A stretch of DNA of 60,542 bases, filler included, from Jimgerdemannia flammicorona (Eukaryota), in assembly GCA_003990765.1 (NCBI GenBank). It is 3 parts of 3 records of this genome, joined end to end, with 100 filler letters (N's around TTAATTAATTAA, not from the genome) between each part and the next. Parts side by side here need not be neighbours in the genome. Positions count along the whole stretch, not along the records: positions 40,432 to 60,542 come from RBNJ01001758.1; 2 more parts are not named here. One strand, written 5' to 3'. A model generated the notes under the pieces. That model saw nothing but the letters and a program-made list of their open reading frames with translations, had not been told where the DNA came from and did not search any database. The translations under genes were made by a program, and so were the position numbers. Numbering within the stretch: the first letter of the stretch is position 1; the number at the start of each line of letters is the position of its first letter. Shown here one piece after another: positions 1 to 60,542 of the stretch.

Positions 1-13
1 AAAAAAAAAAAAA

Positions 14-3000
14 GGAGGTGGGGAACCTACTTTGGATGTGCAGGATGATGAATAACCTGGTGGCAGAAGAGTTGGGGGAGGTGGACTTACGAGTGATGGG
101 TGATGAGCACTGGGTGCAGATTTTGCAGGGAGATGGAGTGATGATGGCACTGAAGGCAGAAATTCTTGCAGTGTATCTGGAGGAGGAAGGGTATGAGGTA
201 GACAAGGAGCAGGAGGCAGAGATGGCAGTTGTTGCTGGGGAGAGGGCTGAGTACTGTTGGAACAAGCATCATGGATTGCAGCTTTGGCAGGAAGCTTGCA
301 TTGAGTACAGAGAGGAGTTTGAGGAGAAGGCAGATGGGGAGATGAATGAACTGTTGGCTGGATTGGAGGCTCAGAGGGCTGAAGAGGAGGAGGTGATGGC
401 AGAACATAATCTGGACACAGCACAGGAGGAGATGAGCATGGAGCAGTAGAGATCGACTGATAACAAATCATATTTCATTATGAACAGTACAACCAACATT
501 TTTTCTTTGAACGTGAATGGGCTACGGGGCGCAGTTAGATGTAGGAACATTTTTATTTGGCTGAAGGGATTGGAGGCCGATCTCTTCCTCTTGCAGGATG
601 TCAGGTGTGAGGATGACTCTGATAGGATGGAATGGACTAAGGAATGGGGTAGCCTGGCGATTTGGAATAGCAAGGTCAGGATTCTGGTTTGGAAAGGCAG
701 AGGGGAGATAAGAGATGTGAGGAGCTGGGGGGAGAGACTGGTCTGGGGTGAGTGGATTTGTGCAGGCTGGGAGCCAGTTACATTTGGCTCCTGTTACTGC
801 CCTGCTGTACAGGGGGAGTGTGTAGATTGGGTGAAGGGTCTCCAGGAGAGTAGGATCCTTGCAGAGGCTGGAGTGGATATGCTTGGGGGAGATTTCAACA
901 TGATTTGGGATATACAGATGGATAGAACTGATAGAAGATGGGGTGCTGAGAGCAGGAGTGGGGGGCTGGCAATGTGGGAGGAAGTCGAAAGACTAAGAGC
1001 ACTGGTAGATACTAGTAGGGAGTACTGGGGAGATAGGAGGGTATATACGCATTGGGCTGGAGGCCTGGGGACAAGGATTGACTGGATTCTGACAGCCAAC
1101 TTTTGGGGCCGAGATGTTTGGAAGTCACTGGAGGTGGAATGGTGTCCATGGTCAGATCACTGGGACCTTTTGGGACAGGGGTGCTTTGGGGGAAGTGGGG
1201 ATGGGCCTGGACATTGGAACCTAAATTCCTCCTTGTTATATGATGAGTCCTGGTGGGAGGAGTGGGCTAAAGACATTCAGCTGAGGGTGGAGAACTGGCG
1301 GCAGGAAGGGGCCTCAATTGGGGTTTGGTGGATGAGGATGAAAGAGATGGCCAGGATGTACTGGAGCGAGGCTGGCAGAGAGGCAGGGAAGCAGCGAAGG
1401 CAGAGAGTGCATTGGGCTTCTACTAGATTGGCTAGGCTCCTGGAGGAGTGGGCGAGACTGGCAATAGTGGAGGGAGAAGAAGATTGGAGAATAATGAGGG
1501 TGAAGATGGAGGTTGGGGAACTACAACAGGTGCTGCGGGAAGAGGAAGAGGTAAGGGTGTAAGGCCTGGTGGCACAGCTCTGTTGGCAGGGGCTGGAGGA
1601 AGGGGAGAGGCCTTCCAAGTTTCTCACAAAGACCCTTAGGGCGAGAAGGGTACAGCAGCGGTGGGAAGGAGTACTTGACTCAGATGGTGTACTGGTGCAT
1701 AGTGTCAGGATATTCTTGGATTACTGATAGAGCGATGGAGTGGATTGTGGAGTGAGGAGGAGGGTGGGGCAGATGCTACTGCTGTTGACCAAACATTAGA
1801 AGATTGGCACCCACCACAAGTTGAGGGACTAGGTGACCTGTTGATGCTTGTAATGAAGGATGAGATCCACCAGGTTCTTGCCGTGACAGCCTCAGGTACA
1901 GCACCTGGAGAGGATGGCCTACCCTGGGACTTCTGGAAGTGAATGGTTGGAGTTCCACATGTGATGAGGGAGTTGATGGCATTGTGTGACTTTATATTGC
2001 AGACAGGGAGATGGGTGGGGGAGCAGGATCTTGGGCTGGTGACACTGCTTTATAAGAATAAAGGAAGGCAAGAGAATTGGAAGAACTGGTGGCTGATAAT
2101 GTTGCTAGATATGGACAGAAAGTTGGTGACTAAGGTGGTGGTCACGAGGCTTCAGAAGGTAGCCCAGCAAATTGTAGTTGTTGAGCAGAGGGGTTTTGTG
2201 AGTGGTCAGCTCATTAGAGATGGCACAGCCTGGGTATATGGAGTTATTGAAGGGGCTAGAGCCTGTGGACTGGATGGGTGTCCAGTCTTCTTGGACCAGG
2301 AGAAGGCTTATAACTGGGTGTAATGAGTCTGGCTGATGAAAGTATTAGACAGAATTGGGGTTCTGATCCAATTTCGGTCAGCAATGGTCAGCCTACTGGA
2401 AGGGAGTAGGGCTGCACTCATGTGTAATGGGCATAGAGGGGTAGTATTCCCTCTGGGTAGGGGGGTGCCCCAGGGAGACCGACTGTCCCCCATTTTGTAT
2501 ACTCTTTCCTTGGAACCCCTAATGGACAGAATTAGGCGGAGGATAGTGGGGCTCTCTATCTATGGCATTGGTTGGAAAGTTGGGGCTTTTGCAGATGACA
2601 TGGTGATTGGTTTGGGATTGATTGCTAATGTCGAGGAGCTCAAAAAAACAGTGGAGTGGTATGAGGAGAACTCTGGGGCGAAGCTGAATTGGCACAAGTG
2701 TGAAACAATGGTGCTGGGCAATGGCCTAGTGGGAGGAGAAGTTATAGGAACAATTGTCCCCACCAGTGAGGCAGTGTGGTACTTGGGTATCTATTTGTCA
2801 GTCTATGGGTCAGTTCTGCCCAGGCTTTGGTAGAAGCAGCAAATTGGAAGTTGGGAGGAGGACCTGTGGGGTAGGGGGGGAAGAAACCTTTCTCTGGTGG
2901 GAAGGGTCTCAATTTTGAATATATATTGGATGCCAAAGCTGTGGTATTTGGCTTATCATCTAGACTTCCCAGCCTGGGTGGTGAAGAGATTGGTGAAGGT

Positions 3001-4193
3001 GGCCAAGAGATGGATTTGGGCTAGCAGACAGAGTCAGATTGGTTGGGAGACCTTGTCCCTACCAGTGGCGAGAGGTGGTCTTGGGCTGGTGGACTTTCCC
3101 AAATGACTACACTGCTTGAGGGCATGGTGGCTTAAGAGGGCAGTGGAGTTGCAAGGAGGGGGTTGGATTCCCCTGCTGCAGAAGGTCTGGGAGAGGTGGA
3201 CATCACTGAGAGGCTCGACTGATGATCTTCTCTCATTGGTTAGACTTCAGAGCACTGCACAATTGTGATATAAAGGTTTCTAGTGGGGGATAGTGGAGGG
3301 GGCACACCGCATTGGTATTTGCTGGCAGCGGAATGAGGGGGAGGAGGCTTGGGACCTGGTGATGTGGAGATGGGATGGCATACTACTGGGCAGCATACCT
3401 TTACTTGAGTTCGATGTTGGTGATGGAATAGAATGCCAAAGGGGACCAGGCCAGGATCTGTGGCCTAGCAGTTGGCAAGAAGTTGGAATTGGAGAGGAGT
3501 GGGACTAGCATGGTGTTTGGACCTGGAGTGCCGCAGTGCAAAAATAGATGCCACCGAAGTACTGGGTGGTCTGGTGGCGCATGCTGAGGAGGAATGTAAT
3601 GCTCAACTTCTGCTCAGGGCACCTTATCATAGGGGGTTGTTTCAACTGTGAGGAGTGCCATAATGTAGGGCAAGAAGGGGGCTTTGTATAGATACCAGAA
3701 CATTGGCTAGGAGAGTGTGAGGTGTTGGGAGACTTTTGGCAGGCCATCAGGGACCACTTGGGGGTGAGGCATAGAGGAGATGAAGTATGGGGGAGGTGGA
3801 GGACCTGAGGGATCGATTGGTAGGAGGGGTAGGAAAGGAGTGGATTATCTTAGGCTGGGCAATGGCTATTTGGGTAGGGCTGGCCAGTTACTGGCTATTT
3901 GTTTTTGAGGATAGGAGGCGACAGAACTTGGGGAGTTGGTTATCATGGTGGCAGAGCCTTATGGAGGACACCTTGACAGGCTGGTGGCTTGGTTGGGGGC
4001 TGCAGGGGGGTCAGAGGTGCTGCTTGATGGAGAAAATCAGTGGACAGAGTGGTGAGAGAGTTGGAGTCATTGGTGAGAGGGTGATCTTTATTTGTGAAGA
4101 GGTGGAGAGGAGCTCCCCTATGGGGATCGGATAGTGGGTGGTGATATTGTATACTTATTCATAGACTGGTAATAAAGATGGAGTCCAAGTGAC

Positions 4194-4232
<39 letters not shown>
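14..4232 (+). mobile_element. L1/Tx1-like non-LTR retrotransposon, copy A (3' part of ORF1, ORF2, poly(A) tail), degenerate
   Basis: End of ORF1 (18-449), then ORF2 with APE motifs (SLNVNGL, GGDFN, RIDW, SDH), RT motifs (LDQEKAY, GVPQGDRLSP, AFADD, YLGI) and a C-terminal Cys/His cluster. AATAAA at 4171 and poly(A) at 4197-4232. Multiple stops and frameshifts. Confidence 0.95.
480..4134 (+). pseudogene. LINE ORF2 (apurinic endonuclease + reverse transcriptase + zinc finger), broken
   Basis: ORF pieces 480-1562, 1745-1942, 1943-2323, 2336-2833, 2897-3106, 3293-3508 and 3787-4134 are collinear parts of one APE-RT polyprotein. Confidence 0.93.
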
Positions 4233-4235
<3 letters not shown>

Positions 4236-7200
4236 ATTGATTGATTTGTAGAACACCAGAACAGAGGGATGTCAGGTGGGGCTGGGTATGTTAAGTAGAG
4301 ATGGTAAAGTAAAGATATGACATATAGCATGGCAGAGTCTGTTTTAGTAATAAAAAGTGATATTTTCTAGCAGAATAGATCTGTTTGAGAGGCTGGCAGG
4401 GTGAGTATAATATGGGTGGAGTCTGTAATGTTAGGTTGAAAGACCACATTGCCACAGAACAACTGAGAGATAAGATTGAAAGAACCATCCTATGTGAATT
4501 TGCTTGACAGAAGAAACTGGATATATATAAGTGACTTTGCAGTTGCAAGATGCAGATTTTCATAATCAGATAACTAAAGTAAACTGATAAGGTTGCAAAG
4601 AATACTGAGTATAATAGAAAGCTAAGGTTGAGCAAAGTGGACATCTAGTCACCACTTTACACCATGCATCACTCAGAGAAGTTGATAAAGACTAATGAAT
4701 AGATTAGAAAAGCCAGAGTCAATATGAAGAGGCTGAATGGCCAAGAGATAACATTTGATTATAGTTAGTTGAAGTTATCAAAATGTCAAGCTACAGATCC
4801 ACCACATTAGCACCAGTTTGGATGCAGGCAGAGGGCTGCTGGAGATATGATTATCACTATAGAGAGTACAGAATTAGAGGAAACTGCATTGTCCTAAAGA
4901 ATATGAGCAGCACATTGATTTTGCCAGTTCAAACCACAAAAAGAAGGCAATGATTGGTAGAAGTGCAGAATACAAATGATACCAATTGTACTCAGATATA
5001 TCTAAATATAGAAAGCAAGATGACAGAAATAAGGAAAGTTAGTATAGAATAGAGCATTAGCAATGCCATTATTGGATATTGAGATAAATATAGCACAAAG
5101 TTGAAAAGTGTGGTGTGTCATTAAAAAATAGAGCTGGTAGAGGAGTTCCAATAGAAGAGAGTTGCAGAAGGAGCCTGAGTTAATAATGGCTGGTTATTGG
5201 TATAAAGCAATATATTGTTAAAATTCTATTAAATTCCCCAGGTAGCAGTGGCAGTGACCATAGCATAGAGTTCCTTGAACTGAATGTTACATAAGGCCAT
5301 ATTAAGAGACCAAGGAGCAGAAAACCATTCACTATTAAAATGTACACCAAAGCCTTAGGCATCACTAGCATCTATCCATAGATGTACATCAGGTTCATAG
5401 TACTATGCTACCAGATATATGATGGAAATACTATCCCAGTGGGGTAGAAATTGGAGCCACTATTAAATATCTACATAGAACTTCTCATTCAATATAATGT
5501 GAAATAAGGTATTGTCAGAAAGGAGGTCAATAAACTGCCAAAGGAATGGGTGGTCAGGTAAAATAATTTTACAAGCAAATGCCAAAAAGCCAACAAGAGA
5601 TTACAGTTGAGGGCATATGTATAGCATATACTATAACTATAGCTAAAGAATAGTAAGCAATATATCAAGCTTACCAGGAGGAAGATGGGCTTTCATAGCC
5701 ATTGAATCTAGTTTGATGTCCAAGAAAACAAGTAAGGTTGACAGGCCCCCAATCTTATGTTCCTGAATCAACCAACCAAGATGGCAATAGATGGCAAAGA
5801 GCAAACATAGATTGATAAGGATGGATGAACAGGGCAGTAGCAAGATCAGGAGAAAGTCATCAATATAGTAAATGAGTATACTTATGTTGTGATAATAGAC
5901 AATCTATATAAGAAGTTCTGTGAAAAGGTTGAAAATAAATAGTGACAAAGATACAATGAAAGGTATATACTGATCAAAGTAAAACTGACTGGACCATTTA
6001 AAGCCCAGTAACTCCCAATCTGTATAATGGATAAAAATATGATAATATGTATCAGTGAGATTGATCTTTGATAAAAGACAGCTCTAGCCAAAGTAGTGAA
6101 CCAAGTCCAAAGTCTTATTAAACTTAATATAGGAAATCTGAAATGTATTAGTATCAATACTGATATTAATGAAATCACTGTGATGAGGCCAAGAGAGGTC
6201 ATGAATTTGATGCCATGCATTACTCAAATTCTTCATAATGGTGCTAAGAGGAGATAAGCAGAAGCATTCAAACAGAGGAGATAAAAATGGGCTACAAATC
6301 CTGCCAGTAGTCACCTTCTGCTTGATATCAGATGTGATTACCTCTGGATGGTCAAGAGCAGAGCAATGATTATAGGACAGTGAGTACTGATGAGGCCCAT
6401 CAAAGCCAAGAAGAGCACCATGAGTAATGGCAGTAATGGCAGCCTGATCTACCAATGAATCAGGATACAACTGGAGCTCATATGCATATGTGAGAGGTTG
6501 AAGAGCAGAAGGGGGAAGAGGAAAATAACATAGAATGTCTAGAGCAGTATCATTAGGTGGGGCAGTAAATGGGTGATAAAGTAGGGTATTTGGAGCAGCT
6601 GGGGATATATATATAGAATAAGTGGGGGTGAGTTCCTAGGGATGAGGCAATAGATTATAGGAACATTGATACTACAGATGATTGCTACTGCAACAAGAGC
6701 AGGTATGTGTATAAGAGCAACCTTTTCTACTGTACCCAGGATCCTTCATGGGTGACTCATCAAACAGAACACCATTATATACCTGACAAGTAGACCATTT
6801 AGAGGCATTATTGGCAGATAGAGCAGAGGAGCTATCAGTAAGATGTAGCTGCTATTGTGTATTGCAAGACTTAGAGGACTTAGGCAGATGAGATATAGAG
6901 GTCAGAGTTTATAGATGTTGATGCAAACTAAGAATGATAAAGAGGTCAGAGTCATACCAGGCCTAATGCTTATACTATACTAAAGAGATACTGTCATTCG
7001 CAATCTCTGCCAGTCATTTTGTATAAAAGAAAACATATAGTCAAGGAGCATAGACCAATACAATGATATTGAGAGTAAGATAAAATCTATGGTATATATA
7101 AAGAATGGGGTAAGATTGGTAAGGCCTGGGTACATATTGTATAGAATACTAAAGTATATAAGTAGGGTAGCAAGGAAAGCAGGAATGTCCAGAAGGTCTT

Positions 7201-8385
7201 TGATAAGAGATTGCAGCTTATGAAGAATGATCCAAGCACCTGACTTATCAAATATTTCAATAATTTGAGCTTCAGGAAAACCACTGATAGAGATGACATT
7301 CTGCTCCAGAAAATGGCCAAGTAATATAACAGTGAATAAATTGTTGATAACCACAGCCAACAGTCATTGATTGATATAGGCATACATATTTCAGAGAGAG
7401 GTTGACACTCTAAACAATAGTATGGGCAGAGATGACAGAAGGAGATAAAGAGATAGACTCACTCTGAGGATTACTAGCAGGGTCATAAATGCTAGTAAGA
7501 TGAACTGCAGAGATAGATGGTAGAGGTTGGGATGTGGATACAATAGCTGCTGAAAGAGAGACAGTAGCATGATCAATAAATTCTTGATCAATAATGAGAT
7601 ATATAGCCTGATTAGAGACAACAGGTACTTCAGTAGTCAGTACTGGTGCTAATGAAGATACAGTATCTGGGTGAGAGCATAGAAGCTAAAAAAGTTCATT
7701 AAACTAATAGTCTTGTGCAGATGCATACTCCTGAAGCTGAGAAATACTGGCTTTGATAGAAATATCAGTATCTGGTATACTAGGAAAGACTGGTCTGGCC
7801 ACTATAGTACTGACAGAAGCCTTGGATGCAATATATACTGAAAAGTGTGTAGTTCAGCAAGGTACAGGGGTAGAATTATCAGTGAGATTGATAAGATAAT
7901 TAGTGAGAATATCAATATCAGGTTCTCACTATCAGACTCTGGCTTATTCTGCAGGAAGCAGAGTATCTGCTTGATGAAAATAATATCAGAGCAGAAAGGA
8001 CAGATGGTGGAGTCCAGATTATATTGACCCTTTGACATATGAGAAGAGTTGTATCAACACAAAAGGCAGAAATTTGCAGAGAGAACTATGGTGTAATTAA
8101 AAATATACAAATGTATAGAAGTATAGAATATAAGTGTAATATTTGTACAAATATACAGAAGTACAGAATGTGAGTATAAAGTGCATATGAAGTATTGGGT
8201 TGAATGAATGATAGATTGTATATAGAATTAATATGCACACTATGCTAATATCATAAAAGGAAACCTATGCCCAATTTATATATGTCTTAAACAAGAACAT
8301 CAGCATTAAAACATTTCTGAGCACTAGGCACCCAAGATATTCCTACATTCATTGATCTGTGGTCTCAAACAAGCCCACTCATAAT
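4233..8385 (-). mobile_element. Ngaro/DIRS-type tyrosine-recombinase retrotransposon remnant (ORF1, RT, RNase H, start of YR ORF); 3' end cut by LINE A
   Basis: 6470-6084 reads NHCSALDHPEVI...LSPLSTIMK...WHQIHDLSWP...IN, typical of Ngaro RT. RNase H DASD.GFG near 5375-5345. ORF1 C-terminal Cys/His finger (GCSYTHTCSCCSSNH) at about 6730-6660. Confidence 0.85.
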
Positions 8386-8419
8386 ATCTAAATATGTACA
8401 AGGATGATGAGTAAGAAGG

Positions 8420-9000
8420 TCTTAGTTTTATACTCTTAGTCATATAGTTTATTAATTATTAGAAGTATATATTAGTTCTTAATTGAGATCTTATTGAGTA
8501 CTCAGTAATAAATATATATGTAAAGACTCAATCCTTCTTGTAGACAAAGAGAATTAGTACACCATATGGTGACTTCAATAGATAGATGAGACCTTTGCTT
8601 GTTAATTCTGCTAGTTATTCCTTGAGGATCTTTAGCTTAAGTTAGACTAGTTGTTAAATTCTACAGTAGGAAGAGTCTGAACCAGGAATGGTTTCAAAGC
8701 TATGTTCAACTACTTGGGTTGATAGTAGTTCTTGGGGTTCTTGGAAGATGTCTTCATATTTCTTAAGTAGTTCTTAGAGGTTGTTTTTCTTATCATCTTT
8801 ATTCTTTAGAAGTTTAGAGAGTTCTTTATTATCTTCTTCTGGGGTCTTCTTGACTGTATATATAAATGTACTGGTCTGGTCTCCAAATTAACTTCTTTAT
8901 CTGATAATAGAGATAATGTTATATCTGAGCTTTGGTTTTTTCTTAACATACTTGAATTGTATCTTAATATCTCTTAGAGAGATTATATTAATTCACTAAT
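8420..9000 (-). mobile_element. Ty3/Gypsy pol fragment (RT N-terminus)
   Basis: Minus-strand translation LLKKYEDIF...LAELTSKGLI...KSPYGVLILFVYKKD matches the Gypsy RT SPYGAPILFV.KKDG block. Confidence 0.75.
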
Positions 9001-9147
9001 TGATATAGGAATTCTACTGAGTAAGTCAGAATTTTCAAAAAATGAGGTTCTGCCCAAAGAGTTATATAATATAGAAGGTTTGCCTAGTAGTATAATAACT
9101 GAGTTATAGAAGTACATTCTTACATATATTGAGGAGTTTTTATATTG

Positions 9148-9330
9148 TTTTTTTTTTTTTTTTTTTATAGTTACTTGGACTTTTACTTTATTACCTTCCA
9201 ATCTATGCTATACTAATACAGATGTACAAATGTACTCCTCACCCAATCCCACAAAGAGCCTCCCACCTCTCTCTCTCCATCTCTTTGGAAATATATTATT
9301 CTCCCTACAACCCCAATTCTCATTCCTATA
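9148..9330 (-). mobile_element. 5'-truncated LINE 3' stub with poly(A) and TSD
   Basis: Poly(T) 9148-9166 followed by the reverse complement of the LINE 3' end (atagttacttggac...tttattacc). Flanking direct repeat agtttt(t)atattgt at about 9135-9148 and 9331-9343. Confidence 0.85.
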
Positions 9331-9343
9331 AGTTTTATATTGT

Positions 9344-9653
9344 TATAAGAGGGTTACTTATAAAAGTACCATTATATAGTTCTGGAAGGATTTTTTGGAA
9401 GTTCTGAATATTTTGGAGGACTGTTTTTTAAGGTCAAGATCAATTTATATAGAGTATGTCCTTTATGCTTATTGATTTCAAGATCAGGTTGATGTCTCAA
9501 GTAAAGTCCTTTTATGGACTAGTTCTGAATATTCAGGATTTTCAATATTTCAGAAAGTTTAAGAAACAAGACCAGCTTAGTTGAATTGGTATATCATTGC
9601 AGATAATACTTAATTAAAAAATTTCATAATATGATTAGGAGTAGGATCTAATA
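9344..9653 (-). repeat. LTR (about 310 bp) of a Gypsy family; related copy at 38408-38721
   Basis: Collinear similarity with 38408-38721, which abuts a PBS-like sequence and a gag remnant. Confidence 0.75.
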
Positions 9654-10289
9654 AGATATAGATTTACTTAAGAGTGGTTTGTGGATTATTAAATAGGTTT
9701 ATTCACTATTCATAATATTCTATACTAGGAGTAGTTGTGTGAAGAGATATTGTAGGAAGTGTTCAGAAGTTCTTATATGTTCAGATTATTCAAGTCTGAG
9801 ATTCTGAGGTCTGGGGAAAGGGGTATTTAGTGCTCAGAATGAATTGAATTGAATTGAATTTAGACTAAATTCAATTTCATTTGAACCAATTCAAATTAGA
9901 GTCCAATTCAATTCAAATTGAATCAAATTGAATCAAGTCACAATTCTAATTAAATTGAATTCGAAATTTATTCAAAGTTTGAATTTTGAATTGAATTTGA
10001 AATTTGAATTTGAAACTAAATATTGTAATTCCAAACATATGTAATATATCTCACTACATATATATACACACTCTCTTCTAAAGTAATAATATCAGATGTA
10101 CCTTTTATACCCTCTATAGAGGATACTATGATAACAGCCTCAGTGTCAGATATAGCTTCAACAAGTCTAGCTTCAATAAGTCTAGCTTCAATAAGTCTAA
10201 TCTCATCTGAGAAAGAAAAAGAAAAAGTACAAGAATGATCTATTATTTGAAAGGAGTAAATAAGAAAAATAGAGATATTCAAATCAAAT

Positions 10290-12790
10290 ATAACCACTTT
10301 AAGGTAATATATAAGGCTATTGATAGCTCAAAAACAAATTTGTAGACCCATTTTGACAAATTTTATAAGAGTTGTCAAACAGGAGTAATAGAGTTATTTT
10401 TTTTGAAAGTATGGTTTTTATATAACTTACCTGCTTTTTTTCTTTTCTTATTATTAATTCATTGCTACTTGATAATTCTCTAAATAGCCAAGTTTTACTG
10501 TAAAGTTATTTCAAGACAAATTTATTTGTTGGATTATCCATAATAGCCAGCCTTTTATAGTTGTTAAAAATTCAGAGCTGGAAGATGTTTTTTGCCTTCT
10601 AAAACTGAATTATACTATTCCTTCTGCTGGAACTATATAAAGTGAAATTAGACTGACCTTTCAATGAAAATATGATGCTATTAAAATTACACTATAGGTA
10701 AGATTTAATATCTTAATATTGAATATGAATTCAAATATTTCAAAGTTGTGTGGCTTTGAATTAACCTTATTTTGATTTATTTATTTGGAAATAGAATATA
10801 CCTAGTCAAATATCCTTCACTATTAATATATAGATATCACCCAATATGTATGCATTTCTTGGAATTAATATATACTGGATTTGCCAAAATTGGTATCTCA
10901 ACTCTATGTTGATTAATTTTGTCAAACTGTCAGAATCTCATTTGGGTGAAAATCTTACTGGTGTCTTTGTGAACTGTGTTTAAGATTTTGGTATACAGAC
11001 AAAGATATATAGAGAACAAGCCTTTCAAAAAGATCATATTTTAAAAAGGTTGGGTTTTTAAAAAAGGTTGGATTTTTGAAAAAGGTCAGATTTTAGAAAA
11101 AGGTCAGGTTTTTGAAAAAGGTCAGGTTTTCAAAAAAGGTTGGATTTTTGAAAAAGGTTGGGTTTTTGAAAAAGGTCAGATTTTTGAAAAAGATCAGGTT
11201 TTCAAAAAAGGTCAGATTTTTGAAAAAGATTGGGTTTTCAAAAAAAAACAGTGGTCAGGTTTTTGAAAAAGGTCAGGTTTTTGAAAAAGATCATCTTATA
11301 TTTGAATTATTGATTTTTCACTCTAGATATTTGCTATAATAAGATAATATATCCAATAACATTACATTTTTTCAAACAATCAGAACAGAGTTTGATTATA
11401 CTGGCCTCAACTATCAGCCAGTATAATATATATGCTATCTGGCTCATGTTATTAATTTGGCTGTTCAGGACATTTTAGTCTATTTAAAAGCTGATGATGA
11501 TGTGAGTAAAGATGGTTCTGGAGAAATAATTTCAAAGCTCTGATTAATTATTATCAAGATCCAGTTATTACCACAATATTGAGAAAGATTTACTATATAA
11601 TATAAAGCTTTTAAAGTCTGCAATCCAAAAGAACTTATTTTGGATATTAAAACTTGATAGAATTTAACATATTTGATGATTGAATGAGCCTTAGAATTAT
11701 CAGAGGTAAGCTGATTATATTATATTTAATTTTTTTATTTTTCAGTTTTTTCTTCAAATAATCTAATGAATCAATTTATTAATAGCTATTAATCTCAACA
11801 GTTATAGCTGATAAAGATTTGCAAAAATATACTATAGAAGACTATACTTGGCTGATACTAAAAGATATTATTGGTGTGCTAAAGTGCTTTAAACAAGCAA
11901 TAGATCTTGCAGCTCAGCATAAATATCCAATTATTTATTCTGCTACTTCTATTTATAACTTTCTAATGGATAGTTGGAGGATAATGATCAAGAAATTCAA
12001 AAACTTACAGAAGAGCTAAATATCATTCACTTAGCACTAACTGCAGCTATTACCAAGTTAAAGATATATTATTTAATGACAAATACTCCAATTTATTATA
12101 TTGGTATAGTGGTAAGTAACTATTTTGATATTGAAGACAACATAAATATATTTTGAAATTCACTTATTGGCTACTAGTAATATATTTTAAATTTTATTTT
12201 ATTTTATTTTTTAATATAAACTAGTACTTGATCCTAGGCTTAAGCTAGAATATTATTTTTTGCACAATTGGGAAGAGATTTGGATTGAAGAGGCTAAAGA
12301 CAAACTTTATATAATTTATAATAAAAACTATACTCCTCTATCTGGATCAATTAATTGAACAATTTCTGAAGATCATGAAGTAGAAGATGACATTGATGCT
12401 GTACTATATGAATATATATTCAACAAAAGACAAAAACTGATAACAAATCCTGAGCAGGAGATAGATGCTTATTTGAAAAGTAAAACTGTTAAATTTCAAG
12501 CAGGAGTTGATATATTATCTTGGTTGCAAGGGAGTTGGGAATTCATATTTGAATAAGCTCAATTTGAAATATTATTTAAGTTTCTCTAATTGATTTAATT
12601 AATTAGGAGTATTAGGGCCATAGCAGAGATTTCCCAAATCTAGCAAAAATGGCATGCAACTACTTAGCTATCCCAGTAATAAGTACTCTAATTGAGAGTT
12701 TTTTCAAGTAATAAAGATCTTATAGCAGCTAAAAGCAATGCTTTAAACCCTTAAACAATTTGTAAATATATGTATTTAAAGACATAGTAA
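10290..12790 (+). pseudogene. Intron-containing hAT transposase pseudogene
   Basis: ISFT...SPN.YAFLGI...SHLGENL, ILDIKT**NLTYLMIE (decayed LDVKTRWNSTY), LDPRLKLEY, and dimerisation motif FPNLAKMACNYLAIP. GT-AG introns at about 10698-10794, 11706-11785 and 12112-12224. Start coordinate is approximate. Confidence 0.9.
11020..11295. repeat. 18-bp tandem array (TTTTTGAAAAAGGTCAGG-like) inside the hAT transposase gene, probably intronic
   Basis: About 15 imperfect units lying between coding blocks ...DFGIQTK and IFAI..DN..NN. Confidence 0.9.
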
Positions 12791-12929
12791 TCAGTCAAGT
12801 ATTCCAATAAAAATAGCCAATTCCAAATCTCAAAATATAGTTAAATTTCGAAATACCAAATAAATATAGCACTCAGATATCATATTATACAAGTACAACT
12901 CAGAACTTATAGATATATATACCATATCT

Positions 12930-13055
12930 AAATATAATTTCTAAATATATACCTGATTGTCATATTTGAGAATAATTTCTAAATATATACCTGATTGTCA
13001 TATTTGAATATAATTTCTAAATATATATCTGATTGTCATATTTAAATATAATTTC
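12930..13055. repeat. About 38-bp tandem repeat x3 inside the hAT
   Basis: aatttctaaatatatacctgattgtcatatttga repeated. Confidence 0.85.
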
Positions 13056-13219
13056 TGTCATTTCTAGCCCTGATGAGATGAGATATCAATGTGTCTGTCT
13101 GGGAGTACTAGGAACAGATGACAAGCAGCATGAATAGTATAATATATAGAATTTCAAATATATTCAAAGCTTAAGAATATATATTATATATACTTAGTCA
13201 CTATATCTGAAATACTTAT

Positions 13220-13660
13220 ACTTATAAGCTTGCCAGCCCACAAGTCTACAAGTAATAAGTATAAGCTGAGAGCTTTAAATATTGCAGCCCACAAATCTGC
13301 AATCCTGTGAGCAATAAGCATAAGCCAAAAACTTCAAATATTGTATTAAGTACAAACCTACAAGCTCATAATCCCATGAGCAAAAGTGTAAGCCAAGAGC
13401 TTTGAATATTGCAATAAGTATAAGTCCACAATTCTGCAAGCAACAAGTATAAGCTGGGAGCTTTAAATATTGTGGCGAGTATGTATAACAATTCTGCAAA
13501 CAATAAGTATAAGCTAAGAGCTTTGAATATTGCAATAAGTATAAGCCAAGAGCTTCGAATATCACAACAAGCATAAGCCAAGAGCTTCAAATATTATAAT
13601 AAGCACAAGCCCACAATCTCACAAGCAACAAGTGTAAGCCAAGAGCTTTAAATATTGCAC
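13220..13660. repeat. Degenerate tandem array (gcaayaagtataagccaagagctttgaatatt-like units) inside the hAT
   Basis: Repeated 30-60 bp units visible by eye. Confidence 0.8.
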
Positions 13661-16069
13661 AGGTGAAATATATATAAATGAGCTGGCTTTAATAATAAAA
13701 AATAAACAAAATCAAAAAATAACCTCATCTTATAAAAAACTTCAATTCTATATTAATCATCTTTCTGAAGTCTTTAAGAACATGAACCATACTATTAATA
13801 AGGTTGTCATCTGGTTGGATGATGAGGAACCTAAGACTGATAATGAATGTAAGAAGAAGAAGAAGAAGATTGAAGAAGCAATTAAGCAATTCATCTCAAG
13901 GACAGCTCCTAAAGCCACCCTTCAGGCTGCCCCTAAAGTCTCCACTCCTGAGGCTCCTGAAGTCTCTACTCCTGAGGCCCCTGAAGTCACCACCACTATC
14001 ACCTAAGCTGCTATACAAGCCCAAGCCACTGTCTAAGTACAAGCTACAACCCTAACCCAAGCCACCACTGTCTAAGCCCAAGCCACTGCCCAAGCCCAAA
14101 CCACTGCTCTAGCTCAAGCTACTGTCCAAGCCCAAGCCACCATCCAAGCCTAAGCCACCACCCAAGCCCAAGATGCTATCACTATATCTCCAAAAACTAA
14201 AGGTTGATCTTATATAAGCTGTAATAATTGTAGAAGATATGGAAAACTATGTTATATCTTATCAAAATCTGTCAACAACTCAATCCATTGATCTCTGATC
14301 TTTTACTAAGAAAGAGATCATATAATAATACTTACCAGACAGCTGCCACTATGGCCTGGCATGGCTGTGACCAGGACCAGGGACAAGGATTTCGAAAATA
14401 TATATCAGTTATGTGTGAATTTCAGTTAGATGTGAATTTTAGTTATGTGGGAATTTCAATTATATATTTATATATAATATGCCTTTCAAATAAAGAACTG
14501 ATGTAAATAATAAGCCACTGAGAATCTTGAATTAATATTTAATTTGATTTGACTAATTCAAATTAGACTCTCAATTCAACTCAAATCAAATTTAATCAGA
14601 CCTCAATTTGATTCAAATTCAATTCAATTTGAATTCAATTTGAATATAAAAATCTTCAATTTGATTTGATTTGAATCAACTCCAATTCGATTTAATTCAA
14701 ATTAATTCAATTTATTTGGAAGCACTAGAGGTATTTATACTAATGAGAGACTATCTGGATAATGCTAAATATAGATGTAGTACTTAGTACCTTGCTGAGT
14801 TGGAAAACAGTCATGTATGAACTGATATATCAAGAGATCATCTAACTACTGAGTTAGTATGCAGTCATATTATACAAGGCTAATCTAACTATACTAAAGA
14901 CTGCTAAGTTATCTATAGATTTAGATACTGTCTGGATAGTCATCAATGATATCACTATCCTTCTCTACTACCTTACCAGTTATAATTATTTGGTAGACAA
15001 CCTTCTGAGTCCACTTTCTACAATTAATACCCCCTCTATCTCTGGTTGGTTTGCTCTACCTATTTCAAGGCAGTAGGAGGGAGGCAATGGTGATGAGTTG
15101 CCCTTTTATTGGTGTCTGATTGGTGTTTTCTCTACTTTTTCACAGTTTCTGGTGCCTTTAGCTGTGTCTGAGGTATACTCATTTTGGTGCAGCACCTTCT
15201 TCCTTTTGCTATTATCAAAAAGGTGCTATCTCAGTATATCATAGGTTATATAGGGAGTTGGCCAACCTTGGGCATCAAGTATCCAGTGTAGATTACCTAC
15301 AGGTCCTCAGTGCCTGTGATGGGGCCCTCTGGGTTTGATGAGCTTTTTGATGAGTGCAGTTCTGGCATAGGTGACTGTTTTTTGGGTATTGTTGGAATGG
15401 GAGGAGAGATGGCCATTACAGATAAGAAGAAGGATGATAATGATGAACCAGATGGAACCAGGCTAGGGGTGGTCATCAGGGCTGGGACAGGTGCTGCTTC
15501 AGTGGGGCCTTTTAATTAGTGTGGAGCAGTTAGTAATAGGTGTCACTCTCAGCTTCTTTTGGTGATATATGGGGTTGGGCTCCAGTCAATTGGGGGGTTT
15601 CAAGAGATCTGAGGCTACCCATTTTAGGCAACTTGGCTACACTTAACTGGAATTAGGAGCTGATATAGTAATGTAATTGAAGTCTGCAGGCTTGAGTAAT
15701 GGGATATTGTGGGTCTCTGCCTGCCTTATATATAAGTCCTTTACTAATCTCATCTGAGAGAACCAGGCCCTATACACCATGATATACTTTAATAAGGATT
15801 TTTTCTTTGCCTGTCATCCTCCTTGGGGTGGCAGGAGCTATTCTATTTAGCTTGAGCATGGCCTTGTACATACATTGGAGTCTCAGGCATGCACTTTCAG
15901 TTATTGACATATGGCTGAGTTCCCCCTGGTGGTAGAATGAGTATGATGTACAGAATGAGATATGGGCCATGATAGGTCCTGCTGTGCCTGGTATGATTGA
16001 GTTACTGTATAATAGCTAGTCTAGGTTAATGAGGGGGCAGTGCTTGGTGGGTGGTGGAAGAGGGTTTTG

Positions 16070-16143
16070 GTCTATATAGTCTAGGTTCCCTTCTAATAAA
16101 AATCTGTGGGACTCTGAGTCTGTAAAAAAAAAAAAAAAAAAAA
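16070..16143 (+). mobile_element. Short polyadenylated retroposed stub (LINE-like 3' end)
   Basis: AATAAA near 16095, gagtctgt then poly(A) 16124-16143, resembling the LINE tail. No TSD identified and the left boundary is uncertain. Confidence 0.5.
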
Positions 16144-16649
16144 TGACATCACTATTGATAATATTATCTCTGATGAAGTAGTTATCTAGAAAGAGTGGTT
16201 CTTAGATTACTTCTCCCTATTCACTCAGATAATAATATATTGAGACCATGTCACCATCCTATAGGATAGTATCATCTGTCTCATATATTGAGTATAGAGT
16301 TGGTAGATAAAGAAGGGGTATATTATCTTTGCTTTTATCAGATTTGCTGTCCACATACCTTCTGTAGGTTATGGTACTATGTGTTGCTATGTTGTAGTAA
16401 GCTGGTAGCTGTTCTTTATATCACTCATACTTGGGTGGTGGAGTTATCAGTTTGATCTTGAGAGTTGTCTGAAGGTACAGATTGTATTCTCCAGTTTTCT
16501 CATTATAGTTGAAGTAATTAAGAGTAAACATAGATTAGTACTAGTTCCAGTGGTCATTATCTCAATATGTCTCATAAGTGGTTATAAACTGTCATAACTT
16601 TATCAGCAAAGTTAGCAGAATGATCAGAGCAGACAGAGATTCTTGGCTA

Positions 16650-17471
16650 GAGATCATATGAGTATCAGAGGGATTATTATCTTCTGCTTCATCATTATTA
16701 AACTAAATTATATCATAGATATATGCTATATCCAACTTGAGGCATTTGTAGAATATGGTCATCAGGATGCAGGAAGGTCCTGTCTGTGGTTTGAATGTAC
16801 TCAATATACTTGTGGTTGAGTTCTTATACTATATTGTCAATTTGGCCATAGGACAGAGTAGTAATCATTTTAGTGGTAATAACTCATAGGTAGGGAATAA
16901 AGGTGCTGTACTCATAGAAGAGTTCTCAGTATTTGTGGGTGATGAGTTTCTGGTATTGAGACATTTGGGTAATATCTATGTTATAGTACTATATCTTCTA
17001 GGAGACAGCTAATCTGATAGTTGCTTGAGATTTGTTTAATTCAGTGGACTTTACTGAGTATATTCAGGGCATTCCATTGAGCTTCTATAAAGTAGGGAGG
17101 TAGAGGCTATGGATATTCACGAGAGGTGAGGAGGTGTGGCTCAGTTGACAATGGCATTCTAAATATCAGTATAGATGCAGTTATAGATCTCAGTGATCAT
17201 AGTTATATATATGTTCAAGAGTTGTAGTTGTTTGTTTTGTTTGTTATAGTTCTTTATTTCAATGTATCTAAATACTTAGTATATATATATGTATTCAGTA
17301 CTGATTGGTAAGATTCCATTTTTGTAAATCTTGTATTTCATGACTTTGAGTTGACTCAGCTTTGTGCTCTGTGACTTCAGTTTGACTCAGCTTTATAATC
17401 TTGCATGTGATTTCCAGATTTATTCTGAGGGTGACATGTGATTTCAATAGCTTAGAGATTGTATACTTACA
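16650..17471 (-). mobile_element. Degenerate LTR-like unit with a divergent homolog of the 57491 ORF
   Basis: Minus strand starts TGTAAG directly after a protease fragment. Decayed translation IYNCIYTDI*NA ... NYQISCLL ... THKY*ELFYEYSTFIPYL*VITTKMITTLSYGQIDNIV parallels the 57491 protein. Confidence 0.45.
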
Positions 17472-17600
17472 ATTATTCTATTTCTAAATATAGCAATATT
17501 TCCATTTAGATTTTTCTATATCTTAAGGTAGAATTAATTAGTAGTTTCTTTATTGAGATAGCATTTGCTTACTCTACTATTAATAAGGACTTTGATACTC
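17472..17600 (-). mobile_element. Gypsy aspartic protease fragment
   Basis: IKVLINSRVSKCYL is a decayed (I/L)DSGAS motif. Confidence 0.55.
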
Positions 17601-17604
17601 TCTC

Positions 17605-19035
17605 CTGAGGGTACATTATACTACATTAGAGCCTCTTTTATCATTATCTCATTCTCAGTCACTGCACTCTGCCTGGAGCCTTCACTCACCCTCAGGGCTA
17701 CTGTAGGTACTACTCCCTTCTCCTCTGTCTAAGCAATAATCCTTGATTCAGCTCCTTTAGCAGTATTCTTCCCTGCTGCCCTCTTGCTCAGATCTGCCAA
17801 TAAATCTTTCTGATGCTACCTCTCCTATAGTCTCTCTCCAGCTGCCCAATCTAGTTGTACTCTTCTTCTATTCACAATCTCAACCACTATCTTAGTCTTG
17901 AACTTCTTCCAGACCAGCTGCCTCTTCTCTACTGCCCCAGCTAAGTCATCTAGTATCTTCAGCAAATCCTCCTCCTTCTTTAGTATCTTCTTTACTCTTG
18001 AGACCTTATACTCTACTGGTCTCCACTTGAGTACTGCTGGCCAATTCCTTTCTTTTTTAGTATTCTTCTTACCAACTAGTCTCATCCTAATATCTATATC
18101 TCTAGTTCTGAACTCTATACTATTCTAGATCTAGAATCCAACATCTACCACATCACTATATTCTTGATTATATCAGCAATCAGCTCTCTGGCCTTCTCCT
18201 TCTTCACTATAAGTATATTCACCACTATCAGCTATACTATTCAGGGGTCCCAGTACAAGTACTAAGCTATAGAGATTGCCACTTCTCTCACTACCACTCC
18301 TTACTCTAATACTTTCAACATCAACTCCTCCTTCTCAAAGCCAACTTCTATCTCTTTCAAACTCTTCAAGAGCTTCACTGATGCTGCTTCTTTTATCTTT
18401 TAGACCAGAAGCCCCAGAACCCTTTTGGCCATAACTACTAAGCTCCAGAAGACAATGTGATGGTGAATTCAGATACTAATTTCTTGAGTAATAGTACTGC
18501 CAACAGATCTATTACACCATCAGCCAGGTTCTCAGACCTTGGCCCCCCCCCCTGCTCAGCCCCACTATCAGCTATCATATCTGGATTTTTTTTCCAAATT
18601 AGTAGTTCCCCTTCCATTAGCAGTTTCACTCCCCCAAGCCCTTAATCCCCCAGCCCTACTGCTACTGCCACTATGGACCCCACTATCTGATCCTGTAGCC
18701 TTCTCCTTCTCCTTGCCCTTCTGCAGCCAACTCTCCAATCCAGTTACTAGATACCCTGCTTTGACCTTGTCAGCAAAACTCACTCTCCTAGGCCCTTATC
18801 TGCCCAACCTGCCTCTTCCACCTCCTCAACCACCAGAGAGAGTGCCCAACAGGCTCTCCTCCAAGCCATGACTCCTCCCCACATGCTGCCAGTTGAATGC
18901 ACTGAGACTGCCCTGCCTAGCACACTCCTTGAAATACTCATTGATCTCCATATTATTATCACCTTTTCTCCAAAAACAATGCTGAAAGTGTTGTCAGAAG
19001 TTTGTGTAACCCAAATTGTACTGGAGAAAGGTGTT
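17605..19035 (-). mobile_element. LINE copy B: 5' end and N-terminal two thirds of ORF1
   Basis: MSFADKVKAG..., LADGVIDLLAVLLLKKLVSEF and WPAVLKWRPVEYKV match ORF1 of the full-length copy at 30625. Shares the 5' end CACCTTTCTCCAGTA. Confidence 0.9.
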
Positions 19036-19461
19036 TAGCATCCTGTTCCACCACTTGCCACAGTGATTGCACTGACATACGTCATAAGTTTGCAAGATAA
19101 ACTTCACGAACGAAATCACCATAAGGAAGACCACTACTGCAATGGACTTCTAGACAAAAAGATTATCACGGTATAATACGATCCGAGATTGAGTCGTTAT
19201 GCAGCGCCTACTGTGGATGAGAGCACGGTGCATCAGGAGCCGGATTGGAAAAGCTTGGAAAATTTCCTATTCTTGTTCTTAAAATCAAAAAGCGTATTTC
19301 TCCGAAATCGTTCAAGCCACGTTTTATCATCCCCTCCACATTCGGCATTCTATCCAACGTATTTTAGGTCAACACATTCACCAGATACAGTTGAAGATTA
19401 TTTAATGTGACTAATTGCGAATCAAAAATGACAGTAGTTGTTATTTTCAAAAAATTGACCA

Positions 19462-19594
19462 ACACAGATTATTTGTGGTGGCTTGCAGCTTGCGCATTGT
19501 GCTGATTATACGGCTCGCGGCTTGTGGCTAGCCACAAAAGCTGCATAATCTGCGTAAGCAGCGAGCCGCAAGCTACCACACCAATAATCTGTGT
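19462..19594. mobile_element. 133-bp palindromic MITE-like element
   Basis: ACACAGATTATTTGTGGTGGCTTGCAGCTTGC ... GCGAGCCGCAAGCTACCACACCAATAATCTGTGT are inverted repeats, and the interior is also self-complementary. Confidence 0.7.
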
Positions 19595-20059
19595 AGATGA
19601 AGTTGTTAGAAATGTTGCCATCAATCATATTATCTGCATCTACATCTAGTGGTCGTGTTCACCTATATCATGTAGAGATTATGCCCCTGGCTATAACGTG
19701 AGCACTGGTATGACGTATCATGATGTGACGGTTTTTTATTTTTTTTGCCCTCACACAAACGCGCCCTACAATCGCACCAATATTCGCCCCACACATGCTT
19801 TCCTCTTTCCATCCACATCGTCAGTACTCTCATTTCCACCCTTCCACGTCTTTCGCCCCCTCAGAATATTCTTCTTTCCACATCGCTAGCCTGCACAGTG
19901 TATTCCCACTTCCCGTCGCAAACTGCCCTTCTTTCGGCATCTTTCGCTCTTACAAAATATTCCTCCATATCTTCAACCCTGCAAAGTATTCTCCTTCCGC
20001 GCCATTCGCCTCCGCAAGGTATTCTTCCTTCTACTCTTCCATATTTTTCACCCCTGAGA

Positions 20060-20116
20060 GCCCGCCCCGGCCCCACCCTCACCCGCCCCGGCCCCACCCT
20101 CACCCGCCCTGGCCCC
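20060..20116. repeat. GC-rich 21-bp tandem repeat at contig end
   Basis: cccgccccggccccaccctca x about 2.7, running into the gap. Confidence 0.85.
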
Positions 20117-20216
20117 NNNNNNNNNNNNNNNNNNNNNNNNNNNNNNNNNNNNNNNNNNNNTTAATTAATTAANNNNNNNNNNNNNNNNNNNNNNNNNNNN
20201 NNNNNNNNNNNNNNNN
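20117..20216. other. Artificial contig linker (N44-TTAATTAATTAA-N44)
   Basis: Exactly 100 nt with a six-frame stop cassette; identical structure at 40332-40431. Confidence 0.98.
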
Positions 20217-20768
20217 TGGAAATTATCTGGCAATCTTGAAACTATTGACCATTAAATGGTTGGAGTTTTGGTGATGCCATCACGAGCCTTGCCAGTAGCC
20301 ATTGCACAGTCGACAAGCCACCACGACAGAGAGAGATGAAAATGGTGGTGTCTATTCGCTTTATCTCCCTTCCACCGCACTACGCCCGTCGAATCGTCCG
20401 TGGTTGGGTACTCATACATTACTCTCTTCCATTCATGCCCGCATAATCACTGGTTTTGAGATGGTTGAGCAGTAAGCCAGTGGTCGAACTGATGTGCCTA
20501 TGCTTTTATGCATCTATTCGAATTCTTGGAGCCAGTGAATCATTTCCTTCGGTCAGCGCGCCCAGATATAAAACTACAGGCCTTGATAAAGCGACAAGAA
20601 TAGGCATCCTGGTAGACAGTCATTTAAAGTTGGTCGGTGGTTGTAAACACCACACCTCATTTATTCATAGATATGATTATACGTAATTTTTATATATATA
20701 AATTTCGGACACGCGCATCAAGCAACGTCGGAGATACATGTACACAAATCTCGTCAATATTTTTTTCA

Positions 20769-21432
20769 ATGACCAGCAAAAAGAAATTCAAATTGAAGCA
20801 ACATCCCATTGTGGTGCTTAAATACACGATTTTCGATGCTGGAGCAACTCAAGGAGTAGAAGCAGACTGGTGGAAAAAAAAAAAAAAAAAAAAAAAAAAA
20901 CGTAAATATTTTGAAACCACATCTGGCATAGATGACGGCAATGGTTCTCGAGGTGACATTCCATCAGTTTAACGACTCGCAGGCCGTCCTCGGGTCCGCC
21001 ATTGTTTGCACCGCCGACCAATACTACGATGCTGAGGAATTCAGGATCGCCGTCGACTTGCGGGGGTACTTTCGAATCGAATCGAACGATGCTAGCACAC
21101 GGATTTGCTGCAATATGGCCATTTAGCCTTTTTTCTTTTCCCCTGTTGCTGTAACTAAATTATAGTTCTCATCTACGCAATAGATCAACGAGTCTGACGT
21201 TAAGTGCACAAAATCCACGATGTCCCGAAAATCAAAAGTTGTTGAGGAAAATGTTTATATCCAAATCACTCCATGGTTGGCAAATTTAGACATGATGGAT
21301 AAAACAAGGGAACAACGTCAGTACTGTCGGGTAGTTTTTTCTCCCGAACGAATTTGGAAATCTGATAATGCCATCATCCAGTTGGAGCGAGCATACTATC
21401 ATGATGCCATACTTTGTCACTGGTTTATCTAA
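20769..21432 (+). CDS. Candidate multi-exon gene or pseudogene with an HSP20/alpha-crystallin-like domain
   Basis: CpG-rich. Putative exons 20769-20855, 20932-21065 and 21184-21432. DQYYDAEEFRIAVDLRG/INESDVKC ... RAYYHDAIL resembles the HSP20 pattern D.YE..E..I..DLPG...DI ... A.Y.DG.L. The second splice is out of phase by 1 nt in a G run. Confidence 0.4.
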
Positions 21433-22470
21433 AATCTGCGTACTTCAAGCACATGCTGAAACCAGGATCCATGACCTGTAAGCCGTCTGCCATTTTAAGC
21501 ACTCGTCGCTTCACCATCCGCTGGTGAAATTTCCTCAAGAAGAGCTCCACGATACGTAGACATATTCGTGCGAACATTAGGAGAGCGGCACTAGAAATGG
21601 AGCATGACAGCAGAGGTCGAGCGCATCGAAACTGTGTTAATCGCGAAGCGTGCATCTCCTGCTACCATGCTGTATATTAACCATGTATTATCAGCTTGCG
21701 CAGATATCTCATAAAGACCAAAGATCCAGCGATCAGAAGCCGGAACCACCACATCCTTAGCCCTAGACGTAGTTTTCAATTGGGCGTCGGGGGAGAACCT
21801 CCGCCAGAACTGAGGATCTAGTTCGAGGTCTTTCAGCCTGAACCCGTCTAAGCCTTCGATGTTGTCCGTCTGATGGGAATGACTTTGGACTGTCGTTCAA
21901 GCTGTTTTCCGAACCTTTAGATTACGGCACGGCAATGCGTTGTGGCCACGCAGAGTCAATTCATATCGCGTAAATCAGAATTCGTTCAAAGTTCTCGGCA
22001 ATGGCAAACGCATGCAATAATTGATTTAGTTTGGGAGCTCATAGAGCGCCGCAGTTAGATCAATACAGACTGGTTATCGAACTCAGGGACCACCTGAAAA
22101 GCCCAGCCAACGCGCGATTGGTCGCGTCCATAATGGCCCTGATGTTCTTTGTTTGGAATATTGGATTTAACCAGTATGACAGTATCGCATCTACGACGCT
22201 CAGGCACTTTAGCATTTTGAAGAGCGAGATATAGTCTATGGTCGACCTCGCGGTCGGATCATCGGTATCGCTGTACGCAAGCATCTCTATCAGGGATCTG
22301 TATCTGGTATGCTTCATGGAGTGACGTATTGAAACCGAAAAGTAGCATGGAAGAGAAATCGGCTGACGAGGAGGCAGGAACGGATGGTGGGGATACGGTC
22401 AATGACGAGGTGTCGGGTGGATTCAAAACCATATGGTTTCCACGATGTCTTTACTAGCACATGAGTATGG
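21430..22470 (-). pseudogene. F-box/LRR (RNI-like) family pseudogene
   Basis: Across frameshifts: KDIVETIWF ... DRIPTIRSCLLVSRFLFHATFRFQYVTP ... SLIEML ... TIDYISLFKML ... YWL, the pattern of expanded F-box proteins in early-diverging fungi. Stops and frameshifts are present. Confidence 0.6.
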
Positions 22471-23099
22471 AATTGAAAATAAACAGACAGTGATCTCCAT
22501 AATATTTATTATTAAAATTGCTGGATATGTATTTGTTAAAACCTGTACCAATATGCTTCCCATTCCTCTTCATTTCCACCAATATCATTGGATACAGAAA
22601 AAAAAAAAAACTATTTATATCTGAACTTGTTAGGTAGAAACTTAATGTATATATGTAAAAACATATTGTCCCCATTTCTACATTCTTCATATATCCAAAA
22701 TTTTGACAATCCTGTTCACTTTCCGCGCTTCGGCTAGAGTGCTAGCCAATAGGATTGTCTGCAAAGAAAAGCATAAAGAATATATGCATGGTTGTCAGCT
22801 AGAATGCTATATAGTTGAATGCAAAAAATTTATATACTATGTAATCTGTTCAGGGCTACACAAGAGGATATCAATTCTGTGCTCATCTCTACCATACTAA
22901 ATGATGACCATGATACATTCAAGGTCAATGTCTAGCTACAATATCTGACCAGCACGCGAAAGTTATAACCCTCCAATGCGAAAGAAGACAACCCATGCAC
23001 AAAAGATATAACCCTCTAATGCAAAAGAAGAAAACCCCATAAATGTAATTGCTGTTTCCAGTAAATGGATTTGGGAGAAACACATGGTGAAAAGAAAAC

Positions 23100-23420
23100 C
23101 AGCCCCATAACTATATATATACATGAGCAGAAAGGGGGGGTGGTAGATGAAAGCAAGAGTGAATATATATGCAGTAAATATACATAGAGCATAGAGAATA
23201 GTATATTGAGTTAAGAATGATGAATAGAACTAGTGTAAAGCACCTAATGCTATAGATTACCCAAATAGGAAAATATACACCTATAATGCATATTAAAACA
23301 TTACATTATCCTGCCACTGCCCCAAAACAGAAAAATAGATAAGGCATATGTGCCAAAGACATCAGTGTTAAAGACATTCCTGCAATCATTGACCTGTGGT
23401 CTCAACCAAGTCCACTCATT
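23100..23420 (-). repeat. Terminal-repeat remnant related to the 5' end of the Ngaro-like element
   Basis: aagacattcctgcaatcattgacctgtggtctcaaccaagtccactca (23371-23418) closely matches about 8334-8381. Confidence 0.6.
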
Positions 23421-23519
23421 CTTAGTGAATGATTGTAGTGCCAACACCAGTCAATATAATAATGATATAGTCCAATTATATATAGTAGCAGTTCAAAATA
23501 GTTCAGCTCTTACTGCTGA

Positions 23520-25450
23520 ATTACAAGAACTAGTTATTAAGCTATCTATTATTAATGAGCTAGCCATTGATACTATAATTGTAAGACTTTCATATCTTAT
23601 CAAAATACTGGCCCTGTAACTATTAGACCTCAGGGTGGTCATCAGGAAATATATAGCAGATAGAACTCTAATCTACAAATATTGAACACTACTTCATAAT
23701 GCTGCAAAATTAGGAAATCTCAAACTTATTGAGATTTTTATCACTGATCTCAAGATCAATATTAATCTGCAAGAGTATGGTCAAATAATACTACTGTATA
23801 TTGTAATAATAAAGAATCATCCAGAGGTTATAAGAATGATTTATATCAGATTTGATACTGATATTAGAATCTGAGATTGGAGAAACCAAATAGTATTATA
23901 ACTGATAGTAGATAGAGGATATTATGAGATAATTCAGATACTCTATAACTTATTTAGAGTAATATAGAAAGACATCATACTATACTCATATCTATAATAC
24001 TATATAATAATCTTATTATATTCAAGATTCTAGTACTAGAGTATAGTATATACTAATATCTATAAATAGTATTCTATTAATGAAGTACTTCTATCAATTA
24101 TGATAGTAAACTTATTTATATAACAACATAGTTGTTTAGACTTTTTCCACATATTTGTCAAATCAATATATATTATATATAATGATTATTCACAAGTATA
24201 AAAGGATTGACTATAATAATAATAGTATTTGATATATCTATAAACATATATTTTTATAATATATCTGCTATCATATTATATGATACTAAGTATAAGTAAA
24301 TGCAAAAAGGCTCCTAAATATAAAGTAGTATCTACTATTACTATCTATCTATAAGATACTACTATCTCAGTATCTAAATATAAAGGAGTATGTATCTATT
24401 ATTACTGCTTATCCACAAGATACTATAATCTCAGTATCTAAATGCAAAAGAGCATCAATCATTACTGCCTATCTATAAGATATCACTATCTCTACTAGTA
24501 AATATATAAAGATATCTATTACTACTAAATACCAAAGAGTATTAGCCAATACTGCTCACCCACAAAGAGATGTAATATCTCTGAGCATTGTTATTAATCT
24601 GTCTAATAAGTTATAAGATATGTATAAATCAGTTATATGTAGTTGATGAACTAGTAGTTGATACTATAATTAAAAGTCTTTTATATCTTATAGAAAGGCT
24701 GATTAGGTGGAATTTAACCCCAGAGTAATCATCAGAAAATATTTAGCTGGTGGGATTGTGATTTACAATAATTATTAGATATTACTTTATGAAGCTACTT
24801 TACTAAAAGATCTCTAATTAGTTGGAATCTTTATTACTGATTTTAAGATAAATATCAATCTATATAGATATAACAAAATAACATTACTATATATTACAAT
24901 AGAGAGCCATTGCTCTGAGGTTGTGTGAATGCTCTGTGCTGAATTCTATTCTGATATAGAGATCTAGAATTTATATAATAAAATAGTATTATAGCTAGCA
25001 ATATATAAAGAGCACTCTAAAAGCTACTTGAGATTTATCTGTCTTTATTAAAATACTCATCAAACATACTACTAATATTAATATAAGAACATTATTAAGT
25101 AAGTTCACCTCTTGATATATTATATATAATACTTATAAGTATAAGAGCTATATTGAGACAATCAGAATTATAATTATCAAGAACCTTGTAGAGGCTAGTA
25201 TAAATATGAATACAAAAATATAATAGGTAAAATCCTACTAAGAACAACAATACATTCTGATCATATATATCTTATAATATATCTCATCAATAAGTATAAG
25301 ACAGATACTAGTATTAGATTATACAATAGTCTAATGCCATTTAATTTTACTCAAATAAAAGTAGTGCAAAATTTATTTTCAGATATTGTTAGTAATATAT
25401 AGTTAGAATAACTTTAGATTAAACTTACTATAATATATTGTTATAAGATT
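23520..25450 (+). pseudogene. Ankyrin-repeat protein pseudogene with a duplicated module
   Basis: TLHNAAKLGNLKLIEIFITDLKININLQEYGQITLLYIVIIKNHPEVIRMI at about 23690-23850. Second module 24640-25020 is similar to 23540-23950. About 65-bp tandem repeats lie between them (24290-24560). Confidence 0.75.
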
Positions 25451-28359
25451 ACTGAGATTTTAATTGATAAAAAAATATTTTATAAATAAAATATAAATAT
25501 TAAAATTCTCGAATTATTGCCTATTCTATGTTTTTATAATAGAAATAGAAATATTTTTAGATTATACTAATTAAATTTGGATATTTTAGCAGTAATTATA
25601 ACTAATAACCTTATTCTACTATTTACTATATTTGATTTAGTATATAGCTACTTATAAGTATAGTATAATTTAGAGTGATCTTAGATATATTATAACTTAG
25701 ACAATATCTGTATAAGATAAAGATAGCTCTATAACTCTATAAAGAGATGTCTGCTAAACAATATTACAGATCCAGAATTTGCCATCAATATCTAGTATAA
25801 TATACTGGCTTAATAGAGATAAATTATAAAGTTATAACTACTATATAGATTAGCTTGAGCCCTCAGTTGATTATATATCATTTTCTTTTATTATTTTATT
25901 TTATAGGTTAAATATCATGTCCAGCTATCTGCCATAATATTCTATCCTTTATTAATTTATTTTATTAGTTATATTATATCTAGCTATCTACTTTAGTAAT
26001 TTTATCTCTTTTTATTATAGATTAACTAATATATTAACCTTTTATCATTCTAATTATATAGATTATAATGGAATCTGATATCAGAAAACTTTCAACATCC
26101 TTGTATTATATGTGCAGTCATAGTGATCAAGTTTTTGAAATCTATAATATTATAGGATACCTTAATATAATATATATTAATCATAATGATAGTAATAAGA
26201 AATTACCACTCTATACTTCTGAAATACTCAAAAATACAAAGATATATGTATTCTATATATAATAAAACTGATGTCAGTATGATCTTTTTAATTAGTTATA
26301 TATATATATAATATTATTATAATTAGAAATTATCTCTTTATTAAATTGGAATCAAGTATGATACTAATATCAAAGTAGATATTCAGTCATTAGAGTTTAG
26401 TGAAATAGTATAGAATACTATCATGGAGGCTATAAATAGTATATTTGTAGGATACCATATAAGTGTTTATTTGAAGAGAGATTGAGGAAGATTTGTAATA
26501 TTATTATTATTAATTATTAATTTTATCTATTGTTTATTTATATATATAAAGTAAGACAAAAAATTCAATTATTTATATATCTTTAATAGTAGCAACTTTT
26601 TTTAACAATATATTTAAGATATATATTTTAAATAGTATTCTGATATATAAATAGCTAATTATAAATATATATATAAATGAAGCTGGAGACTTTTGATTTG
26701 AGTAAGATAGTATAGTCACTTGCTAAAGTATAGTAAGTAATTATATATATTTGTATTCATATATTTATAATTCATCTAAATCTAATTTGAATTATAATTA
26801 TAATTTTTTTATACTCTCTTAAAGTTGTCTATATATAGTGATATCAAACTCATTCTTTTTATCTATAATACTGTGATATATTCTAAAAATAATAATAAGA
26901 AACAAAAATCAAATATATATATATCAATTGTAGATATTATTTGAAAATTAGTCTCTTTTGGAATTATTGTTATATCTATATATATAATGTCAATTATCTA
27001 TATTGTTTTTATATAGTTACTATTAGCTATGCTTTACTATTTACTCAATATAATTGAGAGTCTACTAGAATAATATATACTTTAATATAGTCAATTAAAG
27101 ACTATGAATTCCAATACTTATCTCTTGTTAAATTGGTAATTATAAGGTTCAATAGCTTTAATGAGAAAGATAAGATACTAGTTTTGGTTCTAAAGATAGG
27201 ATAGAAAATATATATATATCAAAAGATAATATCTTATACTAATAAACATTCTCATGTACATAAATATCAGAATGAGTTTTATATAGATATTAGAGAATAT
27301 GAAAATAAATACTATATTATATACATTTTTAGATATAATGCACCTAGGGTAGTTATTTAACTATTGAAATTTTTATCATTTTATTAATAAATATATTTGA
27401 TTTCTCTATTAGAATTTGCTATTAGTAACTAGATAGTTTGGAGTAGTTAAATCAAACATTTTATCACTAAATATAAATAAGCTACAAAAAAACATACTAT
27501 TCAAATTACTCAAATATTATAGTAGGTATATATACCAGATAGTCATGAGTATAATAAGTAGTCAAAAATATCCCAGACTATTTAAGACTGCTTTACTATA
27601 CCAATCTGTATAAATAAACAGATACAACAAATTAGGAATTGATCTTGAACAGAACCTATATATAGTATAGAGTCTGTATACTATACAGAATCTGTATACT
27701 TGTACTAGACCTAAATATCCTATCTAAAATAGTTATGTTATAATTAGCCACATAGCAACCTGGTAGTAATAAATCTATATAAAATATCTCAGAGATAAGA
27801 GTGAATAAACCTTTGTCTAAAATTGAAACCAAAATACAAAAGACAAGTCTGCCTACTATACTTTAAGGGATATATTGGCTAAAAGCCACTTGATCCTAAA
27901 GAAATTAGATTGTAACACTTAGAAGAAATATCTGCTCTATAGTTACTACTAGGAGATTGTAAGTCTAGTTCTCTTTTTTACTCTGGTATACTTTCTAATA
28001 TAAAGAAGAGAAGTCTGCCATATTTTGATCTACTTGTCAAATAAGTCTAAAGTCTATCTTAATACAAAACCAGTTTATCTGATGCAACTTTATAGTAGAG
28101 CCAGTTCTTTAATATAACTCAGCATAAATAAAACCAGTCTTTAACATAACTTTACTAAGAAGAAAATCCAAGTTATTATTCAAGAAATCTACTGATTCAG
28201 GAAGAATTTGTATCAAACTGAGTTATCTGAGTTATCCAAGCTATCCATCATCTAAGTTATTCAAGAAGTCTACTGATTCAGAGGAATCCTTACTAAACTA
28301 AGTTATATTACAAAATCATCATATAGAAATTACATATTTTTGAAAACAAGATTATCACA

Positions 28360-30500
28360 AAGTATCTATTGAGTGACTAATTCAAAGAAATAGAATAAAG
28401 GAGATTTTGAAGTATAAAATATTGAATATAGATAAGGGTTGAAGTAGGGTGAGTTTGGCTATATAGAAGTATGCACCTCTAAGGTCCACCATATATATTA
28501 ATAAAGAAGCCTTCTTTTATTATATTCTATTAAAAGAAATAAATGTGAGAGTTGTGTAAAACTGATTATAAATACTAGTGACTAATTGTAACTTAGTATA
28601 GTATATGCTTAACTAGCTGAGATATAATGAATACTTGGTTACTAAACAGATTGTAATAAACACTAAGACTTACTAAGATTGGTGTATTTTTAAAATAATA
28701 CTATATAAACTTAGCTAAACTAAGTCCTGTCCTGGTATTAATAGCCAAGAGCTGAGGAGAAATTGTATGATTGTTCTATATAATGTTAAATAGCTCTCAG
28801 CCACTTTGCTGAAGTTTGAATTATATTCATAATTATATCAAAGTATCTATCAAGTAACTAATTTAAAGAAATAAGATAAAGAAGATTGTAAAGTATAAAA
28901 TATTGAATATGAATAAGTAATAAAATAGAGTAGGTTTGACTATATAAAAGTATGTACCTCTAAGGCCTACCATTTATATTAACAAAAGGGTCAAATACAA
29001 TAGATCTAGGAAGTGGTTTTTAGGCTCCTAATAGTACTGTAACTTATGGGTAAAATTTGACCATTACCAGCCAAACTCATGACCTACTGAAGATCAGATA
29101 GAGGGAGTCCTATTAATGTTATCACAGTTTTGAGGAGAATATAGTTAAGGTGCCTAATGTAGCAGAGAAATGCAGTGGATTTCCAGTAGTCAGCAAGTTG
29201 AATAATATAATCAGAATAGTCAGTAGCTATCAGAAGAGTGGTACCATCAATGCAAAAGAAGTGACCATGAATACCAATGGCTAGGAAGATGCCTGTGAGT
29301 AGAGATCAAATCACTTCAATAAATATAAATTGAGAAAATGATTGGCCTGACTAAGGCAAAAGGTGGGGTCATGAGATTAAGCTGGGAGAATATAGACTAT
29401 ATTGTCAATTACAGTATATAAGCAATTGAAGGTACTAGAGAAGTTAAGGAAGACATCACCCACTATATCTGTTTTTGTTTAGAGAAGATGTAGAGTCCAG
29501 AATGATTGAGAAAGGGTGTCATCCCATTAGTTGTGAAGATGGCAATGACAAATTTGTCAATTTGGATTAAATACAGAGTCATCTTGAGTAGTGAATTCAT
29601 CAAATACATTAGACTATAAAAGGCAGAGCATACTACTACCCAAATAGTAGTAATGAAAAGAGTATCTATATGGAGAGAGAGATAGATAGACCAGAGATAT
29701 TAGCATATAATGGGAAGCTGGTCAAGAGGGCTGAATAGTAGTAGGTGGGTCTGAATAGACTTCATAATAGTATTGAAGAGGGGTAGAGAAAGACACTAAA
29801 GTAGAGAACTATATCAGTGAGCCACCTGATAGGCCATGAGGTCATAGAAGTAGTTCTTGATGGTAGAGTAGGACTTGCCATATTGGACAAGCCAAAGAGT
29901 CCAATATCTAAGTAGTTCATCTTGAGAGAGAAAGCAGCAGTCTCTACAATATTGCAGAAGTTGAGGAATCAGTATAGAGAATTGGTGTCTGACTAGAAGT
30001 TATCTATTTGAGTATAAGTGCTAGTAGAGACAGATGTTGAATTGATAGTGAAGCTAAAGGGAGATGTGACTAATATAGGCAGTAGATCCTATATATAGAG
30101 AAAATATATAGTAAGATAAGGAATCTGCAGAGTTAGATACTAAAGGGATATAATGAGCTTGAATTTCAAATCCAATTTTGAGATATAAGAGAATGATATA
30201 ATAAAGTAAATCATTAACAAGAGGATGATGGTGTACCTGACTGCTGGTCAATGATTTAACATAGGGCTGGCTATCACACCAGAGAATGATATGTTGAGAA
30301 TAAAACAAAGAGCCCTAGAGTACTAATAAGACCCAAATGGTAAACCTTTCCTTCTAGAATATGTCATAGTTATTCTGATCTAAGAAGGAGAAAGTCTAAT
30401 AAGTACTCTATCAGTATTGGTCCAGCAGATCACTAGTACTAAGTATTCTAGATATATCTGTAAATAGACCACACTTGAGCCATCTGGGCTATAGTCATTG
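28360..30500 (-). mobile_element. Ngaro-type retroelement 3' half: RNase H, tyrosine recombinase and split direct repeats
   Basis: RNase H LFTD.S...IILWCDSQ...AHYIPLVSNSADSLS (30470-30110). YR C-terminus GHFFCIDGTT...IIQLADYWKSTAFLCYIR (29275-29150) is a decayed GHSFRIGGAT...GRWKS.AF..YIR. Direct repeats at 28840-28990 and 28360-28510. Confidence 0.88.
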
Positions 30501-30624
30501 TTCTTAACTTAATAAAGTCTAGTATCTTAATAGTCAGATTATTGAGATAGTGCAGAGTGGTAACAGTTACTTGTGTTGTTGTTTGGGGTTTTCAGTTAGG
30601 GCAGATACTGATCATGTATTCTGT

Positions 30625-33600
30625 GTCCTTTCTCTAGTAATATTCAGGTTATACAACCTTTTGACAATACTTTCAACACAGTTTCTAGAGAAAAGCGACT
30701 AGTATTATAGCAATCAATAAGCATCTCAAAATGTGTACTGAGCAGGGTGGCCCAGGTGCTTTCAACTGGCAGTATGTGGGGAGGGGCCCTGGCTTGGGGG
30801 GAAGCATGAGGGGCCTGCTGGTGGGAGGACATAATAGGGGAGGGGGCAGTGCTGGAGGCCAGGGGACAGGAAGAGTGAACTTCATGGAGAAGATGAAGGG
30901 GGGGCAGCAGAGAGCTGGGCTGGAGAGTTGGCTGAGGGGGGGGAAGGTGATGGCAAAGATTGCAGGGCAGCAGCCTCCTGGGGGAGTCTCTCTGGGGGGC
31001 CAGGGTGGTGGGACTGGTAGCATAGGGGCTGAGGAGATGACTGCTGATGAGAGCATGACTGACAATTAGGAAAAAAATCTAGATGAGACTACTGATGGTG
31101 GACTGAGCAGTGGGAAAGGTGTGAGGCCTAGTAATCTGATAGATAGTATAATAGGACTGGCAGTGGCACTGTTACTCAAGAAATTGATCTCAGAGTTCAC
31201 AGTTACCTTGTGCTTCCGGGGCTTGGCAGTGACAGCAAAAATGATCTTGGGGCTGATTGCCAAGCAGATAGCTAGAGTAGTATCCATGAAGTTCCTGAAG
31301 GAACTGAAAGGAGTAGAGGTGGGCTTTAAGGAAGCTGGACTATTAGAGAAGGTGCTGAAGATGAGGTTGATGGTTAGAGAGGTGTATGATCCAATGGTGT
31401 GCTGCCTGAGGTGGGACCCCAGAGTGGTGCAATTGCTGTTGAAGGAGGTGCCTAGAGTGATGGCTGAGGAGACAAGGAGGAGAGTTGTGGATATTATGGC
31501 AGATTATAGAGAAGTGGTTGATGTTGGGTTCTGGGTCTGAGATGGGATCTCATTCAGGACTAGAGATATAGATGTTTGAATTTGATTGGCAGAGAAGAAA
31601 GCTACTGAGAAGACTAGGGACTGGTCTTCAGTAATAGTCTGAGAGGCTTTTCTGTGCAAGGTGATGAGGGTGAAGAGGAGTGAGGAGGAGGAAGAGGACC
31701 TGCTGAAGGTGTTGGAAGAGCTGAGTAGTGCTATAGAGAAGAGGGCTAAGGCTTGGAAGGTGTATGTTGAGTTGATGCATTTGGAAGTAGTGGATGGAAA
31801 GAAGATGCAGGTCAATAAGGGGTGGTGGGAAAGATCCCAAGGATGTAAGAGACAGAGAGGGCTATTGGCAAAGCTGGAAAGCAGAGTGAAGGCAGATACT
31901 AGTGGCATTGAAATTAAAGGGAGAGCCAAGGAGAGCATCTGGAGAGAGAATACAGGGAAGGGGCCAGGAGAGAGAGAGGAGGTGAAGAGTAATGACCCTT
32001 ATGTAAATGATACCTTTGAGGTTTGGGAGCCATCCCTATCCCTTATACCACTTATCAGATAAGGCCCAGCTTTGAGAGACAGAGTGGCAGAGGATGTACC
32101 CATACAGAGAGTCCAGAGGATATACTTTGGAGTTTCTGAGATAGCAAAGGGGGGGCAGGTGGTGGCAGTGAGTGAGGATGAACTAGTGGATGTTCAAGAG
32201 GAGGAGTGGAATGAGGCTGTGAGCATGGGAGCTGATATCTCAATGCTGGATGGAGAGAGGCCAGTAACTCCCAGAGAGAAGGAGGTGGGAAATCTGCTGT
32301 CGATATACAAGATGATGAACAACTTTATGGTAGAGCAGCTAGGGGAGGTGGACCTGCAAGTGATGAGTAACAAGTATTGGGCTCATGTCCTGTATAGTGA
32401 GGGAGTGATAGAAGTGCTGAAGGCAGAGATTCTTGCAATTTACCTGGAGGAGGAAGGATATGAGGTTGATAAGGAGAGGGAGACTGAGTTGGCAGTTATT
32501 GCTAGTGAAAGGACTGCTTTTTGTTAGGCAGAACAGCATGGACTACAGCTATGGCAGGAGGTCTGCCTGGAGTATCATGATGAATTTGAGGAGAAGGAAG
32601 ATGGGGAGCTTAAGGAACTTCTGGCTGAATTAGAGAAAAATAGGATTGTAGAGGAGGAGAAAGCTGCAGAACATAATTTGGATCTGGCTCAGGATGAGAG
32701 GAATATGGAGTAGTAGAGAATACACTTATTTTTATACATTATTCCTTATGAATAGTACAACTAATATTTTTTCTCTAAATATGAATGGGCTCTGGGGTTC
32801 TTTTTACAGATGAAACATTTTTGCTTGGCTGAAAGGATTGAAGGCTGATCTCTTTCTTTTACAGGATATCAGGTGTGAAGATGATTCAGATAGACTGAAA
32901 TAGACAAAGAAATGGAGAGGGGAGGCAGTTTGGAAGAGCAAGGTTGGGATTCTGGTCAGAAAGGGTAGAGGAGAGATTTGGGATATACAGAACTGGGGAG
33001 ACAGACTGGTTTGGGGGAAGTAGATTTGCACTGGTTGGGAACTAGTTATAGTTGAATCCTACTACTATCCTGTAGTGAGGGGCAAGTATGTAGAGTGAGT
33101 GAAGGGTCTCCAGGAGGAGAGAATGCTAGCAGAGGCTGGAGTAGATATACTTGGAGGAGACTTTAATATGGTCAGAGATGCACTGTTGGATAGAACTGAT
33201 GGAGGGCAGGAGACAGAGAGAAGGAGTAGAGGTTTGGAGGTATGAGAGGAAGTTGAGAGGCTGAGTGCTTTGGTGGATGCTGGCAGGGAGTTATGGGGTG
33301 ACAGAAGGGTATACACATACTGAGCAAGTGATCTGGGGATGAGGATTGACTGGATTTTGACAGTGAACTGCTGGGGTGTGGATGTGTGGAGGTCTCTGGA
33401 GGTGGAATGGTGTCTGTGGTCAGATCATTGGGGATTGCTAGGACAGGGCCATTTTGGGGAGAGTGGGGATGGATCAGGACATTGGTACCTCAACTCCTCC
33501 CTGTTAAACATTGTGGTTCTGTGGAATAAGTGGGCTGAGGATATTCAGCAGTAGGTAGAGGAGTAGATACAGGAAGGTGCCTCAGTTGGTATTTGATGGA

Positions 33601-36493
33601 TGAGGCTAAAGGAGGCTGCTAGGATCTATTGGAGAGAGGTAGGTGTAGTAGCTGGGAAATAGAGAAGGAAGAAGAGGTTGTGGGCTTCTGCTAGGCTGAT
33701 GAGGTTGCTAGAAGATTGAGCAGATTTGGTGGCCCTGGAGGAGGTAGAGGATTGGAGATCACTATGGGTGAAGAAAGAGGTTGTAGAGTTGCAATAGGTA
33801 TTGCAGAAGGAGGAGGAAGTATGGGTGTAGAGTATGACAGTACATCTCCATTGGCAGGGACTAGAGGAAGGAGAGAGGCTCTCTAAGTTTCTCATGAGAG
33901 CCCTTTGGGTAAGGAGGGTTCAGCAGAGATGGGCAGGGGTTCTTGACTCTGAAGGGACATTGGTACATAGTATATAGGACATTTTCCAGTTATTGAAGGA
34001 GCAGTGGAGTGGTTTGTGGAGTAAGAAGAAGGGTAGGGTGGATGAGGTTATTATTGGTCATACCTTAGAGGATTAGTACCTACTACAGACAGAAGGGCTG
34101 GGTGATCTGGTGATGCCAGTACAGGAGGAGAAGATTTGGCAGGTTCTTGCTGTGACTATGCTAGGTATAGCACCAGATGAGGATGGCCTGCCCTGGGCTT
34201 TCTGGAAGAAGATAGTGGACATTCTCAGTATGCTGAGAGAACTGAGAGTACTCTGTAACTTGGTACTAAAGTCTGGGAGATAGGTAGGAGAGCAGGATCT
34301 GGGGCTTGTGACACTGCTGTATATGTATAAGGGCAGGAGAGAGGACTGGAGGAACTGGAGGTCAATTATGCTACTGGATATAGACAGAAAGCTGATTACT
34401 AAGATAGTAGTAGTGAGGCTGCAGAAGGTGGCCCAGCAGGTCTTGGGGGTAGAATAATGGGCATTTATTGGTGGCCACCTTATTCAGAATGGCATGGCTT
34501 TGGTATATGGTGTTATTGAAGGGGCACAGGCCTGTGGATTGAATGGGTGTCTGGTCTTCTTGGATCAGGAGAAGGCTTATGACCATGTTTAGAGAGTCTG
34601 GTTGGCTAAGATACTGGACAGGATTGGAGTCCCTCATCAGTTCCAAGTAGCTATGGTCAGCTTGTTGGAAGGGAGCAGGGCTGCACTCATGTATAATAGA
34701 CACCAAGAGGTGGTATTCCCTCTAGGTAGAGGTGTTCTCCAGGGGGATCCACTGTCTCCCATTTTGTATATACTCTCTCTGGAACTCTTAATGGATAGGA
34801 TTCAGCAGAAGATAGGAGGGCTTTCAGTTTACAGTATTGAGTAAAAAGTTGGTGCCTTTGTAGATAATATGGTGGTTAGCCTGGATTTATTTGCTGATGT
34901 TGTGGAGCTCAAGGAAACTGTGGAGTGATATAAGGCATACTCTGGGGCTAAACTCAACTGGCATAAGTGTAAAACAATAGTGCTAGGTAATGGCCTGGTA
35001 GGGAGAGAGGTCATTGGAACAATTGTCCCTGCTATTGAGGCAGTGAGATACTTGGGCATCTATCTGTCAGTATATGGGGCTGTTCTTCCAAAACTCTGGT
35101 GGGAGCAGCAAGTGATAACCTGGGAGAAGGTCTTGTAAAGCTGGAGAGGCCACTATATATCACTGGCAGGATGTGTTTTCATCTTGAATACTTACTGGCT
35201 GCTAAAGTTGTGGTATCTGGCATATCATCTGGACTTCCCAGCCTGGGTGGTGAAGAGACTGTTGAAACTGACCAAGGGGTGGATCTGGGCAGGGAGGAGG
35301 AGTCAGATTAGCTGGAAAATTTTGGCCTTACTGGTGACTAGAGGGGGACTTGGACTGGTTGACTTCCCAAAGAGGCTATACTGCCTAAGAGTATGGTGGC
35401 TGAAGAGAGCTGTTGAGCTGGGGGAAGACAGCTGGACTCCTCTATTGAAGAAGGTCTGAGAGATGAGATCCTCACTGAGAGGATCTACAGGGAATCTTTT
35501 GGCCTTGGTTGGGCTGCAGAACAATGGCCACATATAGTTTAAGGGCTTCTGGTGGAGAGTCACTAATGGGACATATTACATTGACATTCATTAGTAGAGT
35601 GATGAAGGAGAAGAGCCTTGGGGCTCAGTGATGTGGAGGTGGGACCAAGTGTTGCTGGGGAGTGTCCCTCTTGGTGACTTTGATATTAGTAATAGGATTG
35701 AGTACCAGAGAGAATTGGAGAAAGATCTGTGGTCCAGCAGATAGCAGTTGGTGGGTATTGGTGAAGAGTGGGACTGGAACAGAATCTAGAGCTAGAGTGC
35801 TGAGGTTTAGTAGTGGCTGCCACTGAAGTATTAGGTAGCCTGGTGGTGCATATTGAGGAGGAATATCATGCTCAACTTTTGCTCTGGCCATCTGGTAGAA
35901 GGGGGAATTTTTGACTATGAGAAGTGCTATAATGTTGGATAAGAAGAGGGCTTTGTACAGATGTCTGAACATTGGCTAGGAGAGTACAAGATACTTAGTG
36001 ACTTCTGGATAGAGGTTGGGAAGCAGTTGGATGTCATGTAGTGAGGGGATGGTGTGAGGGATTGGTGGAAGAATCTGCAAGATAGATTGATGGGAGGAGT
36101 TTGGAGGGAATAGCTTATATTAGGATGGGTGCTAGCTGTATGGATAGGGCTAGTGGAGTACTGACTATATATGTTTGAGAATAAGAGATATCTGGGCTTA
36201 GAGGCATGACTGTTGCAATGAAAAGAACTGATAGAGGACACTCTGATGGGCTGGTGGCTTGGGTAGGAACTGCAGGGTGGTTGGTAGTATCATTTGATGG
36301 AGAAGATTTGTAGCCAGAGTAGGGGGAGGGTTGGAGTCATGGGAGATAGGGTGATTTTTAAGCATAAAGAGGTGGTGGGGGAGAGGGTCTTCTATGGAGA
36401 TTGGGTAGTAGGAGAAGATACTATATATTTACATATAAACTGGTAATAAATGGCAAGTCTGAGTAACTATAAAAAAAAAAAAAAAAAAAAAAA
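30625..36493 (+). mobile_element. Full-length L1/Tx1-like LINE copy C with TSD, degenerate
   Basis: 5' end GTCCTTTCTCTAGTAA, ORF1 about 30700-32714, ORF2 about 32748-36408, AATAAA near 36445, poly(A) 36471-36494. TSD atcatgtattctgt (30611-30624) / accatatattctgt (36494-36507). Confidence 0.95.
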
Positions 36494-36494
36494 A

Positions 36495-38721
36495 CCATAT
36501 ATTCTGTCCTTTAGCAATAGAAATACATATGCTCTACTTCTTTTAAGTCCATTTCTTTCTCCTTCAGTGAGTTTCTTAAAGGTACTTAGCTGGATAAGTT
36601 TAGAATTTTTGAGTATCTAAGAAGTAGATGTGAATGGGGCTCAGGATGATTTATGTTTGAGTTCTCTTTCTTAGTTCATGGTTTTTTCTTATTATGGAAG
36701 TTTTATGGCAGAATTGGTCTAGCTATTAGGATCTACTTGATCATAGTCTTAATTTTAGCTAGATGCTATTATTGTTGATTACAACTAACAGGATATTCTT
36801 ATTCTTGAAACTTTCTTATGAGCTATTCTGATAGTACATCAAATAAATGATATGCTCTTATACTATTTTGTGCTTTATAAATAGTGATATATTCTAGGCT
36901 AATAGTGTTCAGGAGTGACTTGAGTTTTGTACAGAAGGTTGTGAATTTCTCCTTGCTATATATATCAAATTTGAGGTTGTAGAGTTTAACTAAGGATTCA
37001 GCAATCAGAGTTTCACTATGATATTGTGCAATTATGAACTATTTGAGTCCAGGGACTACAGAGTGGTCTCTATTTAGAGGTATTATTTACTGTATTTTGA
37101 GTAATAACTATAGGTCAGATGTCTCATATGAGGGGTTTTTCTAAAAGGGTTCACCACTATTCTTTAGTAGGTTCTTGGAAGATTATAATAACTTAATAGA
37201 TATAAGCAGTGGTAGTAGTAAAGAGTTGTCAATAGTGAGATCTTAATTATTTGTTAAGAGGTAGCCAACAACTCCCTCATTGGTCTATTGATTAGCTTTG
37301 AAATTAGTATCTACTATATTAATAAAGCTTTCAACTTCTTATACAGTACTATTAAAGATAGATAGACTTAGGCTTTTTTTTGGCCAACTCTGTTCAGCTA
37401 GAGTAGTAATCATTGTTGCTATTATAACTATTTGGATTATAAGAACTAGAATTTGTTAGTTTGTATGTTGTTTACTAGAGGTAGTTGAACTACTGATAGT
37501 GGGTTACTAGTATAACTTAAAGTACTGGTGTAGAGTATAATGGTGTTCTTTGAGTCTGTATGAGTTTCAGGAGTAACTGTTATAGGTCTGGGGTAAGAGC
37601 TTGATAGATAACTGTCTGTTATTCTATGGATGTGTTTTGTCCTAAAGTAGGTACATCTTCAGCAGTATATTCAGAATTGAATTCAGTGAGATACTCCTCC
37701 TTCTCTTTACTTTAGTTGTTATATAGTTGGGTTTGTTTAGCATCAAAGTAGATAGTATCTATTGTATATCAGATTTCAGATAGGCTTAAATCAAAAGCTA
37801 GTTCTGGTTTTACTTTGGGTTCAGATAAGATTGTAGCTAGGCCTGCTTCTGGCTCAGAGTCTGATTATTGATGAAGAGTTTCCCTAACTTCTTCTTTAAG
37901 AATATAGTGAGTCTTGTAATTTTGAAAATGATAGTATAGAGTAGTCTTAGTACTAGTATGAAAATATTCAGTAGAGTTAAGTCACTTGGCTACAGAGACT
38001 TATATTTTATAATAGAAAGATAGCTGCTAGTTATCTTAGATCACTTGGATTTGTTAAACTTATAAAACTCTTATTGAGAAGAGTAAAGAAGACTTCTATA
38101 AGACCTTCTTCGTCCTGACTTACAGAGTGTAGAGTAAGGAGTTTGTTGAATAAAGTTATACCTATCTGCTGATTTAATTAAAGTTCTTCTTTATATGTAT
38201 AAAGCTTGTCTCACTTGTTATAGTTGTAGAGTTCTAATTGGCCTTATATGTCAGATTCAATTTACTCCAGATTATTAGATAGTTTGGGATAAATTTCTAT
38301 TTAGTGGTTGGGCTTTATACTAACTTGTAGGAATTTCTATTAATGGTTATAGATAAGTGAGCAAGTATCTTGAAGCAGAATTATATTGCAAACCACTCCT
38401 ATCAAGTTATAAGAGGGTACTCTATTAGAGTACCATTATGTAGTTCTAGAAGATTTTTCTAGAAGTTCTGAATATTGTGGAAGACTATTTTCTTTAAGGT
38501 CAAGATTAATTTCATATAGAGTATGTCCTTTATACTTATTGATTTCAAAATTGAGTTAATATCTCAACCAAAGTCCTTTCTCAGACTTATACTTGATGTT
38601 CAGAATTTTCTGTATTTTAGGAAGTTCAAGAAACTAAGACCAGTTTAGTTGAATTAGTATATTACTGCAGACAATATCCAATTAGAAAATTTCAGAATCT
38701 AGCTAGGAGTGAGACCTAATG
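36495..38721 (-). mobile_element. Gypsy 5' remnant: LTR (38408-38721), PBS-like site, gag; continues at about 30520-30610
   Basis: PBS-like ttgataggagtggt follows the LTR on the minus strand. Gag end FKKLTEGERNGLKR...FYC*RTEYMV|SICP is a zinc knuckle split by LINE C. Confidence 0.75.
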
Positions 38722-38784
38722 TTCAATGTCTCTATATCTCTATACATATCTGAATGGGATATATGTATATATGAATATATATAT

Positions 38785-40331
38785 TGTAACAGTGACTTCA
38801 GAATAATGATATTAGTACAGGAGACAGTCTTTCCTTACAAGCCACCAGATTGAAGCACAAGAAGATTATATAACATATGAGATAAGCAATGGTGACCAAC
38901 TGTGAGTCATTGTGACCATAGTATAGTATCTTGAGAAATATAAAAGAAGGATCAAGGAACTGCAGTAACAGCAACCAACAAGACCTACCAATCCCAAAAT
39001 AGCTCAAAGACTCACTATAAATGAAATGCCTGCTGTCTGCCAAACCTCAAGGTCAAGGAACCACCAAGGCACCTTGGTTGAAGAGAGGATATTTCAAGAC
39101 ATCAGAAGAGCCATGAGGACCCACTTAAGAAGGACTTCTAGTGTCAATCTGAGTACTGATGACCCTTATCACTATATCCTCTACTACTGTGAAATGGAAA
39201 TCAGGATCACTATTGCTACCAAATATCTCCAAATATGGCAGGAGCATAAAATAGGAAACCTTCTCTGCTGGGAGTTCCCACAGGCCAGTACTCAAGAGCT
39301 ATAAGATACCACTCCCATAGATATATGTGAAACAAGGACAGCTAAGAAGATCCATCAGATCTTCAGGCATACATCATGGTTGATCCCAACTTAGAGTATA
39401 TTAGAGTCTCAGATTTCAGAGACCTGTCATCCTACCATATCAATGCACTAGAAGCCAGGGTGGCTACAGAGGCCCAGTCCACTATCACTCTCAATAGTGA
39501 TGAAGTAGAAGACTTCTAGCATCCTATCCTTCAGGACAACCCAGACCAATTCTTGCAAGGATTGATCTCAGTATTCTAAGACCCAAGTATCCAGATTAGA
39601 CCTCCCCAAGACCCCACATTTGTTCTCTATTTTGTGGAAGAGAACCTCATAGATTGGAGAGCCCCCAATTTCCCTGCCATCAAATGTGTTAACATCATTG
39701 GTAATGATGTCATCCCACATGATATATGCAAGACATATAATGAAGTATGTGAAGTATGTGAAACACATAACCTATACAATGACAACAACAAGACAAATGA
39801 GATGTTCATAGATCTTATCTCCTTTGAAGACATCCTGACCTCTGATGATGAAGCCCTTATAATCTTGAACATTCTGCTCTAAGTCCCCTGGTAACACTGA
39901 ATAATGCCAGTACTAATATTCTGATGTAACACTGAATAATGCCAGCACCAGTATTCTGATGTGACACTGAATTATACCAGAACCTTGAACCTATACAACC
40001 ATCAGTACTGACCCTAGAACTTAGCAGTTTTTCTTATCCTGGAATTTTATTTTAGTTATTGGAATTTATATTTAGCTTTATTTCTTAGTAACTATTGAAT
40101 TATATTTTGTATAAATACCCCTCTTATTTCCTCTGAAATAAAGTCAGTCTTCTCAGTGCAATATACACACTTTCTTGCAAGCAATCTAAGAGATAACAAG
40201 ACAGTTAAAGATAAGAAGTTTGAGGACTATAAGACCTTGGGAAGGCACTCCAATAAGAACTTGCTTATAACAAACTTGAGTTAGTCTAAGAGATACATCT
40301 TGAAGAGAATCTGGCATATTTGAAGGACTCA
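38785..40331 (+). mobile_element. ORF-bearing LTR-like unit, disrupted copy, cut by contig end
   Basis: Starts TGTAAC in a (TA)n tract and is collinear with 57249-58772. ORF 39026-39882 is broken by TAA at 39302, a frameshift near 39385 and further stops. Confidence 0.9.
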
Positions 40332-40431
40332 NNNNNNNNNNNNNNNNNNNNNNNNNNNNNNNNNNNNNNNNNNNNTTAATTAATTAANNNNNNNNNNNNN
40401 NNNNNNNNNNNNNNNNNNNNNNNNNNNNNNN
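40332..40431. other. Artificial contig linker (N44-TTAATTAATTAA-N44)
   Basis: Same 100-nt cassette as 20117-20216. Confidence 0.98.
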
Positions 40432-40439
40432 TTAATTAT

Positions 40440-43400
40440 AAGGACTTTTATAAATAAATCTCACCCAATCCTACAGAGAAGCTTCTTCTCTCCCTCACTA
40501 TTCTCCTAAAATACTACCCTCTCCTCTGCCATCCCAATCCTCCTCCCACTCTTCCTATAGATTATCTCTACTAGTTGTCTCTAATACCCCCCACCAGCCC
40601 CCCCACTCCCTTCACCACCCATTCAATAAGTCTATCATCAGCCACTCCTATCTAGCAACCCTTACTCCCAGTATTAGCCATTGACTCTTCTCAAATACAT
40701 ATAGCCAATATTCAGCAAGCTTCATCCAAGTAGCTAGCACTCACTCTAGTGTCAGCTACTCATTCTTTAACTTCCCCACCAGCCTCCTCTGGAGGTCTCC
40801 CCACCTCCCTCCCATCCCCAGCTCTGGTGGGTATACCTCTAGCCATATCTCAATTACTCTCCAAAAGTTACCCATCACCTCACACTCTCCTAGCCAATGT
40901 TCAGAAGCCTGTACCACTCCTCCCTCTTGTCTGATATTTAGATACTCCTCACACTCTCAAGTATCTCTTTCCACCAAGTGACCTGACTGATAGTTCAGTC
41001 TTATATTGCACTGTAGCAGTCTCCACCATACCACTCAGAACTTGGAGGGAATCTATCTTTCTGTCTACTTATTCTATAATTAAATACCATGCAAATTCCA
41101 CTCTTCTCCAATCCTCACTCCCTGCCATAACTCAGGCCACAGATCTCTTCTATGCTTCTAAAGACACTCCATACTATCCTCTAAGCAGAAGTCATCTACC
41201 AATAGAAGTTAGTCTCACCTCTACATCTGGGGTTCTCAGTCTTCCTCCCCCTCATCACCCCACTATTGGAGACCAATATGGTGAGCCCCATTAACTACTC
41301 TCCACCAGAATTCTCTTAAGTACATCCTCTGACTCCCCTCTAAGACTACCAGAGATAGTAGGTCTCCAGTCATACTATAGGAGGAGAACCAGGTCTCTCA
41401 TACCCTCTGTATGAGGGGAACTCACTCTCCACCCCTCAACTTGCTAGCTCACTTCAGCCACTATGCCCATAAGCAATGAAGGTGCTTGGGAAAATCCACC
41501 AGACCCAGGCCTTTCTGGTCCACTGGTAAGGTCAATACCTCTTAGCTAATCTGACTCCTTCACCCTGCTCATATCTAGATCCTAGTCATCTTCAATAATC
41601 TCTTGACCATCTATGCTGAAAAGTCTAAGTGAGACTACATGTACTATAGCTTAGGCAATCAGTATACATTCAGCACCATCACTCTCTCTGCCAGAGATAT
41701 ATAATGACCACCTTACTCTAAGAGAGTATGCCCCCACTCTGCCAACTGCTGCTCTTACTATCTGTGAGATAATAAGGAACCATATACTGAGAAGTAGATC
41801 CCCAGATAGTGAACAGCCTCTCCTATAGGAATAATTGTTTCAATTACATCTCTGCCTACTATCTCTCCTCTCAACACCAAAGTCTCACACTCATGTCAGT
41901 TGAGCTTAGCATCTGAGCACCCCTCATACCACTCTACTATACCTTTTAGCACCACTACATTCTCTACCAACTCTAATCTGATTACTATATTATCAGCAAT
42001 AGCTCCCACCTTCCAATTAACCCCTAGAATGTCCAACCCCCCCACCTTTCACTGAATCCTATCCAAAAGAGGCTCCAGGTACAGCACATATAGAATCAGC
42101 AATAGTGGAACCCCCTGCAGCACTTCTCTGCTCAGAGGGAATGAAACCTCCTTATATCTATTCATTATAATTACTGCCTAACTTCCTTCCAGCAGACTGA
42201 CCAAGACCCACTGGACCCCAGGGGGGACCTCTATATGCTTTAGTACTCCTTCCAACCATACTTGCTGGACCTTATCATAGTCCTTCTCTTGGTCTCAAAA
42301 AACCAGCTATCTATCTACCCTAGTGGTATAAGCTTCTTTAATGATACCATACATCTAGGCTGTCCTGACTCTGATCAAATATCCCCCTACAAATCCTCTC
42401 TGCTCAGCCCCCAGTATCTGCTGAGCCACTCCTTGCAGCCTAGTTATCAGTATCTTCATGACCAGCTTGCAATCCATATCTAAAAGAATAATTGGTCTCT
42501 AGTTTTTCCACTTCTCTCTCCTCTCCTTATTCTTAAACAGCAGAGCCACAAGACCCAAGCACTGCCACTCAATTCTCACCCTTGAGCTAATGACTTCATC
42601 ACACATCTCTATCATCTCCTTCAGAATCAGCATGACTCCTGCCATCTTCTTCCAAAAATCCCACAGTAATCTATCTTCCTTTGGTGCTATCTCTGAGCTC
42701 ATCATCATCAGTACCCACTGAATCTCCTCACCTCTGACAGAAGCACTAAGGTTACCTAAGCCTACTGCTAGGTCAGGGTGTCAAGCCTCCAGGTATCTGT
42801 CAATGTCTGGCACCCCCACCCCCCCTTCCTCCTCACTCCACAATTGTCCTTACTGTATACTCAACTGGTCCAAAATTTCTAGGATACCAACAATCAACTT
42901 CCCTGCATCATCCAATACTCCCTCCCATCTCTACCATACTCTCCTCACCTACAGAAGATATGACAAAAACTTTGTAGGCCTCTCTCCCTTCTCCAACTCC
43001 TGCTACCTCAGTTGAGCCATCATACTCTGTACCTGTAGGTCTTCCTCCTGTCTCAGCAATCCCTTCAACTCCTCCACCTCCAGCTGGATCTGCTGGGTCC
43101 TCCAATTCCTCTCCTCACTATTATTCAGCAGATCTGCTTAAGTTACCAACAACCTTGCCAACCTCTGGGAGACTCACCTCACTTACTTCCTCCTCTGAGT
43201 ACTATTATCCTTCCTGCCTCCCCCCAGTACTATTGCATATCTGACTTCAGTCACCTCCAATGACTCCCAATCAGCAGCCTCTTTACTCTCTAGCCAAGTA
43301 TCCTGGAGCTAATGTCTATCACTCATATATCCTATAAGGAGACCTCTCCTAGTAATGAGGTATTCAGGTGCTAATGTCCAGACTCCTCCCCATTTTCCCC

Positions 43401-46143
43401 AAAACTTCCCTCTCCCAGAAGGCCCCAGTAATTGGACCATGAGTACTAAATAGTTTTCAAAGTTCTCTAGATATTGACTTTCCAGCATTCAGCAGTTAAT
43501 ACCCAGTTAATCCTTGAGCCCAATCCTGCCACCCAGTGAGTATAGACCCTACAATCTCCCCATCTAAGTCTTCCAGTATCTACTAAAGAACTCAGCTATT
43601 TAACTTCCTCCTAGACTTCCATATCACTACACCTACTAGCTATCCCCCTTCCCCCATCAGTTCTGTCCATCTTCTCATCATATATCATATTGAAGTCCCC
43701 ACCTAGACAGTCTATCTCTGTCTTCACTAATGCTCTAGACTCTTGTAGCCCTCAAATCCATTCTATCCTCTCTCCCCTTTCTGCTGAACAATAATATGAT
43801 CCAACAGTCAAGGGTCTTTAGCCCAGCCTCTTCCAAACTCCCCACACTACCCTGCTCCTCCAGTATTCAATATCCCCAATCTCTCTCTCACTCTTTCTAA
43901 CCAGAATGCCCACATGTCCTCACCAAATAGCCTCACTACCCCATTCCTTCATCCAGTCCAGAATATCTAAGTTTTCATTGCACCCAACATTCTGTAGTAG
44001 AAATAAATCTATATCTAGTCCCTTCAGCCAGCTGAAGATATTTCAATGCCTCACCACTCCTCATAGCCCATTGATATTCAAAAAGAAGATTCTGGTTATA
44101 CTCTTCATATTGAATAATGTCTTTTAAAGAACAGTCACCCACTCTACAATTCTATGCTCACTGCATCACCAGCAATATTCAGATTTCTCTCTGTCTCAAG
44201 CTCATCTACCTCTCTCTGCTGAGCCTCCAATATCTTCAAGATCTCCTAATAATCAGAACCATCCACTGCTTCTATATCCATCCAGTACTTCTTGCACACC
44301 ATCTGCTACTTTGCCAGTCCCTTCCTCAGACCCTACAGATATGTAGTCCAGTTATTTGCAATTACCAGAAGTACTACCTCTCTTTCATGATCCACTTGAT
44401 ATATCTCAGCCTCTAGCAAAGCTGCTATTATCTCATCCCAGAGTTTCTGCAGCACCTTCTCACCTTACAGGATTTCACCCTAGTGTCTTTTGCTTAGTAT
44501 ACAAAAGTCCTAGGTTCTTAGTTGCTATATTCACCAGTATTTTCCATAGTCATTTCTCTCCATCAACAGTCTCCTCTACTCTCTAGGCCACCCCCTTCCC
44601 CTCTTCCACCTGCTCTCCCTCTGCATTCATCCTTACTGACTCATCCCAATCCTTCTCTAGCATATCTTACAATTTGTCATCTTCTCGGGCCCCTGCTGGC
44701 ACCCTATACTGAGGGGCTCCTTCTCTACCATCTCTTTATTTTCCATAACTATACTCTGTTCTGAGCCTCTGTTCTGAGCCTCTGCTCTCTCCTGAGATCT
44801 CCTTTGGTATCACTCCCTTCTCCCCTATCTAGGTACTTGCCCTCAACCCAATATCTTCAGTAGTAGTGATGATCTCTCTCCTCTACCCCCTCTCTCAACT
44901 TTGCCAATAGATCCTTCTGAATACACCTCTTCTATATCCTCTCCCAGACTGCCTGATCCAGCCACACCTTCTTACCATTCATGATCTCTACTACTGTCTT
45001 GGCCTCAAACTCTTTCCAGGGCAATCTCTTTCTCTCAATAGCCTCAGTCAGATTCTCAAATGTCTTCAGCAAGTCCTCATCTTCTTCTGATATCCCTTTC
45101 ACTCTTAAGATCTTACACTCCACAGGTCTCCATTTGAGGACCACTGGTCAGTTCCTTGCTTTCTCCATATTCTTCTTATCTACCAGTCATACTCTGATAT
45201 CTACATCTCTTGTCCTGAACTCTATGTCTTCACAGATCCAAAATCCAACATCCACAATATCTCTATACTTCTTGATGGCCTCTACAATCAACCTTCTGGC
45301 CATCTTCTTCAATACTATAGATATATCCACCACTATCAACTATACCACTTGAGGGTTCCAGTACAAGTACCTGGCTATAAAGATTGCTACTCCCCCTGCT
45401 ACCACTCCCTTCTCCATCACTTTCAGTAGTATATTCTCCTTCTTGAAGCCCACCTCTACCCCTTCCAGACTCTTTAAAAATTTCACTGAGGCTGCTTCCT
45501 TCATCTCTTGGGCCAGAAGCCTCAGAATCATCCTCATTATTACTGCCAAGCCCTGGAAATACAATGTGATGGCAAATTCAGACCTTGATTTCTTGAGTAA
45601 CAGTGCTGCCATCAGACCTATTATACTATCTGCCAGGTCTCTGGGCCTTGTGCCCACCCTCTGTCTAGATCTACTATCAACCATCACAACTGGATTTTTT
45701 TTCCAGATTAGTAGTCCTCTTGCTATTAGTAGTCCTGCTCCCCCCAGCCACTACTTCCCCAGCCCCACTGCTCTCACCACCATGGACCACACAACTAGGC
45801 TCCACAGCTCTCACTATCTCCTTACTCTTCCTCTACCAATCCTCCAATCCAGTTGATAGCTACTCCCCCTTCACCTTATTAGCAAAGCTCATCCTCCCAG
45901 TCCTATATCTCTCAGCACCACCTCCTCCCCTTCTATGTCCTCTAGCTAGTAAGTTCTGCATACTTTCCCTTAAGCCATAACTCCTCTCTACATACTGCCA
46001 GTCAAATGTACTAGGGCCACCCTACTCAGTATATACCTCAGAATACTTGTTGGTCACTATGTTTCCAATACCTATACTTCAAAAATGATATTGTGAGTAT
46101 TACCAGAAGTTTGTATAATCTGAATATTACTGAAGAAAGGTGC
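40440..46143 (-). mobile_element. Near full-length LINE copy D, degenerate
   Basis: 5' end GCACCTTTCTTCAGTAA at about 46143. ORF1 pieces at 45687-45340 and 45144-44932, ORF2 start near 44108, RT piece 42708-42499, 3' end near the contig edge. Confidence 0.92.
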
Positions 46144-46149
46144 TCAAGA

Positions 46150-48070
46150 GTGGGATTCTGATATAGATTATAGCTCTAGTAGAAAGTGTATGAGGAGTAC
46201 AAGAAGAAGATAAAGACCAAGAATAATGAGAAGATTACTGAGATACTGGCTGAATTGGATACTAAAAAGGTTAAGGAGGAGGAAGTAAATGTGGAGTATG
46301 ATCTGAACTTAGCTTAGAAGGAGATGAGTGTGAAATTATAAAGGAGATAGGACTACAACTTGCTAATATTTTTTATGAACAGTATAACTAATATTTTCTT
46401 ATTGAATATAAATAATTTACAGGGCTCTGTGAGATATAGAAATGTTTTTGCTTAGCTGCAGAGTTTAGAGACTGATCTTTTTCTGCTATAGAATATATAC
46501 TGAGAGAAAAAAGTAGATAAGCAGATATAGATGAGAGAGTGGAATAGTACAGGGGTTTGGAGAGGTAAGATGAGGGTACTGATATAAAGAGATAAGAAGG
46601 AACTATATAAGATTATGGGATGGAGAGACTACTTAGTATAGAGGAAGTAGTAAAAATCAGAGTAGAATTCAGTAATAGTAGGCTCTTACTATTATCTAGT
46701 GATTAGAAGTGACTGACTAGAGTAGCTAGATAATCTTTATAAGTGTAGCATATTTGCTAAAGCTAATATAGATATACTGAATAGGGACTTTAATATAATA
46801 CAGAATATACTATTAGACAGAACTGATAAAGAGAAATATATAGTGGACTATAGTGGTGGTTTGAATATTTAAGAGGAAATAAAATATCTGAGTACCTTAG
46901 TAGATACTAGTAGAATGTTGTGAGGTAATAGGAGAGTTTATACACATTGAATGAATAGACTTAGAATAAGAATTAACTAGATGCTAACTGCTGATTACTG
47001 GAAAATAGAAGTCTAGGTAGCTCTGGAGGTAGAGTAGTACTTATGGTCTGATCATTGAGGGCTTTTGGAGTATGATCTGTTTAGGAGAAGTAGAGATGGG
47101 CCTGGATATTAGCATCTTAATTCCTCTTTATCAGAGGTGAAGAAGTTATGAAATGCTTAAGTAAAGAATATTGAGATAAAGATTATTTACTGGAAATATA
47201 AGAGATCTTCAGTAAAGATCTATTAAGTGAAGTTGAAAAAGACTGCTAGGGTATATTGAAGTGAGAATGAAAGGTTTAAAGGGGCTCAGCAGTTGTAGCA
47301 GGTGCAGTGGGTCTCCTACAGAATAGAGAGATTATAGTTTGAGTAAGCAGAGATATTAAAGTGAGAGAATATAGAAGATTAGAGACTGAGATGAGCTCAG
47401 CTTGAGGTGAGAGTATTGAGAGAAGAGAAGAAAACTCATGTATAGAGATAGCAGCTCAGCTATAGTGGTAGAGGCTTGAGAAAGATAAGAGATCTACTAA
47501 GTATCTATCTAGGCTTCTTTAGACAAAAAGGGTGATATGGCAGTAAGATAGAGTACTAGATAGGAAGAGTACTCTGGTAAGGATTTTGGGTTCTTTGAAG
47601 GATAGATAGCAAGGTCTGAAGAGTGAGAAGAAGAGAGTATTGATAAGAAGGCTATTGAGTACTTTCTGAATAATTAATATCTCTCACTAGTTAATAGTAT
47701 TGGAGACTTAGTTCAGCTAGTCCAGAAGACTGAAATATTGAGTATCTTGTTAGCTACAAAACAGAGCATGGTTCCAGGTGAAGGTGGCCTGCCTTAAAAT
47801 GTTAAAAGAAGATGGTTAGAGTCTCAGGAGTATTGGGGGAGATAACAGTGCTATATGACTTTGTCCTTATATCTGGAGAGTAAATTGAGTATCAGGAACT
47901 CAGTCTGGTGATACTGCTATATAAACATAAAGACAGGAGAGAGGATTGGAAGAATTGGAGGCCAATTATACTTCTAGATATAGACAGAAAGTTAGTTATA
48001 AAGATGATTATTACAAGATTATAAAGAGTAGTCCAACAGATATTAGGGATTGAGCAGAGGAGTTTTGTTA
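46150..48070 (+). mobile_element. LINE fragment E (ORF1 end, APE, RT start), heavily decayed
   Basis: atgaacagtataactaatattttc ORF2 start at about 46375, with GDFN, SDH and EDWKNWRPIILLD remnants. Confidence 0.88.
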
Positions 48071-48927
48071 GGAGTTTTGTTGAGAGACTCTCTGGTGAAA
48101 GGGGTGCCTATAGTGATAGCTGTAGAGACAAGGTAGAGGGTAGTAGAGATGATGATAGAATATAGTGATATTGTAGATATTAGATTCTGGGTCTGAGAGA
48201 TGATCTCTTTCTGAATCAAGAATGTTGATAATAGGCTCAGGTTAGCTAGAAGAGAGGCTACTAGAAAGGCCTGAGACTAGTCATTAGTGATAATATAAGG
48301 TGTTTTATTTATAAGATAACAAGGATAAAGAGGAGTGAGGAGGAGGAGGAGGAGGATCTGCTTGAGATACTGGAGGACTTAAGTGGGGCAGTGAAGTATT
48401 GAGCAGAGGCATAGAGGAAATATGTGGCTTCTATCTACTTGAAGGTGGTGGATGGGAAGCATATTTGAATAGACAAGATACTATAGGAGAAGACTCAGGA
48501 GAGGAAGAGACAGAGAAATTTGCTGGCTAGATTGAAGGTAGGGCTAGTGGCTGGGACAGAGAAGAGCTCAGAGAGAGCACCAGAGAGTACTTGGATTACT
48601 ATCAGTATAGAGAGATAGGTAGAGAGTGAGGGAGTGAGCAGAGAAGTGAGGGATCAGCAGCTTTATAATGATGGTGTGCTTGAAGTATGGGAGGAGGAGG
48701 TAGATAATATACAGACTGTAGTCTCTAAGCAGAGGACTGGCAGAGATGTTGAAATAATGGATACCTATAGAGTTCAGTTTGGGGTGTCTGATGTCACAAA
48801 AGGGGGCAGAGTGGTTGGCATCAAGATAGATGAGTTAGTGGATATTCTAGAGGAGGTATGAGATAAGGCTGTAAGTACTAAAACTGATATTATGATATTA
48901 ACTAGTGGGAGACCTGAGACTCCTGGA

Positions 48928-49477
48928 TAGTGCTCTGAATGAGTCAATTTAATCCAGATTGGATTCAGATTGGATTCAGATTGAATCCCATCTGGATCAA
49001 CTTGGATAGAAAATGAGCTGATCTGGATCAACTTGAATTGACTATTGTTTTGATTTCAAAATTAGATAATTAAATCATTACATCTATAACTTAATGAATA
49101 ATCATCTAATATTGATGATCTTGGTTTCATTTGAAAGCCCTTAATAAGGTCTTTCTAATTATACTAAGAACATTAAAATCGGATTACACCTTGCTGAGCT
49201 ATCAAGAAAAACATTATTTTGAAGAAATTTCCAAAATCAGCAAGTCAAAAATTGCTGAGTTGGATATTTTCCTTGATAACTCAGCAACTCATGATCCAAT
49301 TTCAATGTTCTTGATATTATTAGAGAGGCCCTATTAAGGGCTTTCATATGAAACTAAGATCATTAAAATTGAATGATTATTTGTCAAGTTATTGATTTAA
49401 AACATTTAATTGTCTAATTTGGAAATCAAATCAATGGTTGATTTGAATTGATCTAGATCAGCTCATTCAGAGTACTA
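48928..49477. mobile_element. hAT-related MITE (550 bp)
   Basis: TIR TAGTGCTCTGAATGAG / CTCATTCAGAGTACTA, similar to the hAT end at 9828. Degenerate 8-bp TSD ctcctgga / cttctgag (differences are transitions). Long internal inverted repeats. Confidence 0.88.
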
Positions 49478-50969
49478 CTTCTGAGGAAAAGAATATTGGG
49501 AACTTATAATAAATATATATAATGATATATTATCTAATAGCAGAGGAGTTGGGTGAGATGAACTTAAGAGTAACCAGTAAGGAGCACTGGAAAAGGATCT
49601 TGTGAGGGGATGGTGTAGTGGAAGCTCTGAAGTCTGAGGTATTGGCAGTGTATCTAAAGAAGGAGAGTTACAAAGTAGATACTATAATAGAGGTAAAATT
49701 GACTGTAGCTGCTAGAGAGTAGGCTATTTACTGGAGGAAGAAGTGAGATGGTTTTCTACTTTGACAAGAGATATATCTGATGTATAAGGAAGAGATAGAG
49801 GAGAAGGACAAGGAGAAAATAGCTGAACTTCTAGTGGGACTAGAGACTAAGAAGGTAGAGGATGAGGAGGCTACTACAGGATATGAACTAGATATGGCCA
49901 GAGAGAAGATGAGTGTAGGACTTTGAAGAGGCTGGGACTCTTATATTATTATTTACTATGAATAGTATAACTAACATTTTCTTACTAAATGTGAATAGTT
50001 TGAGGGGCTCTGTGAGATATCAACAAATTTTCTCTTAGCTGAAGAGATTGGAGGCCAATCTCTTTCTTTTGCAGAATATATACTGAGAGGAGAACTTGGA
50101 TGGGCAGGATTGGACTAAAGAATGGGGCAGTGTAGCAGTTTGGAGGATCAAGGTTGGAATTCTAGTACAGAGTAGCAAAGATAAACTTTGTGAGGTTGGA
50201 GGCTGGAGTGACAGATTGGTTTGAAAGAAGTAGTATAGGTCAGGGTAAAAGTCTGTTATTGTTGACTTCTGTTATTATCTAGCAGTATATAGTGAGCAAA
50301 TTGAGTGATTAGAGGAACTCCAGGAGGGTGGGATGCTGGCTGAGGCAGGAGTTGATGTACTTGGAGATAACTTTAATATGGTTTATAATGAATTATTAGA
50401 CAGAACTGATCAAGGGAGAAGTGCTGGTAGCTGTAGTGATGGTCTGGAGATATGGGAGGAGATAGAGAAATTGGGCTCTTTGGTAGATATCAGCAGAGTA
50501 ATGTGGGATAACTAGTAGATCTATACTCACTGAGTGAATTAACTTAGAATAAGGATTGACTAGATACTAATAACTGATTACTGATTAAATATATAGAGAA
50601 TATTAGAGGTTGAGTGGTACTTATGATCTAACTATTGAAGATTGTTAGAGCATAGTCAGTTTAGAGAAAGTAGAGATGGATCTAGACATTAGTGCCTTAA
50701 TTCCTTCTTGCTGGCCAAGCAAGGGCTATGAGATGCTTGAGTGAAGGACATTGGCCTGAAGATCATTTGCTGGAATCAGGAGAAGTATCCAATCAGAGTA
50801 TGATGAGCAAGGCTGAAGGAGGCTGCTAGGGTTTATTGAAGAGAGGCTGATAGATTTACTAGAAGGCAGCAGTATAGAAGAGTGAGGTGGTCCTCAGTTT
50901 GGTTGGTCTAATTGCAGATAGATTGTGTAGATGTATTGGGCCTAGAGGCAGGAGATTATTGGTGACTAG

Positions 50970-51423
50970 TATGATAGTTCTAGTTTCTTTAAGAGAAAGT
51001 AGCTAAGACTAGCAATTCTGATAGACCTAAAGTTACTTAAAGAGATACTTAATGGTTTAAGTATTCTTAAAGGAATTCTAAGAAAGCTTTATTTAAGTAG
51101 AGAATAAGGATATTTATACAGGATCTGAAAGAAAGATCTGGAAGGATCTCAGAAAAGAAGAGAAAAGTCAAGAAATAAGTTCTCAACAAAGATAAATAAT
51201 AATATTCTACAATGTTCCAAAAGGTTCTATAATTAGCTAAGACTTGAGACTTAGTACTAAAAAAAGACAAGAATATTCTAGTGAAGTCTTGGTACCAAGA
51301 GAAGATTTCTAGACATTCAGAAGATACTGAAACATAGTAGAATATATAAGAAAAGATAAGAAAAGACCAGTAAAAAGACATAAAAAAGTACTAAAACTAA
51401 AATATGATTATAAAATTATTACA
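50970..51423 (-). repeat. 3' LTR of the chromovirus
   Basis: Direct repeat of 56536-57001; adjacent PPT. Confidence 0.93.
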
Positions 51424-54400
51424 TCTCTTTCTCCTTAAGAACCAATGTCCTCATTGAGTTTTTAGGTAGCATAAGACTAAATATACTTAACCAAAATTTC
51501 CCAAACTTATATTAGTATATTTATAAGGACTGGTCATCCTTCTATAGGGCAGAGGGTCTATTATTAGACTAACTAACTAAGAGAGATTTAAACTCAGCTA
51601 GTAGCTTCATTTCAGTAGACTTCTTATTCACTAGATGTTCTACTAGTTCTGGGGTCCTAAAGTAAACTTCTAATATATAAGACACTAGTTATTGCCATAG
51701 ATCATTAATAATTCAAGGAAGTCACTATAGGGATTAGATAATATATTTTGTCTCAAAGTCTTGAACTAGATCTTGAGAGTTCTTGGGATTGATCAGTGGT
51801 TCCCAGGTAGTATCATATTCAGGATAGTCTGTTCACTTGACTAAGTATTCCAGATAACAGTAGCAGATTTATTTTTCAAGGATTTTCTTGATCTTGTACT
51901 CAATATGATCTTCAATAATCATAAAAACAGATGGCTTGGAAATTCAACCAGAGTAGGGTGGTGACTGGTTCTAGGTCTTGAGGTAAGATATATAAAAAAC
52001 TGAGTATACCCTTATAGTTTCAGATAATAGGAAGATACAGAGACTTGTTCAGTAATCTCAAAGAGTCTAATATACTTAAATTAGAACTTATTTGACATAT
52101 AGTTGACTTGAGATTATATTTTGAAGTTCTTGGTAAACAGTAGGACTTAATCTCTAATAGTGTAGATAATATTATGGTATTTCTTATTAGCATACTTGGC
52201 TTGATGCTATTGGGTTTCCTAAAGATTCATGGTAGCAATCTTGAGTAGTTTGCTCATTTTGTCTATAAGGTTCTTAGTAGTAGAGACTTATATTTAACTC
52301 TTTTCTTGAAAGAGACTAGACTTATAGAGATCTCAGGATCTTGACTATAGAGTAGCCAAAAGGGGGGAAGACCAGTAGATAATTGAATAGTATTATTATA
52401 TACAAATTCTGCATATGTCAAGTAATGATCTCATTTATCTTACTTATAAGAAATATAGTTTCTGAGTATTTGTTCTAGAGTTCTATTCATGCACTTTGTT
52501 TGTCCATCAGTTTGTAGGTAGAAGGCGGTAAATATAGCCAATTGAATTCTCAGGGTCTTGAAGAGAGTTTGCCAAAAGTGACTAGTGAACTTGGGGTCAT
52601 GATTACTGACAATTACTCACAGTAGACCATAGTGACAGAAGATGGACTTGAAGAAGATTCTTGCAATCTTGAGTGCAGTAGCATTGGTAGTAGTTGGTTT
52701 GATAACTATGGTTTTGGTCAGATGGTCAATAAATATAATAATAGTATCAGCTTCAGATTGAGTTTATAAGAGTTGAGTTACAAAGTCCATTATAACTTAT
52801 TCAAATTTCTTGGTCAGAATTAATAGTGATTGTAGCAAACTAGTTGATGCTTGGTTAGTAGGCTTGTTCTGTAGCTAGTAATATAGTTCTTAATTTTCTT
52901 AACCATACTTGACCAATAGTAGTAATACTAGATGTTCTTGACTATTTTCTCAATTCCAAGGTAACTAGAAAAAGGAGAGTTATAGTGTTCTTACAGAATC
53001 TTATAGTAGAGATTTATGTTATCAGGTAGGTAGACTTTGTCTTAATAGTAGATCAGGTTGTTCTTAATGATATATGTATCCTTGAGCTCATTTGAGAAAA
53101 CTCTAGTAATAATAGTATCTTCTTCATAAGCTTGTCTAATTTGGTCTAGAAATTCAGATACAAAGGTGACTTGTATAATTGTAATAAGATCTGGATATCT
53201 AGACAAGATATCTGTTACTATAAGTACATATCTTTAAATGATTATCGAATTGAAGGTTTGAAGCTTTAGGCTCCACTTGGCTTATAGATATAATAGAGTA
53301 GGTTGGATATTGATGTTCTTGAATGCTTGATGGTCAGTAATGATATCAAACTCAATACCTTCTAGATAGCAGCACTAGTGGTCTAGTGTATATATTATTG
53401 CCAGTAGCTCTTTCTTATAAGTGGCTAGCTTTTGTTTAGCTAGGGTCAACTTGTGAGACTTGAAGGCAATAGGGCAATGTCCTTTGCCATCATCTTGTAA
53501 CAGAACTACTCTAATGGTAAAATTTGATACATTAGTAATAATGGTGAATTTTAGACTTAGATCTATATTATATAGGACTAGAGTATAGGTCAGGCAGTTC
53601 TTGAGTTCTTAAAAGGCTTATTGACAGAAGAGGTCTCAGGTATAGGATACATAGTGTTCAGAGTGAATGCCAGAGAAGTTTCTGACAAAGCAATGATAGT
53701 AACCAGCTAGACCAAGAAAGGACTTGAGTTCTGTGAGATTTGATGAAATAGACTATTTCTGAATTACCTCTATCTTGTACAGATTTACTTGAATTTCTTA
53801 TGCAGAGACAATATGGCCAAAATATTTAACTTATTCTTCAAAGAATTCACACTCTTGAGCTTTGAATAAAGCTGGTGTTTTCACAAGATTTCCTGAACTA
53901 CTCAAATATACTTAAGGTATTCTTCTTTAGGTATACTAAAGATCTAGATATCATCATGATATACTAATAAGAAGATGAATAGTTAGTTCTTGAATATCTT
54001 ATTCATGAGGGTCTGAAAAGTGGCAGGTGCATTGATAAGACCAAATACTAGGACTAGAAATTTGTAGGGTCCAAAGGAGATTATAAATATGTATAGTCTT
54101 GGGGATATCTTCTTACTTAATTTGGATTTGATAGTATTCTGACATAAGGTCCAACTTAGTGAAGTACTTGGTATTCTTAAGAGTATCAAAAATTTGATCA
54201 ATCATGAGTAGTAGATATTGATTCTTAACTATAAGATTAATGAGTATACAGTAGTCTATGTATATTTATAAAGTACTATTTTTCTTTTTGATAAATAGGA
54301 CTGGTGAGTCATAAGGAGATTTATTTGGTTTAATGACTTCTCATATAAGTAGTTCTTCTAGTTCTTTCTTAACTGTCTCAATTTTGAGAGGTAATATATA

Positions 54401-55064
54401 GTATATATGTTTCTTGGGTGGTATAGCTTCTGGAGTCAGTTTGATTTCATAATCAACTTCTCATATAAGTGGTAGATCAGATAGCTTGTCTGTAGTGATA
54501 TCCTTGAATTCTTCAAGTAATAACTTGATACTTTTATTAATTGATAGCTTCTTGTCTTGTTTTTTAGAATAGACTATTATAACAAAGACATATACTGTCT
54601 TCTTGAGTACTTTCATATACTGTATTACTGATAGTATTATAACTGGGGTCTTGATCACACACTTGTCTGTCTTGATAGTGATATTGACTCTTTCTTGAAG
54701 TAGGGTAACTTCATTCTTATACCAATCAATATTCAGATTGTATTTTATGAGCCAGAGTTTTTCTAAGATCAAATCATGATCTCCTAGTAGTACAATTTCA
54801 AAGTCTACTTATTTCTAATATTTCTGGATCTTGATGGATAGTTTGGCAACAATTGACTCAATAGGATATAGTATGCCATCTGTGGTAACTACACTATCAT
54901 TCTTGAGTACAGACTTAGTGAGAATCTTGAGGTTTTTAATAAGGTTCTGGTTGATGAAGTTTCCTGCAGCTCTACTGTCTGTGAGTACTTAAACTTCTTT
55001 TCATTTAACTAAACCTTTGAAAATAAGTATAGCTTGAGCTCAATTTTCAGTAAGACTTACTGCT

Positions 55065-55450
55065 TGATCAGTACTACTAAAATCTTTTTAGTCTTACTTA
55101 GTTTTGGATAGTTTTTGAACTTCTGTAATCTTGAGTTAATGGGCTTTTTCTAGGATTATTTGTGCAACTTGGTCTCCTTCTCTAACTGTATAGTCTTGAT
55201 CCTTCTGATTGATAAGTAAGACTTAAACTTGTCCTCGATAGTCTGAATCAATGATACCAGCACTAATATCTAAATGATGTTTGATACTGAGTCCTGATTA
55301 TAGTACAATTCTGATATAATGTCCTTCAGGACATTGGGCTGCAATTCTAGTAAGTACTAGAGTTCAGTCTTTGGCTAAAATAATAACTTGTTTGACAGAG
55401 TGTAGGTTAAGACCAATAGTTCCTTCTGATTGACATTGAGAGATCTAGGT
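55065..55450 (-). pseudogene. dUTPase domain within the Gypsy polyprotein
   Basis: SEGTIGLNLHS ... RIVL*SGLS ... AGIIDSDYRGQV ... GDQVAQII ... DFSST correspond to decayed trimeric dUTPase motifs I-V. Confidence 0.9.
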
Positions 55451-56535
55451 CTTCAGATGAAACTTCTTAATCTTGAGTTCAGATTGACTAATAGTGGAGT
55501 TGGCAGGTATGTCTTTGGATGATATGGTGACTGGTCTTGAAGGTTTGCTGGTCTTCTTAGAATATTTGGTTACAATGTTTCCTGTTTGGCAACAGAAGTA
55601 ATAAGCTTCAGATTTCTTCAAGTGGTCTTTCTCTTTTAGAGTAAGCTTGTTATTCTTCTTCATAGCATCTAGATCTATTAGTACTGAGCCAAATACTTTG
55701 AGTGGGTTCTTGTGACAGTTCTCAAAGTAGTTCTTCTTATATATTTTAGTTCAAAGTAGTTACCAAAGATGATTATATCTAATCTATCAGTAATCCTCAT
55801 AGTCTCATTGAGAGTTTGTAGCTCTTCTAGCTTAACCTTAACTTATGTATTTTCTTTCAGATCTTGGATATAGTGGTCTATCTTTTTATCTTTAGATATT
55901 ACTAGTAGTTTGAGTAGAATTGACAAGAATTATACATTGTAACTTTGTACAGATTTGAGTTACTTGATATTCACTAGCTTATCTTGGGCTAGCTTAGTAG
56001 TATTAGTAGACTTGAACTACTGGTAGAGGGTCTCCTTGAAATATTTCTAGTTCTGAATTCTTATTTTTGAGTATATAGTAGTTATAATATGATTGTACTA
56101 CCAGATGGCTGCATTTCCTCAGAGAAGTATAATAGCAAATTAGACTTATATATCTTTTTTCATTTTTGTAAGCTCAAAGTATTGATCCAATTAGAAGATC
56201 CATATATCTGTAGTTAGTTCTTCTTGATGACCATCAAAGATATCTAGCTTAAGTAGCTTAAAACTAACTAGTATAGTAGCAGGATGTGATACAGCTGTAG
56301 TCTTAGTCTTCTGATATTCTAGTTGTGTATGAAGTTGTCAGATTTGATAGACTATAGTAGTAATTATATCCTCTAGATTGAATTGTAGTTTGATACCATC
56401 CGCTTCTTCTATAGCAGAGTAGGCAAGTTCTCTAGCACAGCTCATTTTGGACTTATGTGACTAGTTGTAACTAGTTTCTGAATTCATGTGAGGTTTCTTA
56501 ATAAAATTAGGTATAACAATACTGCTGCTACTAAG

Positions 56536-57001
56536 TGCAATAGTTCTAGTTTCTTTAAGAGGAAGTAGCTAAGACTAGTAATTCTGATGAATCCAAAATA
56601 GCTTAAAGAGATACTTATAGATTCAAGTATTCCTAAAGAAATTCTGAAAGAAAATATTCTGAGCTTTATTCAAGTAGAGAATAAGGATATTTATACCAAA
56701 TCTGAAAGAAATATCTGAAAGGATCTCAGAAAAGAAGAGAAAAGCCAAGAAATAAGTTCTCAGCAAAGATGACTAATAATATTCTACACTGTTCCAAAAG
56801 GTTCTATAACTAGCCAAGACTTGAGACTTGGTGCCAAGTAAAGATCAGAATGTTCTAGTGAAGTTTTGATACCAAGAGAAGATTTCTAGATATTTAGAAG
56901 ATACTGAAATATAGTAGAATATATAAGAAAAGATAAGAAAAAACTAGCAAAAAGATGCAAAAAAAATACTAAGACTAAAATATAACTATAAAATTAATAC
57001 A
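56536..57001 (-). repeat. 5' LTR of the chromovirus
   Basis: Direct repeat of 50970-51423; adjacent PBS-like site. Confidence 0.93.
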
Positions 57002-57248
57002 GCTAGATGGTACTAAGTTAGAGATAGCAGAGTTGCAAAGAGTATTGAGAGAGGAGAAGAAATCTTATATAAAAGAAATGATAGCTTAGCTGAGATAACA
57101 GGAGCTTGAAGAGAGTGAGATAATGGTGGAATGGTATACTCAATATAGAGAGCTCACTAGTATATGAAATATAGTAGATCTTGAGTTCTCTGAAGAGGCA
57201 GTGGGGAGATCTGTAGAGTGAGGAGGAGAGTAGTGCTGATATGTATAT

Positions 57249-58789
57249 TGTAATGGTGACCCCAGAATGATGACATCAGCACAGGAGACAGCCTTTCTTT
57301 ACAAGCCACCAGATCGAAGTACAAGAAGATCATATGGCATATGAGATGAGCAATGATGACCAACTGTGAGTCATTGTGACCACAGCACAAGCATCCTGAA
57401 GAATATAAAAGAAGGATCAAGGAACCGCATTAGCAGCAACCAACAAGAACCACCAATCCCAAAATAGCTCAAAGACTTACCACAAACAAAATGCCTGCTG
57501 CCTGCCAAACCTCAAGGTCAAGGAATCATCAAGGTATCTTAGTCAAGGAAAGGATGTTCCAAGACATCAGAAGAGCCACGAGGACCTGCTCAAGAAGGAC
57601 TCCTAGTGTCAACCTGAGTACTGCAGACCCCTATCACTTCATTCTCTACCACCACAAAATGGAAACAAGGATCACCATTGCCACCGAATGCCTCCAAATG
57701 TGGCAGGAATATGAAATAGGAAACCTCCTCTGCCGGGAGTTCCCACAGGCCAGCCCTCAAGAGCTACAAGATGCCACTCCCATGGACCTACATGAGGCAA
57801 GAACAGCAAAGAAGATCCATCAGATCTTCAGACATGCACCATGGTCGATCTCCAACTTGGAGTATGTTAGAGTCTCAGACTTCAGAGACCTGTCATCCTG
57901 CCATATCAATGTACTAGAAGCCAGGGTAGCCACAGAAGCCCAATCCACCATCACCCTCAACAGTGAAGAAGTAGAAGACTTCTGGCACCCTATCCTTCAG
58001 GACAACCCAGACCAATTCCTGCAAGGATTGATCTCAGTATTCCAAGGCCCAAGCATCTGGGTTAGATCTCCCCAAGACCCCACATTTGTCTCCTATTTTG
58101 TGGAAGAGAACCTCATAGACTGGAGAGCTCCAGATCTTGTCCCTGATTTCTCCGCCAAACGTGATGATGTCATCGGCGATGACGTCATCCTGTATGACAT
58201 ACCCAAAGCATGCGAAGAATACAAAACATGTGACAATGAAGTACATGAGACACGTGGCCTGCATGATGAATTCGCAGACCTCATCTCCTTCAGTGATGAT
58301 GATGATGAAGCTCTCATGGTCCTGAACTTTCTGCTCTAAGTTCTTTGTTACACTGGATAATGCCAGCACCGGTATTCTCATATAACACTGGATAATGCCA
58401 GTACCGGTATTCTGAGGTGATGCGAAATTGTTCCAGCACCGGCATTTTGATGTGATACTGGATAATGCCAGCCCTGGACCTTAGTAGTTTTAGTTATTGG
58501 AATTTATATTTAGCTTTATATCTTAGCAACCATTGAATTATATTTTGTATAAATACCTCTCTTATTTCCTCTGAAATAAAGTCAGTCAAGTTCCGGTTTC
58601 ACTTATACACACTTCCTTGCAAGCAATCTAAGAGATAACAAGACAGTTAAAGATAAGAAGTTTGAGGACTATAAGACCTTGGGAAGGCACTCCAATAAGA
58701 ACTTGCTTATAACAACTTGAGTTAGTCTAAGAGATACACCTTGAAGAGAATCTGGCATATTTGAAGAACTCAGCGACTACTACGTGACA
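57249..58789 (+). mobile_element. 1541-bp solo-LTR-like unit carrying an intact ORF
   Basis: Ends TGTAAT...GTGACA with ATAT on both flanks, interrupting LINE F. TATAAAA at 57404, ORF, about 33-bp tandem repeats (58347-58475), TATAAATA at 58548, AATAAA at 58575. Confidence 0.8.
57491..58339 (+). CDS. Hypothetical 282-aa protein encoded within the LTR-like unit; acidic C-terminus
   Basis: Uninterrupted ATG-to-TAA ORF in an acaaacaaaATG context with CpGs partly retained. Disrupted paralog at 39026-39882. Confidence 0.75.
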   Translation: MPAACQTSRSRNHQGILVKERMFQDIRRATRTCSRRTPSVNLSTADPYHFILYHHKMETRITIATECLQMWQEYEIGNLLCREFPQASPQELQDATPMDLHEARTAKKIHQIFRHAPWSISNLEYVRVSDFRDLSSCHINVLEARVATEAQSTITLNSEEVEDFWHPILQDNPDQFLQGLISVFQGPSIWVRSPQDPTFVSYFVEENLIDWRAPDLVPDFSAKRDDVIGDDVILYDIPKACEEYKTCDNEVHETRGLHDEFADLISFSDDDDEALMVLNFLL

Positions 58790-59619
58790 ATATATAGTAG
58801 CTATTGAGCATACTCTGGAGAATTGACACTCTCTATATGTGGATGGTCTTAGTGATCTAGTTGTGCTGGTCCAGAAGGAGGAGATCAAGTAGATTCTTAC
58901 TAATACAAAGGTGGGTATCATGTTAGATGAGAATGGTCTGCTCTGAGACTTTTGGAAAAAAATAGTATTAGTCTTAAGGATATTGGAGGAGATAGCAGTA
59001 TTGTGTAATTTTGTACTCATATCTGGAAAGTGGGTCAGAGAGAAGGATCTTAGCCTAATTATACTACTGTTTAAAGACAAAGACAGACAAGAGGATTGGA
59101 AAAACTAGTGATCAGTTATACTTCTAAATATAGACAGAAATATGGTTATGAAAGTGATTGTTATATAACTACATATAAAGATGACCCAATAGTTGCTAAG
59201 TGAGGAATAGTGGGGCTTTATTAGAAGTTATCTTATAAGAGATAAGGCAGCTTAAGTACACTGTATTATTGAAAGAGTAAGAGCTAGTAAGTTTAATAGA
59301 AGATTAGACTTTTTGGACCAGAAGAAGGCCTATAATTATATATAGAGTGTTTGGCTAGAGAAGATATTAGACAGGATTGATATCTCTCAGCAATTCTAGG
59401 TATTAATGATTAGTCTATTGGAGAGTAGCAGGGCAGTACTTATATGTAATAGTCACTATAGTATTACATATATTCTTACTAGAGAGATAAGTTCCTCAGA
59501 GAGACCCATTGTCTCTCATTCTATATACTCTATTATTAGAACCTTTAATAGATAGGATTTACTGTAAGATAGTAGAGCTCTCAATTTATAAAATTGTTTA
59601 GAAAATTAGAGCCTTTGCT

Positions 59620-59730
59620 TTAATCATAAAGGTATAGTGGAAGGTCTTCCTAGAGTAATTGGATAGTGGGTTGGAGCACTGTAATTATATCTTGATAGAC
59701 TGAATGGGTAATAAATGACAGAGTCTAAGT

Positions 59731-59770
<40 letters not shown>
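59620..59770 (+). mobile_element. 5'-truncated LINE 3' stub with poly(A) and TSD
   Basis: AATAAA near 59710, poly(A) 59737-59770. TSD aattagagcctttgct (59604-59619) / agttagagtctttgct (59772-59787). Confidence 0.88.
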
Positions 59771-59773
<3 letters not shown>

Positions 59774-59855
59774 TTAGAGTCTTTGCTAATAATATAATAG
59801 TGGTCCTTGGCTCAGTTACTGATATTAGAGCATTGTGAGAGACTATGGAATAATA

Positions 59856-60542
59856 CCTTTTGAAAGTGGAAGTCCTGATGCTTCAAAGATAGAATCACAA
59901 TATATCAACATGGCTTCTTACAAGATCACTAAGCCTGCAAGCACCACCCTGGCCAACAAGATCAAACTCACTATTGCCCAGGCCCTTCTCGACCTGGAAA
60001 ACAACATCCTTGAGCTGAAGAAGGAGTTGAGGCCTTTGTAGTTCTCCACTGCTAAGGAGATTGAACTTGGTGGTAGTAAGAAGACTATTGTTATCTTCAT
60101 TCCTATTCCCCTACTGAAGGCATTCCACAAGATCCAGCAAAGGCTCACCCATGAATTGGAAAAGAAGTTCTCTGACTGCCATTTCATCTTCATTGCCCAG
60201 TGCTGCATTATGTGTAAACCCACCTGCCACACCCACCAAAAGCAGTCTCACCTGTATTCGTACACTCTGACCACTGTCTATGAGAAGATACTGGAGGACT
60301 TGGTCTACCCCACTGAGATCATTGGCCAGAGGACCCATGTTAAGGTTGATGGTAGCAAGATTGTCAAAGTATTTCTTGATAACAAGAATACCACTTCTAT
60401 TGAATATAAGCTAGACATCTTCTTGTCTGTCTACAAGAAGATCATGGGCAAGGATATCGTGTTTGAGTTCCCCCCAACTCTGAGTTGCTATAAATGTTGT
60501 GTCTACCACTAAAAGAGATGTCAAACAATAAATGCTTATCTT
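59856..60542 (+). pseudogene. RPS7: Processed pseudogene of 40S ribosomal protein S7 (eS7)
   Basis: ATG 59910 to stop 60512, intronless: IAQALLDLENN...ELKKELRPL*FSTAKEIELGGSKK...ELEKKFSD...ILEDLVYPTEIIG...EYKLD...YKKIMGKDIVFEFP. In-frame TAG at 60039, many Arg to Cys/His changes, AATAAA near 60527. Confidence 0.96.

What the first reader, a model, noticed from the sequence alone, without database searches (positions are those of the whole stretch)
57249..58789. Solo-LTR-like unit with an intact protein-coding gene inside U3
Seen: a 1541-bp insert bounded by TG...CA with weakly inverted ends, flanked by ATAT, cleanly splitting LINE F. Internal order is TATA (57404), 282-aa ORF, about 33-bp enhancer-like repeats, second TATA (58548), AATAAA (58575), short tail. 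The last part is the usual U3-R-U5 layout, which places the ORF in U3 with an apparent promoter of its own. It is the only long complete start-to-stop gene in the repeat territory and shows no gag, pol or transposase motif I recognise. Established: U3-encoded ORFs exist in retroviruses (MMTV sag, nef overlap), but I do not know of them as a feature of fungal LTR retrotransposons. Inference: an accessory gene that survives and could be expressed from solo LTRs, for example an anti-silencing or host-modulating factor in a heavily methylating host.
Basis: partly seen in the sequence, partly recalled or inferred. Interest (0 to 1): 0.85.

Follow-up and report, generated by a model that had tools for sequence, protein, structure and literature searches.

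The report
Fungal solo LTR carrying its own gene
This is a leftover long terminal repeat of a fungal retrotransposon that, unusually, holds a complete and evolutionarily conserved protein gene of unknown family inside the repeat itself, so every copy of the repeat spreads a copy of the gene.

Summary
Window 57249-58789 is a 1541-bp TG...CA unit with a 4-bp ATAT duplication. It cleanly splits a LINE. Public contigs cover exactly this interval and nothing beside it.

In three coded runs the unit is preceded by one shared sequence ending in a polypurine run, AGGAGGAAGA. In two runs it is followed by a TGG-starting primer-binding-like sequence. It is therefore an LTR of a family with full-length members, and here a solo LTR.

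The 282-aa ORF (57491-58339) belongs to a real protein family. There are nine relatives at 29-89% identity, with the MP start conserved and no Pfam, PDB or fold match. Between the two window copies pN/pS is 0.24, against 0.89 and 1.38 in shifted frames.

The order is TATA, ORF, 3.5 x 35-bp repeats, TATA, AATAAA, conserved tail. This fits an ORF in U3 with its own promoter and a shared poly(A) signal. No start site, transcript or gag-pol was seen.

The host is probably the Endogonales fungus Jimgerdemannia flammicorona. The window copy is already decaying by CpG deamination. Function is unknown; my best guess is an element-encoded nuclear regulator. I rate it a new variant of a known kind.

The parts
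57245..57248 (+). Left copy of the 4-bp target-site duplication ATAT
   Evidence: The same 4 bases follow the unit at 58790-58793. The LINE continues on both sides.
57249..58789 (+). Solo LTR, 1541 bp, TG...CA (copy A)
   Evidence: Contig depth in four runs is confined to this interval. Other copies are preceded by ...TTATTCAGGAGGAAGA (9 contigs in 3 runs) and followed by A-CT-TGGTGCCCATTGG... (2 contigs in 2 runs).
57367..57373 (+). TGAGTCA, a bZIP (AP-1/Gcn4-type) consensus recalled from memory, 31 bp upstream of the first TATA; weak lead only
   Evidence: 10 matches in the window against 11.5 expected by chance, so it is not enriched. It is conserved in copy B at 38903.
57404..57411 (+). 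First TATA box (TATAAAAG), candidate promoter of the ORF's own mRNA
   Evidence: It is identical in copy B. There is no ATG between here and 57491. Its use has not been shown.
57491..58339 (+). 282-aa ORF with a basic N-terminus, a conserved helical core (about residues 45-215) and an acidic C-terminal tail carrying the DLIxF and (V/I)LNF motifs
   Evidence: pN/pS is 0.24. There is no Pfam, PDB or fold match.
58352..58472 (+). 3.5 tandem copies of a 35-bp unit containing CTGGATAATGCCAG and ACCGGT palindromes; candidate enhancer of the second promoter
   Evidence: Copy B has 2.7 copies at 39891-39984. The function is inferred from position only.
58548..58555 (+). Second TATA box (TATAAATA), candidate promoter of the element's genomic RNA (U3/R border about 25-35 bp downstream)
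   Evidence: It is identical in copy B. Its use has not been shown.
58575..58580 (+). AATAAA poly(A) signal, which the ORF mRNA and the genomic RNA would share
   Evidence: It is conserved in copy B. An indel-rich stretch follows at 58587-58604.
58606..58789 (+). Presumed U5, ending in CA
   Evidence: Within 58481-58772 there are 17 differences in 288 aligned bases (94.1% identity), almost none after 58606.
58790..58793 (+). Right copy of the target-site duplication ATAT
38785..40331 (+). Copy B of the same LTR on another contig. It is decayed: 0 CpG, three in-frame stops and a frameshift. The contig end cuts it about 17 bp before the LTR's 3' end.
56509..57248 (+). Host LINE, the part upstream of the insertion
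   Evidence: 84.5% identity to 50946-51426; 57142-57241 matches 47545-47645.
58794..59770 (+). Host LINE, the part downstream of the insertion (just before and through the reverse-transcriptase region), ending in a 34-nt poly(A) run
   Evidence: 58800-59618 matches 1781-2592, where RVT_1 was found.

Best explanation
Window 57249-58789 is a solo long terminal repeat of an LTR retrotransposon family of an Endogonales fungus, probably Jimgerdemannia flammicorona. It inserted into a LINE with a 4-bp ATAT duplication and was later reduced to one LTR.

The LTR contains a complete gene cassette. It has a TATA box (57404), a 55-60-nt leader without an ATG, and a 282-codon ORF in good start context (57491-58339). 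For 3'-end formation it would use the LTR's own AATAAA (58575).

Between the ORF and that signal lie 3.5 x 35-bp palindrome-bearing repeats and a second TATA (58548). I read these as the enhancer and promoter of the element's genomic RNA. On that reading the ORF is in U3, R is short (about 58580-58600), and U5 is the conserved last ~185 bp.

Every LTR, whether 5', 3' or solo, would then carry one potentially expressible ~1.15-kb transcription unit. The genomic RNA would carry the ORF once, at its 3' end.

The protein is an element-encoded accessory factor kept by purifying selection in the active lineages. Its shape is a basic N-terminus, a helical core, and an acidic tail rich in hydrophobic residues with short conserved motifs. 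My most likely guess from that shape is a nuclear regulator of the element's own expression: a transactivator acting on the 35-bp repeats, or an RNA-handling factor.

Shown: the LTR identity, the boundaries, the coding constraint and the motif order. Inferred: promoter use, the U3/R assignment, expression from solo LTRs and the function. The window copy itself is a decaying relic.
For: Boundaries and mobility:
- TG..CA ends and an ATAT duplication.
- The LINE is contiguous across the insert in two other LINE copies.
- A second copy starts at the same base.
- 1990, 460, 184 and 62 contigs of runs X1, X2, X4 and X10 lie on the unit, with depth near 0 in the flanking bins.

LTR status (among the 24 loose-end rows shown; 182 more were not shown):
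- The sequence before 57249 is the same in 5 (X1), 1 (X2) and 3 (X4) contigs, from three studies. It ends in the purine run AGGAGGAAGA directly against TG.
- The sequence after 58790 is the same in 1 (X2) and 1 (X4) contig. It reads CT-TGGTGCCCATTGG, the layout expected for a primer-binding site.

Coding:
- 5 homologues at 56-84% identity among 404 candidates.
- The exhaustive search of 1.84 billion representatives gave 6 hits at E<=0.001, 5 of them credible. These include P0008 (42%), P0010 (36%, 342 aa) and P0011 (33%).
- The MP start and the DLIxF and (V/I)LNF tail motifs are conserved across subfamilies.
- Copy A against copy B: 50 synonymous and 44 non-synonymous single-difference codons, pN/pS 0.24 (0.20 without CpG codons). 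In the two shifted frames it is 0.89 and 1.38. In the reverse frames it is 0.40-1.34.
- Of the 28 ORF positions among the 40 variant rows shown (241 not shown), 15 are synonymous third-position changes.

Layout:
- Both TATA boxes, the AATAAA and the tail are conserved in copy B.
- The repeats are tandem in both copies.

Age:
- Unit A keeps 21 CpG (o/e 0.28). The host LINE has 0-1 and copy B has 0.

Host:
- The eS7 copy on the same piece is 97% identical to a public protein labelled Jimgerdemannia flammicorona. That protein's contig is 20111 nt, the length of piece 3.
Against: - No full-length element, gag, pol or LTR pair was seen. The internal sequence is known only as 30-nt loose-end consensuses, and neither occurs in the window.
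- The primer tRNA is not identified, and no tRNA gene lies in the window.
- The PBS-like flank rests on only 2 contigs.
- No transcript, start site or poly(A) site was observed, so U3 versus R is open and the first TATA could be the genomic promoter.
- The genomic context of the metagenomic homologues is unknown. They could sit outside LTRs, and gene callers report only open frames, which biases the sample.
- The A-versus-B comparison is one pair, and copy B is a pseudogene.
- The variant sample is the tool's selection of 40 of 281 rows.
- The window copy has 9 replacements at sites invariant in close homologues, 4 of them R to C or H. This particular gene may be non-functional.
- Both structure models are of low confidence (mean pLDDT 50.0 and 45.8). 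The functional guess therefore rests on composition and motif position only.
- The TGAGTCA site is no more frequent than chance.
Confidence: 0.6

Rival explanations
1. It is the same solo LTR, but the first TATA (57404) is the promoter of the genomic RNA. R would then be about 1.15 kb long (about 57435-58600) and the ORF would lie in R, not U3. It would be the first ORF on the genomic RNA, upstream of gag, and would be repeated at the RNA's 3' end. The second TATA would be incidental or would make a second RNA pool.
For: TATA1 is as well conserved as TATA2. The leader has no upstream ATG and the start context is good. Nothing observed fixes a start site. Two-TATA LTRs that make separate RNA pools are known in plants (BARE, recalled from memory and not checked here).
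Against: The poly(A) signal would then lie inside the 5' R, 1.1 kb from the cap, and would have to be ignored for genomic RNA to be made. Tandem repeats followed 75-195 bp later by a TATA, with AATAAA 27 bp after that, is the usual U3-end layout. An R of more than 1 kb would be exceptional (recalled, not checked).
Confidence: 0.2
2. The protein is a recently captured host gene or a passenger with no role in the element's life cycle. Alternatively, the unit is a non-autonomous LTR-like carrier (LARD/TRIM-type or other) whose 'internal' region lacks gag-pol. On this view the selection signal comes from the gene's host function.
For: No gag-pol was seen next to any copy. The genomic context of the homologues P0001-P0013 is unknown. 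Gene capture by LTR elements is documented: the abstract of PMC5408684 and a passage of PMC4299795.
Against: No homologue carries any host-type annotation or Pfam domain. All relatives come from short environmental contigs of 720-4848 nt, as expected for repeats. Family proteins hit the window only at the two LTR copies. Divergence to 29-41% identity with the start and tail motifs retained suggests long residence in the family, but does not prove it.
Confidence: 0.12
3. The open frame is fortuitous or dead sequence: an LTR with a chance ORF and no protein product.
For: The window copy shows deamination-type replacements. There is no known domain and the structure models are poor.
Against: pN/pS is 0.24 in frame against 0.89 and 1.38 out of frame. 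Open homologous frames of 214-342 aa exist at 36-42% identity. Conservation is strongly block-wise, with residues 142-215 almost invariant among the close homologues.
Confidence: 0.03

Closest known systems
MMTV sag: the superantigen ORF in the U3 of the mouse mammary tumour virus LTR (recalled from memory; 'LTR ORF' appears in the listing for PMC2664473, which I did not read)
   Same: A long LTR (over 1.2 kb) whose U3 holds a roughly 300-codon ORF for an accessory protein that is not needed for reverse transcription. R is short and the poly(A) signal lies close to the promoter.
   Different: The host here is a fungus and the element is a retrotransposon, not an infectious vertebrate retrovirus. 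There is no sequence similarity (0 Pfam families at E<=1). The ORF starts 243 bp inside the LTR behind its own TATA box. Expression and function are unknown.
nef of HIV/SIV and bel/bet of foamy viruses, which overlap the 3' LTR U3. Also Tas with its internal promoter, and HTLV Tax with the three 21-bp repeats in U3 (all recalled from memory)
   Same: Accessory or regulatory genes at the 3' end that reach into U3. A second promoter is dedicated to the regulator. Short tandem repeats in U3 act as the response elements of an element-encoded activator. This is the model I propose for the 35-bp repeats.
   Different: Those ORFs only overlap the LTR, whereas this one lies wholly inside it. No homology was found. 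The transactivator role here is inference from charge distribution and motif position and was not tested.
Additional ORFs (aORFs) of LTR retrotransposons in plants, bdelloid rotifers and C. elegans Cer1 (PMC7264820; PMC5408684 and PMC10309623, abstracts only)
   Same: LTR retrotransposons that carry conserved extra genes beyond gag and pol, often of unknown family.
   Different: As I recall (not checked in the text here), those aORFs lie in the internal region, upstream of gag or between pol and the 3' LTR, and are often antisense. In PMC7264820 the phrases 'in the LTR', 'inside the LTR', 'LTR sequence', 'overlap' and 'upstream of gag' occur 0 times. Here the gene is inside the LTR, is duplicated at each integration and survives in solo LTRs.
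Cassandra TRIM elements, whose LTRs carry a 5S rRNA gene (recalled from memory, not checked)
   Same: A functional gene unit with its own promoter embedded in each LTR, and therefore also in solo LTRs.
   Different: That is a Pol III RNA gene in plants. This is a Pol II-type protein-coding cassette in a fungus.

Membership tests
LTR of an LTR retrotransposon (solo LTR) | 5'-TG...CA-3' termini with short inverted ends | tested here: met
   TG is at 57249-50 and CA at 58788-89. The inverted match is only TGT/ACA. Copy B has the same start.
LTR of an LTR retrotransposon (solo LTR) | Target-site duplication of 4-6 bp, with the target sequence continuous once the unit is removed | tested here: met
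   ATAT lies on both sides. The LINE is colinear across the site in two other copies, apart from a few bases of indel. Only one insertion could be checked, because copy B is cut by the contig end.
LTR of an LTR retrotransposon (solo LTR) | The same unit occurs as a pair around an internal region, with a PBS after the 5' LTR and a PPT before the 3' LTR | tested here: inconclusive
   A recurrent PPT-like flank (9 contigs in 3 runs) and a PBS-like flank (2 contigs in 2 runs) abut the unit's ends. No pair on one molecule was seen.
LTR of an LTR retrotransposon (solo LTR) | The internal region encodes gag and pol (RT, RNase H, integrase); superfamily assignment | not testable with these tools
   No genome is held. 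Viral contigs gave nothing. The only gypsy-type fragment in the window (53378-53608, minus strand) is not adjacent to the unit.
LTR of an LTR retrotransposon (solo LTR) | U3-R-U5 signals: a promoter followed by a poly(A) signal near the 3' third | tested here: met
   TATAAATA is at 58548 and AATAAA at 58575. A conserved ~185-bp tail follows. This is sequence evidence only; no RNA ends were seen.
Retroviral U3-encoded accessory proteins (MMTV Sag, Nef and similar) | Sequence or fold homology to the known proteins | tested here: not met
   Pfam gives 0 families at E<=1 for the ORF. Across 9 family members the only hit is a noise-level ATG5_HBR match in 2 of 9. The PDB profile search gave 0 hits at E<=10. 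Foldseek gave 0 hits at E<=0.001 (on a low-confidence model).
Retroviral U3-encoded accessory proteins (MMTV Sag, Nef and similar) | ORF located in U3, that is, upstream of the genomic RNA start | tested here: inconclusive
   The motif order fits. No start site is known, and the rival reading places the ORF in a long R.
Gag, pol or transposase fragment | Match to capsid, zinc-knuckle, protease, RT, RNase H, integrase or transposase profiles | tested here: not met
   (Pfam). The exhaustive HMMER search found no longer or fused relative; the longest true hit is 342 aa.

The most novel reading that the evidence does not exclude
A family of fungal LTR retrotransposons has placed a self-contained accessory gene under purifying selection inside its LTR. 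The gene has its own promoter and uses the LTR's poly(A) signal. Each integration therefore deposits two expressible copies, and solo LTRs remain protein-coding long after the element is gone. The protein would be a new kind of element-encoded trans-acting regulator: an acidic-tail activator acting on the 35-bp U3 repeats, or a factor that counters methylation-based silencing. It would be supplied in trans from hundreds of dispersed LTRs.
Probability: 0.3. Interest if true: 0.8.

Novelty: new variant of a known kind. Interest (0 to 1): 0.62.

Why it matters
LTRs are normally treated as non-coding promoter and terminator modules. The textbook exceptions are vertebrate retroviruses.

A conserved protein gene wholly inside the LTR of a fungal retrotransposon would show that this arrangement also evolves in simple retrotransposons. 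It would add a protein family with no known relatives. It would also mean that solo LTRs, usually masked and ignored, can be coding and could supply a factor in trans to active elements.

This genome is reported to be more than 77% repeats (passage in PMC10386755), and CpG depletion is extreme across the window. An element-encoded regulator is a testable candidate for how such families keep amplifying. The case is directly testable with the public assemblies and with RNA from this fungus.

Tried and rejected
- Whole-genome search: no genome is held for this window.
- Metagenome-contig scan with the family alignment: one locus, L001, at 32% identity over residues 97-174. No ORF of 60 aa or more covers the match, and the neighbourhood is unrelated. 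I judged it spurious.
- Viral-contig scans with a 24-nt U5 word and with the protein alignment: 0 loci.
- The PPT-side and PBS-side loose-end sequences were searched in the window. The PPT-side pattern gave only 3-mismatch hits, with no convincing internal region. The PBS-side pattern gave 0 hits.
- Structure: two AlphaFold2 runs gave mean pLDDT 50.0 and 45.8. Foldseek against the PDB had a best E of 1.1. I drew nothing from this.
- ESM Atlas: the best score was 0.86, below the 0.9 lead threshold, and the clusters were unrelated.
- PDB sequence profile search: 0 hits.
- Rfam on 57000-59000: only a sub-threshold hit, E 0.089.
- tRNA scan of the window: 0 genes.
- A 'longer' protein search with the LINE ORF, meant to name the host: none.
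- Sequencing-run search: no RNA holder is listed. Nothing follows for expression. X10 is only guessed to be RNA, so I did not use its depths.
- Earlier findings of this scan: nothing was held by place, by sequence (two queries) or by words.
- TGAGTCA upstream of TATA1: not enriched, 10 observed against 11.5 expected. I kept it as a weak lead only.
- Literature searches for an ORF inside an LTR of a non-retroviral element found no precedent. One search returned 0 papers. The 10 shown passages of the fungal LTR survey PMC3248453 mention none. This covers only the library searched, and I did not open supplements.
- Copies A and B as the two LTRs of one element: rejected, because they lie on different contigs joined artificially.
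Full report
**What the window is.** The 60542-base window is not one molecule. Two linkers of 44 N, TTAATTAATTAA and 44 N (20117-20216 and 40332-40431) join three pieces of about 20.1 kb. No whole genome is held.

The last piece carries an intronless eS7 ribosomal-protein copy. Its closest public protein (P0015) is 97% identical, is labelled Jimgerdemannia flammicorona, and sits on a contig of 20111 nt. That is exactly the length of piece 3. The next best eS7 hits, at 64-75% identity, are unnamed or from other early-diverging fungi. I therefore take the host to be this Endogonales fungus.

A review states that its genome is about 240 Mb and more than 77% repeats (passages of PMC10386755). CpG is extremely depleted across the window, with o/e 0.04-0.21 per piece.

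**The observation.** These are TG at 57249, CA at 58789, ATAT on both sides, TATAAAAG at 57404, and ATG at 57491 with the stop at 58337-58339 (282 aa). TATAAATA is at 58548 and AATAAA at 58575. The tandem repeat has period 35 with 3.5 copies at 58352-58472.

The insert cleanly splits a LINE. In two other LINE copies of the window, the sequence left of 57241 and the sequence right of 58800 are adjacent to within 5-8 bases. The downstream part corresponds to the region where RVT_1 was found in the LINE at 1781-2592.

A second copy of the unit lies at 38785-40331, at the end of piece 2. It is 80.8% identical, begins with the same TGTAA, and is cut by the contig end about 17 bases before the LTR end.

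Independent support for the edges comes from public runs. 1990, 460, 184 and 62 contigs of four coded runs lie on the stretch at 80% likeness or more. Summed depth is 0 to 35 in the bins outside 57244-58803 and tens to thousands inside.

**It is an LTR.** The loose ends are the decisive evidence. Directly before 57249, contigs from three runs of three studies carry the same sequence...CAGGAAGATCCTTATTCAGGAGGAAGA (X1 5 contigs, X2 1, X4 3). It ends in a ten-purine run against the TG. This is what the end of an internal region, with its polypurine tract, looks like in front of a 3' LTR.

Directly after the unit, one contig each of X2 and X4 continue with CT-TGGTGCCCATTGGCT... The TGG lies three bases after the CA, the layout of a primer-binding site behind a 5' LTR.

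Only 24 of 206 loose-end rows were shown. The PBS side rests on two contigs, and I did not see a pair on one molecule or any gag-pol. Neither flank sequence occurs in the window.

In the window both flanks of copy A are the same LINE, so copy A is a solo LTR. A 4-bp ATAT duplication, AT-rich flanks of copy B, and X10 contigs whose match runs 2-4 bases further into ATAT suggest an AT-rich target preference.

**The ORF is a real gene.** Pfam gives nothing for it or for eight relatives beyond a noise-level match. But the protein has relatives.
- Five proteins at 56-84% identity were found among 404 word-sharing candidates.
- The exhaustive search of 1.84 billion representatives gave six hits at E<=0.001. 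Five are credible: P0001, P0008 (42%), P0009, P0010 (36% over residues 18-281, 342 aa) and P0011 (33%). The sixth, a bacterial fibronectin-domain protein at E 1.3e-4, I regard as chance.
- No longer or fused form appeared in that length-unrestricted search.
- All relatives come from short JGI or ENA contigs of 720-4848 nt. They are unnamed or labelled 'hypothetical protein'.

The alignments show an MP start shared by the distant members and a nearly invariant block at residues 142-215 among the close ones. Two short motifs, DLIxF and (V/I)LNF, are conserved inside an otherwise variable acidic tail.

At the DNA level, copy A against copy B gives 50 synonymous and 44 non-synonymous single-difference codons. 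That is pS 0.29, pN 0.069 and a ratio of 0.24, or 0.20 when CpG-containing codons are dropped. The same alignment read in the two shifted frames gives 0.89 and 1.38, and in the three reverse frames 0.40-1.34.

Of the 40 variant rows the read-laying tool chose to show (241 not shown), 28 fall in the ORF. Fifteen of these are synonymous third-position changes.

Copy B has since died. It has three in-frame stops, a frameshift and no CpG left. Copy A is younger than its host LINE (21 CpG against 0-1) but is also decaying. At nine sites invariant in the close homologues it differs. Four of these are R to C or H, and seven of the nine are C>T or G>A changes. Its open frame is therefore probably a survivor, not evidence that this locus is functional.

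**How it probably works.** The order of signals gives a coherent reading. The first TATA is followed by a 55-60-nt leader without ATG and a start codon in the context ACAAAATGC. The ORF ends 236 bases before the only AATAAA.

Between them lie the 35-bp repeats, each with a CTGGATAATGCCAG and an ACCGGT palindrome. The second TATA follows 75-195 bp behind them and 27 bp before AATAAA. Then come an indel-rich stretch (58587-58604) and a tail that is almost identical in A and B.

The usual LTR logic makes the repeats and TATA2 the enhancer and promoter of the genomic RNA. R would be short, as I recall it is in MMTV and RSV, where the poly(A) signal sits next to the start. The tail would be U5. The ORF is then in U3, and TATA1 would give a 3'-coterminal ~1.15-kb mRNA from any LTR, solo ones included.

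None of this was observed as RNA. The main rival is that TATA1 drives the genomic RNA and the ORF lies in a very long R.

The protein has a basic first 40 residues (+9/-2 in the close subfamily, less so in the distant member P0010). It has a predicted helical core, and a last 80 residues with net charge about -20 that are rich in F, L and I.

That pattern is typical of nuclear regulators with acidic activation domains. Combined with tandem palindromic repeats just upstream of the genomic promoter, it suggests an element-encoded activator of its own LTR. This would be analogous to Tax with the 21-bp repeats, or to Tas with its internal promoter (both recalled). An RNA-handling or anti-silencing role is equally untested. 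I give the activator idea about 0.3.

**Comparison with what is known.** The nearest parallel in layout is the sag ORF in the U3 of MMTV. nef and bel/bet only overlap U3. There is no homology to any of these, so this is a resemblance in architecture, not membership.

As I recall (not checked in the text here), the extra ORFs of LTR retrotransposons described in plants, rotifers and C. elegans lie in the internal region. I saw only the abstracts of PMC7264820, PMC5408684 and PMC10309623. A term search of PMC7264820 found no mention of ORFs in the LTR.

Searches for an LTR-borne ORF in non-retroviral elements gave no precedent, and the 10 shown passages of the fungal survey PMC3248453 mention none. 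This holds only for the library searched. Cassandra LTRs with a 5S gene (recalled) are the only gene-in-LTR case outside retroviruses that I know.

**Verdict.** The solo-LTR reading and the reality of the gene are well supported. The U3 placement, the gene's own promoter, expression from solo LTRs and any function remain inference.

I rate it a new variant of a known kind: an LTR retrotransposon with an LTR-borne accessory gene of a new protein family, in an early-diverging fungus. Interest is 0.62. The step that would settle most of it is a search of the full assemblies for paired copies, together with RNA end mapping.

Noticed in passing
window 20117-20216 and 40332-40431: The window is three separate ~20.1-kb pieces joined by N44-TTAATTAATTAA-N44 linkers. 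Distances and adjacency across these points are artificial.
   Followed up: yes
window 59911-60476: An intronless eS7 (RPS7) copy has an in-frame TAG at 60040-60042 and many R to C or H replacements. It looks like a processed pseudogene decaying by CpG deamination. A public protein of 183 aa, 97% identical and labelled ribosomal protein S7e of Jimgerdemannia flammicorona, appears to be an annotation of this locus. It may therefore be a mis-annotated pseudogene.
   Followed up: partly
window 1-4100, 30000-36500, 46000-51500 (+) and 40500-46000 (-): The LINE copies (Exo_endo_phos at 450-1559, RVT_1 at 1943-2830) have a very strong sense-strand G-over-C skew, up to +0.5 at about 50% GC. That is G about three times C. 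It is unusual for LINEs and is unexplained.
   Followed up: no
whole window: CpG depletion is extreme (o/e 0.13, 0.21 and 0.04 for the three pieces) while GpC is normal. C>T and G>A dominate the differences between repeat copies, as expected for heavy CpG methylation of repeats.
   Followed up: partly
window 53378-53608 (-): A gypsy-type RT_RNaseH_2 fragment (E 4.6e-17) lies on the opposite strand, 3.6 kb upstream of the solo LTR. It is not adjacent to the unit and is not evidently related to it.
   Followed up: no
window 20050-20116: Piece 1 ends in a C-rich tandem motif (CCCGGCCCCACCCTCACCCG-like repeats), possibly a satellite or a contig-end artefact.
   Followed up: no
window 24000-28000: A stretch of very low GC (18-24%) lies inside piece 2. 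I did not examine it.
   Followed up: no
window 57780-57805 (in other copies, runs X2 and X4): Contigs of two runs leave the LTR at about 57780-57805 into a shared AT-rich sequence (...TATAGATATATGTGAAATAAGGAT). This suggests a subfamily with another insertion or a truncation inside the ORF.
   Followed up: no
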